From Candidatus Bathyarchaeota archaeon (lineage in GTDB: Archaea; Thermoproteota; Bathyarchaeia; TCS64), in assembly GCA_018396865.1 (NCBI GenBank), contig JAGTRB010000001.1, forward strand, positions 133,970-197,969: 64,000 bases of DNA, read 5' to 3'. How positions within the stretch are numbered: the first letter of the stretch is position 1; each line of letters begins with the position of its first letter. A program made the translations under genes and the position numbers. Below, one piece after another: positions 1 through 64,000 of this stretch. Under the pieces are notes generated by a model that made no database searches, was not told the origin of the DNA, and saw only the letters and a program-made list of their open reading frames with translations.

Positions 1-370
1 CTCGAAGATCCTCAAAAGGCAGAATCCTAATGGCCACTGGGAATCGGAAGTCCGGCCCTATCATCCAAAGTATAAGAGCACATAACTGGCAGATAATGAT
101 CCTCAGCCAGCTTGGCTTAGATGGTGAGGATGATAGGGTTAAAAAGGGCATGCGAATGGATCTATCGCTTCTAGCATGAGGAAGGCGGATTCAACACCCG
201 CGGTAGGGAGGTGGCGGAGGAGGAGTATGAGCTGGAGAGGGGGCGGACCATAAGGAAGGGCAGAGAGCCCTCCATAGTTTGAGCCAGTTTATCGATCATT
301 CCTCAGTTGACTCTGAGTAATCTTGAAGCTACTAGAGTTGTTATAATTAAAAAAATTTATAAGGAATTCT

Positions 371-1219
371 TTGAATGACTATCTAGTCATGATTGAGTGG
401 CCTAATGGTTCTAGATGTGCTGTTTGCTTCACCTTTGATGTAGACGCCGAAATCTCATGGAGAGGGGTCTTAAGAAGAAATAACATCTATAGAGATGACC
501 CAGTGGTTCTCTCCCTCGGAACATACTGCATAAAGAGAGGCCTCCCAAGAATTTTAGATATTTTGAGAAAAAATGATATTAAAGCTACCTTTTTCGTTCC
601 AGGTAGAATTGCAGAAATTCATCGAGAACAAGTTAAATCTATCATAGAAGATGGACATGAAATAGCTCATCACGGATATAATCATATTGTTCCTACCAGG
701 CTAAGTCCAGTTGAGGAAGAAGAAGATTTTAGAAAGGGATTCGAATTACTAAGAGACCTGTGTGGAGTAACCCCGTCAGGTTACAGATCTCCCGGTGAAG
801 GTTTAAGCGATCATACCTTAAAAATAATCACTAAATATGGGTTACTATACGAAAGTAGTATGATGGATGATGATGTTCCATACGTCGTAGATATTGATGG
901 TAAAAAACTTGTTGAACTTCCATGGAGATGGATACTTGACGATTGGGTTTATTTCGGATTCAACTATTTCCCACCATTAGAATACAGGAAGGCCCATCCT
1001 GAAAGCCCTAGAAAGGTGCTTGAAATATGGAAAGATGAATTTGACGCCATATATGATGAAAATTTATATTTCATGATAATAATGCATCCCCAGATAATGG
1101 GCCAGCCTTCTAGAGCAAGAGTCCTTAATGAGCTGATAAATTATATAAAATCTAAAGAGAAAGTTTGGATCACAACTGCAAGAGAGCTAGCATTATACTG
1201 CGCCTCCACTCTCAAATAG
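371..1219 (+). CDS. Polysaccharide deacetylase (CE4/NodB family)
   Basis: TFDVDAE Asp-Asp motif and HHGYNH His motif typical of CE4 deacetylases; AT-rich gene. Confidence 0.6.
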   Translation: MNDYLVMIEWPNGSRCAVCFTFDVDAEISWRGVLRRNNIYRDDPVVLSLGTYCIKRGLPRILDILRKNDIKATFFVPGRIAEIHREQVKSIIEDGHEIAHHGYNHIVPTRLSPVEEEEDFRKGFELLRDLCGVTPSGYRSPGEGLSDHTLKIITKYGLLYESSMMDDDVPYVVDIDGKKLVELPWRWILDDWVYFGFNYFPPLEYRKAHPESPRKVLEIWKDEFDAIYDENLYFMIIMHPQIMGQPSRARVLNELINYIKSKEKVWITTARELALYCASTLK

Positions 1220-1451
1220 AAGGAGCTTAAATCCAATTGCGCCATGCCCACTACTTCCTTTTTACTGGTTGCCGCAGCATTGTCTTCATTTTTCTCCAGG
1301 CACTCTCCTTGATGAGAAAGATAGAAAACCTAATCTCCGATTCATCCCGGAAGAACACTGTGGATCTTCTCTCTCCCGTAACCTTCTAACAGCTCTGCTC
1401 TTCTCCTCAAAGCTTAAGTTTTGTTAATAATATTGCTGAAGATGAATAGTC

Positions 1452-1838
1452 TTGGGCGTATTCAGCGTTAAGGCAGTTATATGGAACCCACTGAACCCAT
1501 CAAGGAAGTCTGAATTAGAGCTACTGGTCGATACGGGATCAACATACACCGTGCTTCCGACAGGGCTGCTGAGGAGGCTGGGGGTTGACAGCATGAGGGT
1601 TGTCAGGCTTAGATTAGCTGACGGCAGGGTCACTGAGAGGCCCCTGGGAGAGGTCGGAATAGAGATAGAGGGTATAAAAGCTACTGCTACACCCGCCGTC
1701 TTCGGAGAGGGGGACACCTCCCTACTGGGGTCTGTCACCATGGAACAACTAGGCCTAGCCCCAGATCCGATCGAGAAACGCTTAAAGACGGTTGAAGCAT
1801 TACTCATGACGGTAAGGACCAAAGAACAGCTTTTGTGA
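1452..1838 (+). CDS. Retropepsin-like aspartic protease (clan AA), TTG start
   Basis: LLVDTGSTYTVLP motif (DTG active site), ~128 aa, size/fold typical of single-domain retropepsin-like proteins. Confidence 0.6.
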   Translation: MGVFSVKAVIWNPLNPSRKSELELLVDTGSTYTVLPTGLLRRLGVDSMRVVRLRLADGRVTERPLGEVGIEIEGIKATATPAVFGEGDTSLLGSVTMEQLGLAPDPIEKRLKTVEALLMTVRTKEQLL

Positions 1839-2195
1839 AACGTACACTATAGATACCGGTTTAATTTTAGATAGATATCTAAATGAGGCGGCGGAGGCCG
1901 TTTCACAAAAGCGCACGCCGATTAACGAGTTTATTAAGGATTTCGCCATCTTTTTTATGGTTGTTTCATACTTTTTGGTTTAGCGGGTAAACGGTAAAGG
2001 CTAAGGTTGATGTAAGGGAAGATGTTTATAAGGTTTAACAGAAAAACATCAATAAGTCTTATGGTTTAGACAACCATTGAGATAGACGATGATCTCTGGA
2101 GGCGCTTCAGCATCCTCGTCCTCCGTGAAAGGGGTGAGCGGAAGAAGAACGAAGTAATAAGTGAGCTGATCAAAGATTATGTTGAGCGCAGCGGC

Positions 2196-2477
2196 TTGAC
2201 GGAGGGTCCTCAGCAACTAAAATACATCCTACAAGTCGAGGAGGAGAGGGAGAAGTTCCTCAAGATCCGAAACAAACTGGTTCAAGAGCCTAGCTATAGA
2301 GGAAAATACGTTGCAATCTTTCAGGGCAAAATTGTAGGATGCGACGACCACAAGGGGAAGCTCGCTAAAGCCGTTTACGAGAGGTATGGCTACGTTCCAA
2401 TATATATCGATATGGTGGCTATCGGTGAAAGACGTGTAGAAGTTCCCTCGCCTGAGTTGACCCGCCATGAAGTATAG
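2196..2477 (+). CDS. Small conserved archaeal protein (DUF5678-like), overlaps start of downstream retropepsin-like gene
   Basis: 93 aa ORF, motif KYVAIFQGKIVG; 11-nt overlap with 2467 ORF suggests operon. Confidence 0.4.
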   Translation: MTEGPQQLKYILQVEEEREKFLKIRNKLVQEPSYRGKYVAIFQGKIVGCDDHKGKLAKAVYERYGYVPIYIDMVAIGERRVEVPSPELTRHEV

Positions 2478-2839
2478 CCTTGACTACAACCCTCCAGCCC
2501 CTTCTTTAAAGGTTAGAATCAGCAGTCCAACATCAACTCATTCGATAGAGATTGAGGCAAAAATAGACACAGGCGCAGATATACCGGTGCTCCCACAACA
2601 CTTGAATAAACGAGCTTAGACTCATTCCCGCAAGTCGCGTATCCGTCTCATCCTTTAACGGGCGAGAAGAACCCAAATACACATACTTTGTAAATCTACA
2701 CTTTAACAACTTCAAATTCCCAATGGTTGAAGCCATTGGTGCCAAACGCCATAATGCCCTTCTCGGTCGAGACGTCCTCAACATGCTTAAGACCACGCTT
2801 GACGGCAAAACTCTGAGCTTCGAACTCTCTGACCCTTAA
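2467..2839 (+). pseudogene. Retropepsin-like aspartic protease, disrupted by a +1 frameshift near 2606-2619
   Basis: N-part (frame 1) has IDTGADIPVLP and stops at TAG 2617-2619. C-part (frame 2) continues LRLIPASR...ALLGRDVLNMLK...SFELSDP to TAA 2837-2839; parts align with intact paralog at 1452. Confidence 0.5.
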
Positions 2840-4005
2840 ACCGCGCAAACATCGCAAAAGCCGCAAAGCTAAAGACACCAGCCAAATTCACCATCGAAGC
2901 CTTTCAGGCAATATTCACCGCTTTAAGGGTTGACCCTTTCAGGATCCCCAAGTGAAAGAAATCAGCTACGAGCTGAGAAAGACGATCCTAGACTACGTTA
3001 TAGTAGCCACAGCCCCTGCGCTGAAAAACAAGACGTTTACGCACGCGATAAATCATTTGCCATATTGGGAGAGAGAAGAGAGTCTTTAAGCCAGAAGATT
3101 CTCCTTAGGAATACATGATCTTCTTAGAAAGCTCACTTAGATAATTTTTAATTAGGTGAAATTTAGAGCCTTGTCAGCTGCTCGATGATGCTGACCCCCT
3201 TCCTATCGACGACCATCCTCTGCGAGGCTAGTAGGACAGCGGCGAAGAGGAAGCTGATGGTTATCCCTAGGAAGGGCTTCCTGCCCTCGAGGTAGTCCCT
3301 AGCCTCTACAAACCTCTCTTGCATCCCAGAGAGATAGGGGTCAAGATGCCTCCTGAAAGGAGCCATACAACAGGTTTTAATATCCGGATAGAGTTAAAAA
3401 TATCGATTCAGAACCCCCTCCTTCCAGGACCAGGGATGGAACCGCAGCAAGCCTTAACCCTCTCCTGAGATATAAGCAGCTATTTTCACATTAGGTGGAG
3501 ATGTAGCTCCTCAACGGGTCCCAGCTGTTGGGAGGTTGAAAAGGGTTTGATTCTCAGCCTGTTTCTTGAAATAAGCTTGTTTTCTTAGGCTGATCAGTCC
3601 TCCCAACCGCTGGGTATTACAGAAAATTTTCTTCCCGATAGAGTTTGGGGTTGAATCTGAGGATTCTGAGGTATCAGATAGGGGTGGGGAGGGGGTTGGA
3701 CTAGGGTTCCATGTGGATATTCGGGCCCCTCATCATATCTATTCTGAGGAGGGCGTCTAAGCCAGGTCCGTAGATGACGTAGACGAAAGTATCAGATATC
3801 AAACATATGATGGCATATAGCATCTAAACCTCTATGGTGGAACATATACAGCTTTCCCTCTCCTCTATCCTCCACCCCTTCTTGCCCTTAGGGCTTGTAG
3901 AACTTAATGCTTAGGGATAACCTAGTGTTGCTGAAGTAGACATCGAAGAGCCTCCTCAGCTGGAGGACCGGAGCCACAATCTAGTTTTTATTTCACTGGT
4001 GGGTC

Positions 4006-4422
4006 CTATGCCCTTCTTCTTTTGATGATGAAGACCGTGAGTGCCATGACTGCAATAGATAATCCTATCCAAGGGGTCAGTAGTTCCTCTATTCCCATCG
4101 AGATCAAGGCGCCTCCGACCGGAGGAGAAGGTGGAAGTTGTGGAGGAGAAGGTGCAGGCTGAAAAGCTAGCCCACCTATTGGACCAAGAGCACTCGGAAT
4201 TAAAGTCGTTAAAACATTACCATTCAAATCCAACTTGTACAAACTACCATACGTAGAAGAAGACTGATAAGCCCAAAGATAACCTTCTTCTGCTCCAACC
4301 AGCATTGGAGATTTTGTCGTAGCAACTATCATTGCTATCAACACGACTGAGAAGAGGAAGCTCCCATTTGACAACCTTGTTTTTATATTCTGAAGCACCT
4401 CCTCATCTTTCCTCAACTTCAT
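4006..4422 (-). CDS. Small secreted/anchored protein: N-terminal signal anchor, Pro-rich linker, C-terminal TM plus RRRA tail
   Basis: N-term hydrophobic FLFSVVLIAMIVATT; linker PAPSPPQLPPSPP; C-term IGLSIAVMALTVFIIKRRRA resembles tripartite C-terminal sorting signal. Confidence 0.5.
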   Translation of the reverse strand: MKLRKDEEVLQNIKTRLSNGSFLFSVVLIAMIVATTKSPMLVGAEEGYLWAYQSSSTYGSLYKLDLNGNVLTTLIPSALGPIGGLAFQPAPSPPQLPPSPPVGGALISMGIEELLTPWIGLSIAVMALTVFIIKRRRA

Positions 4423-4703
4423 GAAAATCTCATTTTTGAATTTATTATTAATTATTTAAATATTTGCATTATGGGTGGTGATGTCAAGTTAAGGTCTTTC
4501 TTCTAGTAGAGGCTAAGCATCCCTAGCGGCTCGGGCTTCGGGGAAGAGCTGCATGCTGGTTGTACGGGGAAGGTGTCTCCTGACCCGGTTGCGGTAGATC
4601 TGCCAAGCCTTTAGCAAGAGTCTGGCTCCCTTGAGGATGCGGCCTACTTTTTGAAGCTGAACGCCAAATCCTAAAAATTTCAGGAGAAGAGGAGGCCCCT
4701 AAA

Positions 4704-5798
4704 TTGAGGTTTCTGCATTTACCGGACTTCGACCTGGTTATAGAGCTCCAGCTCAAGGAGTGGGAGGAGCTGGCCCCGAGGCCCAACGCAGACCTGCTGC
4801 CCCCCGACCCATCCCTAGAGGGAACTGGAAGAAGCTACGTCGCCCGCCTGGATGAAGCTTATCCTATTTCTCGTGAAGTGGGATGGAGAGCCAGAGCCAG
4901 GGAGGAAGAGAAGAAGGATCTCGAAGCCAAACTCGTCGAGTACCTCTGGTGGATGAGGAGGCAGGGATACGCCGATGAGACGATCAGGGGTTACGTGCTG
5001 GCCCTTAAGGTCCTAGCCGCAAGGGGTGCAGACCTCAACTCCCCAGAGTCGGTGAAGGAGGTTATAGCTAGACAAAAATGGTCCGGGAACAGGAGGAGGA
5101 ACGTGATAAACGCCTATTCGCTATTCTTGAGGATGGTTGGAGGCCGCTGGGAGAAGCCAAAGTGCGAGGTTGAGCAGAAGATCCCCTTCATACCAACCGA
5201 ACAGGAGATAGACGCCCTCATAGCAGGATCGAACAGGAGGCTCTCAACGTTTCTACAGCTACTTAAGGAGACGGCGATGAGGGCCGGTGAGGCCATTAGG
5301 CTGGAGTGGACGGATATAGATTTCGAGAGGCGCCTCATAACCCTGAATAAACCAGAGAAAAGAAGCAGCCCAAGGGTCTGGAGGGTGAGCAACGAGCTCC
5401 TGGCGAGGCTAATGACCCTTCCAAGAGAGGGGAAGAGGATCTTCCCAACATATAACAACATGAAGGGAGTATTCCTAAAAACAAGGAAGAGGTTAGCAAA
5501 CAAACTCCAGAATCCAAGAATAGAAAGAATAACCTTCCATACATTTAGACACTGGAAAGCCACAATGCTATACCACCAAACAAGAGACCCATACTACGTA
5601 AAACAGTTCTTGGGACATAAAGCCCTAAACAACACAGAGATCTACATAACAATAGAGAAAACAATATTCGGAGAGTACAACGACGAGTTTATAGTAAAGG
5701 TAGCGAGCAGGCCCGAGGAGATAAAAACCCTCCTAGAGACGGGATTCGAGTACATATGCGAGAAGGACGGCCTGATGTTCTTCAGGAAGCGCGCATAA
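4704..5798 (+). mobile_element. int: Tyrosine recombinase / phage-type integrase
   Basis: SAM-like N-domain; catalytic signature R...HTFRHWKAT...LGHKAL...TEIYI (R, H-x-x-R, H, Y); 56 nt upstream of tRNA. Confidence 0.85.
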
Positions 5799-5823
5799 AA
5801 GCTCAACAGCCAACCCCTAAACC

Positions 5824-5832
5824 TTAAAAAGT
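5824..5832 (+). promoter_or_regulatory. Putative TATA-like box for tRNA (CTTAAAAAG) ~26 nt upstream of tRNA 5-prime end
   Basis: A/T-rich box at appropriate archaeal promoter spacing; a second A/T box TTATAAAAAA lies at 5841-5850. Confidence 0.3.
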
Positions 5833-5853
5833 TACCGGGGTTATAAAAAATAG

Positions 5854-5960
5854 GCCGGGGTTGCATAGCCTGGCTAATGCGCTGGACTCATGATCCAGAG
5901 GGCTGTGGCACCAGCGCCCAGGCCGGATAGAGATCATGGGTTCAAATCCCATCCCCGGCA
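5854..5960 (+). tRNA. tRNA-Met (anticodon CAT at 5889-5891; elongator-type G1:C72, could be Ile2-CAU) with ~32-nt intron at a non-canonical position (between anticodon stem and T-stem, 5899-5935)
   Basis: Acceptor GCCGGGG/CCCCGGC, D-stem GCAT/ATGC, anticodon stem CTGGA/TCCAG with loop CTCATGA, T-arm ATGGG-TTCAAAT-CCCAT, discriminator A, then T-run CTTTTT; 37 nt where 4-5 nt variable loop expected. Confidence 0.75.
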
Positions 5961-5966
5961 CTTTTT
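5961..5966 (+). terminator. T-rich archaeal termination signal after tRNA
   Basis: CTTTTT immediately after discriminator base. Confidence 0.4.
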
Positions 5967-5967
5967 A

Positions 5968-6738
5968 ATGAATCCTCCTCACTTTTTCTGGGGTTTACTT
6001 CCTCTTCCTGAAGATCTTCGCGCCCTCCATCTAGCAGACATATTCGAACCCGGATTCCACGAGTTCGCAGGCCTCTTGGTTTTTGCGACCATAGCCACAA
6101 TAGTCGCGGATGATGATGCATTACTAGTTCTGGAGGCGCTTGTCAACAATTACTATATCCCAAGGGAGTATATTCTGCTGCACATTTCAGATGAGGAGTC
6201 TTCAGGTGTTCATAACGCCACATTGGCTGGGATAATTGAGAGCATAAACTGGGTGAATGAAACTTCAACTGGAGATGATGATGTTATAATTTATTTCTCG
6301 GGTCACGGTACGGGGAGGGGTAAGAGGGCTGGGATGGTCGCGCAGGATGGAGGGGTCCTGTGGGATCATCAGCTTGCAGCCAATCTCACCGAGATACTGG
6401 GCCATGCTAGGAGGGTTGCGGTGATATTCGACAGCTGCTTCTCAGGAGGCTTCCTAGACGACCTGGAACCCATACCCAACCTGTTAGCCATAATGGCCGG
6501 TAGAGCCATCTCATTCGAGGCCGCCTATGGGCATGGGGTCTTCACATACTGGCTCGTATGTCAGGGAATCATCAATGGCTATGCTGATGATCCAGAGCTC
6601 AACCCACACGCAAAAAAGGATGGCGTGATACCCCTTGAGGAGGCTTATGACTACACATACCATAATTTACTAGGGCAGAGCAAGCCCAAGATACTGGATA
6701 ATTACGAAGGGGACTTCCTTCCCTTGAAAGATAATTGA
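5968..6738 (+). CDS. Clan CD cysteine peptidase, caspase/metacaspase(C14)- or legumain(C13)-like; N-terminal hydrophobic anchor
   Basis: His-Gly dyad in VIIYFSGHGTG and catalytic Cys in VAVIFDSCFSGGF (DxCxSG) with correct spacing; ATG at 5968 in frame. The listed ORF start 5890 is not real: it lies inside the tRNA. Confidence 0.6.
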   Translation: MNPPHFFWGLLPLPEDLRALHLADIFEPGFHEFAGLLVFATIATIVADDDALLVLEALVNNYYIPREYILLHISDEESSGVHNATLAGIIESINWVNETSTGDDDVIIYFSGHGTGRGKRAGMVAQDGGVLWDHQLAANLTEILGHARRVAVIFDSCFSGGFLDDLEPIPNLLAIMAGRAISFEAAYGHGVFTYWLVCQGIINGYADDPELNPHAKKDGVIPLEEAYDYTYHNLLGQSKPKILDNYEGDFLPLKDN

Positions 6739-7045
6739 TTAGGCTAGAGATTATGTACTGCCCTTTTCTCCTTTATTTTTAATTTAATTCTTCTATGGGT
6801 AAAGTCACTCCGGTATTTAGGATTGCTATCGGCCTGTCATCTATCGGTCTAAATGCTTAGAGCCTTTAAAATTGATGATGCTGGGGCCAGAGTGCTAGTC
6901 AGATTAGTTTTTTACCGTGGAGTAGGATGTTGAAAGAGACCGTGAACTTCTATGGGGCTTATCTCCCTAAAAGTTTCTAATGATCTATAAATTCTGATAA
7001 TCATAATTAAGTGAGAGAGGTCTAATTCCATTAATTCTATTAGGA

Positions 7046-8242
7046 TTATAGGTTTGTTAGCTTGGGTTCGCTGAGGGCTACAGGCCTTCCTCTTTCGTAG
7101 TATACCCTTGGTGTTAGGGGGTTTAGCCCCACGCATAGGGTGTAGGTCATTACTCCTGCTTGTCTGGCTAGGTTGCTGATGGTGTTCTCCCCCTCCCTAC
7201 CTATGAGTTCGACTGTATCTCCCTCCTTGGCCTCGACCCCCTCGAGGTCGATTATGTGGTGGTTGACGGAGACGGATCCAAGCACCCTGCACATCTTGCC
7301 CCCGACCCTGACTAGCCCCTTGCTTGAGAGGCCTCTAGGATATCCATCGGAGTATCCTGCATGGATGGTTCCCACCTTCATCCTCTCCGGGGCGATGAAC
7401 CTCCGATTGTAGGTTAGGGGGTCTCCCGCCTCTATCCACTTCACAAGCTCGATCCTGGCCTTGAAGGATAATGCCTGCCTCAGGTCTAGGCCCGCCTCCC
7501 TGTCCTCCTCCTCCGGGTATACCCCGTAGATTGTCAGTCCCGGCCTTACGGCGTCGAGATATGACTCGGGCATGTGGAGGATGGCGTTGCTGCTCGCTAT
7601 GCTCCTCGTGCCTGGGTCTATCCCCCTCCTCCTCAGCTCCCCCTCCACGGCCAGCATCCTCTCAAGCTGGATCCTGTCGTAGGCCCTATCCTCCGTGAAG
7701 GTGGAGAAGATCCCCTCAAGCCTTAGGCCTGGAAGGGAGGAGATATATTCTATGAAGTCGGCGGCCTCCCCATACCTCACTCCAACCCTTCCAAGCCCCG
7801 TATCCACCTTTACGAAGACACCCGCCTCCAAACCTAGGCGGAGTGCCGTCTTGCTTAGCCTATCCGCCACCTCCCTTGTGAAGACCGCTTGGGTGACCCC
7901 TTCCTCGATCACATAATCATACTGCTCATTGGAGAAGATGGGGTCTATGTTGATGATCCCGCAGTCGAGGCCCGCCCCCCTCAGCTGCTTGGCCTCCCAG
8001 AGCTTCGCGACTAGAACCCTCCTTACCCCCCTCCTCATAAGGTGGGCCACTATTGGAACTAGGCCGTGGCCGTAGGCGTTGGCCTTCACGCACGGGATGA
8101 CCTCCACCCCCACCCGCCTCCTGATCTCCTCGAGGTTATGGGTCACGCAGTCGAGGTCTACCTCAAGCCATGTAGGGTATCCCTCCAATCTCTCCTCTAT
8201 CTCTTTGAGGGTGGGCTGAGCTCTGAAGAATGGCTCCGCCAT
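7046..8242 (-). CDS. alr: Alanine racemase (PLP-dependent, fold type III)
   Basis: VKANAYGHG PLP-lysine motif near N-terminus, ~398 aa. Confidence 0.8.
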   Translation of the reverse strand: MAEPFFRAQPTLKEIEERLEGYPTWLEVDLDCVTHNLEEIRRRVGVEVIPCVKANAYGHGLVPIVAHLMRRGVRRVLVAKLWEAKQLRGAGLDCGIINIDPIFSNEQYDYVIEEGVTQAVFTREVADRLSKTALRLGLEAGVFVKVDTGLGRVGVRYGEAADFIEYISSLPGLRLEGIFSTFTEDRAYDRIQLERMLAVEGELRRRGIDPGTRSIASSNAILHMPESYLDAVRPGLTIYGVYPEEEDREAGLDLRQALSFKARIELVKWIEAGDPLTYNRRFIAPERMKVGTIHAGYSDGYPRGLSSKGLVRVGGKMCRVLGSVSVNHHIIDLEGVEAKEGDTVELIGREGENTISNLARQAGVMTYTLCVGLNPLTPRVYYERGRPVALSEPKLTNL

Positions 8243-8414
8243 AGAGCATCAAATAGGAGCTACCTGAGGATGAATAAAAGGGGCTTGCCTCTTCAGAAGG
8301 CTGATCAACGAGGTTCATGGCGGGTCTCCATCTCGGTCGATTTAATCCCAGTCCTCTATATTCGCCCACATGGTAACAGATACAATTAATTAACTCTCTA
8401 AATTGATATAGAAT

Positions 8415-10316
8415 GTGGTGGATAAGTTGCCGTTTGGATATAACGGAAAGGCCCTATGGGTGGATCTCGAGAGCGGGGGGATGAGGGTTGAGGAGCCTTC
8501 AGAGAGCTGGTACAGGATGTATCTTGGGGGTATGGGGGCCGTGGCCTACCACCTCCTCAGAGAGCTGGAGGTAGGAGTGGATCCCCTAGGCCCAGATAAC
8601 ATCTTGGTGATGGCGACGGGAGTAATAACCGGCGCTCCATTCTCAGGGAGCGGGCGAAACGCCGTGGGCGGAAAATCCCCACTAACCGGAGGCTTCGGGG
8701 AGTCTGATGTTGGAGGCTACTGGGGGGCTGAGCTGAAGCACGCCGGCTTCGACGCCATAATCTTCAAAGGGGCCTCGGAGGAGCCCGTCTGGCTCTGGGT
8801 TGAGGATGGGAAGGCCGAGCTGAGGGACGCCTCAAGCCTCTGGGGCCTCGAGGTTGGGGATTGCCAGGATAGGATGAGGGAGGAGGTGGGTGAGCCCCAG
8901 GCCAAGACGGCCCTCATAGGACCTGGAGGGGAGAGGATGGTCAGGTTCGCCTCCGTCATCAACGATCTCAACCATGTAGCTGGAAGAGGCGGAATGGGCG
9001 CTGTTATGGGGTCCAAGAAGCTGAAGGGGGTGGCTGTGAGGGGCCACAACCCTCCGAAGGTTGCGGATCCAGAGAGGGTTAGGGAGCTGGCCAGGCTCGT
9101 CAACTCTAGGATACCGACCGAGTCTCGGAGCCTCCACGAGTACGGGACCGGAGCGGCGATGGACGCCTACGCTGAGACGGGGAACCTCCCGACGAGAAAC
9201 TTCAGGGATGGAGGCTTCAAGGAGGTCACTGAGATAGACGCGATAACCCTCAAAAAGAGGTTCATCGTTAGGATGGAGACCTGCTACGCTTGTGGGGTGC
9301 GCTGCAAAAAGGTTGTTGAGCTTAAGGAGCCCTACATCGTTGAGGCGAGGTATGGGGGACCGGAATATGAAACCCTAGCAGCCCTCGGCTCAGACTGCGG
9401 TGTCTCAGACCTAGCCGCCATATGCAAGGCCAACGAGCTATGCCAGAGGTATGGACTTGATACGATAAGCACCGGGGCCACAATAGCCTTCGCCATGGAG
9501 TGCTACGAGAACAAGATAATCACTAAGGAGGATACCGGCGGGATCGACCTGAGATTCGGGAACGCTGAGGCCATGGTCAGGATGGTTGAGATGATCGGGA
9601 GGAGGGAGGGGCTAGGAGACCTGTTGGCCGAGGGGGTGAAGAGGGCCTCGGAGAGGCTTGGAGGGGGAGCGGAGGCCTACGCCATCCACGTGAAGGGTTT
9701 GGAGGTCCCGATGCATGAGCCGAGGTTGAAGAAGGGGCTCGGCCTAGGCTACGCCGTCTGCCCCATGGGCGCGGATCACTGCGCCAACTTCCACGACACC
9801 TTCATGACGCCCGAGAACTACTTGAGGGTAAGGCCCCTCGGGATCCTCGAGGAGGTCCCGGTCGACAGCCTGGGAGGGGATAAGGTGAGGCTGTATAAGA
9901 GGTGGACGGAGATGAGGGTGGTCGCCAACAGCCTATCCATCTGCCAGTTCCCACCTTGGAGGTTCACGGAGTATGTGGACCTGGTTCAGGCTGTCACTGG
10001 ATGGGACATATCGATACTGGAGCTCGCTGAGGCCGCTGAGAGGATCATCACCCTGGCCAGGTTATTCAACGTGAGGGAGGGCCTAACATCAGCTGACGAC
10101 TGGCTCCCTGGGAGGTTCTTCCAGCCTCAGACCTCGGGCCCCCTATCCAAGAGGGCGATGGATCCCCAGGAGCTCAGGAGGGCTATAGACCTCTACTACG
10201 AGATGATGGGCTGGGACAGGGATGGGATACCCTTACAAGGGACCCTCGAGAAGCTCGGGATCGGGTGGGCTGAGGAGCATCTCCCCTTCAAAGGGACTGA
10301 GAGGCTGATAGTCTGA
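8415..10316 (+). CDS. aor: Aldehyde:ferredoxin oxidoreductase family (tungstopterin enzyme)
   Basis: N-term FGYNGKALWVDLESG...YLGGMG, 633 aa, AOR_N plus AOR catalytic domains; GTG start. Confidence 0.85.
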   Translation: MVDKLPFGYNGKALWVDLESGGMRVEEPSESWYRMYLGGMGAVAYHLLRELEVGVDPLGPDNILVMATGVITGAPFSGSGRNAVGGKSPLTGGFGESDVGGYWGAELKHAGFDAIIFKGASEEPVWLWVEDGKAELRDASSLWGLEVGDCQDRMREEVGEPQAKTALIGPGGERMVRFASVINDLNHVAGRGGMGAVMGSKKLKGVAVRGHNPPKVADPERVRELARLVNSRIPTESRSLHEYGTGAAMDAYAETGNLPTRNFRDGGFKEVTEIDAITLKKRFIVRMETCYACGVRCKKVVELKEPYIVEARYGGPEYETLAALGSDCGVSDLAAICKANELCQRYGLDTISTGATIAFAMECYENKIITKEDTGGIDLRFGNAEAMVRMVEMIGRREGLGDLLAEGVKRASERLGGGAEAYAIHVKGLEVPMHEPRLKKGLGLGYAVCPMGADHCANFHDTFMTPENYLRVRPLGILEEVPVDSLGGDKVRLYKRWTEMRVVANSLSICQFPPWRFTEYVDLVQAVTGWDISILELAEAAERIITLARLFNVREGLTSADDWLPGRFFQPQTSGPLSKRAMDPQELRRAIDLYYEMMGWDRDGIPLQGTLEKLGIGWAEEHLPFKGTERLIV

Positions 10317-10626
10317 AGGGTTCAGCCCTAAAAACTCTATACGAGCTTTTCCAAAATACCCACTCCCGCTATGAGGCCCTTCAGCTCTCTACTTTCAAGT
10401 TCTTTTACAAAATAAATATTGTCGGCTCTGTGTTCGATAAGCTGGGCGTCATAACCTGAGCATCCTCAAGCTCCTGCGGATATCAAACCTCCTTCTTATT
10501 TCAGGTCATGGTAAAGTATCTTTTACAGCCTTCCCCTCTTTCACCATTTCTATAAACAGGCTGAAAAGGATAACAGAACTTACTTCATTCCATATTTATG
10601 AAGGGGCTTAAACCCGCGCCTCATAG

Positions 10627-11028
10627 CTAAATGAACAGAGCCCTCACTCCAAAATCTCCGGCTACCTTAACTTGTTTATCATCCCTCGATATCAATTCAA
10701 CTTTACGCCTCCTCGCCAATTCTATGTATAACGCGTCATATATCGATACATCGCCTTTAAACGCTATGTTAAACGCTTCTTCTAGTAGGGCCTCTTGACT
10801 CTCAATTTTAATGTTAATATTTAATAGATATTTTAGGGCCTCAAATGCCTTTCCGACTTCTTCAAGCTTTAACCTGTTCCTCCTATAAGCTAGTAAAATG
10901 GCGTTGGCGACTTCCTTCAATACTAAATCTAAACTAATGGTACCCTCTAATATAAATTTCCTAATCTCTTCAAATCCTTCCTCCCTTAAGAGATATGCTG
11001 AAAGTGCTGAAGCATCAATGACCTTCAC
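10627..11028 (-). CDS. vapC: PIN-domain ribonuclease toxin (VapC-like)
   Basis: VIDASA..., DALYIELA, ISRDD acidic residues of PIN fold; 133 aa. Confidence 0.7.
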   Translation of the reverse strand: MKVIDASALSAYLLREEGFEEIRKFILEGTISLDLVLKEVANAILLAYRRNRLKLEEVGKAFEALKYLLNINIKIESQEALLEEAFNIAFKGDVSIYDALYIELARRRKVELISRDDKQVKVAGDFGVRALFI

Positions 11029-11260
11029 GATCCTCCCTCACCAACCGCGAAATAGATCCTTTAGGCTGCTTTGGCATATCCTTAAGAATGTTCTCGACCA
11101 CCTCAACATTTCTTATCCTCTCAAACTCCTCAATCTTCATAACTATGAACTCCCTAATCTCCTTGGGCCAATCAACCACGTTTTTAAGACTATCCATCTT
11201 TACTTTAACCTCCCTTGGAACCTTAACGCTCACAACGCTCACGGCGGATCGGTATACCAA
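11015..11260 (-). CDS. vapB: Putative RHH/CopG-like antitoxin (VapB-like), 14-nt overlap with PIN gene
   Basis: 81 aa, SVKVPREVKVKMD ribbon-helix-helix-like N-terminus, overlaps downstream toxin. Confidence 0.45.
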   Translation of the reverse strand: MVYRSAVSVVSVKVPREVKVKMDSLKNVVDWPKEIREFIVMKIEEFERIRNVEVVENILKDMPKQPKGSISRLVREDREGH

Positions 11261-11462
11261 TAGGTAAACCTATATATAAGAACCCCGTCTACCAAAAAGA
11301 GGGGGTAAGCCATTATCTCCGATTTCGGTCTCTCGGTTGTAGCTTGCTTCTCCAAACCCTTGCTTATTTATGTCTTATTGTTCAACTCTATCCATTTTCC
11401 TAAGCGAGAAATCTGCATGAAAATGGGGAATGGTGGAGAGTTGTAGCTTAGAGGTATTGACC

Positions 11463-12857
11463 TCAAGCTCTCTTTGGAAGGTCGAACCTCTTCGCAGTCT
11501 CCCCTATAACCTCCTCTAGGAGGTTGAGGCCCTCCTCCACCTGCTCCTCTGTTATGGTTAGGCAGGGCATCATCCTTATTATGCCTGTCCCCGGGCTGGT
11601 TCCGACTATGAGGCCCTTCTCCTTGGCCTTATCTGTGAGGTAGACCATTGGGTTGTGACTTGGGTCAAGCCTCTGCTCGGGGGTCAGGCTCTTCGGGACT
11701 ATGTCATCTCTGGTCTCGGGGTTTGCCACGAGCTCGACACCCATGAAGAGGCCTAGGCCCCTTATGTCTCCGATTATGGGCTGCCTCTCCTGCATTCCCC
11801 TCAACTCATCCATCATATACGCCCCCATCTTGGCAGCCCTCTCCGCCAGCCTCTCCTTATAATAGTAGTCTATCACCGCGAGAGCGGTGGCGCAGGCCAG
11901 AGCGTGGCCGCTGTAAGTATAGCTGTGGGGAAAGCCCTTCTCGTCGAAGTAGTCGGCGATCTTCTTGTTGACGATGGTGGCCCCCAATGGGACGTAGCCT
12001 GAGGTTATCCCCTTCGCGTAGGTCTCGATGTCTGGAAGCACGTTCCAGTGCTCGCAGGCGAACATCCTCCCAGTCCTCGCGAAGCCGGTCATAACCTCGT
12101 CGAAGATTAGGAGGATCCCCTTCTCGTCGCAGATCCTCCTCAACCTGGGCCAGTAATCTGGGGGTGGGACCACCTGCCCAGCCCAGCTGCATATAGGCTC
12201 CGCCATGAAGGCGGCTATGAACTTCTCCCCCTCCTTCTCCATCGTGTAGCGGATGAAATCAGCGCAGAGGAGGTCGCAGTCAGGATAGGTCTTCTTGAAT
12301 GGGCACCTGTAGCAGTATGGGGCGGGTACATGCTTGAACTCCTCGAAGATGCTGAGGCCTGGGAGCTGCCTATTACGGGCGCTCCCTCCCACGCTCATAG
12401 AGGCATAGGTGGAGCCATGATAGGCATCCCAGAAACTTATGATCTTGGGGGCTCCCCTATAGAGCTGAGCGAGCTTTATCGCAGCCTCATTCGCCTCCGT
12501 CCCGCTATTGCTGAAGAATGATTTGCACAGGTCGCCTGGGGTTATCTGGGCGAGCCTCTTGGCCAGCTGTATCTGGGGAACGTTGAAGTAGCTGGGGGAA
12601 GAATAGGCGAGCTCCTCGAGCTGCCTCTTAGCGGCCTCGATGATCTCCCTGTTCCCCAGCCCGATATGGACATTATAAAGTTGAGAGATGAGATCTATGT
12701 ATCTCTTTCCTCTGGCATCATAGAAGTACGCACCCTCACCCCAAACGACGATGGGCTCCTCAACCCCTGGACGGGGCTCCCACCTCTGGATCAGGTAGGT
12801 CTTCCCCTCATCGTAGAGGCGCTTAACCTCATCCTCACTGAAAGGCTTACAACTCAT
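11463..12857 (-). CDS. Class III PLP-dependent aminotransferase (acetylornithine/GABA aminotransferase family)
   Basis: 464 aa, class-III AT architecture, [17 protein letters not shown] region. Confidence 0.8.
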
Positions 12858-12921
12858 AAAGGATCCCGGATACTCATGAAACCTAAGGGTTCTTAACCGT
12901 TATCCCCATGTTTGTTAATAA

Positions 12922-13374
12922 TTAGGGGATATCCTCCGGAACTCTTCTTTTAACCCACCCCACTGAGTCAAAATCGTCATCATATGAAACTATCGTTTCC
13001 ATGGAAAGCTCTTTCAGAGCTTGAACCGCGAGGGCATCGTCGAAATCCAAGCCATAATCCTTCATCATGAAGGTAGCCCTTATCCGGCCCCTTAACCCCA
13101 TAGGATAGATCTGGAGCCCCCTATAGCGGAGGAGGGAGGACAGGAACAATGCCAGCTCCTCCCAGGTTTTACCGTAATTCTCCATGACAACTAAGATAGA
13201 GTCCACGTGGAAGTCCGTTATCGCCGACCTGATGGAGCCCTCCCTCACCCTCCTCAAGAATCTTTTACAAGCCTCTGCATGCTGCTCCGCCAATGCCACC
13301 TCTAGGAATATGTTCGAGTCAATTAACACAGCGGTATCCAAGGGCCTTCCCAGCCCTGATTCTCCGAGCCTCAT
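12922..13374 (-). CDS. vapC: PIN-domain toxin (VapC-like); start uncertain
   Basis: AVLIDSNIF N-terminal strand, DDALAVQALKELSMETIVSYDDDFD; upstream overlapping RHH gene. Confidence 0.65.
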   Translation of the reverse strand: MRLGESGLGRPLDTAVLIDSNIFLEVALAEQHAEACKRFLRRVREGSIRSAITDFHVDSILVVMENYGKTWEELALFLSSLLRYRGLQIYPMGLRGRIRATFMMKDYGLDFDDALAVQALKELSMETIVSYDDDFDSVGWVKRRVPEDIP

Positions 13375-13609
13375 GCTGAAGCTCCACCCCAGACCTCTCA
13401 ACGTGGGAGAGCATGCCATAAATAGCCTCCACCGGATCCTCTACGGATTCTGCGACCTCGAGGACCTCCGAGACCTGAGATAGCCAAGCGCTGAAGGCCT
13501 TCTCGGAGGCGACGCTCAGCGACCCCCGGCCATAGCCGTAAAGCCTCATCGCGGCCTCCCTGAACCTCCGCTCCAGCTCGTCGGGTATATAAACCTTGAT
13601 TCCACCCAT
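13319..13609 (-). CDS. vapB: RHH (CopG/Arc-type) antitoxin
   Basis: MGGIKVYIPDELERRFREAAMRLYGYGRGSLS typical RHH; overlaps PIN gene. Confidence 0.55.
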   Translation of the reverse strand: MGGIKVYIPDELERRFREAAMRLYGYGRGSLSVASEKAFSAWLSQVSEVLEVAESVEDPVEAIYGMLSHVERSGVELQHEARRIRAGKALGYRCVN

Positions 13610-13848
13610 CTTAATTCCTAAATTACTAAAGGAATAAAGACCTTTATATCTTTTGGCCCATAGATCTCCCACTGCCCTAGACCCCAGAGGAATGGATGTG
13701 CCTTGTATATGAAAATTGAAAAAGATGCCCGAGAAACAAATTCAGGATCGAGAAGGATTGGAAAGCATGGTCTATATCCCAAGGAGGTATCAATTCCTGT
13801 ATATAGAAAGTTGATTATATTGATTTTGTTGATTTAATCTTAAGTTTT

Positions 13849-14433
13849 TTAAATATTGATATCTCTATAATATCTTGTGCTTGGACAACCTAAACATTTG
13901 TTTTCATTATATCTAAGACATTTTCCGCAATTTATGCCACACGGTGCATCTTCTTCAGATTTATCGGTGAAGAGTCTTATTGGTATGAATTTAGGTAATT
14001 CTGGTGTTTCACCTATTATCACCTCGGAGCGTCTGATTCCCTTATGAACCCTTATGGAGCAAACCTCAACCATAGAATTCAGAGTATCCATGTCTTCAGC
14101 GATCATGATAGTCATCAAATTATATTCTCCAGTGGTTCTCGTTATGAAAATGGCTCTAGGACATTTAGAAAATATTTTCATCAATTCTCTCTGAAGCTCG
14201 TGAGTTTCAGCCTCACAATTTACTATCACAATTCTAAATCCTAGTTTATCTATGTTCATTCCAGCATAGATATTTACGAGATTTTCTTCACATAGATTCT
14301 TCAATCTGTTCCCTACCGCTACATGAGATAGCCCGAGCATCCTGCCCATCGAGCTGAGAGAGGCTCTTCCATCCCTGAGGAGTATTGAATAGATCCTCTT
14401 ATCCAGCTCATCCATCATTACAAAATGTAACAA
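13849..14433 (-). CDS. Lrp/AsnC-family transcription regulator fused to C-terminal Cys-rich (CX3CX2C...CX2C) metal-binding tail
   Basis: N-term HTH (LSSMGRMLGLSHVAVGNRLKNL) plus RAM-like domain; tail CGINCGKCLRYNENKCLGCP; divergent from molybdoenzyme operon; AT-rich. Confidence 0.7.
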   Translation of the reverse strand: MLHFVMMDELDKRIYSILLRDGRASLSSMGRMLGLSHVAVGNRLKNLCEENLVNIYAGMNIDKLGFRIVIVNCEAETHELQRELMKIFSKCPRAIFITRTTGEYNLMTIMIAEDMDTLNSMVEVCSIRVHKGIRRSEVIIGETPELPKFIPIRLFTDKSEEDAPCGINCGKCLRYNENKCLGCPSTRYYRDINI

Positions 14434-14446
14434 AAGAGATATATTT

Positions 14447-17149
14447 ATGTTTCTAATTTATAAACTGGCTGTGATGAAAGATACAAGTCTTATTTTGTCA
14501 GCTTCTTCGGAAAGCGATGAAGATATAGAACTGAAGTACGGATATTGCAGAAATAACTGCATGCTTCATTGCGGAAGGATAGCCGTTGTGAAGAATGGAA
14601 GGGTTGTTGAAATTCGCGGTTGGAAAGGCCATCCCATAAGCGACGGGAAACTCTGCGCTAAGGGATTGGCTGCGATCGATGACACGTACAGTGAAAACAG
14701 GATTCTTTACCCGATGAAGAGGGTTGGAGAAGAATTTGAAAGAATTGGCTGGGAACAGGCACTGAACGAAATTGCTGAAAGGCTCCGAGAAATACGTAAG
14801 GAATGGGATGGAAAGCCTCTTCATGATATGACTGCCGAGGAGCTTAGAAGGGTCGCTCGGTATGCTACTCCAAGAAACTCATGTGGAGAGGCAGAATTTT
14901 TAATTTATATGAGGTTCGGTAGGGCATTCAAATCAGCCCCCCACTATTCTGGATGCATAGCTTGCAACGGCAACTGGTGGAGAGCGCGACTCGCCGTTAC
15001 AGGACACGAGCACCCAGTCAATCCTATAGACACTATCATTGACTCTAAACTCATCTTAGACTTTGGTTATAACATAGCCGAAACAGCTGTTGTAGCCTTT
15101 AAGTGGATAAGAAAAGCGAGGGATAATGGAGTAGAGTTCATCTACATCGACCCTAGGTATACAAAAACAGCTGCTGGAGCAAGCGAATATATACCCATTA
15201 GACCAGGAACTGATGGCGCATTAATCCTAGGAATAATGTATGTCCTCATAGAAAACAATTGGACCTATCCGTACCTGCAATATTATGTTGACGAGAAAGA
15301 GTATGAAGACTTCGTTGAGAAGGTTGTTAAGAAATATCCTCCGGAGAAAGTTGAGAAGATCACATGGGTTCCATCAGCTAAGATAAGAGAGTTAGCACAG
15401 AAAATCCATGAAGCTGGACGTAAAGTTGCTATAATCTCCGGCTCGCGCACGAGCACACAGACAAATGGATTCGATACCGGAAGATTATTTGCTATATTAA
15501 ATTTGATGATTGGCTGTTATGGGGTATCTGGAGGCGGAGACTACAACCCTAAACCGGGAGTCGTCCCCTCCCACTATATTCCATGGGCTGCAGCGGCTCC
15601 ACATAAATATCCAGAATTCATGTACCCCGATGATCCACACCACTGGGGTAAGGGCTGGATTCCCGAGGCCGCCTGGCCTCAGGTAAAAGAACAAATGAAA
15701 GCATATATCGGTTTAGGTGGAAACCCGATTGTCCGGGCAGCAGGAGATCAGCGAGGGGTCTTTGAACACTTGAAGAAGAACGGGTTGGTGGTAGTTGGCA
15801 CAGCTGAATGGAACGAAATGTGCGATTATGCCCATTACATACTTCCATTGACAACCGATCTCGAGTCATCGGGTTCAACAATTTTATGTTCAACCAATCG
15901 TGCCGTGCAATGGAAGGATGCAGCAGTTCCCCCGCTTGGAGAGGCTAAACCCGACTGGTGGATCATGAATGAACTAGCCCATAGAATATTCGGGGATGAA
16001 ACCATGTTCAGGGAATGCCCAGACTGCGAAAGGAGGGTAAAGGAGATTCTAAGACAAGGAGGCATATTAGACGAGGCTTGGGAAGAACTTATAGGGCAAT
16101 ATCTCGATGAAATCCACACACGCCTATCAAAGGGAGAGAATATAGACGATATCGCCGCTGACCTTGCCAAAAGAATCGGTCATGATCCAAGTAATCACAA
16201 ATATGTCATAAGAAACATTGAATTACGCTACCGTTTAGAATTTAAAAAGTTGGGTGAAAAGGTCGGATTTGACCTTGACAACCATGGCCTATTATGGCCC
16301 TACAACATATTCAAGCAGGGACCAGAAGCAATATACTGGTACTGGTGGAAATTCAACATGATTTTATGGCCAGTACCACCAGGATCCCCTGCAGAGAAAG
16401 AACCAGAAAAATATCATCCATTCTCAGGGCTTAGGCTAGATATCGTGAAACAGAGGGGCGTCGTCTACTTCCCAGCCCCACTGTTTCTGATGGAGGAAGA
16501 CCCCAACTACCGCGGGGAGAAAGTTGAATTCGAGAGATGTCCAGGGTGCTGGAAAAAGAGCACAGAGATGGGGTTACCCGATATACCCCTACTTTGGACC
16601 CCATCTGAAAGGTGGAATGGCAAGACGGGGGGCTTCTATCCATGGAAGGCTGGGAAGGCTTACATTGACCTGAAAGGGGAAACATGGAATGGCGCAGGCC
16701 TTCCAGAGTGGAAAGAACCGGCGGAATCTCCTAAAGACACAAGTGAAAAGATCGATTGGAAAGAAGAATATCCTTTGGTAATGACCACTGGCAAGCTTAC
16801 ACATCTGATGACTGGCCACAGCCAAAACATTAACGAACTTCTTTTAAGGATTGATGAAAAGCCTTCTGTTTGGATCCATCCATCCACCGCTGAATACTTA
16901 GGAATCAAGGATGGAGATATCGTCAAGATAATAACTCCTAGGTCGCCCAAAAACGGCCTGAAAATGAGGGTTAAACTGACTGCGCGTATTCATCCAAAGA
17001 TAGTATTCGTACCAACCCACACGGGTCCGAAGGCGATAAGTGAAGATTTCCGAAATGAGGGTGTAATGCTTGTAACATCAACGGGTGAGGATCCATACAC
17101 AAGAATGGTTGGATATAGCACAAATGCTTGCAGAGTTGAGAAGGTGTAG
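14447..17149 (+). CDS. Molybdopterin (Mo/W-bisPGD) oxidoreductase catalytic subunit, DMSO-reductase/formate-dehydrogenase superfamily, no Tat signal
   Basis: N-terminal FeS motif C-x3-C-x3-C-x27-C (YCRNNCMLHCG...KLCAKG), ~890 aa, molydopterin-binding regions, no RR motif; start may be ATG 14474. Confidence 0.8.
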   Translation: MFLIYKLAVMKDTSLILSASSESDEDIELKYGYCRNNCMLHCGRIAVVKNGRVVEIRGWKGHPISDGKLCAKGLAAIDDTYSENRILYPMKRVGEEFERIGWEQALNEIAERLREIRKEWDGKPLHDMTAEELRRVARYATPRNSCGEAEFLIYMRFGRAFKSAPHYSGCIACNGNWWRARLAVTGHEHPVNPIDTIIDSKLILDFGYNIAETAVVAFKWIRKARDNGVEFIYIDPRYTKTAAGASEYIPIRPGTDGALILGIMYVLIENNWTYPYLQYYVDEKEYEDFVEKVVKKYPPEKVEKITWVPSAKIRELAQKIHEAGRKVAIISGSRTSTQTNGFDTGRLFAILNLMIGCYGVSGGGDYNPKPGVVPSHYIPWAAAAPHKYPEFMYPDDPHHWGKGWIPEAAWPQVKEQMKAYIGLGGNPIVRAAGDQRGVFEHLKKNGLVVVGTAEWNEMCDYAHYILPLTTDLESSGSTILCSTNRAVQWKDAAVPPLGEAKPDWWIMNELAHRIFGDETMFRECPDCERRVKEILRQGGILDEAWEELIGQYLDEIHTRLSKGENIDDIAADLAKRIGHDPSNHKYVIRNIELRYRLEFKKLGEKVGFDLDNHGLLWPYNIFKQGPEAIYWYWWKFNMILWPVPPGSPAEKEPEKYHPFSGLRLDIVKQRGVVYFPAPLFLMEEDPNYRGEKVEFERCPGCWKKSTEMGLPDIPLLWTPSERWNGKTGGFYPWKAGKAYIDLKGETWNGAGLPEWKEPAESPKDTSEKIDWKEEYPLVMTTGKLTHLMTGHSQNINELLLRIDEKPSVWIHPSTAEYLGIKDGDIVKIITPRSPKNGLKMRVKLTARIHPKIVFVPTHTGPKAISEDFRNEGVMLVTSTGEDPYTRMVGYSTNACRVEKV

Positions 17150-17152
17150 GAG

Positions 17153-17731
17153 GTGGGGGAAAAAATGTATGGAATACTCGTTGATGTAGACGAATGTATA
17201 GGATGCCATGCCTGCGAAGTCGCATGCAAAAACTCGCATGAGTTTCCAAAAGAGATCATGGTGCAACGGGTTATTTCAGTTGAGGAAGGCGAATTCCCCT
17301 CGGTCAAAATTCTTCAATCACCTGTTGAGAGGTGCATGCACTGTCTAGAACCAGCATGCGTTTCAGCATGCCCATTCGGCGCAATAACAAAGACCGAGCG
17401 GGGACCAGTAATTATAGATCACGAGAAATGCACCGGATGCCAGCTATGCGTAAAAGCATGCCCATGGAAAATTCCGAAGTTCAACTTAGAAACAAGGAAG
17501 GTTTACAAATGCGACCTATGCTACAATAGACTCCAGGAGGGCCTACATCCAGCATGTGTTGAAGTCTGCCCGGTTGGAGCATTAAAATTTGGAGATCGTG
17601 AGGAACTCCTCAAAGAAGCCAAATCCAGGAAGAGGTATGTTTACGGCGAGGTTGAGGCTGGCGGTACATCGCTCATTTACGCCTCGAATGAGCCTTTAAC
17701 AAAGATAGGCTTACCAAAACTGATTCCATAA
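17153..17731 (+). CDS. Four-cluster [4Fe-4S] ferredoxin-type electron-transfer subunit (FdhB/PsrB/DmsB-like)
   Basis: Four Cys clusters: CIGCHACEVAC, CMHCLEPACVSACP, CTGCQLCVKACP, CDLCYNR...CVEVCP. Confidence 0.8.
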   Translation: MGEKMYGILVDVDECIGCHACEVACKNSHEFPKEIMVQRVISVEEGEFPSVKILQSPVERCMHCLEPACVSACPFGAITKTERGPVIIDHEKCTGCQLCVKACPWKIPKFNLETRKVYKCDLCYNRLQEGLHPACVEVCPVGALKFGDREELLKEAKSRKRYVYGEVEAGGTSLIYASNEPLTKIGLPKLIP

Positions 17732-17734
17732 GAA

Positions 17735-18025
17735 TTGGAGATTTTAGCCCTTAACCCAGATGCGCAGAGGGCATTTGCCGAATTTCGTTTAGCAATTCTA
17801 AAAGGCGATAAAATATTGTCGCAAAGGGTCAAACGGCTTCTCGCGATTGTTGCATATGCGGTGGCTGGATGTGAGGAGTGCGTAGAAGAATGCACAAAGG
17901 AAGCACTTTCAGAAGGAATAAAAGGAGATGAAATACTTTATGCTCTTACGGTAGCATGTCTCGTTAATGGAGGCTCAGCCCTTAATACCTGTAAAAGGGC
18001 ATTCAAAATTCTCAGAGAAAAATGA
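17735..18025 (+). CDS. AhpD-like / carboxymuconolactone decarboxylase family core-domain protein
   Basis: AVAGCEECVEECTKEA (CxxC-x3-C in place of CxxCxxxH), 96 aa; TTG start. Confidence 0.55.
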   Translation: MEILALNPDAQRAFAEFRLAILKGDKILSQRVKRLLAIVAYAVAGCEECVEECTKEALSEGIKGDEILYALTVACLVNGGSALNTCKRAFKILREK

Positions 18026-18037
18026 AGATATTTAAAG

Positions 18038-18406
18038 GTGAAAAATAAAGTGAAGGAAGAAGTTTCAAAGAAAATTGAAACATTTAAAGAGGAATTCGGC
18101 AAGATATTAGATCCAGTAGCCTTTATAAAAGAAAAAGATGAAGAACTATGCAAGGCCTTCCTGGAGCTTCATGAACTTACAGTGAATAAGGGAGTTATAT
18201 CCAAAAAGCTGAAATTTTTGATGCATGCCGCCATAACAGCTTCATTACACGATGTTGAAGCGACCGCGATGCACCTTACAGGCGCACTAAAGGGGGGCGC
18301 CACCGACGATGAGATACTTGAAACAGCCTTCACGATAATACCTGTAGCAGGAATGCCAGCCTTCTCGATTTTCCTTAATGCCATTAGAAGAGTAAAACCA
18401 TTATAA
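18038..18406 (+). CDS. Carboxymuconolactone decarboxylase (CMD) family protein, Cys-less
   Basis: 122 aa, CMD-like helical pattern HAAITASLHD...; GTG start. Confidence 0.5.
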   Translation: MKNKVKEEVSKKIETFKEEFGKILDPVAFIKEKDEELCKAFLELHELTVNKGVISKKLKFLMHAAITASLHDVEATAMHLTGALKGGATDDEILETAFTIIPVAGMPAFSIFLNAIRRVKPL

Positions 18407-18430
18407 ACACCATGTTGAAGATGAGAACGG

Positions 18431-18754
18431 ATGATTGAAATCAAACCCCTCGAGACGCGGTCCAGAACCGCATTAGGTCTCGAGATAAGAAACCCAGAGG
18501 CGCCTGAAAAGCCAGCCATCATAGTGGTGATAGCGAGGAGGGGCCTATTGGTCTGCGGAAACTTCGATATAGATGAACTTGAAAAGAGGAATGTAACTGC
18601 AGCTAGAATAGTCGGCTTAACAAAAATTGAAGATGTTCTGCAGAGAGATGTTGTTTCTGTAACATCACGAGCTGAGGCGTTGGGCGTTGTTTCTGGAATG
18701 TCTTGGAGCGAAGCTTTCGAAAAAATGAATGTCAAAATCAATGAAAAAAGATGA
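18431..18754 (+). CDS. DUF1805 (YunC-like) family protein
   Basis: LLVCGNFDIDELEKRNVTAARIVGLTKIEDVL...GMSWSEAF resembles DUF1805 consensus. Confidence 0.4.
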   Translation: MIEIKPLETRSRTALGLEIRNPEAPEKPAIIVVIARRGLLVCGNFDIDELEKRNVTAARIVGLTKIEDVLQRDVVSVTSRAEALGVVSGMSWSEAFEKMNVKINEKR

Positions 18755-19300
18755 GTGAAATTCATGATTCAAATCAAAATCACCGATAAAACCCCCTGTC
18801 TCCTTGAACCAAGAAAACTCCAGATAACCGCCCAGGCTAATGAATCCTTAAATGAGATCATCCCCATACTCTATTTGGCTATACCGCAATCGCAGTATTC
18901 GAAGGCTTTCGGCTCCATAACCTTCCTATTGGAGGGAAAGCTTGTAACAGTTTACTCTTCAGGGAGAATCAATCTTGGCTGCGTTTTTAGAGAGGAGATC
19001 GCAGTAAAACTTCTAGAAAAATTAAAAAATTTACTTATCAAAGCTTTAGAGTATTATGAAAAGTATGGTACTCCAGACCTCAAGCTCTTAGATATTAGAA
19101 AAAAGCTTAACCCAATTGAAATATACAGTCATCTACCAAAAACAAACTGCAAAGAATGCGGTGAACAGGGATGCTTCGCCTTTGCTGCAAAACTCGCAAA
19201 CGGAAAAAAAACCTTACAAAATTGCCCCCAAATTCAATTACCCCAATACAGTAAAAACAAGGCATACCTAGAGAAAATGTTGCAACCTATAAAATTATAA
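18755..19300 (+). CDS. Uncharacterized N-domain fused to RnfB/AcsC-type Fe-S cluster domain (PF04060-like)
   Basis: C-terminal LPKTNCKECGEQGCFAFAAKLANGKKTLQNCP (CxxCx4Cx16C); paralog of 23978 gene. Confidence 0.55.
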   Translation: MKFMIQIKITDKTPCLLEPRKLQITAQANESLNEIIPILYLAIPQSQYSKAFGSITFLLEGKLVTVYSSGRINLGCVFREEIAVKLLEKLKNLLIKALEYYEKYGTPDLKLLDIRKKLNPIEIYSHLPKTNCKECGEQGCFAFAAKLANGKKTLQNCPQIQLPQYSKNKAYLEKMLQPIKL

Positions 19301-19352
19301 GATAATTCGTGATAAAGATGCTTGATCTGAGTGGAAAGGGGAAAAAGGTAAA

Positions 19353-19742
19353 ATGATGAGTATGCCAAAAATAGGGATTGTTGCATGCAACAGTGGTGCT
19401 TCAAACACAGGATACCTAACTGGGTTGGCTGCACTTAAAGCTGTTAGGATTTTTGGAAGTGAGAAGGTTGGAATCTGCTCATTGCCTGCATTGGCTAACA
19501 ACACTCCAAGACAAACAATGCTTACTAAAAAAATCGAACATCTTATCGTTATTGATGGTTGCCGCAATGAATGTGCAAGAAGAATATTAGACAGTTTAGG
19601 AATTAAATATGAAAATTACTTAAATCTTGAATATGATCTTCAAATCAAAAAATTGGGACCATTTACAACCATGAATTATTCCATAAAAGATCTTGAAAAA
19701 GTTTCTTCAGCAATTATAAAAAAGATACAAGAGATATATTAG
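19353..19742 (+). CDS. DGC-domain protein (putative zinc-binding)
   Basis: IVACNSGAS...IDGCRNECAR motif, 129 aa. Confidence 0.6.
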   Translation: MMSMPKIGIVACNSGASNTGYLTGLAALKAVRIFGSEKVGICSLPALANNTPRQTMLTKKIEHLIVIDGCRNECARRILDSLGIKYENYLNLEYDLQIKKLGPFTTMNYSIKDLEKVSSAIIKKIQEIY

Positions 19743-19996
19743 CTTGGAATTAAATCTATGAGAAAATGGTATTTGCTAAGTCTTCTCATATTTAAAAAAT
19801 ATAAGAATAATGCCTTTCAACATTAATTAAATAATAAAATTAGCTAACTTACTTACAAAGAACGAAAGTTATGATAAAGATGTGTTAGACTTCGAAGGAT
19901 AAAAAGAAGTTCTTTTTACTTACAATCTGTAATAAAGTTTCAAATTATAACAAAATGTATATAAAAGCCCATTTTTAATTTTTTTGAGGGTTTATT

Positions 19997-21472
19997 TTGT
20001 CTGTTGAAGTCTTTCTTTCCTTTTTAAGGAACCCTCTGATAAGACCTATGATTCGCTCTTCTATATCTCCTAAAAATAGGAGAAACTATTTAGAATCTGC
20101 ATTAAATGGCTTAGTTGGAAACAAGACTTCATATTCTTTGAATGAAATTATTTTCTCAAGAATAATTGGTTTGGTTCTAAATCTTGGATTTTTGGCTTTC
20201 GATATCGATAAAAAAGATGCTATCAACTCCCTTAAAATCCCATACTTTAGAAACGGTCTATTTAATGTTCTAGATAGTATAGGTAAATATGGTGTAAATA
20301 AACCCTTAGTACTTTCAGCACCCTTTCTTGTTGTCTGGAACTATACTAATGCCTGTAATCTTAAGTGTAAGCATTGCTATCAAAGCGCGGATAAGCCTTC
20401 CCCAGACGAGCTAACAACGGAAGAGAGTTTTAGGATCGTTGATCAGTTAAGCGAAAGCAAAGTCTCAGCCATTGCATTCTCCGGAGGAGAGCCTTTAATT
20501 AGGGAAGACCTCTTTAGAGTCGCTAGATATGCCCACGATAGGGGTCTCTACGTCTCAATAGCCACAAATGGAACCTTACTAACTGATAATGTGGTGGAGG
20601 AACTTAAGCAGAGTCGTGTTGACTACATAGAGATAAGCCTAGATTCATCAAGGGAAGAGAACCACGATACATTCAGGGGTGTGAGAGGAGCCTTTAAAAG
20701 AACAATGGAGGGAATAAAAAATGCTGTAGAAAAAGGATTTTATACATGCATAGCCATAACCGCTACAAAAAATAACATTAATGAAATTCCTGATATGATT
20801 GACATCGCTAAAAAAATCGGTATTAAGAGAGTTATAGTTTTCAATTTCATACCCACAGGAAGAGGTAAAGAAATCGAAGATCTTGACCTATCTCCAATAG
20901 AAAGGGAAGATCTTCTTAAATACTTATATATGGAGCTAGTTGAGGGGCGAATAGAGGTCCTATCCACAGCTCCACAATACTCAAGGGTATGTTTGCAGCA
21001 GTCCATCGCAACCAGGAGGGGTTTCCTCGCTCCGACCCATTTCGCGGCTCTCGACCTCCATGGGAGAACAAAGAGGTTAGCAGACTTCATAGGGGGATGC
21101 GGTGCAGGAAGGCTTTACTGCGCAATCCAGCCCAACGGCCAAGTAACTCCCTGCGTCTTCATGCCCATAGTTGTTGGCGATCTCAGGAAGCAAAGCCTAA
21201 GGGAAGTTTGGCTGAACTCAGGGGTTATGAACGACCTAAGAGACAGAAAAAGACTAAAAGGAAGATGTAGAAACTGCAAGTATAGAGATCTCTGCGGTGG
21301 ATGTAGAGCCAGGGCATACGCATATTATGGAGACTATTTAGCACCAGACCCAGGATGTATAAGGGAATTGGAAGAGCCAAGCACCCAGTTTTCAATTATC
21401 TCAGCAAAACCTTCAATAACAGTTTCTTCTTCTAGAAATCCAAATTTAAAAGATAATATTTTCTCGATGTAA
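19997..21472 (+). CDS. Radical SAM enzyme with C-terminal SPASM domain and ~110-aa N-terminal extension
   Basis: CNLKCKHC (CX3CX2C), GGEPL; SPASM clusters CGAGRLYCAIQPNGQVTPC and CRNCKYRDLCGGCRARAY; TTG start, alt ATG 20048. Confidence 0.8.
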   Translation: MSVEVFLSFLRNPLIRPMIRSSISPKNRRNYLESALNGLVGNKTSYSLNEIIFSRIIGLVLNLGFLAFDIDKKDAINSLKIPYFRNGLFNVLDSIGKYGVNKPLVLSAPFLVVWNYTNACNLKCKHCYQSADKPSPDELTTEESFRIVDQLSESKVSAIAFSGGEPLIREDLFRVARYAHDRGLYVSIATNGTLLTDNVVEELKQSRVDYIEISLDSSREENHDTFRGVRGAFKRTMEGIKNAVEKGFYTCIAITATKNNINEIPDMIDIAKKIGIKRVIVFNFIPTGRGKEIEDLDLSPIEREDLLKYLYMELVEGRIEVLSTAPQYSRVCLQQSIATRRGFLAPTHFAALDLHGRTKRLADFIGGCGAGRLYCAIQPNGQVTPCVFMPIVVGDLRKQSLREVWLNSGVMNDLRDRKRLKGRCRNCKYRDLCGGCRARAYAYYGDYLAPDPGCIRELEEPSTQFSIISAKPSITVSSSRNPNLKDNIFSM

Positions 21473-21546
21473 TAGAAATGAGTATTGAAAGCTTCAAATC
21501 AATTATACCTCTTATTTATGAAATCTCTTTTCAGGAGTTTATCTCT

Positions 21547-21948
21547 CTATATAATTTTTATGAGTAGCTGAATATTTTTCATCACTTCAGACCTTGAAAC
21601 ACTATAGAAGGTCCATTTTCCCTTTCTCCTTTTCTCGATCAAACCAGCATTTTCAAGTATATTTAAATGATGAGAAATATTAGACTGTGAAATATTTAAT
21701 ATCATCACGATCTCACAGACACACAAATCATATATATTTAAAAGACTTAAAATTTTTATCCTTGTAGGATGTGATAATGCCTTAAAAACTCTACTAACGT
21801 TCCTTACCTTCTCTTTAATACTAAAAACGTCATCTTTAAGTTCTCTCAATCTTTCTTTATATTCATCTAAGTCCTTAATATCGAGTAAACCGGACTCAAC
21901 CAATCTTTTTAATTGTTCATCTATAGCAAAATCTTTCAACAATTTCAA
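21547..21948 (-). CDS. arsR: ArsR/SmtB-family metalloregulator
   Basis: ALSHPTRIKILSLL...CVCEIVMILNISQSNISHHLNILENAGLI winged HTH with CVC metal site. Confidence 0.75.
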   Translation of the reverse strand: MKLLKDFAIDEQLKRLVESGLLDIKDLDEYKERLRELKDDVFSIKEKVRNVSRVFKALSHPTRIKILSLLNIYDLCVCEIVMILNISQSNISHHLNILENAGLIEKRRKGKWTFYSVSRSEVMKNIQLLIKII

Positions 21949-22213
21949 GAGTTCCCCCTATCATGGTCAACCACCTCCAGCTAATAAATAAATGAATTTA
22001 AATATTTTGATTTAATGGAGTGGAGTTTCAAAGGGATCCTTTCTTTCCCATACCTCTTAACTGCTAATAATCCTTGAGTTATGAGGGCTTCCCCGCTCGA
22101 ATGGAAGACATGAATCAAAAAATTTAAATATTTCGATTTGAGCTTGAAGCGAAGGATGTCAAATAAAAGAGAAAGACGCGAAGATTATGTCTTTAAGGAT
22201 GGAGGTGTCGTTG

Positions 22214-22573
22214 ATGGAAAGGGTTAGGGTTGAAATTTATGAGGGGGATCCCTTCGTGGGCTGCTGCGGGCCTAGAATAGCCTCTAAGGAGGATGTTGAT
22301 AGGCTGAGAAATATGCTTACTGAGAGAAACCACATAATAAAAGCCTTGAAAGAAGAATTTAAGGACAAGATAGAGATTGAGAGGGATATAATAAGCACTC
22401 GAAGGCGGCTTGAAACATATCCAAGGCACATCTATAAGCTTCTAGTAGCTGGCATAAAGGTGCCATTCGTCGTTATAGAAGGCCAGCTCGCCCTAGAGGG
22501 GGAATTCCCCAACCTCGAGGAATTCAGGAGCCTCATAAAAGAGCATATTGATAAGCGTCATAAAAGCCCCTAA
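22214..22573 (+). CDS. ArsD-like arsenical metallochaperone/repressor family protein
   Basis: VEIYEGDPFVGCCGP vicinal Cys near N-terminus like ArsD Cys12-Cys13; ~120 aa thioredoxin-like fold pattern. Confidence 0.5.
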   Translation: MERVRVEIYEGDPFVGCCGPRIASKEDVDRLRNMLTERNHIIKALKEEFKDKIEIERDIISTRRRLETYPRHIYKLLVAGIKVPFVVIEGQLALEGEFPNLEEFRSLIKEHIDKRHKSP

Positions 22574-22594
22574 ATTTAAAACGCTGGTGGTATT

Positions 22595-22876
22595 ATGAAG
22601 AAGGTTGTCGCTGAGGTGCTTGGTCCAAACCCACCATGTTATAGATGCATGGAGCTTAAGAAAAACGTCGAGGCTGCTGCTAAGAGGCTTGTAGCTGAGG
22701 GGATAGAGGTCGAGGTGAAGAGGCTCGACATAATTTCGAGGGAGGCCATCAGGAGGTATGGCCTGCTTCTCTCCCCAGCGTTAACGGTTAACGGGGTTGT
22801 CGTGACCATGGGCTGGATACCAGACGAGGAGGTCGTCGAGGAGATCCTGAGGGAGGCTGCAGATAAGCGATCATGA
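22595..22876 (+). CDS. Thioredoxin-like redox-active disulfide protein (Thioredoxin_3 type)
   Basis: 93 aa, CxxC as PPCYRC, LTVNGVVV pattern. Confidence 0.65.
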   Translation: MKKVVAEVLGPNPPCYRCMELKKNVEAAAKRLVAEGIEVEVKRLDIISREAIRRYGLLLSPALTVNGVVVTMGWIPDEEVVEEILREAADKRS

Positions 22877-22885
22877 GGTGAGAGT

Positions 22886-23917
22886 TTGAATAGTATTCGA
22901 CTCCTCCGAACCGGTCTTCTGCTGGGCTTTGTATTGGCTGTCTTCGGAGCCCTGATCTATTCTAGGATTATGGCATACTCCCTAGCGCCAACCATGAAGC
23001 CAGCCCACTTCCAGGGGCTGAGCCCCTGGGAAATACCCTTGGCATACATCATAGATTATCTAAGCCATGGTTGGCTCTGCCTGCTCTTCGCCTTCGTTGC
23101 CGCGGGCCTCGTCTACGAGTTTATGCCAAAGGAGGTGATCACCAAGTATATGGGCAGCAGCAAAGCCATGGGATACGCTTTAGGTGCGGGTATCGCGCCC
23201 TTCTTCACGGTCTGTTCATGCACCATGGTACCGCTATTCGCAGGCATACTTTACACCGGCTCAGGGATCGGTCCAGCCATAACCTTCCTCTTGACGGCTC
23301 CAGCAGCTAACATATTAACAATCCTACTTACAGGAGAAATCCTATCATGGGAGTTGGCCATCGTCCGAGTGATAGCATCCCTTACAACCGCTGTCGCAGC
23401 TGGTCTAATAATCTCGAAAACACCCTGGGGAAAGACCGTCGAGGAGGAGCATCAACTCACCAGCCAAAATCCTCAATATAATGTTCAGATCGTAAAGCCG
23501 CTTTTAGATGAGAGATTATTGGCAGCATTAAAGTTTAGCAGCTACCTTGCGAAGAGGATCCTACCCTACTTTTTCCTAGGCCTTGTGGTGGTCAGCTATG
23601 TTGAGGCTTACATGGCTGAAGAGGTTGTAGCCACATACCTTACTGGGATCAGCGGAATACTCCTTGCCTCCGTCATAGGTGGACCACTATATACGCCCAC
23701 CCTTGTTGAGATAGTCCTAGGAAGGGGCCTGATGGACCTAGGGATGTCAAAGGCAGCGATGCTCTCTTGGCTGATGGGCCAACCATACGATATCCCCAAC
23801 ATGATCGCAACCTCCAGGATAGTGCGTTGGAAGGTCGTTCTGACCTACGCAGTAATAGCGTGGATCTTCAGCGTCACATTCGGCTTAACTTACGGCCTTC
23901 TCTCGAGATCCTTATAA
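22886..23917 (+). CDS. Predicted permease of the DUF318/ArsP-like family
   Basis: Multi-TM 343 aa with conserved TVCSCTMVP Cys motif; TTG start. Confidence 0.65.
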   Translation: MNSIRLLRTGLLLGFVLAVFGALIYSRIMAYSLAPTMKPAHFQGLSPWEIPLAYIIDYLSHGWLCLLFAFVAAGLVYEFMPKEVITKYMGSSKAMGYALGAGIAPFFTVCSCTMVPLFAGILYTGSGIGPAITFLLTAPAANILTILLTGEILSWELAIVRVIASLTTAVAAGLIISKTPWGKTVEEEHQLTSQNPQYNVQIVKPLLDERLLAALKFSSYLAKRILPYFFLGLVVVSYVEAYMAEEVVATYLTGISGILLASVIGGPLYTPTLVEIVLGRGLMDLGMSKAAMLSWLMGQPYDIPNMIATSRIVRWKVVLTYAVIAWIFSVTFGLTYGLLSRSL

Positions 23918-23977
23918 AAAATCATATATAAATGAAAGAGGAAATAAATATTAAAAGAGATATGGTTTGATAAAGGA

Positions 23978-24613
23978 ATGAGTGAGATAGATATTTTCAA
24001 GAAGATGCTGGAGGCAGAGGAGAGGAGAAAGAGGAGAGAGAAATCACTAGTCAACGTTATAGAGATAAGGAAGGTCCTCCCCTGCCTTACAACCCCTGGC
24101 TACATCAGGTTCGAAGCCATGGCTGATAGAGAAATTGGGGAGGTCATCCCCCTGATCTTCCTCCAGTTCCCTCCTGGAAGGTCACACTACAACCCGGCCG
24201 AGGGGACGCTGACCCTGAACATCTATAATAGGATGATAACCCTCCACCCGGACGGAAGGGTCGCCGTCACCAATACAAGGGACCTCGAGGAGGCGGGGGA
24301 GGTTCTCGAGAAGATCAAGTCCTTCATTAACAAGGCCTACTCAACATATTTACGAACCGGGCCGCCAGGCGAGGATGCGGTGGAGGCAGCCATGAAGATC
24401 TCATGGATGGACATATACCAACACCTCCCGAAGACCAACTGCGGAGAATGCGGATACCCAACATGCCAAGCCCTGGCTCTCAAGGCTCTGCTAGGTGAGG
24501 CCAAGCTCTCCCAATGTCCAAGGCTGACAGAGGCTAAATATCTCTCCTCTCGGAATGGGCTGAAAAGGGATCTCGGCCCATTCTTAGCCAAAACCTTGGG
24601 ATTGGATATATAA
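23978..24613 (+). CDS. Uncharacterized N-domain fused to RnfB/AcsC-type Fe-S cluster domain (paralog of 18755)
   Basis: LPKTNCGECGYPTCQALALKALLGEAKLSQCP; N-domain aligns with 18755 protein. Confidence 0.55.
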   Translation: MSEIDIFKKMLEAEERRKRREKSLVNVIEIRKVLPCLTTPGYIRFEAMADREIGEVIPLIFLQFPPGRSHYNPAEGTLTLNIYNRMITLHPDGRVAVTNTRDLEEAGEVLEKIKSFINKAYSTYLRTGPPGEDAVEAAMKISWMDIYQHLPKTNCGECGYPTCQALALKALLGEAKLSQCPRLTEAKYLSSRNGLKRDLGPFLAKTLGLDI

Positions 24614-25051
24614 CCATATTGAAATATAGAAGTGAATCATGATTATCTCAATCAATAGAATTCATGATGAATCATGATCATCTTCATCAACTTTTCCATA
24701 CCATCGCTCTAAGAATCTCTCAGTAATCGTGAGGCCCTCCCAGCCCTGCTTAGGGCGTCCTCGGCGTCAGCCTCAGTGAATCTCTCCAATGGAGGGACCC
24801 TCCTCTCCGAGTCTCCATAGGTTACACGGCCGTGCTCTGGGGCGAGGCGCCTTCGTCATTGAGGCAAGCATATCTAGCTCTTCAATGAAATGGATCCCAA
24901 GCCTCTCGACGATGCATTCCCTATTCTCCACGAGCACTTCCCTCACCTCAGAGCTAGGATTATGGCTCCAGCTCCGAATCCCGCACATCAGTTAGTCCTA
25001 TTTTGTAAGAAACTTTATTTATCAGATTAATTTATTTTCTGATGATGCTTC

Positions 25052-25306
25052 ATGGTTGAGAAGATTAGGGTTGGAGTTCGAGGGCAGGTGGTCATCCCTA
25101 GAAGGCTTAGGAAAAAACTGAAGCTTGAACATGGAACCATCCTTATGGTGGAGGAGACCGGGGATGGGCTCCTCTTAAGGCCGTATGAACCTGTGAAGGA
25201 GATGAAAGGGCTGGGGAGGGGAATCTTCGGAGACCCGATTAAATATCAGAGGAGAATCCGAGAAGAGTGGGGTGCAAAAAAGCTTGAGGATCGCGTTGGA
25301 CACTAA
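25052..25306 (+). CDS. vapB: AbrB/MazE-family (SpoVT/AbrB swapped-hairpin) antitoxin
   Basis: KIRVGVRGQVVIPRRLRKKLKLEHGTILMVEE; overlaps downstream PIN gene. Confidence 0.6.
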   Translation: MVEKIRVGVRGQVVIPRRLRKKLKLEHGTILMVEETGDGLLLRPYEPVKEMKGLGRGIFGDPIKYQRRIREEWGAKKLEDRVGH

Positions 25307-25697
25307 CATACTCATATATTTTCTTGAGGGGATAGAGCCCTACTCTAGTAGGGTTGAGAGCCTCATGAACTCCTTCATGAAGGGAGACAACGAGGGGATA
25401 ATCTCAACGATAAATGTCGCAGAGATCTTGACAGGATTCTATACATCAGGGGATGAAGATGGAGCAGCAAAGACGAAGATGCTCCTCACAGACCTCACTC
25501 TAAACAATTTTGAGATAGTCCCAGTCACCTTTGATATCTCCGATCTAGCCGCAAAGCTTAGGGCGAAGAGGGGAGGAAGGCTGCCCGATGCATTGATTGT
25601 AGCCACGGCGATAAACCGAGGAGCTGAGATTTTATTCTCTAATGATGAGGACATCAAAAGGTTCGAAGAGGATATTAAGGTTTCAAAACTCGAATAG
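25272..25697 (+). CDS. vapC: PIN-domain toxin (VapC-like)
   Basis: IALDTNILIYFLEG, VAEILTG, DALIVATA, FSNDED acidic residues. Confidence 0.7.
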   Translation: MQKSLRIALDTNILIYFLEGIEPYSSRVESLMNSFMKGDNEGIISTINVAEILTGFYTSGDEDGAAKTKMLLTDLTLNNFEIVPVTFDISDLAAKLRAKRGGRLPDALIVATAINRGAEILFSNDEDIKRFEEDIKVSKLE

Positions 25698-26060
25698 AGC
25701 TGGATACCTTAAAACTCCATAGCTCCACATATCAAAAGATAATTTATAGATCGTGTAGGGTGAGTAGGTCTATATTACTGTGCAAGTCTGCCCCTACCTA
25801 GCCATGGGTCCAAGAAGACCAAACCCTCAAATTATCCCTTCGATCCCTCCCTAGCTGTGGGGGCTAGATCCCCCTTAGGTTCATCATCCTACCGAGTAGC
25901 AAGCCCGTATTGCCCGGGATTTATATTTAGGAATCTTACTCTTCCGAAGATCAACCACACCTATGATCCCCAGCCGATTAAGGCTCAAACCGCAATGATT
26001 TGTCTTATAGCCCATTAACAAGTTTATGAGAGAGTGGAATTCTCCTTTAATGCCGGAGAC

Positions 26061-26969
26061 ATGAAGGCCCGAATTCATCTACTGGCTTTAATCCCTATCG
26101 TCCTTATAACGGCTCGAATCGTCGTTATTTACCCAGGAAACCTTGCTCATGGAGCTGATTGGGTTGAGATGGAGGTCAGCTCTTCCGTGTATGGTGTCAT
26201 CGATGGTGACACCTTCGACACCTTCCCGGTTGGCCGTGTCAGGTTGGCTGACGTAAACGCCCCGGAGCTGGGGGAACCTGGGGGAGCTGCGGCGAAAGAG
26301 GCCTTGAAGGGGCTTATCCTCAACTCTAGAGTCTATCTAGATGTGGATGATGTGGGGGTGATGGATAGATATAATAGGCTTGTCTGCGTGGTCTACAGGA
26401 GATACAATTCAACCCACCTGTTGAATGTGAACAAGTGGCTTGTGGAAAACCATTACGTCGAGGTCATCGACTACCCGAACGAGTTCAATCCCCACACCTG
26501 GAGCCTCTACATCTATTATCCCGAGACTAAACTTCCAGAGGGTTACGACCAACTCCTCCAGAATTATATGAGTTTGGAGTCGGATTACTTGAACCTGAAT
26601 GCCGAAGCTGAAAAGTTGAATATGGAATTTGAAAAATTAAAAATTGAATATAGTTCTCTCAGAGAAGTATTTGAAAAATTAAACTCGACATATAGTGATT
26701 TGATAGAAAAATATAATGATTTGGTCTTAAAATATGATAAAATTAAAGGTGATTATGATGCTCTTCAATCATCATATAACAGTTTTAAGTTAGATTATAG
26801 TTCATTAAAAAATATGTACGAAAAAACGAGAATAGAAAATGAGAAATTAGCTTCACAACTAAATGTTTATATGATGTTAACATACCTATTTTTAGGTACA
26901 ACGTTAATGTTTGGATTTTCAACGGTCTACCTTCTAAGGAAGAGGTCTAAAAAGGCTCATATGAGATGA
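26061..26969 (+). CDS. Thermonuclease (SNase-like) family protein with N-terminal signal anchor, coiled-coil stalk and C-terminal TM
   Basis: VIDGDTFD...VRLADVNAPE SNase motifs; repeated heptad/11-mer Y/L-rich coiled coil 26560-26880; C-term MMLTYLFLGTTLMFGFSTVYLL TM. Confidence 0.6.
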   Translation: MKARIHLLALIPIVLITARIVVIYPGNLAHGADWVEMEVSSSVYGVIDGDTFDTFPVGRVRLADVNAPELGEPGGAAAKEALKGLILNSRVYLDVDDVGVMDRYNRLVCVVYRRYNSTHLLNVNKWLVENHYVEVIDYPNEFNPHTWSLYIYYPETKLPEGYDQLLQNYMSLESDYLNLNAEAEKLNMEFEKLKIEYSSLREVFEKLNSTYSDLIEKYNDLVLKYDKIKGDYDALQSSYNSFKLDYSSLKNMYEKTRIENEKLASQLNVYMMLTYLFLGTTLMFGFSTVYLLRKRSKKAHMR

Positions 26970-27059
26970 GATCAAAGAAGCTCTACCTTAACCATCTCAA
27001 AGGGATCCCTCCATCCCCCATTAAACCAATCCTTCCAACCTGACTTCAGCCTCCCCCTT

Positions 27060-27144
27060 AAAGTTGATTCTTGAAGGAAGACTCCCCTGCTCTTCCACTT
27101 CACCGGCTAGATGGATCAATAGATAAAAGTTGATTCTTGAAGGA
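27060..27144. repeat. Two identical 19-nt direct repeats AAAGTTGATTCTTGAAGGA (27060-27078 and 27126-27144) in a non-coding region
   Basis: Exact match read directly from sequence; 66-nt spacing. Confidence 0.6.
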
Positions 27145-27688
27145 GTTGACCGTTGTCGGATAGTTAACATTTTATTACTATCCGTTCCACTCACCTTGTA
27201 GGGCTTCATAGGTAGCTTTCGCCGCCAACTGTTAAGGACTGCACATTGGGAGCTTACATGCTATATTCTAGGGGGCTAGCCAGTCCTCTTGGAGGCCGCA
27301 CTTTCTACACTTATAAACATGCCTATTCGGCCTGCTTAGCTCGCCACAATATGGGCATGTCGTGGAGGGTTCTTTGCTCAACGGTTTCTGATTTGAAGCC
27401 TTGCTCCATCTATTTATATATCATATAAATAACAACTACAATTTATTTTTCCTCAATCATCTCAAAATGCTTACTCAAATGATTTCCTATCCTCGTTAAG
27501 TACGCTTGCTACATCCTCTAATGTTGCGATAACCTCATAACATCTTGATTTAGCATCGTCCAGAGGGCCCACCTCCTCTTACAGGCCTCGCTGAGCGTTA
27601 GCAGTCTCTATCATTATAAACAAGTGGTAAGGAGTTTTGTGTAAAGTTAACTGTTAGGGGCTGCTGGTGAACCCTCACCCTGAGCCTC

Positions 27689-28915
27689 TTATCCGAGGCT
27701 GGCCACATAGACATTCATGTGAGCCTCATCCATAGTCGCCTGTATTCCAGCCCTTATCATCTCCTCCATGGAGAGCCTAAGCCAGTCTCCGAATGATCCC
27801 TTCGCCCTGTTATCTGGATCCATGGAGCTCGTATCGCTGAACCCCTTCAGCCTCGCGGCTGGGATGAGAATATGTTTCGCCGCCCAGTAATCTAGGGCCA
27901 CGGGATCCCTACTTGAGGCTATGATGTTCACCCTAGTGGCCGCGTTGTAAGTGGTTCTGGGGCCTCCCAGGGGGTTGGCATTCACCCATATGGCGTCGAG
28001 GATGTTCAGGGTGGGGAACCTCGTCTCGACCATCTGGGTTCCCATCCCCCCTGAGCCGACCGTGCTGTGGGCCCTAACCCCGAGCTGGGCGGTCAGCTTA
28101 TCGGAGGTGACCCCCATGTAGCTCTTGACCGATGCGGTGACGCCGAATATCCTGTGAGACTTCAGGACGGGGATGTTCAGCACCTTCACCCTCTCCCCAT
28201 CATAAACCCCCCTCTCCGGATCCCAGACTCCCAGCTTAAAGCTGACATAGGTTCCATACCTGGTTCTGAACTTTGGATATGAGACCCTTATCCCAGTCCT
28301 GGGGTTCTCCAAGTCTTCGACAACAAACCCGTCCTCAAGGTCGCCCTCCGAATACTCCCTCACCCTCCTCGTCGTGATGTGATCCCAGAGATACGCCGAG
28401 ACCCTGTGAGAGGCTGAATATGAGTCCACAACCCTCTCGATACACTGGGATGGATCCTCGGCGTTATTCCTCTCCCAAGAGAAGCTCCCGCCGTTTCCTT
28501 TTGCTCCGAACTGGGCCTGGCCATTGTCGGCGACAACTATTTCGCCCACGAAGCCATCGGGATGGTTTAAGATCATCCTAATTAAGGCCTTCAAGAGATC
28601 CGAGTTGGTCCCACCCCTCTCATCCCACTGGCTGTTCACCTTTAAAATGACAAGGTCATCCCTAGATAACAGGCCATCAGGCCCCAAGCTCCTTCCAGAC
28701 TCTTCAGACCTGTAAAACCTAAGGCCGTGATCCCCCATCAAGCCTACAAGCTCGACGATCCCTCCGTCTCCACCTGAGGTCCCTGTAACCACAAAGATAT
28801 CGGAGGAGGGCTCAGCCTCAGCTAATAACCCCTGAACTGTGATGGGAACACTATGGCTCCCAGTCTCCTCGATGGCCTCCCTCGGCCTCCTCACAGTAAC
28901 GGAAACCGAAGACAT
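27689..28915 (-). CDS. DUF362-domain protein
   Basis: LVILKVNSQW...GEIVVADNG and NIPVLKSHRIFGVTASVKSYMGVT resemble DUF362 consensus; 408 aa. Confidence 0.55.
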   Translation of the reverse strand: MSSVSVTVRRPREAIEETGSHSVPITVQGLLAEAEPSSDIFVVTGTSGGDGGIVELVGLMGDHGLRFYRSEESGRSLGPDGLLSRDDLVILKVNSQWDERGGTNSDLLKALIRMILNHPDGFVGEIVVADNGQAQFGAKGNGGSFSWERNNAEDPSQCIERVVDSYSASHRVSAYLWDHITTRRVREYSEGDLEDGFVVEDLENPRTGIRVSYPKFRTRYGTYVSFKLGVWDPERGVYDGERVKVLNIPVLKSHRIFGVTASVKSYMGVTSDKLTAQLGVRAHSTVGSGGMGTQMVETRFPTLNILDAIWVNANPLGGPRTTYNAATRVNIIASSRDPVALDYWAAKHILIPAARLKGFSDTSSMDPDNRAKGSFGDWLRLSMEEMIRAGIQATMDEAHMNVYVASLG

Positions 28916-29180
28916 TATGAGTATTATTTACAAAAACGATGATTAAAATATTCTTATAGAGGGCTTGTATCTAACTGTTTAATTATAGTTGAGTTTTATG
29001 ATTGTCCCAGAAGATATCTGGCTTATAAATGGAGGCTAGACCGAGGGAAGCGACGTCGCCTCATCCTTTTGAGGGCTCTTTATTGCTCCTCACACCGATG
29101 CAACCCAAGCCCAAGGGCGTACTAGAAATCCATAAATAACCCTTTATGGCTCTTCCTCCTAAGCTGACGGGGAAGATCCT

Positions 29181-29630
29181 GTGTCCGGTGAGTTCAAGTA
29201 CCTTGTGAGGCTCCATGGGACGACGTTGGATGGGGCTAGAACCATCCCCCACGCCCTGAGGGGGATCAAGGGAGTGGGTATGAGGTTAGCCTACGCGATA
29301 GTCCGCTTGGCAGGGCTTGATCCAACTAGGCGGCTTGGAGACCTCTCTGAGGCTGAGGTCAAGATCCTAGAGGATATATTGAGGAACCCCTCAGGCCTGC
29401 CCTCATGGATGCTTAACAGGAGGAAGGACCCCCAGACTGGGAGAGACCTCCACCTAACGGGCTCCGACCTAGAGTTTAGGGTGAGGGAGGATATAGAGCT
29501 TATGAAGGAGATAAGGAGCTGGAAGGGGGATCGCCATATGAGGGGCTTAAAGGTCAGGGGGCAGAGGACCAAGACCACGGGCAGGAAAGGGAGGGCCGTG
29601 GGGGTCTCTAAGAAGTCCCAGGCCAAGTAG
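29181..29630 (+). CDS. rps13: 30S ribosomal protein S13 (uS13)
   Basis: EFKYLVRLHGTTLDG...GIKGVG; GTG start. Confidence 0.9.
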   Translation: MSGEFKYLVRLHGTTLDGARTIPHALRGIKGVGMRLAYAIVRLAGLDPTRRLGDLSEAEVKILEDILRNPSGLPSWMLNRRKDPQTGRDLHLTGSDLEFRVREDIELMKEIRSWKGDRHMRGLKVRGQRTKTTGRKGRAVGVSKKSQAK

Positions 29631-29645
29631 CTGGAGGGATTCAAC

Positions 29646-30191
29646 TTGGGAGACCCTAAGAAGAAGCATAAGAGGTTCGTCACTCCCGAGCGCCCTTATG
29701 ATCAGGCCGCCCTAATGGACGAGTTGAGACTCATTGGGGCCTATGGATTGAGGAATAAGAGAGAGCTTTGGCGCCACAGGACCCAGCTGAGCAAGATAAG
29801 GAGGATAGCAAGGGAGGCTCAGCCCCTCGACCCAGCTAGAAGGGCTGAGGTCGAGAGGAGGCTGATAAGGAGGCTTCAACACCTAGGCCTCCTCAAGAGG
29901 GAGGCAACCATAGATGATGTACTCAGCCTCAGGATTGAGGACCTCTTGGAGAGGAGGCTTCAGACCATCATCTACAGGAAGGGCTTGGCTAAGAGCCTAT
30001 TCCAGGCTAGGCAGCTCATAGTCCATGGGCATATATCTGTAAGGGGTAGGAGGGTGAGGGTTCCAGGCTACTGGGTTAAGGCCGATGAGGAGGCTGAGGT
30101 AGATTACTTCCCGCTGAGCCCCCTCTCCGTTAAGGATCACCCGTTAAGGGTTGAGGTTGCATCGGCGAGGATGGTGGAGGGTAGGAGATGA
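29646..30191 (+). CDS. rps4: 30S ribosomal protein S4 (uS4)
   Basis: [19 protein letters not shown]..., S4 domain. Confidence 0.9.
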
Positions 30192-30580
30192 GTGAGGGGG
30201 AGAAGTGGGGGATCGTCCACATCTACAGCAGCTTCAACAACACCCTAGTCCACATGACAGACCTCTCGGGAGCTGAGACCATAGCCTCCGCGTCTGGGGG
30301 GATGTTCGTGAAGGCAGATAGGCTCAAGCCATCTCCCTACGCGGCTATGAAGGCCGCCCAACACGTTGTGGACATAGCCAGGGACAAGGGGATCACATCC
30401 ATCCACATAAAGGTGAGGGCCCCCGGAGGCTCGAAGTCCAAGACCCCGGGCCAAGGGGCTCAGGCCGCTATAAGGATACTGGCCAGAAGCGGGCTCAACA
30501 TAGGCCGGATAGAGGAGGTTACGCCTCTCCCACACGATGGAACCCGTAAACCTGGAGGAAGGAGGGGAAGGAGGCCTTAA
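30188..30580 (+). CDS. rps11: 30S ribosomal protein S11 (uS11)
   Basis: [18 protein letters not shown]...IKVRAPGG. Confidence 0.9.
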
Positions 30581-30583
30581 TCT

Positions 30584-31378
30584 TTGGGTGAGAAGCTGAA
30601 GGTTGAGGCCCTCACCCTAAAGGGAGATACATTAAGATTCATACTTATGGGGTGCGACACCGCCTTAGCGAACGCCCTGAGGAGGACGATGATATCTGAG
30701 GTTCCCTGCATGGCAATAGAGGATGTCTTCATCTTCGCGAACACATCCGTCATGCACGACGAGGTCCTGGCACACAGGTTAGGCCTGATCCCACTAAAAA
30801 CCGACTTGGAGAGGTATGTGCTCCCAGAGAGATGCGACTGTGGAAGCGAGCTTGGCTGCAGCAAGTGCAGGGCAGTCCTCACTCTAGATGTATCGGCTGA
30901 GGGTGAGGCTAGGACGGTCTACTCCGGGGACCTCATTTCGGAAGATCCCGTGATAAAGCCGGTGAGCTCCGAGATTCCATTAGTGAAGCTGGCACCTGGA
31001 CAGACGTTGAAGCTTGAGGCCTACGCAAAGCTCGGCTTAGGGAAGGTCCACGCAAAGTGGCAGCCCGTCTCCTGCTGCATTTACCAGCAGGTTGATGAGG
31101 AGCAGCTGGGGGCCCTGGGAATAGGTGGAACGGAGGGTTTTGGAAAGGCCTTCATCTTCACCGTGGAATCCACAGGCTGCCTCCCACCTGACCGTATAGT
31201 AGCTGAAGCTGTAAAGGTCCTAATGGGAAAGCTCGAGGAGTTCTCAGATAAGATCAGGAGAGGTGAATTGATGGAGGAGATAAAGGAGTTCGAGGCCGTG
31301 GAGGAGGCGGGGAGAGGCCTGTACAGGGTGGCTGCGGAGGAGTTTGAAGAAGAGGAAGAGGAGGAAGAGGGGGAGTGA
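30584..31378 (+). CDS. rpoD: DNA-directed RNA polymerase subunit D (Rpo3) with Cys-rich FeS-type insertion and acidic C-tail
   Basis: Position after S11, ALANALRRTMISEVP motif, CDCGSELGCSKC; TTG start. Confidence 0.85.
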   Translation: MGEKLKVEALTLKGDTLRFILMGCDTALANALRRTMISEVPCMAIEDVFIFANTSVMHDEVLAHRLGLIPLKTDLERYVLPERCDCGSELGCSKCRAVLTLDVSAEGEARTVYSGDLISEDPVIKPVSSEIPLVKLAPGQTLKLEAYAKLGLGKVHAKWQPVSCCIYQQVDEEQLGALGIGGTEGFGKAFIFTVESTGCLPPDRIVAEAVKVLMGKLEEFSDKIRRGELMEEIKEFEAVEEAGRGLYRVAAEEFEEEEEEEEGE

Positions 31379-31719
31379 ACAACCCGGAGCTAGTCTCGAC
31401 CATAAGAGCCCTTGAGAAGGCCTCGAGGGGGGGAGCGGCCCTATGGAGGGCGCTTGCCGAGGAGCTGAAAAGGCCCAGGAGGGCAAGGGCTGAGGTGAAC
31501 TTGAGCAGGATAGACCGCCACTCGAAGGAAGGAGACGTAATAGCCGTCCCAGGGAAGGTCCTTGGATCCGGAGCCCTCTCCCACCCCCTAACGGTCGCCG
31601 CCTTCTCCTTCTCAAGGACAGCCAGGCAGAAGATCCACCAGTCGGATGGAAAGGCGATAACCCTTAGAGAACTGCTCTCCTCTAATGTAGAACCATCTAG
31701 GATAAAGATCTTGAAATAG
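31375..31719 (+). CDS. rpl18e: 50S ribosomal protein L18e
   Basis: Position and sequence (NPELVSTIRALEKASRGG...). Confidence 0.8.
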   Translation: MNNPELVSTIRALEKASRGGAALWRALAEELKRPRRARAEVNLSRIDRHSKEGDVIAVPGKVLGSGALSHPLTVAAFSFSRTARQKIHQSDGKAITLRELLSSNVEPSRIKILK

Positions 31720-31750
31720 TATTTTCAAGATAGGAAGATTTATAGAAGAT

Positions 31751-32533
31751 CTAATAATAATATTCTTCACTCATATGAGGTCTTTCCTTGGGTGTGAAGG
31801 TCTTGGCGATAACTAGGCCGAAAATGAAGCCTCCTATATGAGCCCAATACGCCACACCCGTATTTATCGGTAACATCGCTAGGAGGAGCTGGTATAGGAA
31901 CCACATACCTATCCATACATAAGCAGAGACTCTAACAACCTGCCAGAAGAATCCAAACCTTATCAATGTCCTGATCCTCGCCTCTGGAAACAGGACGAAG
32001 TAGGCACCCAAAACGCCAGAGATGGCGCCTGAGGCTCCAACGGCCGGGTATCGATCCCCGAGAGCCGTAAGCATCCAGAAGAGGGAGGCAGCCACTCCCG
32101 AGAAAATGTAAAAAGCTAGATAGCCGAGGTGCCCATAGGCATCCTCGACATTGTCTCCAAAGATATATAGGAAGAGCATATTACCTATCAGGTGCATCCA
32201 TCCCCCATGGAGAAAGATGTTCGTGACGAGGGTGTAGTACCCTCTTCCCGCCTCAACCCTGGCTGGAATCAGACCGTAGTTATAGAGGGTGTAGACGAAG
32301 TGCCTCTCCCCGAAGGACGTCTGCCAGAGGAAAACAAGGATTGAGATGACTATGAGGGACCAGTTCACATATGGGGTGATCCTCCTATGCGCCTCGTCGC
32401 CCAAGGGGAACATGTTAAAAGACCATAAAACACCCTGATCTAAATATCTTTCTGAGAGAACAAAGCCCCTAGGACGGTGAATGACCCCTTTACAGTTAGC
32501 CATATAAAACCGAGAAGCATGTGCTCCACCCAT
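31751..32533 (-). CDS. Rhomboid-family intramembrane serine protease
   Basis: GASGAISGV (GxSG) and downstream AHIGGFIFG His motif, multi-TM. Confidence 0.75.
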   Translation of the reverse strand: MGGAHASRFYMANCKGVIHRPRGFVLSERYLDQGVLWSFNMFPLGDEAHRRITPYVNWSLIVISILVFLWQTSFGERHFVYTLYNYGLIPARVEAGRGYYTLVTNIFLHGGWMHLIGNMLFLYIFGDNVEDAYGHLGYLAFYIFSGVAASLFWMLTALGDRYPAVGASGAISGVLGAYFVLFPEARIRTLIRFGFFWQVVRVSAYVWIGMWFLYQLLLAMLPINTGVAYWAHIGGFIFGLVIAKTFTPKERPHMSEEYYY

Positions 32534-32655
32534 TGCCTTGTAGCTTGAGATTACTTTTGGCTATATTTCTCCTCTAAAATGTGGTTCATCGGTGTTGGAT
32601 CTGGGGGCATACGGTTTAATTAGACGTTCGAGGAGATCGAATCGGGTCTAAGTAG

Positions 32656-32982
32656 ATGTCTGAGGGAGCTGAAAGGGGTTTTAAGGTGATAGTCCAGTTC
32701 TCCACATCTCCGGTGGGTGAGGGTGTGGGGGTCTCAGGCTATGTGGCCGAGGCCTTGAGGGAGGTGAAGAACTCGGGGCTCAGGTTCCAGCTTACCCCCA
32801 TGTCGACAATCTTGGAGGCCGAAAACGTGGAAGATGCTTTGAGGGTAGTTATGAGGGCGCATGAGGCTATCTTCAGGGCCGGGGCTAAGAGGGTTGTCAC
32901 AGATATAAAAATAGATGATAGGAGAGACAAACCCCGCAGAATGGAGGATAAGGTGGAAAAGGTGTTGAGGAACCTAGCTTAA
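32656..32982 (+). CDS. MTH1187/YkoF-family (UPF0045) protein
   Basis: ~108 aa, characteristic split beta-alpha-beta pattern VIVQFSTSPVGEG...LTPMSTILEAE. Confidence 0.65.
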   Translation: MSEGAERGFKVIVQFSTSPVGEGVGVSGYVAEALREVKNSGLRFQLTPMSTILEAENVEDALRVVMRAHEAIFRAGAKRVVTDIKIDDRRDKPRRMEDKVEKVLRNLA

Positions 32983-33056
32983 CGCTAAATTAAATAGAGT
33001 ATAACAACTATATAAAATATTACAATCATATGAATCAAGTTTTGATCCTGCATCGA

Positions 33057-35006
33057 TTAACCTATGCCGAATAAGGACAAGAACCGGAAAACGACCCCCC
33101 CCAGGAAGATGGCTAGTGCCACCTCAGAAAGGCTTATTATAGCGGCCCTCTTATAACCAAACTCCTTCACTAGGACAGCTATCGTGGCTATGCATGGGAT
33201 GTAGACCATAACCACAAAGGAGAAGACGAACATCTGGAGGGGTGTTAGGACCGCTGAGAAGTCGGTAGTTCCAAGCATGGAGGCGAATAATATCAGGGCA
33301 AGCTCCTTCCTTAATATGCCAAAGATCAGGAGCGCTCCCGAGGCCGATGGGAGGCCAAGCCAATATACTGTTATGGGGGTTAAGAGGCTCTGAATAGCGC
33401 TCAGGAACCCCATTCGATCCGCGAAGGTGATCGCGAGGTTTCCAAGGACCATTATCGGAAAGGCAGTATAGGCGAAGTCCTTAAGCTTGAACCAGGCCTT
33501 TTTCGCCGTAACTCCGAGGGTGGGCCACCTATATGGAGGCATCTCCATTATGAGGCCTAAGGGTTCTCCCGGGACAACCTTGAAGGCTATCCTTCCAAGG
33601 GCGAATATGAGGGCAAAGTCCATCAGATATAATGCGACAGCCCACTCGAATCCCAGATAACGGGCCACGAGCCCCATTATCACGACGCTCCTAGCAGCGC
33701 ACGGGATGAGAGTGGCTGTGAAGGCGCAGATGAGCCTCTCCCTCTCGGTCTCCATTATCCTGCATCCAAGGGTCGCTGGCACGTTGCAGCCGAAGCCCAA
33801 GACTAGAGGTATAAACCCCTTCCCATGTAGGCCTATCCTATGCATCGCAGAGTCTGCGAGGTAGGCTATCCTGGCCATGTATCCTGAGTCCTCTAGGATT
33901 GAGAGGGCTATGTAGAAGGGCACGATGTATGGAAGGGCTATAGCCACCCCTGCTGCTAGACCCATTACTATACCATCCCAGAATAGTGATGATAGGGCTC
34001 CCTGGAACAGGGAATCATAAACTGTTTTGAGCATCCCAAAGGCCTCTTCGAGATGAACTGCCATCCACTCCCCAACCCTGAATATGCCGTAGAACACGGC
34101 GAAGATGACCGTGAGCATAAAACCATACCCCGAGATTGGGTGCACCGTGGCCGTCTCAAACCACTCCGTCAAGCTCCTCTTGGGGGTGATCTGGGTTGAG
34201 GCCTCTAAGGCTATCATGCTCGCCAGCGAGTACCTCTCGGAGGCTATGACGCTCGGGGCATCGTGGCCGTGGATCTCCTCTATCTCCCTCCTCCCCCTCT
34301 CCACAAGATCCCTGAGTTGAGGCCTCTTTCCATACACCATCCTCTGAACCTCCTCATCCCCCTCGAGAAGCTTCAACGCGACCCACCTCTTAGGGTAGGG
34401 CGTCTCAACCCCCTCAACAGCCTCTGATATGGCCTCTATCCTTCTCTCCACCTCCTTCCCAAGCCTGAGCGGGCTCGGCGCCCTCCCACCCTCCGCGGCC
34501 TCCAAAACCCTTGCCATGAGTTGATGGAGGCCTACGTTCTTGGTGGCCACCGTTGGTACCACTGGAACCCCTAGTAGCTTCATCAGCCTCTCGACATCTA
34601 TGTGGATCCCCTTCCTCTCAGCCACATCGATCTGGTTCAGGGCCACGACCATCTTAACTCCGAGCTCCATGAGCTGAATGGTGAAGAAGAGGTTCCTCTC
34701 TAGGCTTGAGGCATCCACCACATTCACAACAACATCCGGCCTCTCGACCGCTATGTACTCCCGAGAGATCAGCTCCTCAAGGGAGAAGGTGGATAGGCTG
34801 TAGATCCCGGGGAGATCGATTATATCTATGAGGTATCCCCCGAAGCTGAGGGTCCCTTCAGCCTTCTCAACGGTCTTGCCAGGCCAGTTGCCTATATGCT
34901 GATGGAGCCCGGTGAGCTGATTAAAAATTACACTTTTACCCACATTAGCGTTGCCAGCCAAGGCTATTCTAAGGCGCTTGGCCTCCATCATGTCCAACCC
35001 GTTCAT
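33057..35006 (-). CDS. feoB: Ferrous iron transporter FeoB (start at [12 protein letters not shown]; listed N-terminal extension is not coding)
   Basis: G-domain [22 protein letters not shown]; polytopic C-terminal permease. Confidence 0.85.
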
Positions 35007-35755
35007 CTCTTCTCGTGATGGGGGCCGTGGGGGTGTGGGCGTCTGGTGGGTGAGGGGTCCTCGACCTCGACGAAGATGCGTCCGGCGAGGCCTCTTCCCA
35101 GTGCTATTTTGGTTCCCCTCACCGAGATCTCCATGGGGCCTCTGAATGGGGCTGCATTGATCACCTGGATGCTCGTCCCCGGGGTCAGACCCATGTCGAG
35201 GAGCCTCTGGCAGGCACGGCCTCCGCCTCTTATGAAGGCCACCTTCCCCCTCTCGCCGGGCCTGAGGTTCGAGAGCTGGGTCACGAGCTTTGGGTTCCTT
35301 TCCTCTCTCTTCCTCGCCTCCTCGCATTCGGAGCAGTCTGAAACCGCTAAAGGGCATGGGGGTATCGGCTTCTCGTCGTCGGGGCATCTCTCAGGCTTGT
35401 TAAGGGCCTTGCACAGGGCCAACGCCGCATCGTCGGATAGTCCGTGCTCCATCTTACATGCCTCATTATGGATCCTCTCCTTCCTCAGCCCCAGGATGTC
35501 GTGGAGGAAGCGCTCAAGAAGCCGATGCCTCCTCACCACCCTCTGGGCTAGGGCCATCCCCCTCCCTGTAAGCGTCACCCCCCTGTAGGGCTCGTACTCC
35601 ACCAGCCCCTTCTCGGCCAGCTCCTTCACCATCTGGGTCACGCTGGGTGGGGAGACCTTCAGCCTCTCGGCCAGCTCCTTCGTCCTAGCCGGCTTTCCCC
35701 CCTCGTTGAAGGTGTATATGGCCTCCAGGTACTCCTCTAGGCTCTCGCTGTGCAT
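35003..35755 (-). CDS. DtxR/MntR-family metal-dependent repressor fused to C-terminal FeoA domain, with Cys-rich linker
   Basis: N-term HTH and HRLLERFL; linker CKALNKPERCPDDEKPIPPCPLAVSDCSEC; FeoA-like LRPGERGKV...ISVRGTKIALGRGLA. Confidence 0.8.
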   Translation of the reverse strand: MHSESLEEYLEAIYTFNEGGKPARTKELAERLKVSPPSVTQMVKELAEKGLVEYEPYRGVTLTGRGMALAQRVVRRHRLLERFLHDILGLRKERIHNEACKMEHGLSDDAALALCKALNKPERCPDDEKPIPPCPLAVSDCSECEEARKREERNPKLVTQLSNLRPGERGKVAFIRGGGRACQRLLDMGLTPGTSIQVINAAPFRGPMEISVRGTKIALGRGLAGRIFVEVEDPSPTRRPHPHGPHHEKR

Positions 35756-35803
35756 CTGGATCTGTAGTGAGGGTTGAAATATAAATATTAGGCTGGACTA
35801 AAT

Positions 35804-36850
35804 TTACTTCTCCGCCAGGGAGTAGGTGAGGCGGGGCACCCCCTCCACCCCAGCCTCAAGCCTCCTATCAACCCTGCAATGGACCTTCCCCTCCTCGACG
35901 AGCATCTCAAGGGTTTCAATGTAGGGGTTCACTATGCTTATTCCCCTCCTCCTCAACTCCTCGAACTCGCTCGGGGTTACGCCGAGGGCCCTCGCCCATC
36001 CGTCGGGGACGAGTTGATGCCACAGATCTCTGAAATCAACCTCCCCCCTCCTCTCCAGAACCTCCTGGATGGCTCTTCCCAGCTCGTTCCTTTTCAGCCT
36101 CAGCCTAGGCACCCTTCGATTCGGGTCGAGGGGGGTTATCTCCACCCCTCCGCGGGTCAATCTGATCAGGGAGTTCTTCGGCGGCTCGAATACCCTATCG
36201 AGTTCTTCTCGAACCTCGTTGAGCCCTGCTGGACTGCTGCAGAACATGGCCTCCCCCTCCCCGAGGGCTATGACGCATGGCTGGTGCCAGTTAGCTATCC
36301 ACACGACGTCGGGCTCTTGGAGGCTGATGCAGGCTAGGAGGAATGATCCCTCCAAGTGGCGGGCAACCCTCCTTAACCCCTCCCCTATAACCAGGCCCTT
36401 CTCAGCATACTCCTCAAGCATGTGGACTGCCACCTCACTGTCGGTTATCGAGTGCACCTCGGCCTCGTAGGAGCTGAATTTATGCCTCTCCTCTAGGCTT
36501 TGCCATAGGCTCTTGTAGTTGGAGATGTTGCCGTTGTGCATTAGGCATATCGTCTCACCGCAGTCCAGGAATGGGTGGGCCATCCTCCCCGTGTTATATC
36601 TAGGGTCATAGAACCCGTATCCGAAGCGGCTGTGAGCTATGCCCACCTCCCCCTCCAGCCTCTCTATCCCAGTCGTCCTCCTCACCCTTTCCACAGGGCC
36701 TACATCCTTCTCCACCCTCAACTCCCCTTCCTCTGTTATGACTCCAAGCCCTGTGGCGTGGCCTCCGAAGTACGCCTCCTGGTACTCAAGGCTCCTCAGA
36801 AGGAGGGGGGCTATGGGCCTATCTCCTATGTAGGCTGCGAGTTGGCACAT
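35804..36850 (-). CDS. Class II (Ntn) glutamine amidotransferase domain protein with C-terminal extension
   Basis: N-terminal MC nucleophile, GHATGLG, HSRFGYG pattern. Confidence 0.55.
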   Translation of the reverse strand: MCQLAAYIGDRPIAPLLLRSLEYQEAYFGGHATGLGVITEEGELRVEKDVGPVERVRRTTGIERLEGEVGIAHSRFGYGFYDPRYNTGRMAHPFLDCGETICLMHNGNISNYKSLWQSLEERHKFSSYEAEVHSITDSEVAVHMLEEYAEKGLVIGEGLRRVARHLEGSFLLACISLQEPDVVWIANWHQPCVIALGEGEAMFCSSPAGLNEVREELDRVFEPPKNSLIRLTRGGVEITPLDPNRRVPRLRLKRNELGRAIQEVLERRGEVDFRDLWHQLVPDGWARALGVTPSEFEELRRRGISIVNPYIETLEMLVEEGKVHCRVDRRLEAGVEGVPRLTYSLAEK

Positions 36851-36890
36851 CAGCCCCTTCTAGGCTTAGAGGCTGATAAATCTCTCGGTT

Positions 36891-37883
36891 TTAGGTCTGG
36901 TCTTGGACGCCCGACATCCTCCTTATCTCTCTCCCCACCCTCTCTATCTCCAGGGATTCGCACTCCTCCATTAACCTCTTAAGCTCTTTTAATCCTCCCT
37001 CCGCCTCCTCCACCCACATCCTGGCGAATCTCCCGTTCTGGATATCCCTCAATGCTCTCCTCATGTTCTCCTCGACATGATCGTCCACTATTAATGGTCC
37101 AACCTTCATCCCGCCGTACTTCGCCGTATCCGAAACGGCTCGGTACATTCCGCTTAACCCGGACTTGTAGATGAGGTCCACTATGAGCTTCAGCTCGTTG
37201 AGGACCTCGAAGTAGGCTAGTTCTGGTGTGTAGCCGTTCTCTACGAGGACCTTGAACCCCCTCCTAATGAGCTGGTCTACACCCCCGCATAGAACTGACT
37301 GCTCCCCGAAGAGGTCGCTCTCGGTCTCCTCTTTGAAGGAGGTTAATATGATTCCAGCCCTCCCTGAGCCCAAAGCCTTGGCTATGGCTAGGGCCTTCCT
37401 CAACCCCTCACCGGAGTAATCCCTGTGGACTGCCACGAGGGCTGGGACGCCGAACCCCAGCTCATACTGCCTCCTGAGTTCAGGCCCAGGGGCCTTGGGG
37501 GCTACCATGGTGATGTCAACTCCCTCTGGAGGATCGATCAGTCCGTAATGGATGTTGAATCCGTGGGCGAATTGTAGGGTCTTCCCAGGCTGGAGGTTTG
37601 CCTCCACCTCCTCCCTGTAAACCTTCGGCTGAGCCATATCTGGGATGAGCATAACTATTATATCCGCCTCCTCCGTGGCTCTGGATATCGGGAGGACCTT
37701 GAAACCTTCCCTCTCAGCTCTCTCCCATGATCCCCCCTGCCTCAATCCAACTATGACCTCAACCCCTGAGTCGCGAAGGTTTAGGCTCTGGGCTCTCCCC
37801 TGGCTCCCGTAGCCCAGTACTGCGACTAGCTTATCCTCCAATATCCTCCCGTCGATATCTGAGTCGTGATACACCTTGACCAA
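36891..37883 (-). CDS. ilvC: Ketol-acid reductoisomerase (copy 1)
   Basis: VLGYGSQGRAQSLNLRDSG Rossmann; 330 aa class I KARI. Confidence 0.85.
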   Translation of the reverse strand: MVKVYHDSDIDGRILEDKLVAVLGYGSQGRAQSLNLRDSGVEVIVGLRQGGSWERAEREGFKVLPISRATEEADIIVMLIPDMAQPKVYREEVEANLQPGKTLQFAHGFNIHYGLIDPPEGVDITMVAPKAPGPELRRQYELGFGVPALVAVHRDYSGEGLRKALAIAKALGSGRAGIILTSFKEETESDLFGEQSVLCGGVDQLIRRGFKVLVENGYTPELAYFEVLNELKLIVDLIYKSGLSGMYRAVSDTAKYGGMKVGPLIVDDHVEENMRRALRDIQNGRFARMWVEEAEGGLKELKRLMEECESLEIERVGREIRRMSGVQDQT

Positions 37884-37894
37884 TCCACTGCCTC

Positions 37895-38392
37895 CTATAG
37901 CCTAAGCCTCCCCTTCTCGAGGGCTGTCACACCTGTCCTAGAGAACTCTAGGATGCCGATGGGGCTAACCTTCTTCAGGAATTCTTCTATCGTCTCCGTC
38001 TCCCCCGTGACCTCTGCTATTATGGATTCGGCATCGATGTCTAGGATCAGGCCGTGATAGGAGTTTATATGTTTAAGGGCTTCCTCCCTGGCCATTGGGT
38101 CGGAGGTCTGGAGCTTCACCAGCAGCATCTCCCTCGCCACAGTCCTCATGGGATCGAGCCTCTTAACCCTGATCACATCGACCATCTTATCCAGCTGCTC
38201 GACTATCTGGTTGAGAACCCTGCTATCGGCCTTCAAGGTGATGGTCATCCTAGCCAGCTCTGGGTCGTCCAGTGGACCAACCGATATGCTCTCTATGTTG
38301 AATCCCCTCCTCCTGAAGAGGTTCGTTACATTGAAGAGGACTCCTGGCTTGTTCTCCACCAAGAACGCGACGGTGCTCAGGGAACGGTACAT
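37895..38392 (-). CDS. ilvN: Acetolactate synthase small (regulatory, ACT) subunit
   Basis: ACT domain, position between ilvB and ilvC. Confidence 0.8.
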   Translation of the reverse strand: MYRSLSTVAFLVENKPGVLFNVTNLFRRRGFNIESISVGPLDDPELARMTITLKADSRVLNQIVEQLDKMVDVIRVKRLDPMRTVAREMLLVKLQTSDPMAREEALKHINSYHGLILDIDAESIIAEVTGETETIEEFLKKVSPIGILEFSRTGVTALEKGRLRL

Positions 38393-38394
38393 GG

Positions 38395-40083
38395 TTAAGC
38401 CTCCATTATGAACTCCTTAAGCCCTTTACCCGGGGGGACCATCGGGAAGACGTTCTCCTCAGGGTCTATGGGGACATCTATAACGGTTGTCTGATCTGCC
38501 TCAATCGCCCTCCTAATCTCCCTCTCAAGCTCCTCCAAAGACTCGGGGCGGACTCCTACAGCTCCATAGGCCTCGGCGAGCTTCACGAAATCGGGAGCCT
38601 TCCCAAGCTCCACACCGAAGTACCTCCTACCGTAAAAGAGCCTCTGCCACTGGGCGACCATGCCCAGCATCCTGTTGTTAAGGATCACCACGATAACCGG
38701 GAGTTCCTCCTCAACAGACGTGGCCAGGTTGTTCTCGGTCATGGCGAAGCTTCCGTCCCCCGCTATGTCAACAACAGGGACATCCCTCCTCGCGGCCTTA
38801 GCCCCTATTGCGGCGGGGAATCCCCACCCCATCGTTCCTAACCCACCAGATGTGAGAAAGGTCCTCGGGGCGTAGGAGTCGAAGTAGAGGGAGGCCCACA
38901 TCTGGCACTGCCCAACCTCCGTCGTGATTATCGCATCCCTCGGTAGGCTCCTCCTAAGCGCCCTCATAACCTCCGGCCCCCTCATGTGGGGGTTACCCTT
39001 TGCCTCCGGCATGATGTAGAGCTCTCTCAGCTCATTGATCCTCCTAACCCACTCAGAGTCTCCGGAGGCCTCGAGCCTGATCCTTCGCAGCCTTTCCAGG
39101 AGACCCGTCAGGGCAAGCTTCGCATCTCCGACCACCCTCGTCACGGTCTCGACATTCTTGTCTATCTCACTCCGATCTATGTCCACGTGGATCACCTTCG
39201 CGTTCGGTGAGAACTCCTTCACGAGCCCCGTCGTCCTATCGGAGAGCCTAGCCCCCACGACGAGTAGTACATCAGCCTCCGCTAAGAGGGTGTTAGCTTC
39301 CCCTGTTCCATGCATTCCGCATCCACCGACATATAGTGGGTGGTCGTTTGGCACGGCGCCCTTCCCCATCAGGCTGGTCGCCACAGGGGCCATGAGGGCC
39401 TCTGCTAGGGCTATCAGCTCCCTGGAGGCGTTGGAGGATATGACACCCCCACCCGCAAGTATCATGGGCCTCTTAGCCCGGGAGAGGAGAACAGAGGCCC
39501 AGTCAAGCTCCCTTGGATCAGGCTCCTCCTGGACCCTATAACCCCTGAAGCTGACCTTCTCGGGAAACTCCATATCCTCGACGGATGTCTGGACATCCTT
39601 TGGAATATCCACTAGGACCGCGCCCTTCCTCCCCGTGGAGGCCAGGTAGAAGGCGGCCTTAACAGCCCAAGGTATATCCCTCGCTCCTCTCACCTGTATA
39701 TTGTACTTCGTTACAGAGGCGGACACGCCTATGATGTCAACCTCTTGGAAGGCATCGGTCCCTATCACCGGGATCGGCACTTGGCCCGTGAAGGCCACGA
39801 CGGAAGACGAGTCTATGTTGGCTGTGGCTATCCCTGTGACCAGATTTGTGGCTCCAGGCCCCGACGTAGCCAAGCAGACGCCAACCCTACCGCTCGCCCT
39901 GGCATAGCCGTCCGCCATGTGGGCCGCTCCCTGCTCGTGGCGGGCTAGGATGAACCTTATATCAGAGTCGTATAGGGCATCGCAAATGGGGAGTATTGCG
40001 CCCCCTGGCAGGCCGAAGATGGTCTCGACCCCTTCCCTTTTCAAGGCCTTGACGAAGGCCTCAGCCCCGGACATCCTAGTCAT
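38395..40083 (-). CDS. ilvB: Acetolactate synthase large subunit (ThDP-dependent)
   Basis: 562 aa, ThDP motif GDGSFAMTENNLAT, FAD-binding region. Confidence 0.85.
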   Translation of the reverse strand: MTRMSGAEAFVKALKREGVETIFGLPGGAILPICDALYDSDIRFILARHEQGAAHMADGYARASGRVGVCLATSGPGATNLVTGIATANIDSSSVVAFTGQVPIPVIGTDAFQEVDIIGVSASVTKYNIQVRGARDIPWAVKAAFYLASTGRKGAVLVDIPKDVQTSVEDMEFPEKVSFRGYRVQEEPDPRELDWASVLLSRAKRPMILAGGGVISSNASRELIALAEALMAPVATSLMGKGAVPNDHPLYVGGCGMHGTGEANTLLAEADVLLVVGARLSDRTTGLVKEFSPNAKVIHVDIDRSEIDKNVETVTRVVGDAKLALTGLLERLRRIRLEASGDSEWVRRINELRELYIMPEAKGNPHMRGPEVMRALRRSLPRDAIITTEVGQCQMWASLYFDSYAPRTFLTSGGLGTMGWGFPAAIGAKAARRDVPVVDIAGDGSFAMTENNLATSVEEELPVIVVILNNRMLGMVAQWQRLFYGRRYFGVELGKAPDFVKLAEAYGAVGVRPESLEELEREIRRAIEADQTTVIDVPIDPEENVFPMVPPGKGLKEFIMEA

Positions 40084-40502
40084 ACCCGGCCTCCTCCTCT
40101 ACAGGGGCCTTCCTAAAAGCTTCTGCAAACTCTAAGTTTAGGGGCCTTGAGGCTACGCCTTTCGGATGGGGCTTATTCGGGGAGAATAAAACAATACCCC
40201 ATCTATGTTTCCCCCCTCTCAGGGGTGTGGAGAACTCTATACCCCATTTCTACTCCCTCAAGATATGTGGATACCACCTATTAGAAAGCTGGATAAAAGC
40301 TTTTCTCTCCCCACTCGCTTCATGTAGGAGGTTTTTAGGAGGCAGAGAATTGAAGATCCGGCTCCTACGAAAATCTCCGTTCAGCGGCAAACTTCGATCA
40401 TACTGTTAAGATCGCTTCAGAGCATGCTTCCATTATCTCGATTTTCTTTCCTTCTCACACCTTCTAGAAGTTGCTATTTCTTAATGGTCTTTCAATAATA
40501 TG

Positions 40503-41120
40503 TTATCTGATTTGTTTTGGGTAGGCGAGTCTACTATGTTTGAGGCCCAATTTTACGGCGATCTCCGCCAATTTTATGGATGCCTCGGCCCCATCTATGA
40601 CCGGGAGGTTGAACTCCTCCCTCAGCCTCCTTCCTAGGCCCCAGAGGGCTAGGCAGCCCAAATAAAAGGCGTCCCCCTCCCCCCTCTCAATACTGCCCTT
40701 GATCATCCTCCTTATCATCTCAATCGTCTTTTCGAGATCTCGCCTCATCTCAAGAACCGGGATCTCCGGGGTTATACAGCAGGGCTTGGTTCCAATCATA
40801 GAAGCTAGAATCCTCATTGCCTCCCCTGGACCTATCACCGGTATGTCGACAAGCTCTCTGGCCGCTTTTAGGGCTGGATCCCCGGCGCACCAGATGATGG
40901 CCGCGTCACATCCATCCCTCTCAGCGCCCCTAACCAATCTGAGTATCTCAGGCCCGGCTTCCACTGCGTCCACCTCCGCCTCTATGGCCTGCGGCCCCCT
41001 CTCGGCCACGACGGCGTCTATCTCCGTATCTCTTTCAGCCAGGGTTCTGAGGTACCTCAGCCTCTCCTCGATCTGCCCTTCCGAGAGGCCTAGGATCGGG
41101 ATAATAACCCTTATCTTCAA
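40503..41120 (-). CDS. Asp/Glu/hydantoin racemase superfamily protein
   Basis: ~205 aa two-domain pattern with conserved Cys (GCDAAIIWCAGDP ... GCLALWG). Confidence 0.5.
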   Translation of the reverse strand: MKIRVIIPILGLSEGQIEERLRYLRTLAERDTEIDAVVAERGPQAIEAEVDAVEAGPEILRLVRGAERDGCDAAIIWCAGDPALKAARELVDIPVIGPGEAMRILASMIGTKPCCITPEIPVLEMRRDLEKTIEMIRRMIKGSIERGEGDAFYLGCLALWGLGRRLREEFNLPVIDGAEASIKLAEIAVKLGLKHSRLAYPKQIR

Positions 41121-41179
41121 ACTCTCCCGAGCCCCTGTGAAAATCTCACCAAAACTTGATGATAATCTTATAGGATAAA

Positions 41180-42169
41180 TTAGAGCTCTATTCTAATCAT
41201 CCTTCTTAGCCTCTCCTCGACCTCGTTTATCGGATGTCTGAGGGCCTCTTCCTTGAGTCTTCTGAACATGGGGTAACCTGCCTGCTGCTCCAGCTGCCAC
41301 TCCCTTGCAAATCTCCCTGTCTTAATCTCCCTTATGACCTCCTTAATCATGCCCTTAGCCGAGTCGGGCATAACCCTGGAGCTATAGGTTAGGGTTCCAT
41401 ACTGGCTAGTCGTTGAATGTAGGGACATCTGCTTATAGAGCCCCATCTTGGCGGCGGCCCTGAAGACCTCCGCCAGCTCTCCGGAGGCGTACATCTCCAA
41501 TAGGACGGCCTCCGGCGTGTACCCCTCCTCGACGAGGGCCTCGAACCCTAGCTGTATCGCGCGGAAGATAACTGGGACGGTGTAGTGCTCCGAAAAGTGG
41601 TCGAGTTCGGCCTCCTCCGCAAAGCTCAGCTCCATCACGCCCACCCTCGTCGCTCCGATGGCTTTGGCTAAAGCCAGAACCCTCCTCAACCCCTCGCCCG
41701 AAGCGTCCTGTCCAACCGAGATGAAGGCTGGCGCCCCAGATCCCCTCTGGAAGAGCTCTCTCACATATGTGCCTATCATCCTTGGTGCTAGTAGGAGGAT
41801 ATCCACATCTCTGGGTGGTTTTATGAAGCCGTAATGTATGGTGTAGCCGTGAGCGAAGACTAAGGCTTTTCCCTTGGAGAGATTCTCTTTCACTTCCCTA
41901 TTATAAACCTCTGGCTGCACCTCGTCGGGGAGAAGAAATAGGATAATCTCGGCGAGCTCAGATGCCCTGGAGATGGGATATACCTTGAAACCATCCTCAA
42001 CGGCCCTATCCCAGCTCTCATCCCTTATGCTTCCAACTATCACATTTAGGCCGCTATCTCTCATGTTTAGGGCCTGAGCCCTGCCTTGGTTTCCATAACC
42101 TACAACGGCTATGGTTTTATCGGATATAACCTTGAGATCCGCGTCAGCATCATAATAAACCTTAACCAT
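41180..42169 (-). CDS. ilvC: Ketol-acid reductoisomerase (copy 2, paralog)
   Basis: VVGYGNQGRAQALNMRDSG; 329 aa, clearly paralogous to 36891 gene. Confidence 0.8.
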   Translation of the reverse strand: MVKVYYDADADLKVISDKTIAVVGYGNQGRAQALNMRDSGLNVIVGSIRDESWDRAVEDGFKVYPISRASELAEIILFLLPDEVQPEVYNREVKENLSKGKALVFAHGYTIHYGFIKPPRDVDILLLAPRMIGTYVRELFQRGSGAPAFISVGQDASGEGLRRVLALAKAIGATRVGVMELSFAEEAELDHFSEHYTVPVIFRAIQLGFEALVEEGYTPEAVLLEMYASGELAEVFRAAAKMGLYKQMSLHSTTSQYGTLTYSSRVMPDSAKGMIKEVIREIKTGRFAREWQLEQQAGYPMFRRLKEEALRHPINEVEERLRRMIRIEL

Positions 42170-42250
42170 CTAACTCCTCCTTATCATTCATGATACCATT
42201 TAATTATGAACCCTCTTATATGGAGGCTTAAATCCGTCGGCTCTAGATTT

Positions 42251-42511
42251 TTAGCCTCCTATCCTGTAGATGATATCCCCCTCTCTCACTCTTCCCGAGA
42301 CCTTTAGACCTATAGAAGACCCTGGGCCCGCCTCCTTCACGGGCTTATGTTCGATTTCCATAGACTCCACGACCTGTTCGAAGTTTGTGGTCATGCCTTT
42401 GATGGCGATGTGATCTCCCACCCTGAGGGGGGCGGTGAGTTCAACCACGGCGACCCCTATCCTCCCATAATAATGGGTCACACTACCAACTTTCTCAAGG
42501 GATCTAGACAT
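42251..42511 (-). CDS. Small beta-barrel protein resembling EF-Tu domain 2
   Basis: ~86 aa from MSRSLEKVG...; GRIGVAVVELTAPLRVGDHIAIKG pattern; listed N-terminal extension unlikely. Confidence 0.35.
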   Translation of the reverse strand: MSRSLEKVGSVTHYYGRIGVAVVELTAPLRVGDHIAIKGMTTNFEQVVESMEIEHKPVKEAGPGSSIGLKVSGRVREGDIIYRIGG

Positions 42512-42722
42512 GGTTAAAACTCCTCCATTAAAAATAAAAAGCCTTCCCCACGGGCGCGTGCTAAATGGCTTTATCCTGGGAGGCTCTTCCATCACAGCCG
42601 TCCTAGGAGGATTAGGAACCCTATCAGCCACTTCATAGGGCTCTAGGTTTGGAGACTTGTCCCCTCACTTGCCGCTCAAGGATAAATATGGAATCACCTA
42701 AAATTCACTGGGGCTGATTGGG

Positions 42723-43949
42723 TTGAGCTTCATAACTCACCTGGAATGCTCAAAGTGTGGGAAGGAATTTGATGCCGAGAAGGTTCAGACCGTCTGCGAC
42801 TCGTGTGGAAAGCCACTATTAGCTCGTTACGATATTGAGGCTGCGAGTCAGGCCTTAGATAGAGAAAGCCTAAGAGGGAGAGAGGCCACGATGTGGCGTT
42901 ACTTTGAGCTTCTGCCGGTCAAGGATAAGAGTAACATCGTGAGCCTAGGGGAGGGATGGACCCCCCTCACCCCAGCCCCAAGGCTTGGGAGAATGATCGG
43001 GGTCCCAAAGCTCTGGATCAAGGACGAGGGTGTAATACCAACCGGCTCCTTCAAAGCCCGGGGCCTATCGGCAGCTGTCTCAAAGGCTAAGGAGCTGGGG
43101 ATTAGACGTGTCGCCATGCCCTCAGCTGGAAACGCGGCTGGGGCTCTAGCCGCCTATGGAGCCAGGGCTGGAATGGATGTCTACGTTCTTATGCCTGAGG
43201 ATGCCCCAAGGGTTAACATAGTGGAGTCTCACATCGCGGGGGCGAGGGTCTTCTTGGTTAAGGGGCTGATAACCGACGCTGGGAGGCTGGTCTCAGAGAA
43301 GGAGGCTGAGGCGGGCTGGTTCAACCTCTCGACTCTGAGGGAGCCATATAGGGTTGAGGGTAAGAAGACCATGGGCTTCGAGATAGCCGAGCAGATGGAC
43401 TGGGATCTTCCCGATATAATAGTCTATCCCACCGGAGGGGGGACAGGGATAATAGGTATGTGGAAGGCCTTCCAGGAGCTTGAGAACCTGGGTTGGATTG
43501 GAGATGAGAGGCCGAGGATGATATCCGTCCAGGCTGAGGGATGCGCACCTTTATATAAGGCTTACATGGAGGGCAAATCAGAGTCAGAGTACTGGGAGGG
43601 CGCCAGGACCATAGCCGCAGGCATAAGGGTGCCGAAGGCTCTAGGGGATTTCCTCATCCTTAGGATTATAAGGGAGAGCGGGGGGATGGTCGTAACCGTC
43701 AGCGACGAAGAGATAATAGAGTCTATAGGCCTGATTGCCAAGAAAGAGGGGATATTCCCATGCCCTGAGGGGGCTGCAACCCTAGCAGCCCTAAGGGGCC
43801 TGGTGGAGGAGGGGAAGGTAGACAGGGATGAGAGGGTGGTCATCTTCAACACGGGCTCAGGCCTCAAATACGTAGACCTATTCCCCGTCGAGGCCCCCCT
43901 TATCCATCCTAAGAGAGAAAGGCTTCAAATTTTTAATAATCCTCTGTGA
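42723..43949 (+). CDS. thrC: Threonine synthase with N-terminal zinc ribbon
   Basis: CSKCGKEF...CDSCGKPL then PLP fold GSFKARG lysine motif; TTG start. Confidence 0.8.
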   Translation: MSFITHLECSKCGKEFDAEKVQTVCDSCGKPLLARYDIEAASQALDRESLRGREATMWRYFELLPVKDKSNIVSLGEGWTPLTPAPRLGRMIGVPKLWIKDEGVIPTGSFKARGLSAAVSKAKELGIRRVAMPSAGNAAGALAAYGARAGMDVYVLMPEDAPRVNIVESHIAGARVFLVKGLITDAGRLVSEKEAEAGWFNLSTLREPYRVEGKKTMGFEIAEQMDWDLPDIIVYPTGGGTGIIGMWKAFQELENLGWIGDERPRMISVQAEGCAPLYKAYMEGKSESEYWEGARTIAAGIRVPKALGDFLILRIIRESGGMVVTVSDEEIIESIGLIAKKEGIFPCPEGAATLAALRGLVEEGKVDRDERVVIFNTGSGLKYVDLFPVEAPLIHPKRERLQIFNNPL

Positions 43950-43981
43950 GATGCGCGAACGATAATCCTTTAGAAACTGGT

Positions 43982-44815
43982 TCATAACTCGAAGTTTTTG
44001 AGAATCCCGTCTATAGCTCTTCCAACGTTTTCACCTACGTAGCCCCCCTCGAGAACGAAGAAGGTCGGCTTTCCAAAAGAAGCCAGAATTTTCCCTATCT
44101 TCTCATAGGTTTTTTCACTTAAACCCAAAGACGCCAGGTCTCCAGAGTAAGCGTCAAAACCGGATGAGACGGCTATCACCTCGATCCTTCCCATGTCCAC
44201 CATTTTCAGGGCTTCTTGGAGGGTTTTCAGGTAAACAACCTCTCCGCAGTTCGCTGGCAGTGGGAAGTTCAGGCAGTTTAACTCTGAATAGTAGCCTGTT
44301 CCCGGATAGTGTGGGTGTCTATGCAATGAGACATATACGATCCTTGGATCGCCTAGAAAAATTTCCTGTGTCCCATTACCATGGTGCCCATCGATATCTA
44401 AGATCAGCGTGGGCCTGTCGAGACGTTTCACCGCTACAGCGATGTTGTTTATGTAGCAAAAACCCCTCGTATGGGCGCCTAAAGCAGCTCCAGACCTGCC
44501 TACGTGATGTCCGGGGGGTCTCATTAGAGAGAAACCGTTCATCTCCGCGGCTAGAATCGCCCCTCCAGCTGAGAGCATAGCATATTCGTAAATGTTGTCA
44601 TAGGCGGGTGTGTCAACATCCTCCACATCCCCACCTTTAAGCAGCTGGATGTATTTTGGATCATGAACTCTGAGAAGGTCCTCCTCCCTTGCAGGTTGTG
44701 GTTCTATAAACTCGTATCCCCTTTCCTTCAATATCTCATAAGCCCTCTTCACCCTTTCCGGGCTTTCGATGTGCCAGGACCCATACTCCAAACACCTCTC
44801 AGAATATATAACCAT
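43982..44815 (-). CDS. Histone deacetylase / acetoin utilization (AcuC) family protein
   Basis: RPPGHH, DIDGHHGNGTQ, SSGFDAY motifs of arginase-deacetylase fold. Confidence 0.75.
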   Translation of the reverse strand: MVIYSERCLEYGSWHIESPERVKRAYEILKERGYEFIEPQPAREEDLLRVHDPKYIQLLKGGDVEDVDTPAYDNIYEYAMLSAGGAILAAEMNGFSLMRPPGHHVGRSGAALGAHTRGFCYINNIAVAVKRLDRPTLILDIDGHHGNGTQEIFLGDPRIVYVSLHRHPHYPGTGYYSELNCLNFPLPANCGEVVYLKTLQEALKMVDMGRIEVIAVSSGFDAYSGDLASLGLSEKTYEKIGKILASFGKPTFFVLEGGYVGENVGRAIDGILKNFEL

Positions 44816-44912
44816 CGGCTTCATCGAAACCCATAAACTCCCTCCCCCTTTTAATATATAAAACATCGATGAGATCTGGTGGAATCAAACTATAAAATGG
44901 AGATTAATTATT

Positions 44913-45272
44913 TCAGAGAAACCCCAGTATACCTAATCCGATTAAGCCGAGTATTGCGATTATTACTATGAAAATTATTACTGCAATCAAAGCTATAAGG
45001 AAAGCTTTTAACCATCCGCAGTCGAAGAAGTGTTTAATCAACGCTAACCAAACTATGAGCATGATGATTGCGGCGATTAACCCGCTGAGGAGGGAGTTTA
45101 CTACCGCGCCTAAAAGCTGGCCTATTATGACTATACTTATTGCGTCTGTGAATTTTGCCTTCTCCTTACCTACCAGTGCCCTTCCAGAGAGCCACAGCGC
45201 AGGTGCGACCACTATTATACCAGCTAAAATCTGTATAAGCAACGCCGTTAAATTCATATATCTACTTCCCAC
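44913..45272 (-). CDS. Small polytopic membrane protein
   Basis: Three hydrophobic segments; no recognisable motif. Confidence 0.35.
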   Translation of the reverse strand: MGSRYMNLTALLIQILAGIIVVAPALWLSGRALVGKEKAKFTDAISIVIIGQLLGAVVNSLLSGLIAAIIMLIVWLALIKHFFDCGWLKAFLIALIAVIIFIVIIAILGLIGLGILGFL

Positions 45273-45444
45273 TCCTATTTCTGGAACTATTCCATTTCCC
45301 TTATAAACTTATCTACTAGAATTTCTTGTTTAACATGATCATTAAATATGATCTTGGAAAAATCTCAACCAGAGTTAATCAAAAATTTCATGAAGTCAAA
45401 TCTCTCTTTTTTTGACAATTCCCATCCTTCTCTTTTTCAGAATA

Positions 45445-46416
45445 TTAAGAAGAGCTGTAAGTTAGAGGTGTAGCTAGATCAGCTATGTCTATTATATGCT
45501 TAGCTATCTCCTTCACAAGTTCTGCGAGTGCTGGGAGGCGGCTTCTGGCGTTCACGGTCATGTAGTTGAGATTGCTGAGCAGTTCCTCCTCTCGCCTCTG
45601 AAGCTCCTCTATACTCTCCCTGCTCTTGGAGAGGAAGGCCTCGACGGCTAGGTTCTGCATCTCCTCCAGGTTTTTACCCGCCTCTCCGAGGATCCTCCTC
45701 TCCTCCCCCTCTAGTTTGAGTCCATCTATCCTCATCCCAACGATTCCGACGGATGCGTCCCCTATTCTCTCTAGGAGATGGGATGCAACCCTATAGTCGA
45801 GGAGATCCACGAGGCTGAGTTTAAGTTTTGAGGGGAGAAGGGGAGTGATCATCGCGCTGCGGATAAGCCTCACGATCAGGAAGTAGATCCTGTCGACCTC
45901 TTCATCCCTCTCCACAACCACCCTCGCGAGGTGTTCATCCCCCTCCACGATGGAGTTTATGGCATCTCTGCACATCCCCACAGTCAGGAGATGCATCCTC
46001 CTGAAGAGGCTCTCAAGACTGAGGTTCTCAGTCTGGAGGAGGAACTGGAGGGTTACAGACCTCGCATCCTCCTCCACGATCTCAAGCCCTATCAGCTGTC
46101 TATAAGCCCTCTTTAGAGCCTCTCTATCCTCGAATGAGATCCTAGCCTCTCCCATTATCTTGATGGTGTCAAAGCCTAGGAGGTAGGCCGCCGTTATAGT
46201 GTTTTGGAGGTGAAGTTGGCTGGGTGTTGGATATGGCACCCTGAGCTCCTTAGGGCGCCCCTCCTCGCCCTTGAAGGGGCGTATCATGAGGGATCCGTCC
46301 CCCCTCAGCTCTAAGGCCAAGATGCTCCCCTTCCTTATCCTGGAGCCTTCAGCCCACTGCTTAGGTAGGGATATGAGGAGGGCCCCTCCTATCTCCTGGA
46401 CCTTCCTAAGCTCCAT
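45445..46416 (-). CDS. PhoU-family regulator with N-terminal AbrB/SpoVT-like domain
   Basis: N-term swapped-hairpin-like segment plus two PhoU-like helical repeats. Confidence 0.65.
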   Translation of the reverse strand: MELRKVQEIGGALLISLPKQWAEGSRIRKGSILALELRGDGSLMIRPFKGEEGRPKELRVPYPTPSQLHLQNTITAAYLLGFDTIKIMGEARISFEDREALKRAYRQLIGLEIVEEDARSVTLQFLLQTENLSLESLFRRMHLLTVGMCRDAINSIVEGDEHLARVVVERDEEVDRIYFLIVRLIRSAMITPLLPSKLKLSLVDLLDYRVASHLLERIGDASVGIVGMRIDGLKLEGEERRILGEAGKNLEEMQNLAVEAFLSKSRESIEELQRREEELLSNLNYMTVNARSRLPALAELVKEIAKHIIDIADLATPLTYSSS

Positions 46417-46486
46417 TCCGAAACTATAAGGGTCTTTAAAGTTTTAATAGGTTACCTTAATATTTAACTCCCTGAAACCTAATCGG

Positions 46487-47293
46487 ATGGCCTCAGGGGA
46501 TGATTCTAGGAGATCTTCATCTAGGGCCCAGAGGATTACCCTCATAGCCCTATCCGCTTCCCTGTATGCTGTGGGCTCCTACATAACCTCTTACATCGAG
46601 AGCCCATGGGGCATAGGCCAGTTCAGACCAGCTGTTGTCATTCCCTTCTTCTTCGCTGTTGCATACGGCCCAGCTGTAGGAGGCCTAGGCGCGGCCCTGG
46701 GGACCTTCCTGGCCAGCCTGATCAGGTATGGACAGCCCTTCCTGACCCTGGTATCTGGAACCCCTGGGAACCTAGCTGGATTCTATCTTGTAGGTCTTCT
46801 TCATAAGAGATTCACGTGGCCCAAGTTCTTGGCGGTATCCTTCCTAGGCCTCCTGGTAGGAAATCTAATTGCCGCCTTCGGGGTCTTATTAGCAGCATAC
46901 CTAGGGCTATATCCTCCAATAGCGGGCATGACTGCACAACCCCCTGGGGTTCAGGCCTCCTTCGTTTTGGGATTGACCCTCTTCTGGATGGTTACCATGT
47001 GGCCCTTCATCCTTGTCCTTGTTCCCTTGATGCTAAGGTCCGCGAGCGGCCTTCTACCCGACCACATCAGAACTCATCTCCTAAGGCCCAACGAGGCGAG
47101 GTTCTCCTTTTCACTCTCCTTCTCCACGGTGGGCCTCCTCGCCCTATTGATAGGGGTGATCGCCCTTCAATTTCCAGGAGCCTTCGCCCCGGCTGGAACT
47201 GCTGCCGTCGGAGCCATCTCAACTGTCTTCACCGCAATAGGGGTTCTACTTCTGGGTGCGGGATTGCTCCACGCCCTAAGGGGATCTAAATAG
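46487..47293 (+). CDS. Polytopic membrane protein (ECF transporter S-component-like)
   Basis: ~6 TM segments, Gly/Ala-rich helices. Confidence 0.4.
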   Translation: MASGDDSRRSSSRAQRITLIALSASLYAVGSYITSYIESPWGIGQFRPAVVIPFFFAVAYGPAVGGLGAALGTFLASLIRYGQPFLTLVSGTPGNLAGFYLVGLLHKRFTWPKFLAVSFLGLLVGNLIAAFGVLLAAYLGLYPPIAGMTAQPPGVQASFVLGLTLFWMVTMWPFILVLVPLMLRSASGLLPDHIRTHLLRPNEARFSFSLSFSTVGLLALLIGVIALQFPGAFAPAGTAAVGAISTVFTAIGVLLLGAGLLHALRGSK

Positions 47294-47433
47294 CGGGAGT
47301 TTAATCTAGGCTTAGGCCGACGATGTGAGCTTCCCAAGGGTCGTTTAATTGGAATCTTCAGGGTTTAAATTTCAGGGTTTTTAAGCACCTTTCTGGGCAC
47401 CATTTTTATAAAAGGATCTCATAGTAAGAGGCT

Positions 47434-49440
47434 ATGGGCTTTAAATCGATGGTAGGATGGGGAAGGCTTCATGGGGTCATCGGAAGGGCTCTAGGTCTTC
47501 TAGCCAGATCTAGGCCAAGCTTCAATATGATCAGCCTCCTTGAGGCCTCATCTCTTGGCCTAATTCTCGCTCTAGCCATTATTTTCAGGATTATGCCGAT
47601 AAAGTATGGAGCCTATTTCTCAACAGAGGCCGATACAGTATTCCAGTATAGGGTTGCTGAATACGTCGTGAGGAATGGGTACTCGGCATGGTTCACCTGG
47701 AATGATACCCTTAGCTGGTATCCATATGGGAGGGATATTGCCCACACGTCCTTCCCAGGCCTCCCCTTTTCAGCAGCCATCGTCTACTCTCTCCTAGTAT
47801 CCTTGGGTTTCAACTTCTCCCTTTACGATGTATGCATCTTCTTTCCCATCCTAATGGCCTCCCTCACCTGCTTATGCATCTTTTTCCTTGGGAGGGACCT
47901 TGGTGGCGGAAGCGCAGGCCTTTTGGCCTCCTTCATAATGGCCGTGGGCCCAGCATTCATCCTAAGAACATACCTAGGCTTCTTCGATACCGAGAATATA
48001 GGGATCTTCAGCACGGTGGCTATGTCCCTCTTCTTCCTAAGATCCATCGAAAGGGAGAAACCCCTCCTCAATAGGCTGCTCTACTCAATAGCGGCGGGCC
48101 TCTCCCTCTCCTACTTCCACGCATCCTGGGGTGCATCTAAATACGCTGTTGGTCTCCTAGCCCTCTTCATGGCCTCCACGCTGTTCTTCAACCTCTACGA
48201 GAGGCGACACCTACTCTCATATGGCGTCGTCCTCGGCGTCAGCTCCATAATCGCTATGATGATACCCATCCACGGCATTGGCTTCCTCTACAGCGCCGAG
48301 AATGTAGCCGCCTTCGGCCTCTTCATCCTCCTATTCATATATGAGGCGATCAAGGGCAGGATGAGCAGGTGGAAGGCCATGCTCGCCTCCGGAGTTATGC
48401 TGGCATCTCTCGCCATAGGGGTTCTCATCTTGGAGTCTAGGGGCCTAATACCTCCCCTCGCGCACAAGTTTCTAAGTGTTCTAGACCCTTCTCAGAGGGC
48501 TGCCAGCCCGCTTTTCGAGTCTGTTGCAGAGCATAGGAAGGCCACCTGGACGACTTTCTTCGAGAACTTCGGGATCACCCTCCCTCTCGCCCTCTTCGGA
48601 ACCTATCTAGCCCTGAGAAGGAGGGAGGAGAAGCTGATCTACGGCTCCCTCCTCTTCCTCTCAGCCCTCTACTTCACCGGATCCCTCATAAGGTTAGTCC
48701 TCATCCTCTCCATTCCAGTGAGCCTCATGGGAGCCTATGGCATGAAGGAGCTCCTCTCACCCTTCCTTGTAAAGGGCTCTAGGCAGGTCGAGAGGCGTTT
48801 AAGGAGGAGGAGGCTGGGCGTTAGCAGGGAGATGGGTCTAATATTTGTCGCGGCTATATTTGCATCCATTCTGCCGATGGTCTGGGGGGCAGCCAGCCTC
48901 GCAAACAGCCCGATGAACATAGGCGTGACCGTTCCAGTTAAGATGGGGGGGAGGTACCCCCAAGACTGGCTCCAGGCGCTTGTATGGATGAGGGACAACC
49001 TCCCAGAGGACTCAGTCGTGGTCTCTTGGTGGGACTACGGCTACTGGATCGAGACCTTCTCCAACAAGAGGACCCTCGCCGACGGCTCAACACTAAACGG
49101 TGAGCAGATAGGTAGAATAGGGAGGATAATGATGTTGAACCAGTCGGAGGCCCTCGAGATCCTAAAGGACTACAACGCCACCCACATCATGGTCTATTAC
49201 ACCTTCAATCCGAGTAATCCATCTCAGGAGTGGCCCCTGGGAGACAACGCTAAGTGGTACTGGATGGTTAGGATAGGGGGCCTAAACCTAACAGAGTATG
49301 TCGAGGAGGGCAGATACACCGCGAAGTTCTACGAGTCCACGATATACAACCTGATGAGGAAGAGCGCAGATCCAGAGCACTTCAAGTTGGTATACAAGTC
49401 GGAGAACGGATGGGTTCTAATATACGAGATAAAGTATTAA
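47434..49440 (+). CDS. aglB: Archaeal oligosaccharyltransferase AglB (STT3 homolog)
   Basis: Multi-TM N-domain plus WWDYGYW motif. Confidence 0.8.
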   Translation: MGFKSMVGWGRLHGVIGRALGLLARSRPSFNMISLLEASSLGLILALAIIFRIMPIKYGAYFSTEADTVFQYRVAEYVVRNGYSAWFTWNDTLSWYPYGRDIAHTSFPGLPFSAAIVYSLLVSLGFNFSLYDVCIFFPILMASLTCLCIFFLGRDLGGGSAGLLASFIMAVGPAFILRTYLGFFDTENIGIFSTVAMSLFFLRSIEREKPLLNRLLYSIAAGLSLSYFHASWGASKYAVGLLALFMASTLFFNLYERRHLLSYGVVLGVSSIIAMMIPIHGIGFLYSAENVAAFGLFILLFIYEAIKGRMSRWKAMLASGVMLASLAIGVLILESRGLIPPLAHKFLSVLDPSQRAASPLFESVAEHRKATWTTFFENFGITLPLALFGTYLALRRREEKLIYGSLLFLSALYFTGSLIRLVLILSIPVSLMGAYGMKELLSPFLVKGSRQVERRLRRRRLGVSREMGLIFVAAIFASILPMVWGAASLANSPMNIGVTVPVKMGGRYPQDWLQALVWMRDNLPEDSVVVSWWDYGYWIETFSNKRTLADGSTLNGEQIGRIGRIMMLNQSEALEILKDYNATHIMVYYTFNPSNPSQEWPLGDNAKWYWMVRIGGLNLTEYVEEGRYTAKFYESTIYNLMRKSADPEHFKLVYKSENGWVLIYEIKY

Positions 49441-49558
49441 ACCAGAATATAATACTCGAACAGATCTCTAAAACAACACTTATTTTAATATCTCGGCTGG
49501 ACGCTCTGTAAACACCATCATTAAAGAATATTCATAAAAATCTTAATTAAGAAGCGAA

Positions 49559-50125
49559 TTATAGTTTTAGCCTTACTAGGGGAAAATTATCTTTCTGGCG
49601 TACCACTTCAAATCCATTTTTTAAGTAGAAAGCTAATGGGCCAGATGGGTTGTTTTCGGAGTCTAACCTAGCAAATGTCTCCACAACCCTGTAGTTTCTT
49701 TCGCCAAGCTCTTTTAAGATTTTTTGGAGCATAATTGTTCCATATCCTTTCCTTCTATTCTCTTTATTTATTATGTATAGACAAGCTATAAACACTGCAT
49801 CATCGCTTGGAGGCCCTGAAACATAGTCATCAACCCTTGGAAAATGTTTTACAGAAGCATACTGCATAAAGCCTATCGGGGCATTGTCAAGATAGGCGAT
49901 CTCAACACCCCTTCCAAAAGATCTCTCTAAGAAATCGAGCCACTTCATCTTCCTCTTCTCGATGTCATATTTAGATACATAACGCTGTAATTCACCGCTC
50001 GTATGCCAGTAAAAGCAAAATCTGCATGGCTCGGGGATCATCTGCAAGTTATGGATGCCAACCCTTTCAAAATTTAACAGATTTCCACCACCTTTGTAAC
50101 CTTCACATATAGAGATAATAGACAA
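49559..50125 (-). CDS. GNAT-family N-acetyltransferase
   Basis: Acetyl-CoA binding RRKGYGTIMLQKIL motif; AT-rich. Confidence 0.6.
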   Translation of the reverse strand: MSIISICEGYKGGGNLLNFERVGIHNLQMIPEPCRFCFYWHTSGELQRYVSKYDIEKRKMKWLDFLERSFGRGVEIAYLDNAPIGFMQYASVKHFPRVDDYVSGPPSDDAVFIACLYIINKENRRKGYGTIMLQKILKELGERNYRVVETFARLDSENNPSGPLAFYLKNGFEVVRQKDNFPLVRLKL

Positions 50126-50342
50126 GATATAATATTAATAAGTATCACTCTTTTTGGGAAAAGAAAATTTTATGAAGGGATCTTTTGGCAATCGAACCTA
50201 CCCCGCCGATCTTCATGGACCTCTCCTTTTTTTGGGCCAATCCATAGGGGGATAAACGGGTTGATATGGGTGCTGGGAGAATACTCAAGGGGGATGGTAA
50301 CATTTATCTTCTCTATCTTCAATCTTTCGGGGAGAAGCGTGG

Positions 50343-50750
50343 TTGATAGACTTGTCCTTCAAGATAGGGAGGGTTGGCGAACTGAAGGTGGGCTCCTACG
50401 CAGTCATCGACGGAGAGCCCTGCAGGATCGTCTCAATAGATAAGAGTAAACCGGGTAAGCATGGGAGCGCGAAGTTCCGATGCACGGGTATCAGCCTGCT
50501 CGACGATAGCAAGCGCAGCTTCGTCAGCCCCGTCGACGCCTCCATACAGATCCCGATAATAGACAAGAGGAATGCCCAGATAGTCTCCGTAGGAGAGACC
50601 AGCGTCCAGCTTATGGATCTAGAATCCTATGAGGTCTTCGAGGTCAACCTGCCAAGGGAGGAGGAGATAAGGTCAAGGCTGGAAGCTGGAAAAGAGGTTG
50701 AATACTGGAACATTATGGGCAGGTACAGGATCCAGAGGGTGAAGGGCTGA
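50343..50750 (+). CDS. eif5a: Translation initiation factor 5A (aIF5A)
   Basis: Hypusination loop SKPGKHGSAK; start codon uncertain (TTG). Confidence 0.85.
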   Translation: MIDLSFKIGRVGELKVGSYAVIDGEPCRIVSIDKSKPGKHGSAKFRCTGISLLDDSKRSFVSPVDASIQIPIIDKRNAQIVSVGETSVQLMDLESYEVFEVNLPREEEIRSRLEAGKEVEYWNIMGRYRIQRVKG

Positions 50751-50769
50751 GCCTCAGAAGGCATCTTCG

Positions 50770-51690
50770 ATGAAGCGAGTAGAGCATATGCGGCTTAGGC
50801 CAGGGATGAGTGTCAGGGATCTCGCAGAGGAGATGAGGCAAGCGGGGGTAATAGGGGCTGGGAGGATTGGACGGGCCGCTGAGATCATTTATGAGATGTT
50901 CTTCGACGAGGAGTACACCACCTTCATCACCCTATCTGGCCCCCTCATACCGAGTGGGATGCGCCTCATATTCACCGACCTCATTAGAGAGGGATACATA
51001 GACGCTGTAGTAACCACGGGAGCGAATGTGGTTCACGACCTACTAGAGGCCATGGGGAGAAGACACCTTATAGGAGACGGAGAGGCCGATGACAGGGAAC
51101 TCCAGAGGAGGGGTATAAACAGGATCTACGACATCTATGTTGAGGGGGAGGCCTTCGTGGAGCTAGAGAGGTATATCTGGAGTATACTCGACGAGATACC
51201 TCGAGAAGATAGGGTGGGCATCTCCATCAATAAGCTCCTGAGGGAGGTGGGGCTGAGGGTGAGGGATGGGGAGTCCGTACTCTATAACGCTGCGAAGCAT
51301 GGAGTTCCAGTGTTCAGCCCTTGCCTTTTAGACTCGATGCTCGGGATGCCCCTATGGATGTACTCGAAGCGGGAGCCCCTCCTCCTTAATCCCATCAAGG
51401 ACTTCGATCTATTCGCTGAGATGGTTTACGAGGCCAAGAAGGCTGGCGCAATAATCCTAGGGGGAGGGGTCCCGAAGCATCATGTGTTATACATGAACAC
51501 TCTAAGGGGAGGACTAGACGCCGCGGTACAGATAACCTCCGCGAGGGAGGATGACGGGAGCCTTAGCGGAGCCCCACTGAGGGAGGCCATAAGCTGGGGG
51601 AAGGTGAAGGGGGATAAGATATCCAATATCTATGGAGACGCAACGATCCTCTTCCCTCTATTAGTAGCAGCCGCCCTGAAGACACCTTGA
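50770..51690 (+). CDS. dys: Deoxyhypusine synthase
   Basis: 306 aa, DHS fold, adjacent to aIF5A. Confidence 0.85.
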   Translation: MKRVEHMRLRPGMSVRDLAEEMRQAGVIGAGRIGRAAEIIYEMFFDEEYTTFITLSGPLIPSGMRLIFTDLIREGYIDAVVTTGANVVHDLLEAMGRRHLIGDGEADDRELQRRGINRIYDIYVEGEAFVELERYIWSILDEIPREDRVGISINKLLREVGLRVRDGESVLYNAAKHGVPVFSPCLLDSMLGMPLWMYSKREPLLLNPIKDFDLFAEMVYEAKKAGAIILGGGVPKHHVLYMNTLRGGLDAAVQITSAREDDGSLSGAPLREAISWGKVKGDKISNIYGDATILFPLLVAAALKTP

Positions 51691-51819
51691 TCTTCCCAAA
51701 GATAAAAGGCATCTTTGATGGGGAGAGCAGAACATATCATCCTCAGCCGCTCCTTGGACATCAAAATATAAAAGATATCGTGTCTTATACCTCTCATGCC
51801 CCGGAATAGTGTTGTCTAA

Positions 51820-53145
51820 ATGGTACTAGAGAGGCTTGGGTCATCCCTCTACGAGGCCCTCAGGAAGGTCTTGAGGGCGCAGGCGGTTGATAAAGATTTA
51901 GTCAGGGAACTAGTCAGGGATTTCCAGAGGGCCCTACTCCAGGCGGACGTGAACGTTCAGCTCGTCCTTGAACTCTCGAAGAACATCGAGAAGAGGGCTC
52001 TAGAGGAGAGGCTCCCCCCCGGAATAAGCCGGAGAGAGCATATAGTTAAGGTCGTCTACGACGAGCTCACGAGATTCGTAGGGGAGAGGCAGGAGCCCCT
52101 AGAGATAAAGGCCGGCAGACAGAATATCCTTATGCTCGTCGGGGTCCAGGGCTCTGGGAAGACCACGACGGCGGCGAAGCTGGCTAGGTTCATCCAGAAG
52201 AGGGGATTTAAGGTCGGCCTTATATGCGCTGACACCTTCCGGCCTGGAGCATATGACCAGCTTCGACAGCTGGCCGAATCCGTAAACATCGATTTCTATG
52301 GGGAGCTCGGTGGGAGGGACCCAATAGCCATAGCGAGGAGGGGGTTAGAGAGGTTTAAGAACCACGACGTGGTCATAATCGACACCTCCGGCCGCCATAA
52401 GGAGGAGAAATCCCTCTTGGAGGAGATGAGAGGCCTTGCGGAAGCCATAAACCCCCATGAGGTGATCTTGGTGGTTGATGGAACCATTGGACAGCAGGCA
52501 GCGGCTCAGGCTGAGGCCTTCAATAAGGCCACAAGCATAGGCTCCATAATAATAGCGAAGCTCGACGGCTCTGCGAGAGGTGGGGGGGCCCTCTCATCCG
52601 TGGCTGCGACGGGCGCCAAGATAAAGTTCATCGGGACAGGGGAGAAGATCGAGGACCTGGAGCCCTTCATCCCCGCCCGGTTCATCTCGAGGCTTCTTGG
52701 GATGGGGGATATAGAGGGGCTTGTCAAAAGGGTTGAGGAGGCCGAGGTTAAGGTATCTGAGAGGGATGTCAAGGCTATTCTCTCAGGGAGATTCACCCTC
52801 TCAGACATGTACCAGCAGTTCGAGGAGATGAGGAAGCTTGGCCCTCTAAGGAAGATCCTAACGATGCTTCCTGGGTTGGGGTATCAACTCCAAGATGATC
52901 AGTTCGATGTTGCCGAGGAGAAGTTGAAAAGGTGGAGGGCTATGATCCAGTCAATGACCAAGGAGGAGAGGGAGAACCCGAGGATTCTGGACGCCTCTAG
53001 GATTAGACGTGTGGCCAGGGGGTCTGGAACAGAGGAGAGGGATGTGAGAGAGCTTATAAAACAGTATGAGCTAATGAAGAGGATGCTCAAACAGCTCAGG
53101 GGGAGGCGAGGACTGATGAGGCTTCTCCCCACAAAAATGGGGTGA
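51820..53145 (+). CDS. srp54: Signal recognition particle protein SRP54
   Basis: N domain, GTPase GVQGSGKTTT, M domain. Confidence 0.9.
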   Translation: MVLERLGSSLYEALRKVLRAQAVDKDLVRELVRDFQRALLQADVNVQLVLELSKNIEKRALEERLPPGISRREHIVKVVYDELTRFVGERQEPLEIKAGRQNILMLVGVQGSGKTTTAAKLARFIQKRGFKVGLICADTFRPGAYDQLRQLAESVNIDFYGELGGRDPIAIARRGLERFKNHDVVIIDTSGRHKEEKSLLEEMRGLAEAINPHEVILVVDGTIGQQAAAQAEAFNKATSIGSIIIAKLDGSARGGGALSSVAATGAKIKFIGTGEKIEDLEPFIPARFISRLLGMGDIEGLVKRVEEAEVKVSERDVKAILSGRFTLSDMYQQFEEMRKLGPLRKILTMLPGLGYQLQDDQFDVAEEKLKRWRAMIQSMTKEERENPRILDASRIRRVARGSGTEERDVRELIKQYELMKRMLKQLRGRRGLMRLLPTKMG

Positions 53146-53154
53146 GAGGGAGGA

Positions 53155-53442
53155 TTGGGAAAGTCATCCGGTCCCAGGAGGAAGAGTAGAAGTGCCCTAA
53201 CGAAACCCGTGAGGGAGAAGGGGAAGCTGGGCCTAAGTAGGCTCCTCACAAAATACGAGATCGGGGAGAAGGTCATAATAGACATAGACCCCGCAGTCCA
53301 CAGGGGGATGCCCCACCGCCGCTACCAGGGGAGAACAGGAACCGTTGTCGAGAAGAGGGGTAAGGCATATATTATAGAGATCCCTCAAAGGAAGATCTCC
53401 AAGCTCATCATAGCCTCCCCGGAGCATCTTAGGAGATGTTAG
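53155..53442 (+). CDS. rpl21e: 50S ribosomal protein L21e
   Basis: HRGMPHRRYQGRTGTVV motif; TTG start. Confidence 0.85.
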   Translation: MGKSSGPRRKSRSALTKPVREKGKLGLSRLLTKYEIGEKVIIDIDPAVHRGMPHRRYQGRTGTVVEKRGKAYIIEIPQRKISKLIIASPEHLRRC

Positions 53443-53450
53443 ATTAAGAG

Positions 53451-53768
53451 ATGTTGATCTCTAAGAAGGAGATAACTGTAGCCGAGGCAAAGAGGCTTCT
53501 AGAAGGAGTGGAGGAGCTGGACCCCCTCCAGCGTAGGGTTTTGGACTATGCCTCGAAGTTTTCCAAGCTCCCAGCCGAGAGAGCCGCAGAACTAGTTGAA
53601 ATGCTCATGAATGAGGCTCTACTCGAAAGGAGGACGGCTGTTCAGATAGTCAACTGCCTACCCGAAAGCGTAGAAGAGGTTAGAACCCTGCTCGGGCGTC
53701 AAAGAATAGTCTCGGAGGAGGCCCTTAACAAGATCCTGGAGATACTCAAGAGATACAGCGCAGGCTGA
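53451..53768 (+). CDS. rpoF: RNA polymerase subunit F (Rpo4)
   Basis: Small helical protein following L21e, conserved position. Confidence 0.65.
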   Translation: MLISKKEITVAEAKRLLEGVEELDPLQRRVLDYASKFSKLPAERAAELVEMLMNEALLERRTAVQIVNCLPESVEEVRTLLGRQRIVSEEALNKILEILKRYSAG

Positions 53769-53801
53769 ATCCTAGGGTCTAGTGGTCGATGAGGTGGGAG
53801 C

Positions 53802-54365
53802 GTGGAGCGAGAGGGCAAGAAATACGAGGAGTATGCCTACGTGTTAGACTTCCTCCCGCATGGCAAGCCCGGTGTCCCCCGTCACCCCTATGGAAGGGGC
53901 CTCGTTCAACTGATAGGTGAGGCTTTCTTCACCCTTCTGGAGGCCGTGCCTCATAGGAACGTGGACTTCACGGTTAGAGAGAGGATCTATATAGGGAAGT
54001 TTGGGAGGACAAAGATAGATCACGTCCTTGGGAGGATCTCCTACGACGATCTCACCTCTACGGCCAAGGCTGAACTTCCAGGGGTTATAGAGACCATAGT
54101 TAGGTCCCAGGAGAAGAGGTTCATAGATTTTTTCAACACATCTCAGCCGATAACTCCAAGGATGCACTCAATGGAACTCATCCCGGGAATAGGGAAGAAG
54201 CTTATGTGGCAGATATTGGAGCAAAGGGAGAAAGAGCCGTTCAAGAGCTTTGAAGACCTACAGAAGAGGATAAACCTTCCAGACCCCGCTAGGCTCATCG
54301 CAAGGAGGATTTTAGAAGAGCTCTCGAAAGAGGAGAAATATCTCATATTCACCAGGTCCATGTGA
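53802..54365 (+). CDS. DUF655-family protein
   Basis: YAYVLDFLPHGKPG N-terminus and conserved position after rpoF; GTG start. Confidence 0.6.
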   Translation: MEREGKKYEEYAYVLDFLPHGKPGVPRHPYGRGLVQLIGEAFFTLLEAVPHRNVDFTVRERIYIGKFGRTKIDHVLGRISYDDLTSTAKAELPGVIETIVRSQEKRFIDFFNTSQPITPRMHSMELIPGIGKKLMWQILEQREKEPFKSFEDLQKRINLPDPARLIARRILEELSKEEKYLIFTRSM

Positions 54366-54457
54366 AGAGATCATCAGTTTAAAGGGGCTCTATTCTAAGG
54401 TGTATTTATCTGCGTCACCTTTTTAAGCCTCCTGATGAGAGGAAGAGTGGAAATAGA

Positions 54458-54967
54458 ATGAGGGCCAGAAACTTCAGGGAGATCAAAGGGATGCCCTATA
54501 CTAGACGTGAATTTATGGGGGGCGTCCCAGGGTCAAAGATAACGAAGTTCACGATGGGTGACCCAAAGAAGAGGTTCGAATATACCGTTAAGCTGGTAAA
54601 TCTAGAGAATGCCCAGATAAGGCATAACGCCCTCGAGGCTGCCAGGATAGCGGCAAACAAGTTCCTAGAGAGCCGGCTGGGTAGAGAAGGCTACATGATG
54701 AAGGTAGTCCCATACCCACATAACGTCCTCAGGGAGCATAAGAGGATCAATGTGGCCCAAGCGGACAGGTTCCAGGAGGGGATGAAGAAGGCCTATGGGA
54801 AGCCCGTGGGAACAGCCGCAAGGGTTATGATGGGAGATCCCATAATAATAGCTCAGGTTCCTGCAGGGGGAGTGGAAGTCGCAAAGGAGGCCTTGAGGAG
54901 GGCCTCCGCAAAGTTCCCAACCCCATGCAGAATAGTGGTGGAAGAGAACCTCGAACCCTCCAACTAA
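54458..54967 (+). CDS. rpl10e: 50S ribosomal protein L10e (uL16)
   Basis: GMPYTRREFMGGVPGSKI. Confidence 0.85.
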   Translation: MRARNFREIKGMPYTRREFMGGVPGSKITKFTMGDPKKRFEYTVKLVNLENAQIRHNALEAARIAANKFLESRLGREGYMMKVVPYPHNVLREHKRINVAQADRFQEGMKKAYGKPVGTAARVMMGDPIIIAQVPAGGVEVAKEALRRASAKFPTPCRIVVEENLEPSN

Positions 54968-54978
54968 ATAGGATTGGG

Positions 54979-55995
54979 ATGGGTTGGAAGGGTTTGGATG
55001 AGCCCCCTTATTACGACCTAGAGGAAGAGCGCGTACTAGAGGAGATTAGGAGGCTTAATGCGAGGAGGGTTCTAATACAGCTCCCAGAAGGCCTGAGGCC
55101 ACACGCCTTCAAGCTGACCGAGAGACTTGAGGGAACTGGCGCCGAGATATTTCTCGTCGGAGACTCATGCTACGGGGCTTGCGACCTTGCCATCCGTCAG
55201 GCTGAAAGCTTGGGAGTCAGCCTCCTAATCCATTATGGCCATAGCAGGATGCTCCCCGATACGGAGATCCCGGTGCTCTACATCGAGGCAGTCTCGAAGG
55301 TGGACCTTAAGCCAGCTATTGAGAGGTCTTTGCCCCTGATTGAGGGCTGGGAAAGGATAGGGCTAACAACAACCGTCCAGCACATACATAAGCTGGGAGA
55401 GGTTGCTGAATTGTTGAGAGGTAGGGGGATGGAGCCTCACATCGGGAAGGGAGGATTTGGCCTCCTGAGGCCGGGAATGGTAACCGGCTGTAACTACAGC
55501 TCTGCCACATCCATAGCGGAGATTGTTGATGGCTACCTATTCATAGGAGGGGGGCGTTTCCACCCTGTCGGGCTAGCCCTAGCCACGGGGAAGAGGGTTG
55601 TAGCCGCCGACCCCTACCTCGCCTCGGCTTCGATAATCGAGGAGTCGGAGATCAGGAGAATCATCATGAGGAGGCTGGCAGCAATAGAGGCCGCCAAGTA
55701 TGCCAGGAGGTATTGCATAGTGGTTAGCCTGAAGCCTGGACAACTCCATCTCAAGGAGGCATTAAATATTAAAAGTGCCTTGGAGATGCGTGGTAAGAAG
55801 GCGGTAATCCTATGCCTAGATGAGGTTAGGGCAGAGGCTCTCAATAACTTCATAGAGGCCGAGGCCTTCATAGACACAGCATGTCCAAGGATAGCCCTAG
55901 ACGGGCTAGAGGACCTCCGCAAGCCCTTCCTCACCCTCAGAGAGGCGGAGGCGTTAATAGGTCTGAGGAGCGTAGAGGAGGTCTGGAGGTACTAG
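54979..55995 (+). CDS. dph2: Diphthamide biosynthesis enzyme Dph2
   Basis: Radical-SAM-like diphthamide synthase fold with conserved Cys; start at MGWKGL. Confidence 0.75.
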   Translation: MGWKGLDEPPYYDLEEERVLEEIRRLNARRVLIQLPEGLRPHAFKLTERLEGTGAEIFLVGDSCYGACDLAIRQAESLGVSLLIHYGHSRMLPDTEIPVLYIEAVSKVDLKPAIERSLPLIEGWERIGLTTTVQHIHKLGEVAELLRGRGMEPHIGKGGFGLLRPGMVTGCNYSSATSIAEIVDGYLFIGGGRFHPVGLALATGKRVVAADPYLASASIIEESEIRRIIMRRLAAIEAAKYARRYCIVVSLKPGQLHLKEALNIKSALEMRGKKAVILCLDEVRAEALNNFIEAEAFIDTACPRIALDGLEDLRKPFLTLREAEALIGLRSVEEVWRY

Positions 55996-56131
55996 GGAGA
56001 GGTCTAGGGGTTCCGAGGTTTCCATCAGTAAGTTTACGCTCAATGAAAACCTTATTCACAACCATAGGCGGAGGATTTAATAAAAGGCGCGTGGATCGCC
56101 CTACGCGGCTCATTCGGGATGTGACAAGCTC

Positions 56132-56731
56132 ATGCCAAGAGGATCCGATGGCGGCGAGCATACTCCATATAGGCTTAGGGAGAGATTTGTCTACCCTGGG
56201 GAACGCCTAGCCGTTGAGGAGGAGTTCTTCAGCGGGAGGGGAACCTACATGGATAGGGGTGTAATAAGGTCTGAGGCGCTGGGGAGAGCCCTATACGATA
56301 TGAGGGAGAGGGAGGTGAGGGTCTCGAAGGCTACGAGGGAACCCATAATTCCCATAGAAGGTTTCGAGGTGATAGGAGAGGTGGGTTCAGTTCAGAGGAG
56401 GATGGCCAACGTGGATGTCTTCATAGTCTCGGGCCGAGAGGTCTCCAGGCCATACACAGGGGTTATATATCCTCCCGCAACCAAGAGATCCTCCAGAGGC
56501 CTAGACATGGCGGTGAGGAGCGGGGATATAATAAAGGGAAAGATCATCAATACTAAGAATAGAGTGCTACAGATCTCGATAGACGAAGAGGAATATGGAG
56601 TGATACTCGCCTACTGCTCAAGATGTGGCTCCCCGTTAGAATATAGGAGAACCCGTCTCCACTGTCCGAGGTGCGGGAGGGTTGATAGAAGGAAGATCGC
56701 AAAACAATACGGTTTGGAGGCATTAAATTGA
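56132..56731 (+). CDS. csl4: Exosome complex RNA-binding subunit Csl4
   Basis: S1 domain plus C-terminal zinc ribbon CSRCGSPL...CPRCG. Confidence 0.75.
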   Translation: MPRGSDGGEHTPYRLRERFVYPGERLAVEEEFFSGRGTYMDRGVIRSEALGRALYDMREREVRVSKATREPIIPIEGFEVIGEVGSVQRRMANVDVFIVSGREVSRPYTGVIYPPATKRSSRGLDMAVRSGDIIKGKIINTKNRVLQISIDEEEYGVILAYCSRCGSPLEYRRTRLHCPRCGRVDRRKIAKQYGLEALN

Positions 56732-57009
56732 AGTTGAGGGTCCTCTCCAAGGAAGATAACAGTCTCGAAATAGCCTTCGGAGGGGAGGGGCATACCCTCC
56801 TAAACCTCCTCCAGAGCCTCCTACTCAAACAGAAAGGGGTTAAAATGGCGGGATACTCGAAGCCCCACCCGTTAATGGACCGCTCAGTGCTCTTCGTGAG
56901 CACTGAGGAAGATAAACCCCCAGAAGTGGCTCTAATAGAGGCAGCCGAGGAGGGAAAGAGGCTTCTCAAAGAGTTCCTAGAAGAGTTCGAGGGGCGGCTC
57001 GCCAGATAG
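56728..57009 (+). CDS. rpoL: RNA polymerase subunit L (Rpo11)
   Basis: LEIAFGGEGHTLLNLL motif. Confidence 0.75.
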   Translation: MKLRVLSKEDNSLEIAFGGEGHTLLNLLQSLLLKQKGVKMAGYSKPHPLMDRSVLFVSTEEDKPPEVALIEAAEEGKRLLKEFLEEFEGRLAR

Positions 57010-57021
57010 TGGGAAGGCAGG

Positions 57022-57552
57022 ATGACTGTTGAACCTAGGATAAGGCAGGTCAAGAGGGAGATTAGAACCCTCGGGGTTGTGGCGAAAAGGTACAAGGACG
57101 GAGGAAGCCTGATTATCGGGGTTGTCTTTAGGGGGGGCCTATACCTTGACGGGGTCCTCAAAGCTACAACCCACGATCCCGATATAACCAACACAATGGT
57201 GGAGATGATCAAGTCTTCACCCCACTATCCCCAGATAAGGGTCCTCATCCTTCACGAGGCCCTCATAGACGAGGAGGTAAGGATAGACCCCTCTCAGCTG
57301 TATAATGAGGTCAAGAGGCCTCTAATCCTCCTCTCTGATGGAGACTTCGAGGGTGAGCATAGACCCCCAATAAATGTATTAGAGGTGGAGCTTGGAGGTA
57401 AAACCGTGAAAGTAATACCCCTCGGCTTGAGAGGGAGGGAGGCGGAGAAGATACTCATGGTGACGACCAGGGATGGAGCTCTCCCAGAGCCAATAAGAGT
57501 GGCCGATCTAATCTCCTCGGCACTGATCTGCTTGGATGAACAAAAGATTTAA
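57022..57552 (+). CDS. DUF99 (UPF0215) family protein
   Basis: Conserved archaeal neighbour of rpoL; 176 aa. Confidence 0.55.
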   Translation: MTVEPRIRQVKREIRTLGVVAKRYKDGGSLIIGVVFRGGLYLDGVLKATTHDPDITNTMVEMIKSSPHYPQIRVLILHEALIDEEVRIDPSQLYNEVKRPLILLSDGDFEGEHRPPINVLEVELGGKTVKVIPLGLRGREAEKILMVTTRDGALPEPIRVADLISSALICLDEQKI

Positions 57553-57593
57553 ATGCGATCTCCGAGATCGCAGTCGGAAGAGGTCTAGTTCTG

Positions 57594-57914
57594 ATGAAGT
57601 TCTGCTCAAGATGCGGCACCCTAATGAACCTTGATAGGGAGAGACAGGCATATGTCTGCCCGAAATGCGGTGCCGTGGAGACCCCTGAGAGTAGCATTGT
57701 CTACTCCAAGACTGGAACCCCTAGAGACAAGGTAGTAGTCATAGGGAGGGAGGAGTTAAACCTGAGGACGACGCCCCAGGTGAAGATAAACTGCCCAAAA
57801 TGCGGTAATAGCACTGCCTATTGGTGGATGGTGCAGACTAGAGGTGTAGATGAAAGCATGACTCAGTTTTATCGCTGCACCAAGTGTGGATACACTTGGA
57901 GGGAGTATGGCTGA
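57594..57914 (+). CDS. tfs: Transcription factor S (TFS, TFIIS-like)
   Basis: Two zinc ribbons; C-terminal QFYRCTKCGYTW. Confidence 0.8.
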   Translation: MKFCSRCGTLMNLDRERQAYVCPKCGAVETPESSIVYSKTGTPRDKVVVIGREELNLRTTPQVKINCPKCGNSTAYWWMVQTRGVDESMTQFYRCTKCGYTWREYG

Positions 57915-57971
57915 GGGAGATCTTTTAAGTCATGAGAGGTATAAACATTATATGATATTTGAGGTGTCGAG

Positions 57972-58724
57972 TTGTTTGAGGCTGAGCTCTCGAATGTCGA
58001 GCCCTTCCGCAACCTGATCAAGGCCATCTCAGTGGTGGTTGAAGAGGGAAGCTTCAGGATAGACGAGGAGCAGATGAGGCTACTCGCGATGGATCCCAGC
58101 CACGTAGCCATGATTGACTTCGAGCTACCAAGGGAGTTCTTCGACAGATACTCCGCCGAGGGAGAGGTGAGGCTCTCGATAAATATGAGGGAACTACTCA
58201 AATTTCTTGACCGCGTTGATAGAGGAGAACAGCTGAGGATAAAGCTAGACGAGGAGCAGTCTAGGGTCGTCTTAGAGTGCAGGCGTGGAGGGCACATAAG
58301 GACCTTCACCATTCCCCTGCTCGAGCCCATTGAGGAGGAGGCGCCATCCCCAAAGATATTCTTCAAGGCTTCTGCACGGGCTCTCACCCAGAGCATTAGG
58401 AGGGCCATCAGGGACGCCGCCCTAGTCAGCGAGCATGTCAGGATAGAGATATCAGCGAAGGAGCTGAGGATCCAGGCCTCTGGAGAGGCGGGGAGCGTAT
58501 CGAGCGTCTGGGAGATGGGAGCCGACGACCTACTAGAGATAAAGGCCCAGGAGGACTCGAAGGCCACCTTCACAATAAGCTACCTCCAAGATATGATCAA
58601 CGCCGCAGCCATGTCAAGCGAGGTCACTAACATCGAGCTCTCAACGGATATGCCGATCAAGATGAACTTCGAGCTGCCCCAGGGGAAGCTAGTATACTAC
58701 TTGGCCCCCTGCATCGGCGTCTAG
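57972..58724 (+). CDS. pcna: Proliferating cell nuclear antigen (PCNA)
   Basis: 250 aa, MFEAELSNVEPFRNLIKAI start, two-domain clamp pattern; TTG start. Confidence 0.85.
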   Translation: MFEAELSNVEPFRNLIKAISVVVEEGSFRIDEEQMRLLAMDPSHVAMIDFELPREFFDRYSAEGEVRLSINMRELLKFLDRVDRGEQLRIKLDEEQSRVVLECRRGGHIRTFTIPLLEPIEEEAPSPKIFFKASARALTQSIRRAIRDAALVSEHVRIEISAKELRIQASGEAGSVSSVWEMGADDLLEIKAQEDSKATFTISYLQDMINAAAMSSEVTNIELSTDMPIKMNFELPQGKLVYYLAPCIGV

Positions 58725-58761
58725 TGGAGAAAGGGTAAATATTTCGCCGATCCCCCTCTAA

Positions 58762-59820
58762 ATGCGGCCAGGGATGATATCTGAGAGGGAGGCATCCAAA
58801 TACCCATTCCTTAAGGAGGCGGCCTCCCTCCTAGAGCACCTAGAAATTGATCTGGAGGACCTAACAGAACAGAGGTATGGGCCGATCCTAGATAGGGGTG
58901 AGGAGAGGGTTATACAGGCGATAAGATATGGTGTTGTGGGGGAGGGCCTATCAGATGACCTAGCTGAGCTCCTCTCCTTCCCCATCGCCGTTATGCTCGT
59001 CTCGATGATGAGGGACCCATTCCTTGAGAAGAGATATGCGTTAGCCGAGGCTGTGAGGGCTAGGAGGCTGCTGGAGAGCGAGGATGAGGGGAGAATAGCA
59101 GAGATCGCCATAAGAGAGTTCGGCTGGAGGATCAGGGTACAGCGAAGGGAGATGGATGATACCATCTACTCATTCGAGCTTCACTTTGTCGATTATCTCC
59201 GCAACTCCTCCTCCTTCAGGGAGGATAAGTGGAGGCTCATAAACAGGATCTTAACGGAGGGTTATGTCCTCCTGACTAAGGCTGAGGCCGTCAGGCTCCT
59301 CCAGGTGGAGGCGGAGGAGTTCATAAGTCGGCTCTCATCGAGGCGCGTCGAGTTGAACCTGCCCGAGCCCATAATGAAGAGGCTTGAGAGGATAAAGAGG
59401 ATACTAGACGAGAGCAGATCGAGATTAGGGGAGCTCGCCCTTCCACCTGAAGTCATTCACGAGGCCTTCCCCCCCTGCATAGTGCACTCCTATAGGACCC
59501 TCACAGCCGGCGGGAGGCTCTCACACATTGAGAGGTTCACCCTAGCTTCATTCCTAGTGAACATAGGCATGGAGCCCGAGCGGATAGTTCAGCTCTTCGT
59601 CTCAACCTCGGACTTTAATGAGGGCCTCACGAGGTATCAGATAGAGCATATATCCGGGCTTAGGGGCTCGAGGACAAGGTATACCCCACCAAATTGTATG
59701 ACGATGCGCACCCATGGGATCTGCCACAACCCGGACAACCTCTGTGGAAAGGTTAAACACCCTCTCAGTTATTATAGGAGAAAAGCGTCAGAGTTGAGAA
59801 AGTCTTCGAAGATGAGGTAG
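58762..59820 (+). CDS. priL: DNA primase large subunit PriL
   Basis: FeS domain Cys residues incl. FPPCIVH, conserved position before priS. Confidence 0.75.
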   Translation: MRPGMISEREASKYPFLKEAASLLEHLEIDLEDLTEQRYGPILDRGEERVIQAIRYGVVGEGLSDDLAELLSFPIAVMLVSMMRDPFLEKRYALAEAVRARRLLESEDEGRIAEIAIREFGWRIRVQRREMDDTIYSFELHFVDYLRNSSSFREDKWRLINRILTEGYVLLTKAEAVRLLQVEAEEFISRLSSRRVELNLPEPIMKRLERIKRILDESRSRLGELALPPEVIHEAFPPCIVHSYRTLTAGGRLSHIERFTLASFLVNIGMEPERIVQLFVSTSDFNEGLTRYQIEHISGLRGSRTRYTPPNCMTMRTHGICHNPDNLCGKVKHPLSYYRRKASELRKSSKMR

Positions 59821-59956
59821 ACATCTTAAAGATGATTGGACATGGCCATTAACACTCTTTGAGAGGTGGTCCCTTTCACCTCATCATATTAGGGCGGGCC
59901 ACGTCTTAGAAGAGATCCCTTAAAGGTCTATTTGTTGGAATATAGGTTAGGGTTAA

Positions 59957-61186
59957 ATGGCGGAGTGGGGTAGCGCGTCATTTGTAGAGGAACAGTTCAG
60001 GCGCTACTATAAGGCGAGTGTGGGTAAGGTGGAGCCTCCCCTCGAGATGGAGAGGAGGGAGTTCGGCTTCTTGCCCTTCGATGGAGGGATGATGATACGA
60101 CATACCTCCTTCAGCGATCCGTCTCAGCTCCGCAGCTTCATATTGGAGAAGGCTCCAGCCCATATCTACTACTCCTCGGCCTATTACCGCGAGCCGAGGG
60201 CGGATATGGAGTCCAAGGGATGGATCGGGGCTGATCTAGTATTCGATATAGACGCTGATCATATGGAGACGCCCTGTAGGATGAACCATGACGCCTGGAG
60301 GTGTAACCTATGCGGATTTGAGGGGAAGGGGAGAGCTCCTGAGAGATGTCCTAGATGCAGCGGTACAGACCTTGAGGAGGAGACCTGGGTATGCGACACG
60401 TGCTTAGATAAGGCAAAGGGAGAGGCTCAGAAGCTTCTGGATATCCTAATCCAGGATTTTGGTATACCCTTAGAGTATCTAAAGGTGAATTTCACCGGGA
60501 ACAGGGGATACCACGTTCACATAACAGCTCCTTGGATAAGAGGCTTAGACCAGAGGGCTAGGAGGGAGATAGTGGACTATGTGACGGGCACGGGAATGAG
60601 GGTTGAGCTGCTTGGCTTCAGGCCTAGTGCAAAGGGGTCATCACCCCTCCACGGGCTTGGATGGATGGGAAGAGCCTCCAAAGCCCTATACGACTACCTG
60701 GCTAACCTTCCACCGAGGATTTTGGAAGAGGTGAGGACAGGTAGGAGGGAGAGGGTGAGAAGCCTCATAGATTCTAGAGAGGAGATCCTCAGGGTTTTAA
60801 CAGAGGGGCCCCCCAGCGGCATACTAAAATATCTTAGCCGGGAATCTCTGAACTGGATTATGGAGAAGGCGGTTAGGGAGCAGGCGGCTGCAGTCGATAC
60901 GGTGGTGACTACGGACATTCACCGCCTCATCAGATTGCCCAACACCTTGAATGGGAAGACTGGTTGGATCGCCCAACCAGTCCCTGTGGAGGAGCTGGAG
61001 GATTACGACCCACTAAGCAGCTCCATAGCCTTCAAGGGTGGAGAGGTCTCCATCTATGTGAGGCGGGCCCCCATGTTCAGGCTATGTGGAGAGAAATATG
61101 GCCCCTTCAAGGAGGAGTTGACCAACCTACCCCTCGCCGCGGCGATATTCCTCTTATGCAGGAAGGCTGCGAGGATAGAGAGATGA
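59957..61186 (+). CDS. priS: DNA primase small catalytic subunit PriS
   Basis: DLVFDIDADH catalytic aspartates, zinc knuckle CNLCG...CPRCSG. Confidence 0.8.
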   Translation: MAEWGSASFVEEQFRRYYKASVGKVEPPLEMERREFGFLPFDGGMMIRHTSFSDPSQLRSFILEKAPAHIYYSSAYYREPRADMESKGWIGADLVFDIDADHMETPCRMNHDAWRCNLCGFEGKGRAPERCPRCSGTDLEEETWVCDTCLDKAKGEAQKLLDILIQDFGIPLEYLKVNFTGNRGYHVHITAPWIRGLDQRARREIVDYVTGTGMRVELLGFRPSAKGSSPLHGLGWMGRASKALYDYLANLPPRILEEVRTGRRERVRSLIDSREEILRVLTEGPPSGILKYLSRESLNWIMEKAVREQAAAVDTVVTTDIHRLIRLPNTLNGKTGWIAQPVPVEELEDYDPLSSSIAFKGGEVSIYVRRAPMFRLCGEKYGPFKEELTNLPLAAAIFLLCRKAARIER

Positions 61187-61749
61187 CGGGATATTATGGG
61201 AGGCTTCTTGAGGCCTGGATGAGGGAGCTGGAGACAGAAGGTCTTCAGCAACTGCCTGAGGGCTTCTATAGGGAGATGTCCGAGTACGTCTCTAGGCTAA
61301 GGGAGCAGACGAGGATGCTGGAGCATGGAACCATGAGGAGCAGGATAGCCCTTAAGGAGAAGGAGTATGCTGAGAGGATGCTCAGGGAGCTGTTCAACAC
61401 CAGGCTGAGGAAGATGGTTAATATGGAGTTAGAGGGAGTGCAATTGGAGGCCTCAGCGTTGCTGCCAGAGGAGAAGCTCTTCCACTCCGAGCTGAGGAGG
61501 ATCCTCAACGAGCATGGGGAAAGGCTTAAAAGTATCCTATTAGGTCGTCCTCCCCGCATCGAGGCTAAGCCAACGGGCAGGGGTGCATTCAAGGTGGTAA
61601 GGTTCCTCGAGTCTCTCCCGGCCATAATAGGGGTCGATATGAAGACCTATGGGCCCTTTAAGCCCGAGGACGTGGCCTCGATACCCGTCGAGAACGCTGA
61701 AAGCCTAATAAGGAGAGGTGCAGCTAAGGAGGTGGAGGTCTCGGAATGA
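61183..61749 (+). CDS. Putative GINS subunit (Gins15/Gins51-like), ATGA overlap with priS stop
   Basis: ~188 aa helical A-domain plus small B-domain; priS-gins15 adjacency is conserved in crenarchaea; listed ORF start 60964 overlaps priS and is rejected. Confidence 0.45.
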   Translation: MTGYYGRLLEAWMRELETEGLQQLPEGFYREMSEYVSRLREQTRMLEHGTMRSRIALKEKEYAERMLRELFNTRLRKMVNMELEGVQLEASALLPEEKLFHSELRRILNEHGERLKSILLGRPPRIEAKPTGRGAFKVVRFLESLPAIIGVDMKTYGPFKPEDVASIPVENAESLIRRGAAKEVEVSE

Positions 61750-62021
61750 AGGTGCCGAAGTCCATAAACACCTACTGCCCTAGGTGCAAGGCTCACATGG
61801 AGTTCTCAGTCTCGATCTACAAGGCGGGGAAGAGGAGAGGAGCCAAGTGGGGTGAGAGGAGGCAGGCCGAGAGGAAGAAGGGCTATGGCGGACAGAAGTA
61901 TCCGATACAGCATAATCAGGCAAAGGTGACAAAGAAACAGACCCTGAAGCTTGAGTGTAGGAAATGCGGATACATCACACATAGGGAAGGAGTTAGGCTG
62001 AAGAAGGTGGAGGTCGAATAG
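61746..62021 (+). CDS. rpl44e: 50S ribosomal protein L44e
   Basis: CPRCKAH...CRKCG zinc ribbon, Lys-rich. Confidence 0.85.
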   Translation: MKVPKSINTYCPRCKAHMEFSVSIYKAGKRRGAKWGERRQAERKKGYGGQKYPIQHNQAKVTKKQTLKLECRKCGYITHREGVRLKKVEVE

Positions 62022-62022
62022 G

Positions 62023-62220
62023 ATGTCCGACTGGGAGAGCCTCATACCCCGCCCCTCTTCAAGGTTCCTCAGGGTTAGGTGCGGGAAGTGCGATGGAGAG
62101 CAGATAGTCTTCAGCCATGCAACCCACACAGTCAGATGCAGGACCTGCGGGGAGGTCATAGCTGAACCGACCGGTGGGAAGGCAAGGATAAGGGGCTCGA
62201 TAGTGGCGGTTCTAGGATGA
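62023..62220 (+). CDS. rps27e: 30S ribosomal protein S27e
   Basis: FLRVRCGKCDGEQIVFSHATHTVRCRTCG C4 zinc finger. Confidence 0.85.
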   Translation: MSDWESLIPRPSSRFLRVRCGKCDGEQIVFSHATHTVRCRTCGEVIAEPTGGKARIRGSIVAVLG

Positions 62221-63011
62221 GGGGGAGGACCATGAGGAGGCCTGAGTTTCCCTCCATAGAGGATCTCGTCGTGGCAACCGTCAAGAGGATAGAGCCCTTC
62301 GGGGCCTATGTCTCCCTTGACGAGTATGGGGGAAAGGAGGGTTTCCTGCATATCTCAGAGATCTCCTCAACATGGGTTAAGAATATCAGAAGCCACGTAA
62401 GGGAGGGGCAAAAGGTAGTCCTACAGGTGTTGAGGGTTGACCCGGCGAAGGGGCATATAGATCTCTCCCTAAGGAGGGTCACCAAGGATGAGCGAAGGAA
62501 GAAGATGGAGGAGTGGAAAAAGGCTAGGAAGGCCGAGATGCTGATTAAGAGCGCGGAGGGGATCCTTAAAATCGGTGAGGAGGAGCTAGGAAAGGCCGTC
62601 TCCAAGGTAGTTGAGATATACGGAAGCCTCTACCAAGGGCTGGAGGAGGCCTCGAAGAGGGGGGTCCAAGCCCTCCTCGACGCTGGGGTATCGCCGGATA
62701 TCGCTGAGGTCCTAGCAAAGATAGCCTCGGAGAAGATCCCAGCCAGATACGTCACGATCTCAGGTACATTCGAGATAGTCTCCATGGGGCCGAGGGGAGT
62801 GGAGGAGATAAAGTCTCTATTGCTCGAGGCTGAGAAGATGGCAGGTGAGGATGCGGAGGTTCTAATATATACCCAGGGGGCGCCGAGGTACAAGGTCGAG
62901 GTCAAGGCCGAGGATTATAAGAAGGCTGAGGCCATCCTTGAGAAGATAGTTGATTACGCAACCTCTAACTGGGTCGGAAACGAGAGAAGGATATCCTTCA
63001 CCAGGGGATAG
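62217..63011 (+). CDS. eif2a: Translation initiation factor 2 alpha subunit (aIF2alpha)
   Basis: N-terminal S1 domain, helical and C-terminal alpha-beta domains. Confidence 0.85.
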   Translation: MRGRTMRRPEFPSIEDLVVATVKRIEPFGAYVSLDEYGGKEGFLHISEISSTWVKNIRSHVREGQKVVLQVLRVDPAKGHIDLSLRRVTKDERRKKMEEWKKARKAEMLIKSAEGILKIGEEELGKAVSKVVEIYGSLYQGLEEASKRGVQALLDAGVSPDIAEVLAKIASEKIPARYVTISGTFEIVSMGPRGVEEIKSLLLEAEKMAGEDAEVLIYTQGAPRYKVEVKAEDYKKAEAILEKIVDYATSNWVGNERRISFTRG

Positions 63012-63038
63012 GCAGGAGGGGGTTCCCTGGTCTGGCTC

Positions 63039-63254
63039 TTGAGAAAATGCACACTTTGCAACAGGTACACACTAAATCAAGAAAGATGTCCATCATGCGG
63101 AGGACCATTGAAGATTCCACATCCCGCGAAGTTCTCGATGGATGATCGCTATCAACACTATAGGATGAAGATGCGCAGACTGGCTGAAGTGGAGACGGGA
63201 CCTAGGAAAGCCGGAGAAGATGATAAAAAAGGAGCCTCCCGAATGAGTGGTTGA
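63039..63254 (+). CDS. nop10: H/ACA ribonucleoprotein component Nop10
   Basis: MRKCTLCNRYTL...CPSCGG zinc ribbon. Confidence 0.8.
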   Translation: MRKCTLCNRYTLNQERCPSCGGPLKIPHPAKFSMDDRYQHYRMKMRRLAEVETGPRKAGEDDKKGASRMSG

Positions 63255-63287
63255 GTCTCCTATGAAATCCGTGAAAAGCTTTATTTC

Positions 63288-63677
63288 ATGATGCGCGACA
63301 TTCTAAGTGAAATGTCGAGGAGCTATATCAAGATTTATGGCCCTCCGGTGCTGAGGGCGATAAAGGCCCTGGAGTCCGTTGCTGTGGAGATGTCGAAATC
63401 CATAGAGCTCAAGTTTAGCAATCGATGCATCCCATACCCCGGGCCGAGACATGAGACACTAGAGTGGCAAAGGTATATCGAAGGACTGAAGCAGACCTAT
63501 GTCGAGTGCTACGAGCCGGTGAGGCTCATCAGCGACGCCCATGAAATGCTGGGCGATTACGACTTCTTCTTTGAATGGAGTGATAAGCCTAAGATTGATC
63601 AGCTAATGGACCTTGTAGGGAAGATAGATAATGCTCTAAGAGGTCTAGGATGCCTTTATACTATCACAACAAAATGA
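63288..63677 (+). CDS. Hypothetical protein downstream of nop10
   Basis: 129 aa ORF in coding-like GC context; no motif recognised. Confidence 0.35.
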   Translation: MMRDILSEMSRSYIKIYGPPVLRAIKALESVAVEMSKSIELKFSNRCIPYPGPRHETLEWQRYIEGLKQTYVECYEPVRLISDAHEMLGDYDFFFEWSDKPKIDQLMDLVGKIDNALRGLGCLYTITTK

Positions 63678-63823
63678 ACAATATAAAAAATACCATATTT
63701 CTTTACAAAATTTAAATTATACATAACTAAGAAAAATAAAAAAGATCATCTGTTTTGTATAATAATTTTCTAATTTTTCGATGTACAGAAACTTAAATCG
63801 TAGGTTACTCTAATTGCTGTTTA

Positions 63824-64000
63824 TTAATGGACCATTCCGAGTCTGTGGAGTTCCTCCTTAAATACGGATAGGGTTCTCTTTAGGTTTATTTGTCTCTCTA
63901 CATATTGTTCCCCTGTTAATTCTCCCCTCCGCAATTCATCTTCTAATTCGATAAGTTGTCTCTCAACCTCATTTATCCTCCTCCTCAGCATATCCGCATA
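63824..64000 (-). CDS. C-terminal fragment of a coiled-coil protein (gene continues beyond window)
   Basis: Reverse-strand open frame ...MLRRRINEVERQLIELEDELRRGELTGEQYVERQINLKRTLSVFKEELHRLGMVH-stop. Confidence 0.3.
   Translation of the reverse strand, partial: YADMLRRRINEVERQLIELEDELRRGELTGEQYVERQINLKRTLSVFKEELHRLGMVH

Follow-up and report, generated by a model that had tools for sequence, protein, structure and literature searches.

Integration into tRNA genes occurs nearly always at the 3′ end, and the tRNA keeps its own promoter; pNOB8-type elements recombine with its 3′ part. The attI site of integrons carries accessory direct repeats (DR1/DR2), which bind the recombinase, resemble the core half-site and lie on one side of the crossover. 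Insertion toward the other end of a tRNA gene is known from the pTN3-like integrases of Thermococcales, which are SSV-type enzymes, recombine with the 5′ half of a tRNA, bring an element-borne promoter and were called “unique in archaea” in a 2021 review (PMC8371274). The same review gives att cores of 40–50 bp for suicidal integrases and att sites of 40–50 bp for pNOB8-type elements (PMC8371274). In Caldiarchaeum subterraneum, CalSub-E1 (tRNA-Ser) and a 1.87-kb element at tRNA-Thr(GGU) are arranged as a 5′ tRNA fragment, an element encoding a putative recombinase and a complete tRNA (PMC3293823; PMC6563490).

The locus described here lies in a 64-kb stretch of DNA from a Candidatus Bathyarchaeota archaeon (“the window”, meaning the whole stretch that was analysed) and contains an integrase of a Bathyarchaeia family of which we found no description in the literature: abundant, with an intact gene, tRNA 5′-end targeting and a very short core. 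Like the pTN3-like integrases, the family targets the 5′ half of tRNA genes, and its elements may likewise supply the promoter. In contrast, the pTN3-like attP lies inside the open reading frame and the gene is split into int(N) and int(C), whereas the attP of the family follows the stop codon and the gene is whole; the att core is 14–22 bp against the 40–50 bp of suicidal integrases, and the protein is by sequence nearest to Xer-like recombinases, unlike the pTN3-like enzymes. With pNOB8-type elements the family shares, in a comparison by layout, an intact integrase at the element edge beside att and a tRNA target, but it recombines with the first 14 nt of the tRNA rather than at 40–50 bp sites. 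Of the two archaeal classes named in an earlier, sequence-only reading of this DNA, the integrase is thus not SSV-type, and it is pNOB8-type by an operational definition (intact gene, att outside the open reading frame).

The Caldiarchaeum insertions, again compared by layout, resemble the family in their 5′-distal recombination and come from a related archaeal lineage; they are, however, single cases with a repeat that extends to tRNA nt 27 and an intron that came in with the insertion. The closest solved structures are those of archaeal XerA (PDB 4A8E, 5HXY), with the same two-domain fold and catalytic residues, from which the family differs by an extra C-terminal beta-alpha-beta-beta domain, usually a zinc ribbon, multiple copies and its association with tRNAs. 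Integron attI offers an analogy to the acceptor-like copies described below, in a different recombinase clade and at a different target, with recombinase binding being putative in our case.

The integrase and its family

4704–5798, plus strand: tyrosine integrase open reading frame (364 aa, TTG start, TAA stop at 5796–5798; Pfam match)
5688–5795, plus strand: family-specific C-terminal beta-alpha-beta-beta domain (residues 329–364) after Tyr314, found in 58 of 58 aligned homologues

The sequence-only reading of an intact integrase with its catalytic residues is borne out: the protein matches Pfam Phage_integrase (PF00589; E = 1.3e-19, 71.1 bits against a cutoff of 27.1), and R193, K219, H279-x-x-R282, H305 and Y314 are invariant in an alignment of 58 sequences. 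It shares 55–72% identity with the 57 homologues, and the profile of the C-terminal domain scores 85 bits. Homology to the family begins at about 4896 (residue 65), and the GTG at 4878 is a possible alternative as the true start. The window integrase is a short form without the N-terminal zinc ribbon typical of the family; the C..C...C..C pattern is present in 53 of 79 relatives and absent from every reading frame upstream of the gene, which makes the activity of this copy uncertain. The AlphaFold2 model (mean pLDDT 85) has two domains, a helical core-binding and a catalytic one, and the C-terminal domain is a block with pLDDT 81–96 (strand 329–334, helix 337–346, strands 349–354 and 357–363). 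Foldseek places the model with XerA, IntI4, Tn1549 Int, XerH, lambda Int and Cre at E values of 1e-11 to 1e-5.

A search at E ≤ 1e-5 gives 2,819 homologues, and every one of the best 120 scores above 420 bits; we define the family by at least 45% identity over the core together with the C-terminal ...GFEYVC..G..FFRKRK domain. Relatives are encoded in 276 stretches of species-representative genomes, nearly all from Bathyarchaeia, and among the best 79 loci, 15 genomes have two to four copies, often at contig ends. The position on the 5′ side of a tRNA on the same strand, which had been thought unusual, is the standard layout of the family: of 79 homologous loci in Bathyarchaeia, 50 have a tRNA on the same strand (His, Phe, Ser, Met, Pro and others) within 130 nt 3′ of the integrase.

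At 12 loci, direct repeats of tRNA positions −3 to +14 delimit elements of 2.9–10.7 kb. Across 13 repeat pairs, identity stops at tRNA nt 14, except in two tRNA-Pro loci, where it continues to about nt 19, and the att core, 14–22 bp long, starts 25–100 nt past the integrase stop codon, leaving the gene whole inside the element. The bounded elements also carry large open reading frames of 520–1180 aa together with small ones, and their left ends run from the core through ~14 nt to a palindrome, TGGAGAnnTCyCC (TGGAGAnnTCTCCA), and a T-run. One locus (L025) is a tandem array with two integrases, and integrases on both sides of the tRNA are found in L004, L007, L035 and L067. No terminal overlaps indicating circularity were found in family loci that make up whole contigs. 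The integrase–core–left-end junction of L024 was considered as proof of attP and set aside, as its downstream open reading frames look host-like on reading; the idea that left ends generally carry an inverted-repeat counterpart to the acceptor half-site was likewise dropped, with only locus-specific cases (L005, L024).

The tRNA gene and the sequences beside it

5799–5853, plus strand: element-derived spacer, the integrase-side arm of attP/attR by family comparison (55 nt)
5824–5831, plus strand: A-box 1, TTAAAAAG, at −30 to −23 from the tRNA start (centre about −26.5)
5834–5842, plus strand: pseudo-acceptor copy, ACCGGGGTT, matching the tRNA 5′ end at 8 of 9 positions, 20 nt upstream of the tRNA
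5843–5853, plus strand: A-box 2, ATAAAAAATAG, in the spacer
5854–5960, plus strand: tRNA with CAU anticodon (Rfam tRNA, 55.4 bits; gathering score 29)
5854–5867, plus strand: recombination core, GCCGGGGTTGCATA, tRNA nt 1–14, placed by the att identity blocks and by a sister contig that diverges after 5867
5900–5932, plus strand: 33-nt insertion of the tRNA, placed in its variable-loop region by the Rfam alignment
5961–5994, minus strand: spacer of a second element end, reading GAAAAAGT-GAGGAGGAT-TCATTAAAAAG and then the reverse complement of the tRNA 3′ end (TGCCGGGGAT...)
5995–6084, minus strand: pseudogene fragment of a second family integrase, its last ~30 codons, convergent with the tRNA

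The tRNA 3′ of the integrase, with an insertion as noticed before, is the sole tRNA of the 64-kb window. Its anticodon loop is CUCAUGA, making it an elongator Met or Ile2 tRNA, and the G1–C72 pair means that it is not an initiator. Default ARAGORN overlooked the gene and detected it once introns were allowed. The 33-nt insertion, unchanged in sequence in the related loci L068 and L124, is a putative non-canonical intron that we would expect to be spliced.

The spacer between integrase and tRNA measures 55 nt, one less than the 56 nt previously given. It fits the family layout, which has a same-strand tRNA within about 100 nt of the stop codon and for which the spacer consensus is AAAAAGT-xCCGrrGTC-...-AAAAAGT-tRNA, with the 8/9 copy at −20 and an A-box at −30 to −23. 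The 9-nt copy of the tRNA end that the sequence-only reading saw in the spacer is real and recurs across the family, although both of its coordinates were off by one: the 5′ 9-mer of the tRNA itself, GCCGGGGTT, occupies 5854–5862. A lone 8/9 match would be weak evidence, yet such copies recur family-wide at a fixed offset of −20/−21, where the 9-mer identity averages 5.2/9 for integrase-adjacent tRNAs against 3.2/9 for 21 non-adjacent tRNAs of the same loci. The host side of attL averages 3.3/9, so that the pseudo-copy is specific to the element side, and in L124, the closest relative, GCCGGGGTC occurs in three perfect copies with a 21-nt period. The pseudo-acceptor copies may be accessory integrase-binding sites, and A-box 1, centred where a TATA box is expected, is a candidate promoter of the tRNA.

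On the other side of the tRNA, the spacer at 5961–5994 has, by direct reading and family comparison, the same two-unit layout as the integrase spacer, and on the plus strand it presents two T5 runs after the tRNA. It leads into a fragment that reads ...QEACELVESGFEYVC*MEGAKIFRKRK*, with an internal stop and the family stop codon at 5995–5997. This second remnant is found by tblastn (E = 0.002) and, in the six-frame window, by the C-terminal-domain profile (24.1 bits, E = 1.3e-7), and it is also present in the sister contig L081.

The right edge of the core recurs in a sister strain. There, a contig end (L080/L082) departs from the window right after tRNA nt 14 into a canonical element left end, with ~14 nt, the palindrome and a T-run after GCCGGGGTTGCATA; this junction rests on the 51-nt tail of contig JAWCOI010000035.1 and may reflect a second element in tandem, an attP junction or a chimeric assembly. 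The window tRNA appears to be a live insertion site at nt 14, still used in the sister strain. Together with the second remnant, the junction indicates a hotspot used from both sides, and the suggestion of an integration hotspot with element remnants is supported by a mobile-element integrase, a strain switch after nt 14 and a decayed second integrase.

How the locus may have arisen

The direct repeat of tRNA −3 to +14 with a left-end palindrome, which marks the bounded elements of the family, is absent from the window locus. The sequence-only reading had proposed a search for direct repeats of tRNA segments, and no att repeat or attL of the CAU tRNA occurs in the window or in ~14 kb upstream, sister contigs included. 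Exact (at least 11 nt) and mismatch-tolerant searches of the window for copies of the tRNA 5′ and 3′ ends gave chance-level matches only, and an Rfam E-value scan of 1–7200 gave no tRNA fragments. Neither the core nor the left-end palindrome occurs in ~7 kb, or via sister contigs up to ~9.4 kb, upstream of the window start, and the fetched upstream sequence shows no structural variation beyond the L080/L082 tail. No replication gene or family cargo was found in the ~14 kb upstream of the integrase, and for the locus itself neither an att pair nor an excised circle nor an empty site turned up. An 18/19 match to the sister tail at L080 621–639 was rejected as attL, since it lacks an acceptor sequence before it and a palindrome after it and overlaps the start of a gene. 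Scans of metagenome and viral sequences for an incoming element with TTCTC-N7-10-TGGAGATATCCCCC returned mostly chance matches within genes; three matches (L094, L114, L116) resemble true family left ends, and none fits the CAU tRNA. P0015, considered as a second element of the same assembly, belongs to a different assembly.

The missing attL, replication gene and family cargo point to a solitary integrase-proximal end, and we consider it probable that the locus is such an end of a tRNA-5′-end family element, accompanied by a second, decayed remnant on the 3′ side. This reading builds on observed features: membership in the family, its layout, the att cores seen in relatives, the missing attL, the second remnant and the strain junction. 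An attP directly 3′ of the integrase stop would recombine with the first ~14 nt of the tRNA gene, so as to place the element upstream of the tRNA with the integrase as its last gene, reading toward the tRNA. The first 14 nt of the tRNA and all sequence upstream of them would then be element-derived, and the element would supply the TATA-like A-box at about −26 and at least one imperfect, 21-bp-phased acceptor-stem copy, while the host promoter and a 14-nt tRNA stub would be left at the far end (attL). The lack of attL, replication gene and zinc ribbon suggests that the window now holds a solitary right end, which may no longer be able to excise; a second family element would formerly have been inserted at the tRNA 3′ end, leaving its spacer and the last ~30 integrase codons. 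Dependence of the tRNA on the element promoter may be what has preserved the right end.

Could the element instead be large and intact, with an attL more than ~14 kb upstream and the upstream genes as its cargo? The IMG/VR contig L088, a predicted 38-kb provirus ending at its tRNA, shows that a very long family element with a distant attL is possible; at about 12 loci, no repeat is seen in 10 kb of upstream sequence, and the GC content of 1–7000 (0.37–0.51) is below that of the adjoining alr/AOR genes (0.55–0.61). Low-GC patches are also found elsewhere in the window, however, and the upstream neighbours are SHMT, two aminotransferase-type genes, a thioredoxin, a metallophosphoesterase and a POR subunit, collinear in six further contigs of the same population, with no replication or structural gene. 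The flanking genes had been taken for typical cargo, but no upstream gene is shared with the 12 bounded family elements, and we regard a large intact element as unlikely. There is similarly little chance that the recombinase was domesticated and is kept with the tRNA, where it would, for example, control or block further insertions or drive tRNA expression. The gene is under purifying selection (dN/dS 0.085–0.11, against 0.11 for alr), its protein is 100% identical in three assemblies, the integrase–tRNA(CAU) module is kept in three lineages in which the other flanks differ, and the zinc ribbon is lost in the subclade of the window integrase. An integrase moving between hosts would, however, be just as likely to show purifying selection, the L068 copy carries a frameshift, a short-form integrase (L049) sits in a repeat-bounded 7.3-kb element, and at synonymous sites the integrase has diverged further (0.86, up to saturation) than alr (0.53) and AOR (0.64), a pattern that speaks against simple vertical descent.

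The window, L068 and L124 are homologous from the integrase core (~4896) to the tRNA 3′ end (5963–5965) and differ in both flanks, as it would if the integrase–tRNA pair were itself mobile and the tRNA carried by the element. This is very unlikely given the 13 repeat pairs, whose identity ends inside the tRNA (nt 14, ~nt 19 in the two tRNA-Pro loci), meaning that the tRNA body belongs to the host, and given the sister-strain breakpoint at nt 14; the tRNA, with one difference in 107 nt, is also far more conserved than the integrase (80% nucleotide identity), and the second, 3′-side remnant accounts for the altered 3′ flank. We give almost no credence to a chromosomal XerA dif-recombinase or to the C-terminal fragment of a self-splitting SSV-type integrase. 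Archaeal XerA is indeed the best solved-structure match by sequence and fold, and an XerA model is the top NCBIfam match, but the score for NF040815 is 84.6 bits against a cutoff of 220, and the family has several copies per genome, beside many different tRNAs, inside repeat-bounded elements and with varying flanks. Against the SSV type stand the att core past the stop codon, the whole gene in bounded elements and the lack of a tRNA fragment before the open reading frame, and the SSV1 integrase is absent both from the solved-structure sequence matches (E ≤ 0.01) and from the 50 fold matches listed. As for the pairing of an XerA with absent att repeats, by which the sequence-only reading would have been overturned, its XerA half fails, and the absence of repeats holds for the window locus only.

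Wider implications and flanking genes

A broader reading, put forward tentatively and doubtful as a whole if all its parts are to hold together, would join the solitary end to the rest of the family. The family would be a class of non-suicidal integrases that recombine with the first 14 nt of a tRNA and replace its promoter; a sister clade would possibly do the mirror image in the acceptor stem at the tRNA 3′ end and supply a terminator. Since the 5′ strand of the acceptor stem is the reverse complement of its 3′ strand, one half-site could serve both ends. In both clades, 21-bp-phased pseudo-acceptor repeats would vary with the tRNA that is targeted and might act as accessory integrase sites. 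Finally, a lock-in might arise where attL is lost and an essential tRNA relies on element DNA, with integrase ends being retained, which would explain the common solitary integrase–tRNA modules under purifying selection.

The att rule of the family gives a concrete way to bound mobile elements in Bathyarchaeia genomes; these elements are overlooked by current provirus finders and default tRNA scans and break assemblies. It also raises the testable idea that essential tRNA genes may come to depend on element-borne promoters or terminators. For the window, three annotations follow: the solitary end with its integrase, the pseudogene of a second integrase and an insertion site at tRNA nt 14.

The integrase–tRNA(CAU) module occurs in three related lineages with differing flanks on both sides, and in L068 it is inverted relative to alr/AOR; a simple family model offers no explanation for the changed flanks and this inversion. 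Annotation of the neighbouring genes with PHROGs and PADLOC-type tools yielded nothing useful. The retropepsin-like protein noticed among the flanking genes does match PF13650/PF13975; the second copy, called a pseudogene, is cut short to 50 aa in the window, and the gene call in sister contig L080 gives it 123 aa. The ~900 nt of non-coding DNA reported in the flanks shrink to ~640 nt (3367–4005) without an open reading frame of at least 50 aa. The clan CD assignment of the peptidase has matches, although weak ones (C13, 25.1 bits against a cutoff of 22.8; C14, 21.6 bits against 21.4), and the gene is located 3′ of the tRNA, beyond the span that a 5′-inserting element occupies. Its start is most likely at 6076, as called in the sister contig L081, and the gene thus does not overlap the tRNA.

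An integrase family ahead of tRNA genes

The features on which the analysis turns are these:

4704–5798, plus strand: integrase ORF, encoding a 364-aa protein
5854–5960, plus strand: tRNA gene, 55 nt past the integrase stop codon and the sole tRNA in the window
5995–6084, minus strand: tail of a second family integrase (pseudogene), 35 nt beyond the tRNA 3′ end, recognised by tblastn, translation and profile

The integrase is a 100% match to an NCBI entry annotated as a tyrosine-type recombinase/integrase of Candidatus Bathyarchaeia archaeon; its catalytic domain matches Phage_integrase (71 bits) and keeps the full catalytic set, R193, K219, H279, R282, H305 and Y314, all conserved. In the AlphaFold2 model (mean pLDDT 85), residues 1–54 are disordered and are followed by a four-helix core-binding domain, the catalytic domain and, past the catalytic tyrosine, an additional, confidently modelled beta-alpha-beta-beta domain (residues 329–363). 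By sequence and fold, the closest solved structures are archaeal XerA, integron IntI4, Tn1549 Int and XerH. The N-terminal zinc ribbon present in 53 of 79 relatives is absent from the window integrase, with no trace of it in any reading frame. The ORF is unbroken and identical in sequence across three assemblies, and its dN/dS between lineages is 0.085–0.11, as against 0.11 for the neighbouring gene alr. Inside the gene, GC falls from 0.56 (4501–5100) to 0.45 (5101–6000) and A-skew rises sharply.

Homologues number 2,819 at E ≤ 1e-5, the best 120 of them sharing 55–77% identity across residues ~68–364, and a scan in which a single genome stood for each species gave 276 stretches encoding relatives, nearly all from Bathyarchaeia. 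Among the best 79 loci, 15 genomes hold 2–4 copies each; family copies are often found at contig ends. A same-strand tRNA, mainly His, Phe, Ser, Met or Pro, follows the integrase within 130 nt in 50/79 loci (ARAGORN labels are wrong for several intron-containing tRNAs here). The position on the 5′ side of a same-strand tRNA, which a sequence-only reading of the window had called unusual, is instead the family norm. Members of 40–50% identity are regularly convergent with the tRNA (L061, L070, L072, L073, L077–79), which is the classical 3′-end arrangement. A further subgroup (loci L040, L041, L046, L048, L050–L053, L057, L065, L066, L069 and L071) lacks an adjoining tRNA, and several of its integrases have in common a motif after the stop codon, ...TTA(A/G)CCCTTAAC..., so that these members probably use a non-tRNA target.

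Element boundaries and the attachment region

Twelve loci carry a direct repeat of the tRNA 5′ end, 14–34 nt long, 2.9–10.7 kb upstream of the integrase. Identity between the repeat copies begins 0–4 nt ahead of tRNA nt 1 (19 nt ahead in locus L005) and ends after nt 14 (~nt 19 at two tRNA-Pro loci); between the repeats lie ORFs of 520–1180 aa plus small ORFs, with the integrase as the final gene. Judged from these sequence bounds, the family elements appear to use the first 14 nt of a tRNA gene, the core, as their insertion site and to sit upstream of the rebuilt tRNA. A 38-kb IMG/VR predicted provirus has the same ending, and locus L025 holds a tandem array with two integrases. At L024 (6104–6250), as at L011 and L019, only a 5′ tRNA stub and the left-end motif follow the integrase; L024 has no complete tRNA downstream, and its subsequent ORFs look host-like by eye. 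Such junctions suggest rearrangements scattering tRNA fragments, a process reported in Caldiarchaeum.

The far side of the element is formed by the core, ~14 nt, a palindrome of consensus TGGAGAnnTCyCC and a T-run. The integrase-side spacer (consensus AAAAAGT – xCCGrrGTC – about 5 nt – AAAAAGT – tRNA) is composed of two ~21-bp units, each an A-rich box plus an imperfect copy of the first 9 nt of the tRNA. At offsets −19 to −22, tRNAs adjoining an integrase show a mean identity of 5.2/9 to their own 5′ end, compared with 3.2/9 for other tRNAs within the same loci (n = 21) and 3.3/9 on the host side of attL, the far (left) element end. The pseudo-copy tracks its target (GGGGTAcTG for tRNA-Pro, GCGGaGTcT for tRNA-Ser, aCCGGGGTA for tRNA-Met), and in L124, the closest relative outside the species and a bearer of the same tRNA, GCCGGGGTC occurs three times without mismatch, repeated every 21 nt. 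Because the copies recur across the family, match the target and exceed both controls, the 9-mer first noticed in the window spacer is a genuine element feature; both members of that pair exist, although they had been placed one base too far left. At L009 (~7816–7845), a tRNA-Ser not adjoining the queried integrase has an 8/9 pseudo-copy, GCGGGGTCG, at −21, which may be the footprint of another, or lost, element end.

In the window, A-box 1 (TTAAAAAG, 5824–5831) is centred 26.5 nt ahead of the tRNA start; the archaeal TATA box usually lies ~26 nt upstream of the start, and A-box 1 would be the promoter of this tRNA. The tRNA itself (Rfam score 55.4 bits; anticodon CAU, Met or Ile2; a 33-nt insertion in the variable-loop region) was not detected by a default ARAGORN run. 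It is probably functional, since it is kept together with its insertion in both L124 and L068, a related species. Its anticodon loop (5887–5893) is CUCAUGA, hence G at position 37; a tRNA decoding AUG or AUA codons is expected to have A37, and CUCAUAA is the loop in the other CAU tRNAs that family members target.

Comparison with known systems

The case set against an integrated element, that of the chromosomal XerA, is rejected: the integrase scores 84.6 bits against a 220-bit cutoff, the family has several copies per genome, and it is associated with tRNAs. As for class, the core sits past the stop codon of an unsplit gene, which excludes the SSV type, while the intact gene makes the integrase pNOB8-type in an operational sense, by gene layout alone. 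Krupovic et al. (2019; PMC6563490) give one 5′-distal case, CalSub-E1, and in Caldiarchaeum Sugahara et al. (2012; PMC3293823) report a 1.87-kb recombinase element that has a 5′ tRNA-Thr fragment on one side and the tRNA on the other. The literature searched yielded no account of the Bathyarchaeia family; its incomplete coverage makes this weak evidence of absence. The family is a new form of tRNA-targeted integration, distinguished by a gene that stays intact, a 5′ core of 14 nt, expression signals putatively supplied by the element, phased repeats that match the target, and a mirror-image clade at the 3′ end.

The window copy and its relatives

Six other contigs of this population (99.5–99.9% identical) supplied sequence upstream of the window. 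Neither there nor in the window did we find a second core copy (two or three mismatches allowed), a left-end palindrome beside a core, or a tRNA fragment of any sort. The upstream genes, some of which were taken at first for element cargo, encode a small membrane protein, retropepsin-like proteins, a polysaccharide deacetylase, HTH_45, DUF2153, aminotransferases, SHMT, a metallophosphoesterase and a thioredoxin; they are collinear across all six contigs and missing from the bounded elements, which leaves that role unsupported. The window copy is best read as a solitary integrase-proximal end, unable to excise because attL is gone, and the locus is the decayed end of an element of the ordinary kind.

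The second retropepsin-like gene (2467–2619) is a truncated 50-aa ORF, called at 123 aa in the 99.9% identical contig L080 (7765–8136); it sits after a DUF5678-like small gene, a pairing that occurs repeatedly here. PIN/VapC-type toxin–antitoxin pairs lie at 10627–11260 and 25002–25686, the one at ~25 kb sharing 71% nt identity with a MazE/PIN pair of L124, where it lies within the variable region ahead of the integrase.

Beyond the tRNA, the second integrase tail reads ...QEACELVESGFEYVC*MEGAKIFRKRK*, with an internal stop, and terminates at the family's stop position (tblastn E = 0.002; C-terminal-domain profile over the six-frame window, 24.1 bits, E = 1.3e-7). Its spacer, read on the minus strand, has the same two-unit layout as the family spacer, and direct reading places a 7/10 pseudo-copy 21 nt ahead of the reverse-complemented tRNA 3′ end. 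One tRNA is likewise flanked by integrases on both sides in L004, L007, L035 and L067. Since the 3′ acceptor strand, once reverse-complemented, equals the 5′ acceptor strand, a tRNA gene offers one half-site at either end, in opposite orientations, and switching between 5′ and 3′ targeting would be easy.

As far as 5867 (tRNA nt 14), the sister-strain contig JAWCOI010000035.1 (L080/L082) matches the window at 99.9% identity; it then passes into TTCTCACCTTAAATTGGAGATATCCCCCTAAAAGCGCCCCTTTTTTCTGTT, a canonical element left end, where the contig ends. An attP junction or an assembly chimera are alternative accounts of this passage; a second element in tandem, as in L025, is the simplest. Elements have thus entered the tRNA site from both sides, and it is probably still active. 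The second integrase tail, the sister-strain junction and the solitary integrase end bear out the proposal of an integration hotspot or element remnant.

In L068 (nt identity 85.5% in alr and 85.7% in AOR, another neighbouring gene), the tRNA with its insertion differs from that of the window at 1 of 107 nt and is preceded by a frameshifted copy of the integrase (80% nt identity). When L068 7800–11112 is set against window 4896–8244, the integrase–tRNA module lies in inverted orientation with respect to alr/AOR, between flanks that both differ from those of the window. In L124, toxin–antitoxin genes lie in the upstream region along with 127 nt of another integrase. From the window to L068, the synonymous divergence of the integrase runs from 0.86 up to saturation, above the 0.53 of alr and 0.64 of AOR, so that replacement by related elements and vertical descent are equally likely. 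The integrase gene may also be a mosaic, for example with its 3′ half and spacer swapped with other family elements. Saturation against L068 is confined to the C-terminal half of the integrase. In L068, AOR and alr are also separated by an insertion of 5.3 kb.

Follow-up and report, generated by a model that had tools for sequence, protein, structure and literature searches.

A caspase-like open reading frame at an archaeal tRNA-Met integration hotspot appears to be the 5′-truncated remnant of a C14 peptidase gene

The caspase-like open reading frame (ORF) at positions 5968-6738 of a 64,000-nucleotide stretch of a Candidatus Bathyarchaeota contig (the window) is a chimera, in which a non-homologous start is fused to a 5′-truncated C14 peptidase domain. 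We favor an account, at a probability of about 0.6, in which a horizontally acquired C14 gene was beheaded at a tRNA-Met integration hotspot and now persists as a probably decaying, non-functional remnant. On its own the ORF is of minor importance: it adds another uncharacterised member to the C14 caspase homologues, NCBI has already labelled it as such, and it is most probably a fragment in decay. If our account is right, the locus clearly illustrates how cargo of bacterial type reaches a tRNA-Met integration hotspot in an archaeon and decays there. It also cautions that an ORF with a flawless catalytic dyad and a partial structure model of high confidence can still be a truncated chimera. 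The features of the locus are as follows.

4006-4422, minus strand: ORFan membrane protein of 138 amino acids with an N-terminal hydrophobic segment, a Pro-rich linker, a C-terminal transmembrane segment and RRRA; no part of the caspase feature
4704-5798, plus strand: intact tyrosine integrase (Pfam Phage_integrase, 1.3e-19)
5742-6051, no strand: inverted repeat of integrase 3′-end sequence, with arms 5742-5789 and 6004-6051 (75% over 48 nt) flanking the tRNA
5854-5960, plus strand: tRNA-Met(CAU), interrupted in its variable-loop region by an intron of 33 nt at ∼5900-5932 (Rfam RF00005, 55.4 bits)
5968-6738, plus strand: caspase-like ORF of 256 amino acids (NCBI MBS7651648.1), with a non-homologous 5′ part and a 5′-truncated C14 peptidase domain
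5995-6078, minus strand: integrase 3′-end remnant of 27 codons and a stop, with an internal stop at 6031-6033 (blastx, DNA matches)
6103-6738, plus strand: true caspase-homologous part, residues 46/47-256, from helix alpha1 to the native C-terminus (HMM, BLASTP, pLDDT)
6115-6117, plus strand: codon of Asp50, in ADDDA at the start of alpha1
6304-6306, plus strand: codon of the catalytic His113, in SGHG (IIYFSGHG)
6430-6432, plus strand: codon of Asp155
6436-6438, plus strand: codon of the catalytic Cys157, in DSCFSG (IFDSCFSG)

Family placement of the caspase-like ORF

The ORF product is the same protein as MBS7651648.1, a "caspase family protein" of a Bathyarchaeota MAG according to its NCBI label. 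Gene callers dispute the start codon and give lengths of 282, 256 and 220 amino acids. For the neighbourhood of the ORF we used the gene tables of L022 and L027 and a cluster member that differs by three residues (Y63H, G88E and one more), and for residue conservation a family alignment of 81 sequences. The original prediction had recognised a clan CD cysteine peptidase with a His/Cys dyad, and both profiles and fold comparison bear this out. Pfam Peptidase_C13 (PF01650) scores 25.1 bits on the ORF protein (cut-off 22.8), covering 80 of 258 positions around the dyad. On the protein alone Peptidase_C14 (PF00656) is marginal, with 21.6-21.9 bits against a cut-off of 21.4 and a match that spans profile positions 42-141 only, and the single-sequence C13 score thus lies marginally above that of C14. 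A more sensitive profile, built from the ORF protein and its two closest homologues, matches metacaspase structures at 3e-19 and PDB 3bij at 3e-7, and it reaches legumain only at E ∼0.5. Foldseek searches with the AlphaFold model return a probability of 1.0 for legumain, metacaspase, MALT1, GPI8 and caspase-8 structures, with legumain/GPI8 as top matches (TM about 0.6). In the model, His113 follows the strand formed by residues 105-112 and Cys157 that formed by residues 149-156, at the ends of beta3 and beta4, respectively. The catalytic residues are conserved in homologues as anticipated (His in 81/81, Cys in 79/81).

By its sequence, the ORF protein is evidently related to the C14 caspase-like (metacaspase/orthocaspase-like) cysteine proteases. 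Sequence evidence favors family C14 over C13, because PF00656 is present in 81/81 relatives and C13 is also touched in 23/81, and because metacaspases are matched at 1e-19 compared with an E of 0.5 for legumain. The group is large, with 85,352 library representatives matching the caspase profile at E<=1e-3. The closest genomic homologue (46% identity) comes from a Dehalococcoidia MAG, and 61 of the 81 relatives carry an N-terminal hydrophobic signal, most being secreted or lipoprotein-type. Asp50 and Asp155, each conserved in 80/81 sequences, are expected to line the S1 pocket. They match the S1 aspartates of C14 metacaspases and paracaspases (one Asp on alpha1, the other two residues before the Cys), an equivalence drawn from motif position; the corresponding acidic residues are Asp95/Asp211 in TbMCA2 and Asp365/Asp462 in MALT1 (PMC4357240).

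Among known systems, the prokaryotic orthocaspases and other C14 proteins (Microcystis MaOC1 and the uncharacterised GSU0716, PDB 3bij) have the same p20-type domain and His-Gly...Asp-x-Cys dyad in a single domain of about 260 amino acids, and the common acidic S1 residues would predict cleavage after Arg/Lys. The ORF differs from them in lacking the first 55 profile positions, with beta1 and the signal peptide, and in its archaeal host. Presence of a p10 domain defines a metacaspase and its absence an orthocaspase, and archaeal caspase homologues are rare, accounting for 93 of 11,208 in one survey (PMC6426788). Of the solved structures, those of eukaryotic type I metacaspases (Yca1 4f6o, TbMCA2 4afr, AtMC9) match the profile best and rank near the top by fold as well. 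The ORF protein aligns with them at the DA motif that opens alpha1 and at the D-x-C motif, but it lacks their N-terminal prodomain and shares only 12-17% identity in structural alignments.

The missing 5′ end and the origin of the N-terminus

A leave-one-out family HMM aligns its nodes 56-289 to ORF residues 46-251 only and has no match in residues 1-45, whereas it covers homologue P0002 from residue 1. BLASTP homology likewise begins at residue 47 (with homologue P0022) and at residue 83 (with P0002). The homologous part thus starts without the family's first 55 profile positions, and with them the signal peptide, strand beta1 and loop L1 are missing. AlphaFold places residues 1-41 at pLDDT <50 and builds no beta1, and confidence exceeds 85 from residue ∼50 onward; with the same alignment, P0002 is modelled with its signal helix and beta1 (residues 44-50) at pLDDT ∼96. 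The minimal caspase/haemoglobinase core consists of strands beta2-beta1-beta3-beta4 and helices alpha1-alpha3, beta1 being central in the order 2-1-3-4 (PMC4357240), and the ORF protein falls short of this complete clan CD core for want of beta1. The two other forward frames of 5800-6200 contain no frameshifted canonical N-terminus. A MAFFT alignment of A23, G29 and F33 to the beta1 motif YAxIIGIxDY was rejected as spurious, the leave-one-out HMM and BLASTP both being silent before residue 46.

The N-terminal hydrophobic anchor of the original prediction does not survive closer inspection. The segment concerned, FAGLLVFATIATIV, is a 14-residue hydrophobic stretch with acidic rather than basic flanks that runs into the conserved ADDDA of alpha1. 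No signal peptide was found in the ORF protein, where the best 12-residue hydropathy within the first 40 amino acids is 1.07 compared with 2.77 in P0002. Part of the profile-less N-terminus has a traceable origin: codons ∼11-37 of the ORF lie opposite an integrase remnant, and what looked like an anchor is an integrase pseudogene read in antisense. The remnant, read from 6078 to 5995 on the minus strand, translates as QEACELVESGFEYVC*MEGAKIFRKRK*, the asterisks marking stops. In blastx it shares 63% identity with the last 27 residues of the integrases in the related loci L102, L043 and L050 and 50% with the window's own integrase, and its DNA matches integrase 3′ ends in L097, L055, L102 and L043.

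The lack of a secretion signal also bears on the proposal that the protein is a legumain/GPI8-like transpeptidase or processing protease acting on the C-terminal signal of the protein encoded at 4006-4422, an extracytoplasmic role that would need such a signal. The substrate was correctly described as Pro-rich and does end in a hydrophobic segment and RRRA, C13 marginally outscores C14 in the single-sequence Pfam comparison, and GPI8 and legumain are among the fold matches. The shared clan CD fold is, however, not accompanied by evidence in the ORF for secretory or membrane targeting or for transamidase partners, and the family is C14. The two genes lie on opposite strands with the integrase and the tRNA att site between them. 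The putative substrate is an ORFan: 5.8 billion proteins contain no homologue from outside its clade, no CTERM sorting model matches it, and no other window ORF has a similar tail (1/79 in total). Nor do the closest caspase homologues, in the contexts examined, have such a neighbour. The known prokaryotic C-terminal sorting enzymes (sortase, exosortase, archaeosortase, rhombosortase and myxosortase) belong to non-caspase classes. We consider this processing link extremely improbable.

The tRNA-Met integration hotspot

ARAGORN reported zero tRNAs in the window, and the intron-containing tRNA-Met(CAU) was recovered with Rfam. The adjacency of integrase and tRNA, noted at the outset, is confirmed: the integrase stop codon lies 55 nt ahead of the tRNA 5′ end. 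The integrase scores far under the XerA cut-off and is 35-41% identical to integrases that adjoin the same tRNA in relatives. On the other side of the tRNA, the ORF begins with an ATG 7 nt past the last tRNA base, with TTTTT at 5962-5966 in between, and is followed after a 307-nt spacer (6739-7045) by the convergent alanine racemase gene, alr. PIN-domain gene pairs are located 4-7 kb from the ORF.

Using the 23-nt 3′ end of the tRNA as a query, we located 69 metagenome loci; the same scan with its 45-nt 5′ exon returned none. Over its full 107 nt, including the intron, the tRNA shares 87-95% identity with copies in dozens of metagenome loci. In 18 of the 69 loci there are at least two nearly full-length tRNA-like att copies, and in seven an integrase directly follows the tRNA. 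The caspase gene occurs in 0 of the 69. Integrase and tRNA adjoin in the window at a site that lacks the gene in relatives, as expected for mobile cargo. We conclude that the ORF locus is mobile-element debris at a tRNA-Met integration hotspot, whose att site covers the tRNA, with its intron, nearly from end to end.

The gene order has been rearranged. In 34 of 36 related loci alr directly precedes tRNA-Met on the same strand, at a distance of 49-178 nt, and the window's tRNA is inverted relative to this order. The spacer at 6739-7045 does not resemble the sequence between alr and the tRNA in relatives. We tried to derive the present order from the relatives' arrangement in one step, be it an inversion or an integration, and no such event fits. 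In its integrase beside the tRNA, its fragment of an integrase pseudogene and its truncated cargo gene, the locus resembles the integrative elements that target tRNA genes in archaea, and the remnants left when these decay. It differs from them in the inverted tRNA and in the att repeats: direct repeats of tRNA fragments of at least 13 nt were found neither in the window nor in the 10 kb upstream in L022. Scans of viral contigs gave no match to the caspase profile and one distant match to the integrase.

In the account that we favor, the ORF would represent the 3′ four-fifths of a C14 (orthocaspase/metacaspase-like) protease gene whose relatives are mostly small, signal-peptide-bearing bacterial proteins. 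Horizontal transfer would have brought this gene into the lineage of Bathyarchaeia as cargo at the tRNA-Met hotspot. Its 5′ end, with the signal peptide, linker, beta1 and loop L1, would later have been lost in a deletion or rearrangement that joined the rest to the final 27 codons of an integrase gene running the other way. By chance, the strand opposite this remnant has an open frame back to the ATG behind the tRNA, which would yield the annotated 256-residue protein.

The earlier suggestion of a stand-alone effector carried on a mobile element is thus half retained: the integrase/tRNA-att debris and the absence of the gene from relatives speak for mobile cargo, but what the window holds appears to be a 5′-truncated remnant rather than an intact effector. 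An active defence or cell-death effector, linked to a gasdermin or a toxin-antitoxin pair as in MaOC1, would fit an integration hotspot with an integrase alongside. The generic 'caspase' model of PADLOC matches weakly (22 bits), the PIN-domain gene pairs are not far away, and MaOC1 provides a precedent in that it cleaves an adjacent antitoxin (PMC7935541). The truncation evidence applies here too, however, and the ORF adjoins no partner gene, being enclosed by the tRNA upstream and the convergent alr downstream. The NCBIfam model caspase_w_EACC1 gives 25 bits, far short of its cut-off of 140, and the relatives are mostly secreted or lipoprotein-type. Gasdermin, CHAT, NACHT and archaeosortase genes, proposed as possible neighbours, did not appear among the window ORFs scanned (a subset, ten further ORFs included) or among the genes tabulated for L022 and L027. 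An effector role is, in our judgment, very unlikely.

Selection and the probable fate of the gene

Among eight near-identical strains the ORF shows five nonsynonymous and two synonymous codon changes in 771 nt, compared with zero nonsynonymous and five synonymous changes in the 3099 nt of alr and AOR (one-tailed Fisher p ∼0.03, from a small sample of seven versus five changes). The polymorphisms include T115P, close to the catalytic His. This excess of amino acid changes indicates relaxed constraint on the ORF. No strain seen carries an interrupted ORF, and the frame is open too in an allele of locus L025, on contig JAWBPB010000192.1 of GCA_038825535.1, that is 7% divergent in DNA. Over the last 199 codons of this allele, whose 5′ end lies beyond its contig, dN/dS is 0.33 and significantly <1. 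This value could mean that the truncated gene is still selected, or it could stem from divergence before the truncation or from import out of a lineage whose gene is intact.

The truncated gene might then still encode a working cytoplasmic Arg/Lys-specific orthocaspase-like protease, with the new N-terminus serving as a surrogate beta1. Its mRNA could arise by read-through from the tRNA promoter and tRNA 3′ processing, which would leave it near-leaderless, or from a promoter inside the tRNA. The open frame in all strains and the dN/dS of the divergent allele are in line with this reading, as are the conserved dyad and S1 aspartates, the high-confidence model of residues 50-256, and the beta-prone hydrophobic stretch immediately ahead of alpha1; moreover, orthocaspases can be active without p10, as is MaOC1 (PMC6426788). 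Set against these points are residues 1-45, which match no profile and are partly antisense to an integrase pseudogene, the failure of AlphaFold to build beta1, and the mainly nonsynonymous recent polymorphisms. In addition, the 7-nt gap, which carries a T5 run, leaves no room for a promoter. We regard a working enzyme as possible, if unlikely. In one version of this idea, the antisense-integrase and junction sequence would have been recruited as a beta1-replacing N-terminus, and a bacterial orthocaspase, once secreted, would have become a cytoplasmic protease in an archaeon. It would be expressed from a tRNA-mRNA co-transcript, from which tRNA 3′ processing yields an mRNA with a 7-nt leader. 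This we find improbable; were it true, the L025 value would reflect ongoing selection at a variable, hotspot-linked locus.

We thus prefer the decaying remnant. Its intact ancestor would have been a secreted protease, probably Arg/Lys-specific, given that Asp50 and Asp155 show the same conservation as their counterparts in metacaspases and paracaspases. The present product is probably no longer a working enzyme and is drifting, since it lacks the strand at the centre of the core as well as any obvious promoter. As counterpoints to decay, the dyad and both S1 aspartates are intact, and the new N-terminus holds a beta-prone hydrophobic segment, LLVFATIATIV, a possible stand-in for beta1.

Clan CD assignment of the caspase ORF

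The gene had been predicted to encode a clan CD caspase/legumain-like peptidase with His-Gly and Cys motifs, and both motifs are present in the translated ORF.

5968-6738 (+): caspase ORF, 256 aa
6304-6306 (+): catalytic His113, in IIYFSGHG
6436-6438 (+): catalytic Cys157, in IFDSCFSGGF

The product is identical in sequence to NCBI protein MBS7651648.1 ('caspase family protein [Candidatus Bathyarchaeota archaeon]'). As a single sequence it lies narrowly over the curated Pfam cut-offs for both Peptidase_C13 (25.1 bits versus 22.8) and Peptidase_C14 (21.6 versus 21.4). A profile built from the protein and its two closest homologues matched the solved structures of the metacaspases Yca1, AtMC4, TbMCA2 and AtMC9 at 3e-19 to 1e-11 and the bacterial caspase-like protein GSU0716 at 3e-7, with legumain reaching only E ~0.5, and returned 85,352 cluster representatives at E<=1e-3 from a library of 1.84 billion proteins. 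Pfam C14 is found in 81/81 aligned relatives and C13 is additionally touched in only 23. Across the same alignment His113 is invariant, Cys157 is conserved in 79 sequences, and Asp50 and Asp155 in 80 each. Foldseek matched the AlphaFold model (mean pLDDT 81.5) to legumain, metacaspases, MALT1, GPI8 and caspase-8 (probability 1.0, TM ~0.6). Taken together, the profile, alignment, Pfam and fold matches establish that clan CD membership is real, and the sequence evidence favours C14 over C13 as the family.

By position, an Asp at the start of helix alpha1 and a second one two residues ahead of the Cys correspond to the acidic S1 residues reported for TbMCA2 and MALT1 (PMC4357240). This pair suggests that the ancestral enzyme was probably Arg/Lys-specific, like orthocaspases (PMC6426788).

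Loss of the native N-terminus and the chimeric 5' end

Nearly all relatives start with a hydrophobic signal, often containing a lipobox Cys, followed by a YAxIIGIxDY motif that forms beta1, one of the central strands in the minimal caspase/haemoglobinase core (sheet order 2-1-3-4; PMC4357240). An N-terminal hydrophobic core was found in 61 of the 81 relatives and, by the same check, is absent from the window protein. Homology detected by BLASTP begins at residue 83 in the comparison with P0002, the closest relative (47% identity), and at residue 47 with P0022, another homologue. When the window protein was left out of the family HMM, only nodes 56-289 of the resulting 80-sequence model aligned to it, at residues 46-251; the same model covers P0002 from residue 1. 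AlphaFold places residues 1-41 of the window protein at pLDDT <50 and builds no beta1; for P0002, from the same alignment, it builds a signal helix and the beta1 strand (residues 44-50) at pLDDT ~96. The hydrophobic anchor originally claimed for the N-terminus, FAGLLVFATIATIV, is not credible as a signal or anchor: it is 14 residues long, is flanked on both sides by acidic and by no basic residues, and directly adjoins the conserved ADDDA motif.

The sequence around the start of the ORF is instead occupied by the following elements.

4704-5798 (+): intact integrase, with its stop 55 nt before the tRNA 5' end
5854-5960 (+): tRNA-Met, anticodon CAU (Rfam)
6078-5995 (-): integrase 3'-end remnant, reading QEACELVESGFEYVC*MEGAKIFRKRK*
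5742-5789 versus 6004-6051: inverted repeat of integrase 3'-end sequence

The remnant lies on the opposite strand and ends 35 nt past the tRNA 3' end, so that the tRNA is bracketed by the inverted repeat. It matches the last 27 residues and stop codon of tyrosine integrases located beside this tRNA in related contigs from metagenomes (63% identity to EEFTELLESGFEYVSDYEGRKVLRKRK* of a related integrase and 50% to the window's own), and four integrase 3' ends match it at the DNA level too. Codons ~11-37 of the caspase ORF are thus antisense to a fragment of an integrase pseudogene. The ORF, a chimera, has a frame that is open back to the ATG by chance. This ATG lies 7 nt past the last tRNA base, immediately after the tRNA's TTTTT run, which leaves no space for a promoter of its own. 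Gene callers also place the start differently on essentially the same DNA: the Logan call and the mechanical ORF (window 5890-6738) begin at an ATG that lies within the tRNA (282 aa), and PGAP, on identical sequence, selects ATG 5968 for a 256-aa product in one set of MAGs but TTG 6073 for a 220-aa product in another.

The tRNA-Met locus, gene origin and strain variation

The tRNA, which ARAGORN missed, carries a 33-nt insertion (~5900-5932) in the variable-loop region instead of the canonical anticodon-loop position. Its full 107 nt, intron included, recur at 87-95% identity in dozens of metagenome contigs from sediments and hot springs, and the repeated att copies in these contigs contain the intron sequence too. 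Searching public metagenomes with the last 23 nt of the tRNA yielded 69 loci. Of these, 36 reach into the end of alr, the alanine racemase gene (58-77% protein identity to the window alr), and in 34 of them alr is followed by the same intron-containing tRNA on the same strand, 49-178 nt away. At least two nearly full-length tRNA-like copies, representing att repeats, occur in 18/69 loci, an integrase immediately downstream of the tRNA in 7/69, and a caspase homologue in 0/69. Tandem arrays of two or three such copies are seen in L046, L088, L089, L096 and 14 other loci; each copy lacks its first 4-25 nt, and they follow the genuine tRNA at 0.4-2.7 kb spacing, which indicates repeated integration and decay at this site.

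The conserved same-strand order of alr and then tRNA-Met (~60 nt apart, for example in the related loci L035, L088 and L065) is broken in the window lineage. Here the tRNA is inverted and oriented toward alr. Nothing but the integrase remnant, the truncated caspase gene and a 307-nt spacer unlike anything in the relatives fills the 1085 nt that separate the two. No single inversion or integration yields this order from the relatives' arrangement (window 5960-7046 versus the 36 loci).

Among species-representative genomes, the closest caspase homologue is from a Dehalococcoidia MAG (46% identity), with a signal peptide and unrelated neighbours; a search of 5.8 billion proteins returned no archaeal relatives above ~35% identity beyond near-identical MAG copies. 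In that MAG (L001, 5439-6200 and 6283-7065) the 260-aa homologue has another exported protein upstream, in which we noted by eye a Cys-protease-like YTCGAAAL motif. In the simplest reading, a bacterial-type secreted orthocaspase gene would have come in as cargo at the tRNA hotspot, and a deletion between a divergently oriented integrase gene and the caspase gene would then have taken away both 5' ends. The tRNA orientation would need an additional rearrangement.

We conclude that horizontally acquired cargo at a tRNA-Met integration hotspot has left this gene as a chimeric remnant, truncated at its 5' end. We put the chance that no functional enzyme is produced any more at roughly 60%; a surviving cytoplasmic protease appears rather unlikely. 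The original prediction was largely right on the peptidase, and its mobile-element setting is borne out by the integrase and tRNA, but not as an intact stand-alone effector.

Seven more same-clade assemblies were recovered for a population comparison. Two Logan contigs (L023 and L026) have precisely the first base of the tRNA (window 5854) as their start, L025 begins at 6139 (codon 58) and L029 ends at 6184, both inside the caspase ORF, and L030 ends at 6758, at the ORF 3' end. The final ~440 nt of the integrase gene and the spacer to tRNA base 1 (window 5411-5853) are ~25% divergent from contig L022 (9449-9886), mainly at synonymous sites (proteins ~88% identical there), in strains otherwise 99% identical; the integrase looks like a mosaic from recombination between related elements. 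The break points and this divergent 3' part show that the integrase-tRNA-caspase junction is polymorphic, and the independent assembly breaks suggest co-existing junction variants in the sampled populations.

Among eight near-identical strains, the caspase ORF has 5 nonsynonymous and 2 synonymous codon changes in 771 nt, including T115P next to the catalytic His, and alr and AOR together have 0 and 5 in 3099 nt. Relaxed constraint would be expected to produce such a pattern, small as the counts are. Speaking against relaxed constraint, the partial L025 allele (1-600 versus window 6139-6738) is 7.2% divergent across the final 597 nt of the ORF, with dS 0.16 and dN/dS 0.33, a divergence built up largely under purifying selection. 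This selection may have preceded the truncation, acted in a donor whose gene was intact, or acted on the truncated gene itself; the L025 contig covers the ORF only from codon 58 onward. The L025 alr differs by just 0.75%, and adjacent spacer, alr and AOR are all <1% different, reflecting either a recombination tract ending near the caspase stop codon or recently homogenised flanks.

The 4006-4422 protein and other genes in the window

A transpeptidase or sorting role had been proposed for the protease, with a neighbouring product as substrate.

4006-4422 (-): N-terminal hydrophobic segment, Pro-rich linker, C-terminal hydrophobic segment, then RRRA

The translation shows these features as described. 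The sorting idea is nonetheless not supported: none of the other ORFs among the window's 79 has a tail of this kind, the product has no homologue beyond this clade and no match to NCBIfam sorting-signal models, its gene lies on the opposite strand past the integrase and tRNA att site, and the protease has no export signal. By default, its C-terminus is read as a plain membrane anchor whose tail is positive-inside. The suggested partners fared no better: the ORFs and gene tables covered contained no archaeosortase and no gasdermin, NACHT or CHAT domain, and the NCBIfam EACC1-associated caspase model scored 25 bits against a 140-bit cut-off.

Rhomboid-type 'rhombosortases' process some bacterial C-terminal sorting signals. 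The window encodes a rhomboid-family intramembrane protease (31751-32533, -), which nothing ties to the 4006-4422 protein, and an AglB/STT3 oligosaccharyltransferase (47434-49440, +).

Left of the integrase, two intervals of 540-640 nt each (2620-3162 and 3367-4005) contain no convincing ORF and no RNA gene in an Rfam gathering-threshold scan. Small aspartic protease ORFs of clan AA (retropepsin-like, TIGR03698), one full-length and one a 50-aa fragment, adjoin a 93-aa ORF of unknown function.

1452-1838, 2196-2477 and 2467-2619 (all +): clan AA protease ORFs and 93-aa ORF

A small module of two genes, accompanied by a degraded copy, is one possible reading of this group.

Follow-up and report, generated by a model that had tools for sequence, protein, structure and literature searches.

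A probable cytoplasmic, anchor-less archaeal branch of a rare molybdenum/tungsten-bis-pyranopterin enzyme family, with a tentative link to metalloid chemistry

The window, that is, the whole stretch of 64,000 nucleotides that was analysed, comes from a Candidatus Bathyarchaeota archaeon. It carries a predicted molybdo- or tungsto-enzyme operon. The two open reading frames (ORFs) on which the original prediction was built were recovered at the same positions, and the following genes and elements are found at and around them (positions are those of the window).

13849–14433, minus strand: divergent AsnC/Lrp-type regulator with a Cys-rich C-terminal tail (APCGINCGKCLRYNENKCLGCP); Pfam HTH_AsnC-type, E 5e-11
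14447–17149, plus strand: alpha (catalytic) subunit, longest ORF 900 aa; Pfam Molybdop_Fe4S4, Molybdopterin and Molydop_binding
14546–14656, plus strand: predicted FS0 [4Fe-4S] binding motif, C34-x3-C38-x3-C42-x27-C70; cysteines invariant in the family
14942–14983, plus strand: alpha active-site segment HYSGC170IAC173NGNWWR, with C173 as the inferred Mo/W ligand
16004–16756, plus strand: family-specific, mostly helical insertion, about residues 520–770 of alpha; no Pfam match there
17153–17731, plus strand: beta subunit, predicted four-[4Fe-4S] ferredoxin-type electron-transfer protein, ORF of 192 aa; Pfam Fer4_11, E 3e-27
17729–17731, plus strand: in-frame TAA that splits the beta::AhpD-like fusion of sister genomes; it replaces a GAA (Glu) codon
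17735–18025, plus strand: CMD1, AhpD-like (carboxymuconolactone decarboxylase family) domain protein; Pfam CMD (PF02627), E 2e-12
18038–18406, plus strand: CMD2, second AhpD-like protein, without the CxxC motif; Pfam CMD, E 5e-11
18431–18754, plus strand: DUF1805 protein; Pfam DUF1805, E 2.4e-13
18755–19300, plus strand: FeS1, with a C-terminal PF04060 [4Fe-4S] domain (as in the N-terminus of CdhG/RnfB); Pfam FeS, E 1.4e-13
21547–21948, minus strand: ArsR/SmtB metalloregulator keeping the CVC metal(loid)-binding pair; Pfam HTH_5, E 1.7e-21
22595–22876, plus strand: thioredoxin-like protein of the MTH895/ArsE family; Pfam Thioredoxin_3
22886–23917, plus strand: ArsP_1-family permease with a CSC motif; Pfam ArsP_1
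23978–24613, plus strand: FeS2, second PF04060 Fe-S-domain protein; Pfam FeS, E 1.9e-13

Translation of alpha likely starts at Met10 (14474), giving 891 aa, as annotated by NCBI (MBS7651657.1), and that of beta likely at the ATG at 17165, which has a GGAGGTG ribosome-binding site ahead and gives 188 aa (MBS7651658.1). The DNA around the locus is a GC mosaic, with an integrase and a tRNA close by.

The N-terminus of alpha reads CRNNCMLHCG...KLCAKG, and a regular-expression search of the translation bears out the Cx3Cx3Cx27C pattern that had been noticed by eye. Its four cysteines, C34, C38, C42 and C70, are unchanged throughout an alignment of 11 family members (43–90% identity), and a match to Pfam Molybdop_Fe4S4 (PF04879, E 5.5e-10) covers residues 34–81. 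We read these residues as a real conserved cluster-binding motif and dismiss a chance pattern; through them, alpha is predicted to hold one [4Fe-4S] cluster (FS0). Compared with a Cx2C enzyme, alpha has a one-residue insertion after the first cysteine (HMMER), and within the wider family groups A and C and P0121 have x3 at this position and group B has x5. The original prediction regarded the spacing as atypical, but it has precedents: Cx3Cx3C is found in E. coli DmsA, and the full Cx3Cx3Cx27C pattern occurs also in about 14 unrelated enzymes among 265 retrieved and in about 8% of the related enzymes retrieved. Judged from these sequences, it is a known variant and not novel. The nomenclature in which such cysteines form the ‘type II’ group of DmsA/NarG-type enzymes reportedly goes back to Rothery et al. 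in 2008.

An alignment, proposed earlier as the check on the metal ligand, puts C173 in the ligand column, where it is invariant across 70 diverse homologs and aligns with the Cys ligand of the formate dehydrogenases 9vap and 7bkb; in the 9t1s alignment, a masked residue X, probably Sec, sits at position 174, one past C173. A second, family-specific active-site cysteine, C170, is invariant within the family only, and in one pairwise alignment Cys173 of PsrA falls on C170, not on C173. C173 is thus the predicted Mo/W ligand, chosen over C170 by alignment alone. Elsewhere in the protein, Pfam detects PF00384 (E 8.8e-39) and PF01568 (E 1.1e-14). The AF2 model of alpha (pLDDT 85, pTM 0.90) matches more than 50 DMSO reductase-family (DMSOR) structures with a Foldseek probability of 1.0, the best being Fdh, Nap and Psr at an identity of at most 20%, with a TM-score, normalised to the alpha query, of only about 0.65. 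AF2 also predicts helices at residues 503–693, overlapping the insertion between the Molybdopterin and Molydop_binding domains; group C and P0121 have a shorter version of this stretch. The domains, the four-domain fold, the FS0 motif and the ligand column all fit one assignment, by which alpha is placed in the Mo/W-bisPGD (DMSO reductase) superfamily.

Within that superfamily, alpha passes no curated NCBIfam threshold; the nearest models score 54–260 bits against cut-offs of 666–1600. Four candidate families were tried, and alpha falls short of each. First, as formate dehydrogenase alpha, the top NCBIfam match (TIGR01591), it scores 260.5 bits against a cut-off of 666, and Asn comes directly after C173 (family members have N, F or Y there), so that there is no (Sec/Cys)-His dyad. 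Second, as a PsrA/PhsA enzyme, it scores 201 bits with NF012032 (cut-off 694) and has Cx3Cx3C, not Cx2Cx3C. Third, as DmsA/YnfE, it scores 181.8 bits with TIGR02166 (cut-off 777.7) and has Cys in the ligand column. Fourth, as respiratory arsenate reductase ArrA, it scores 53.7 bits with NF041714 (cut-off 1600). The earlier remark that the substrate could not be read by eye stands, and no characterised clade fits.

Beta has 16 cysteines in four ferredoxin-type groups, and four [4Fe-4S] clusters are therefore expected; together with the Pfam domains of alpha, this supports the pairing proposed at the outset, of a DMSO-reductase-superfamily catalytic subunit with a four-cluster ferredoxin subunit. 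Beta resembles DmsB, HybA and HmcB, all below cut-offs (136.7 bits for the DmsB-type model, TIGR02951). Wherever the beta gene of a sister genome is intact, its product is fused to an AhpD-like (CMD), Cys-rich domain, giving proteins of 287–294 aa in the contexts L001, L007, L009 and L093; among the best 120 beta homologs listed, such fusions are confined to the archaeal clade. In the window, the AhpD-like domain is a separate gene (CMD1) because of a genuine in-frame TAA. The stop codon is not a sequencing error, since the same 188-aa beta recurs on at least five further contigs from several independent assemblies. A GCEECVEEC motif (Cx2Cx3C, nt 17870–17893 here) is invariant in CMD1 and all the fusions. 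The closest solved structure, 3bey, has CxxCxxxH at the motif position; CMD1 keeps the CxxC, but Cys replaces the His of this AhpD motif. The best NCBIfam matches of CMD1, far below cut-offs, are arsenosugar-associated and ArsM-fused AhpD-like proteins.

As for localisation, no twin arginine occurs in the first 60 residues of alpha, and no Tat motif was found at any possible start; the ORF cannot be extended upstream because the divergent AsnC/Lrp gene ends 13 nt away, and the sister sequences P0001–P0003 also have no leader. TM-like segments are absent from alpha, beta, CMD1, the DUF1805 protein and FeS1, CMD2 having one marginal hydrophobic window. No NrfD, DmsC or cytochrome b anchor gene is found in the operon or the sister contexts examined, and no TorD/NarJ-family chaperone gene (PF02613) among the ORFs scanned. 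Set against the definition of a complex iron-sulfur molybdoenzyme (alpha, a four-cluster beta and a membrane anchor), beta is present, and anchor, Tat leader and chaperone are absent here. The missing leader and anchor gene were rightly noted in the original prediction. Its soluble heterodimer stands as far as a cytoplasmic, anchorless enzyme is concerned, but this is not a plain heterodimer, given the AhpD-like fusion of beta in sister genomes and the constant presence of CMD2 and DUF1805.

The alpha family forms only three to four clusters among 1.84 billion representatives and is carried by 4 of 185,579 species genomes. It is very rare and uncharacterised, and this rarity, together with the architecture, is its unusual part, not the cysteine spacing. 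In bacteria, members of the family are exported by Tat and come with TorD-like chaperones and an NrfD or cytochrome b anchor. For example, the contexts of P0007, P0006 and P0009 hold TorD, a Tat-bearing alpha, beta and NrfD, and that of P0010 a SoxA/TsdA-like cytochrome c, a Tat-bearing alpha, beta, cytochrome b and TorD; a Tat leader and a TorD/NarJ-family chaperone occur in groups B and C. The archaeal clade is without Tat signal, TorD-like chaperone and anchor, and we read this as a probable loss of all three.

CMD2 and DUF1805 genes always accompany alpha/beta, joined in most contexts by the gene of a PF04060 Fe-S protein. CMD2 adjoins alpha/beta in L001, L007 and L009, the DUF1805 gene is kept in L001, L007, L009 and L093, and an ortholog of FeS1, a candidate soluble redox partner, lies within the L001 operon. 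A FeS2-like gene adjoins ArsR in L009 and L093, and an AsnC/Lrp ortholog with the same Cys-rich tail adjoins the cluster in L093/L094. The linked ArsR scores 98.9 bits with NCBIfam HTH_metalloreg (NF033788; cut-off 55), and the equivalents of C32 and C34 of E. coli ArsR (ELCVCD, helix alpha3) are invariant in all four cluster-linked regulators; this CVC pair is a predicted As(III)-binding site. In L001, ArsR is co-oriented with alpha, 16 nt upstream of it, and the ArsP_1/Thioredoxin_3 pair of the window recurs immediately upstream of ArsR-alpha in L001/L002; the pair is absent from the L007 and L093 contexts. The ArsP_1 permease has weak NCBIfam similarity to the SO_0444 and SaoE efflux families. 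An SBF/ACR3-like transporter adjoins the cluster in L009, its ACR3 score being no better than that for bile-acid symporters. A 128-aa protein gave no significant match to ArsD (E 0.0076), and none of ArsC, ArsA, ArsB and ArsM was found among the window ORFs scanned.

Taken together, we favour, with a probability of roughly 0.55 for the statement as a whole, a cytoplasmic, anchor-less archaeal branch of a rare Mo/W-bis-pyranopterin clade that would act as a soluble reductase on a thiophilic metalloid or chalcogen substrate. The two parts of this statement differ in strength: the architecture and localisation are very probably as described, and a thiophilic metalloid as the substrate class is a tentative proposal. 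The metal, Mo or W, would be ligated by C173, and electrons would travel between a soluble low-potential partner, the FS4–FS1 clusters of beta, FS0 and the metal. Candidates for that partner are the PF04060 Fe-S protein, the AhpD-like dithiol domain and, as in the original prediction, a ferredoxin; the conserved partners suggest one or both of the first two. The AhpD-like domain would be placed where respiratory relatives dock the quinol-oxidising anchor. As the substrate we tentatively propose either an oxyanion of a thiophilic metalloid or chalcogen or an organometalloid (As, Sb, Se or Te), reduced in the cytoplasm; the Cys3 AhpD-like domain and thioredoxin-like proteins would then take up the reduced product for export through the ArsP-type permease, with the operon controlled by ArsR of the CVC type and AsnC of the Cys-rich type. 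Counting against this scheme is that electrons would have to pass from a [4Fe-4S] cluster to a dithiol domain, a demanding step mechanistically. Counting against the metalloid part are the SoxA/TsdA-like cytochromes beside bacterial relatives, which point to sulfur chemistry, and the patchy occurrence of the ArsP/thioredoxin pair. A further caveat is that archaea very commonly have regulators of the ArsR family, some of which respond to signals other than metals.

The strongest competitor, which we regard as possible though somewhat less so than a metalloid substrate, is that the enzyme reduces a sulfur compound in the cytoplasm (polysulfide, persulfide, thiosulfate or tetrathionate), with the bacterial relatives as its respiratory versions; carrying sulfane sulfur or resolving mixed disulfides would then fall to the AhpD-like Cys domain, C170 and the thioredoxin-like protein. 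A small SoxA/TsdA-type cytochrome c gene adjoins a group C homolog and lies near a group B homolog, the L001/L002 cluster is flanked by TusA, DrsE_2, NifU_N, cysteine desulfurase and TauE, PsrA and PhsA are among the top sequence and fold matches, and the active site has a CxxC pair. However, the L001 sulfur-relay genes run on the opposite strand, neither the window nor L093 has them, and alpha scores only 201 bits with the PhsA model (cut-off 694) and 64 with TtrA (cut-off 1750). The regulators also argue against sulfur: the linked ArsR proteins have the CVC metal(loid) site, and the sulfite-sensing ArsR-family model, BigR, reaches only 52 bits (cut-off 155).

An organic substrate is improbable. 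Here the enzyme would be an aromatic hydroxylase or dehydroxylase, or a hydratase like acetylene hydratase, working with the neighbouring aldehyde:ferredoxin oxidoreductase (AOR). An AOR-family gene does lie 4 kb upstream in the window, but several genes, including an aminotransferase, separate it from the operon, and AOR is absent from the L001, L007 and L009 contexts. Another AOR adjoins a group B homolog in L089, a cluster that also holds a Toluene_X (FadL-like) porin; the archaeal cluster, however, has no accompanying aromatic-degradation genes, and its regulators are of metal- or redox-sensing types. The match to acetylene hydratase is significant (1e-27 with a single sequence, 2.4e-42 with a profile), and the large helical insertion could form a hydrophobic funnel.

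Less probable still is that alpha belongs to a formate dehydrogenase or CO2 reductase of a divergent, cytoplasmic type. Although formate dehydrogenases are the top PDB sequence and fold matches as well as the top NCBIfam one, their structures share at most 20% identity with alpha, the 260 bits fall far under the cut-off, and no Fdh accessory or partner genes lie nearby. The His after the ligand is catalytic in formate dehydrogenases. It is seen in ICHS (9vap) and ICHG (7bkb), as opposed to the Asn of alpha.

The dN/dS values are 0.06 for alpha (against L001), 0.06 for beta, 0.07 for CMD1, 0.12 for CMD2, 0.11 for DUF1805 and 0.05 for FeS1; all six operon genes, the detached CMD1 included, are under purifying selection. 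The nonsense codon between beta and CMD1, the frameshifted alpha of L009, its fragmented counterpart in L092 and the GC-mosaic surroundings with integrase and tRNA might point to a respiratory operon that was acquired horizontally and is now decaying and non-functional; this is very improbable given this selection, the intact cofactor-binding cysteines and the identical split form in several independent assemblies.

The cytoplasmic enzyme predicted here can be compared with several known systems. In E. coli DmsABC, the first three FS0 cysteines are likewise spaced Cx3Cx3C (CTVNCGSRC in DmsA), and beta is again a four-cluster protein of the DmsB type. This complex differs in having a Tat leader on DmsA, the DmsC anchor and the DmsD chaperone, none of which is present here, and in a third-to-fourth cysteine spacing of 32, as opposed to 27. 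The metal ligand of DmsA is Ser, as against Cys in the ligand column here.

Thermus thermophilus PsrABC (2vpw) and Salmonella PhsABC resemble the predicted enzyme in their Cys-ligated Mo-bisPGD alpha and four-cluster beta, and their gene order, alpha-beta-NrfD, is shared with the group B relatives. Alpha matches Psr with an E-value of 2e-40 by sequence and 1.3e-33 by Foldseek, at about 20% identity. PsrA differs from alpha by its Cx2Cx3C motif, its Tat leader and its NrfD-type anchor, and by having neither the insertion of about 250 residues nor the second active-site cysteine. The Fdh/Nap/Nas lineage (9vap, 1aa6 and 2nap) gives the best sequence and fold scores, and its ligand segment is homologous, reading C-A-R-x-(Cys, or a masked X that is probably Sec) in Fdh and C-x-x-C in alpha; alpha has no His after the ligand, one residue fewer between the two positions and different accessory genes.

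The pyrogallol-phloroglucinol transhydroxylase of Pelobacter acidigallici is a soluble, cytoplasmic and anchorless alpha-beta DMSOR with an alpha of about 875 aa and an Fe-S beta; its alpha has a Ser ligand and no FS0. It is missing from the PDB sequence hits and from the best 50 Foldseek matches listed, and, unlike the archaeal beta::CMD system, it is without an AhpD-like domain. Finally, ars-type operons (ArsR, ArsD, ArsP and ACR3) differ in that the reductase candidate here is a molybdo- or tungsto-enzyme, and we know of no such enzyme for cytoplasmic arsenic detoxification. What the two share is a CVC ArsR, a CSC ArsP_1 permease and an MTH895/ArsE-family protein, beside or inside the cluster.

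The two molybdoenzyme genes are open reading frames at the places originally predicted, and from alpha through FeS1 the intergenic gaps are at most 24 nt:

14447-17149, plus strand: alpha, the catalytic molybdoenzyme subunit (900 aa)
17153-17731, plus strand: beta, the four-cluster ferredoxin-type subunit (192 aa)
17735-18025: CMD1, an AhpD-like protein
18038-18406: CMD2, an AhpD-like protein
18431-18754: a DUF1805 gene
18755-19300: FeS1, a PF04060 protein

At NCBI, the two window proteins (MBS7651657.1 and MBS7651658.1, from a Candidatus Bathyarchaeia MAG) are named merely 'molybdopterin-dependent oxidoreductase' and '4Fe-4S dicluster domain-containing protein'. Alpha starts at Met10 in that annotation, and the probable start of beta is the ATG at 17165, with a GGAGGTG ribosome-binding site ahead of it. 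The TAG stop of alpha is followed by the beta ORF in the same frame (17147-17165, TAG GAG GTG ...), and stop-codon recoding has been reported for some related archaea (PMC9723677). Read-through into an alpha-beta fusion is nevertheless unlikely, because the frame relation between the two genes is not kept in L001, one of the genomic loci carrying homologs.

The cysteine motif of alpha is real. A regular-expression search of the translation returned C34-x3-C38-x3-C42-x27-C70 (CRNNCMLHCG...KLCAKG), which falls within a significant Pfam Molybdop_Fe4S4 match, with Molybdopterin and Molydop_binding domains next; relative to Cx2C enzymes, the HMMER alignment shows one extra residue behind the first Cys. 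The spacing had been called atypical, and so it is when compared with Psr, Phs, Arr and Fdh; Cx2Cx3C was present in 136 of the 265 DMSOR-family proteins retrieved for the comparison. As a novelty, however, it does not stand, since E. coli DmsA (dmsA translated) reads CTVNCGSRC...(32)...C, with the same Cx3Cx3C spacing. It belongs to the 'type II' Cys group of DmsA/NarG-type enzymes, a nomenclature reportedly used by Rothery et al. in 2008. The CGVNC segment of NarG is quoted in PMC5123574. Among the 265 proteins, about 14 outside alpha's family carry exactly Cx3Cx3Cx27C; a profile scan covered ten of them, most matching best as DmsA/YnfE-like or DMSO_red_II-like, with none of the ten reaching a family cut-off. 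The spacing, being found in DmsA and in these unrelated enzymes, is therefore a conserved, real feature yet not an unprecedented one. Thus, what first drew attention to the locus is ordinary, and for annotation Cx3Cx3C spacing by itself is no marker of novelty.

The alpha clade, by contrast with its motif, is extremely rare, with three to four clusters among 1.84 billion representatives. In a word-indexed search of 5.8 billion proteins, close relatives numbered just 11 (P0001-P0011, with BLASTP identities of 41-91%), and after them the score dropped from 707 bits to 222. Searched exhaustively with a profile, the 1.84 billion 50%-cluster representatives gave three family clusters and one intermediate protein, P0121 (504 bits), the next match falling to 276 bits. 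Furthermore, the family is carried by 4 of 185,579 species-representative genomes: one Jordarchaeia MAG, two Chloroflexota and one Nitrospirota. Publications on DUF1805, the DGC domain, Bathyarchaeia molybdoenzymes and Jordarchaeia yielded no literature on it. In the family alignment and P0121, HYSGCxxCxGN(W/F)(W/L)R is common to all members.

Branches of the alpha family, with leader and N-terminal Cys motif
Group A: archaeal; no Tat leader; CRNNCMLHC
Group B: Chloroflexota; RRxFLK Tat leader; CRGTIGCMAYC (Cx5Cx3C)
Group C: Nitrospirota-like; Tat leader; CKNVCHLAC
P0121: Tat leader; CDNPCSHQC

The Asgard MAG Ca. Jordarchaeia archaeon QZM_A3 (locus L009, 10010-12669) encodes an alpha 85% identical to the Bathyarchaeal one; so close a match between phyla points to a recent horizontal transfer or to mis-binning. 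That gene is broken by a frameshift into ORFs of 725 and 203 aa, and the beta::CMD fusion there is intact.

An evolutionary transition in the clade is clear, between Tat-exported, anchored respiratory enzymes in bacteria and soluble cytoplasmic ones in archaea. The bacterial relatives are classical respiratory enzymes, Tat-exported and membrane-anchored: group B loci encode a TorD-like protein, alpha with its Tat leader, beta and NrfD, and group C loci a SoxA/TsdA-type cytochrome c, alpha with its Tat leader, beta, cytochrome b and a TorD-like protein. The archaeal clade is without Tat leader, TorD-like chaperone and NrfD or cytochrome b anchor. Indeed, no RR dipeptide occurs in alpha residues 1-60, in agreement with the predicted absence of a twin-arginine leader, and a divergent AsnC/Lrp gene ending 13 nt away leaves no room for an upstream extension of the ORF; the upstream stop and the leaderless sister sequences likewise rule out a hidden leader. 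The prediction that no membrane anchor is encoded held for the operon and for the archaeal sister contexts examined, and no TM-like segment was found in alpha, beta, CMD1, DUF1805 or FeS1. The product is a soluble alpha/beta enzyme of Mo/W-bisPGD type for which five [4Fe-4S] clusters are predicted, beta having 16 Cys in four ferredoxin-type groups.

The idea of a plain heterodimer survives in its solubility, but not in its simplicity, since an AhpD-like Cys3 domain is physically part of beta in sister genomes. Across the archaeal contexts compared (L001/L002, L007, L009, L092 and L093-L095), every one with an intact beta encodes a 287-294-aa protein in which the four-cluster ferredoxin is fused to an AhpD-like CMD domain; such fusions are confined to the archaeal clade among the 120 best beta homologs listed. 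CMD2 and DUF1805 genes come after beta::CMD as conserved co-operonic genes, together with a PF04060 Fe-S protein gene in most contexts, and DGC genes are also usual there. In the window, a single in-frame TAA (17729-17731), which is GAA in the fused orthologs, interrupts the fusion. The split is genuine, because the identical 188-aa beta recurs on at least five other contigs; these contigs and the purifying selection on CMD1 rule out a sequencing error. The dN/dS values against L001 (alpha 0.06, beta 0.06, CMD1 0.07, CMD2 0.12, DUF1805 0.11, FeS1 0.05) indicate that all six genes are functional. GCEECVEEC is invariant in CMD1, in which Cys replaces the His of the AhpD motif CxxCxxxH. Its best NCBIfam matches are arsenosugar-associated and ArsM-fused AhpD-like proteins, both far below their cut-offs. 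The solved structures matching the accessory proteins are hypothetical proteins only (1qw2 for DUF1805, 3bey for CMD1), and the DGC protein had no match in the solved-structure search.

The DGC gene of the window (19353-19742) probably lies outside the molybdoenzyme system. Its subtype, which differs from that in L001 and L093, is widespread in Bathyarchaeia and paired with radical SAM/SPASM genes where alpha is absent, and we rejected it as a core operon member. Here the DGC 'putative zinc-binding protein' gene is paired with an AhbD/NirJ-like radical SAM/SPASM gene whose product carries an extra 110 aa at the N-terminus (19353-21472); such pairs recur in many Bathyarchaeia lacking the molybdoenzyme (L097-L100).

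For the active site, only ten columns stay invariant when distant homologs are included in an alignment of 70 sequences. C173 is among these ten, and it aligns to the Cys ligand of the formate dehydrogenases 9vap and 7bkb. C170 aligns to the Cys of their 'CAR' motif, alpha having one residue fewer between the two Cys. From these alignments we infer that C173 is the Mo/W ligand, and go no further because in the 9t1s alignment the masked residue X (probably Sec) lands on position 174, one past C173, and one pairwise alignment places PsrA Cys173 on C170. The AlphaFold2 model of alpha is confident (pLDDT 85, pTM 0.90), and Foldseek recovered the DMSOR fold, with Fdh, Nap and Psr as best matches at no more than 20% identity and a query-normalised TM-score of about 0.65. 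The shortfall in TM-score corresponds to an insertion specific to the family, mostly helical and about 250 residues long (roughly 520-770), without a Pfam match. Every curated NCBIfam model falls far short of its cut-off: Fdh-alpha (260 bits against 666), PhsA (201 against 694), DmsA/YnfE (182 against 778) and ArrA (54 against 1600). Alpha is a DMSOR superfamily member, yet belongs to no curated family tested.

An ArsR/SmtB regulator is linked to the cluster in four contexts: in L001, co-oriented and 16 nt upstream of alpha; in L009 and L093, close by; and in the window at 21547-21948. Alignment with E. coli ArsR shows C32 and C34 of the ELCVCD site kept in all four; in ArsR this site binds As(III) and Sb(III), in CadC soft metals. 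Beside the cluster in the window and L001/L002 lie genes for a thioredoxin-like protein of the MTH895/ArsE family and for an ArsP_1-family permease (CSC motif); ArsP_1-type permeases have been treated as a thiophilic-metal efflux family (Haft and Gwadz, bioRxiv 10.1101/2022.07.06.499078). L009 has an SBF-family transporter instead, scoring equally weakly as ACR3 and as bile-acid symporter. Between the ArsR and the thioredoxin-like/ArsP genes, 22187-22573 encodes a protein of 128 aa that carries a vicinal GCCGP motif; its matches to ArsD (E 0.0076) and a thioredoxin-like selenoprotein family (E 0.0013) are non-significant. Also conserved beside the cluster is an AsnC-type regulator whose tail is Cys-rich (AsnC/Lrp-type, 13849-14433; kept in L093, 12041-12610); the tail, CGINCGKC...CLGC, looks like an Fe-S or metal-binding module.

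Further out, a phage-type integrase (4704-5798) directly adjoins an intron-containing tRNA (5854-5960, 107 nt by Rfam; ARAGORN reports none). Downstream, the GC content forms a mosaic (0.58 at 8-10 kb, then 0.44-0.46 over alpha/beta and 0.36 at 18-22 kb), the housekeeping part being at 0.50-0.58, and the cluster may lie within an integrated or horizontally acquired island. A PIN-domain toxin gene (25272-25697) lies just downstream of the cluster, and apparently similar small ORFs upstream (10627-11028 and 12922-13419); HEPN/nucleotidyltransferase toxin-antitoxin pairs flank the cluster in L001 and L093. An aldehyde:ferredoxin oxidoreductase (AOR) family (tungstopterin) gene lies 4 kb upstream (8415-10316), and another adjoins the group B homolog in L089 (2743-4512). 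Two ketol-acid reductoisomerase paralogs (36891-37883 and 41180-42169) sit on the same strand within 5 kb, with an acetolactate-synthase-like TPP enzyme (38395-40083) between them. The window ORFs scanned included no molybdate or tungstate transporter gene.

We hold the overall architecture and localisation of the system with high confidence. The substrate class is, tentatively, most likely a metalloid/chalcogen oxyanion or organometalloid. More specifically, we give roughly one chance in five to the operon being a cytoplasmic, thiol-coupled, ArsC-independent Mo/W-bisPGD metalloid reductase, with an AhpD-like Cys3 domain, joined to the Fe-S subunit as a fusion, in place of the quinol-oxidising anchor. 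Electrons would pass between a soluble donor (PF04060 protein, ferredoxin, or a dithiol acting through CMD1), FS4 to FS1, FS0 and the C173-ligated metal. The AhpD-like domain, in the functional place of the lost anchor, would couple thiol/disulfide chemistry to the chain, drawing electrons from dithiols, or capture a thiophilic, trivalent product for export via the ArsP-type permease. Arsenate, antimonate and pentavalent organoarsenicals (methylarsenate, for instance) would be among the possible substrates.

A sulfur-compound reductase is a possible, if doubtful, alternative, supported by the SoxA/TsdA-type cytochromes adjoining bacterial homologs and the TusA, DrsE_2, NifU and TauE genes in L001. 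An organic substrate, as the AOR genes in the window and L089 and a Toluene_X porin in L089 might suggest, is unlikely. Formate dehydrogenase is very improbable and was rejected: the profile score is far below its cut-off, and formate dehydrogenases have His after the ligand, whereas alpha has Asn (N/F/Y across the family). Least probable is a decaying remnant, which the dN/dS values contradict.

The DMSO reductase superfamily is a major source of new chemistries, respiratory as well as detoxifying, and any of its deep, uncharacterised clades may act on a new substrate. If the metalloid reductase reading is true, Bathyarchaeia would have ArsC-independent, molybdoenzyme-based metalloid handling. 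If the AhpD-like domain couples Fe-S electron transfer to thiols or chaperones a metalloid, it would represent a new wiring of molybdoenzymes, and the enzyme could be a missing reductase of anaerobic arsenic, antimony or selenium cycling. What is new in the system is the loss of Tat leader, TorD and anchor, the beta::AhpD-like fusion, and the conserved CMD2/DUF1805/Fe-S set, taken together. Complex iron-sulfur molybdoenzymes have a membrane module; the present system works alike, but without one.
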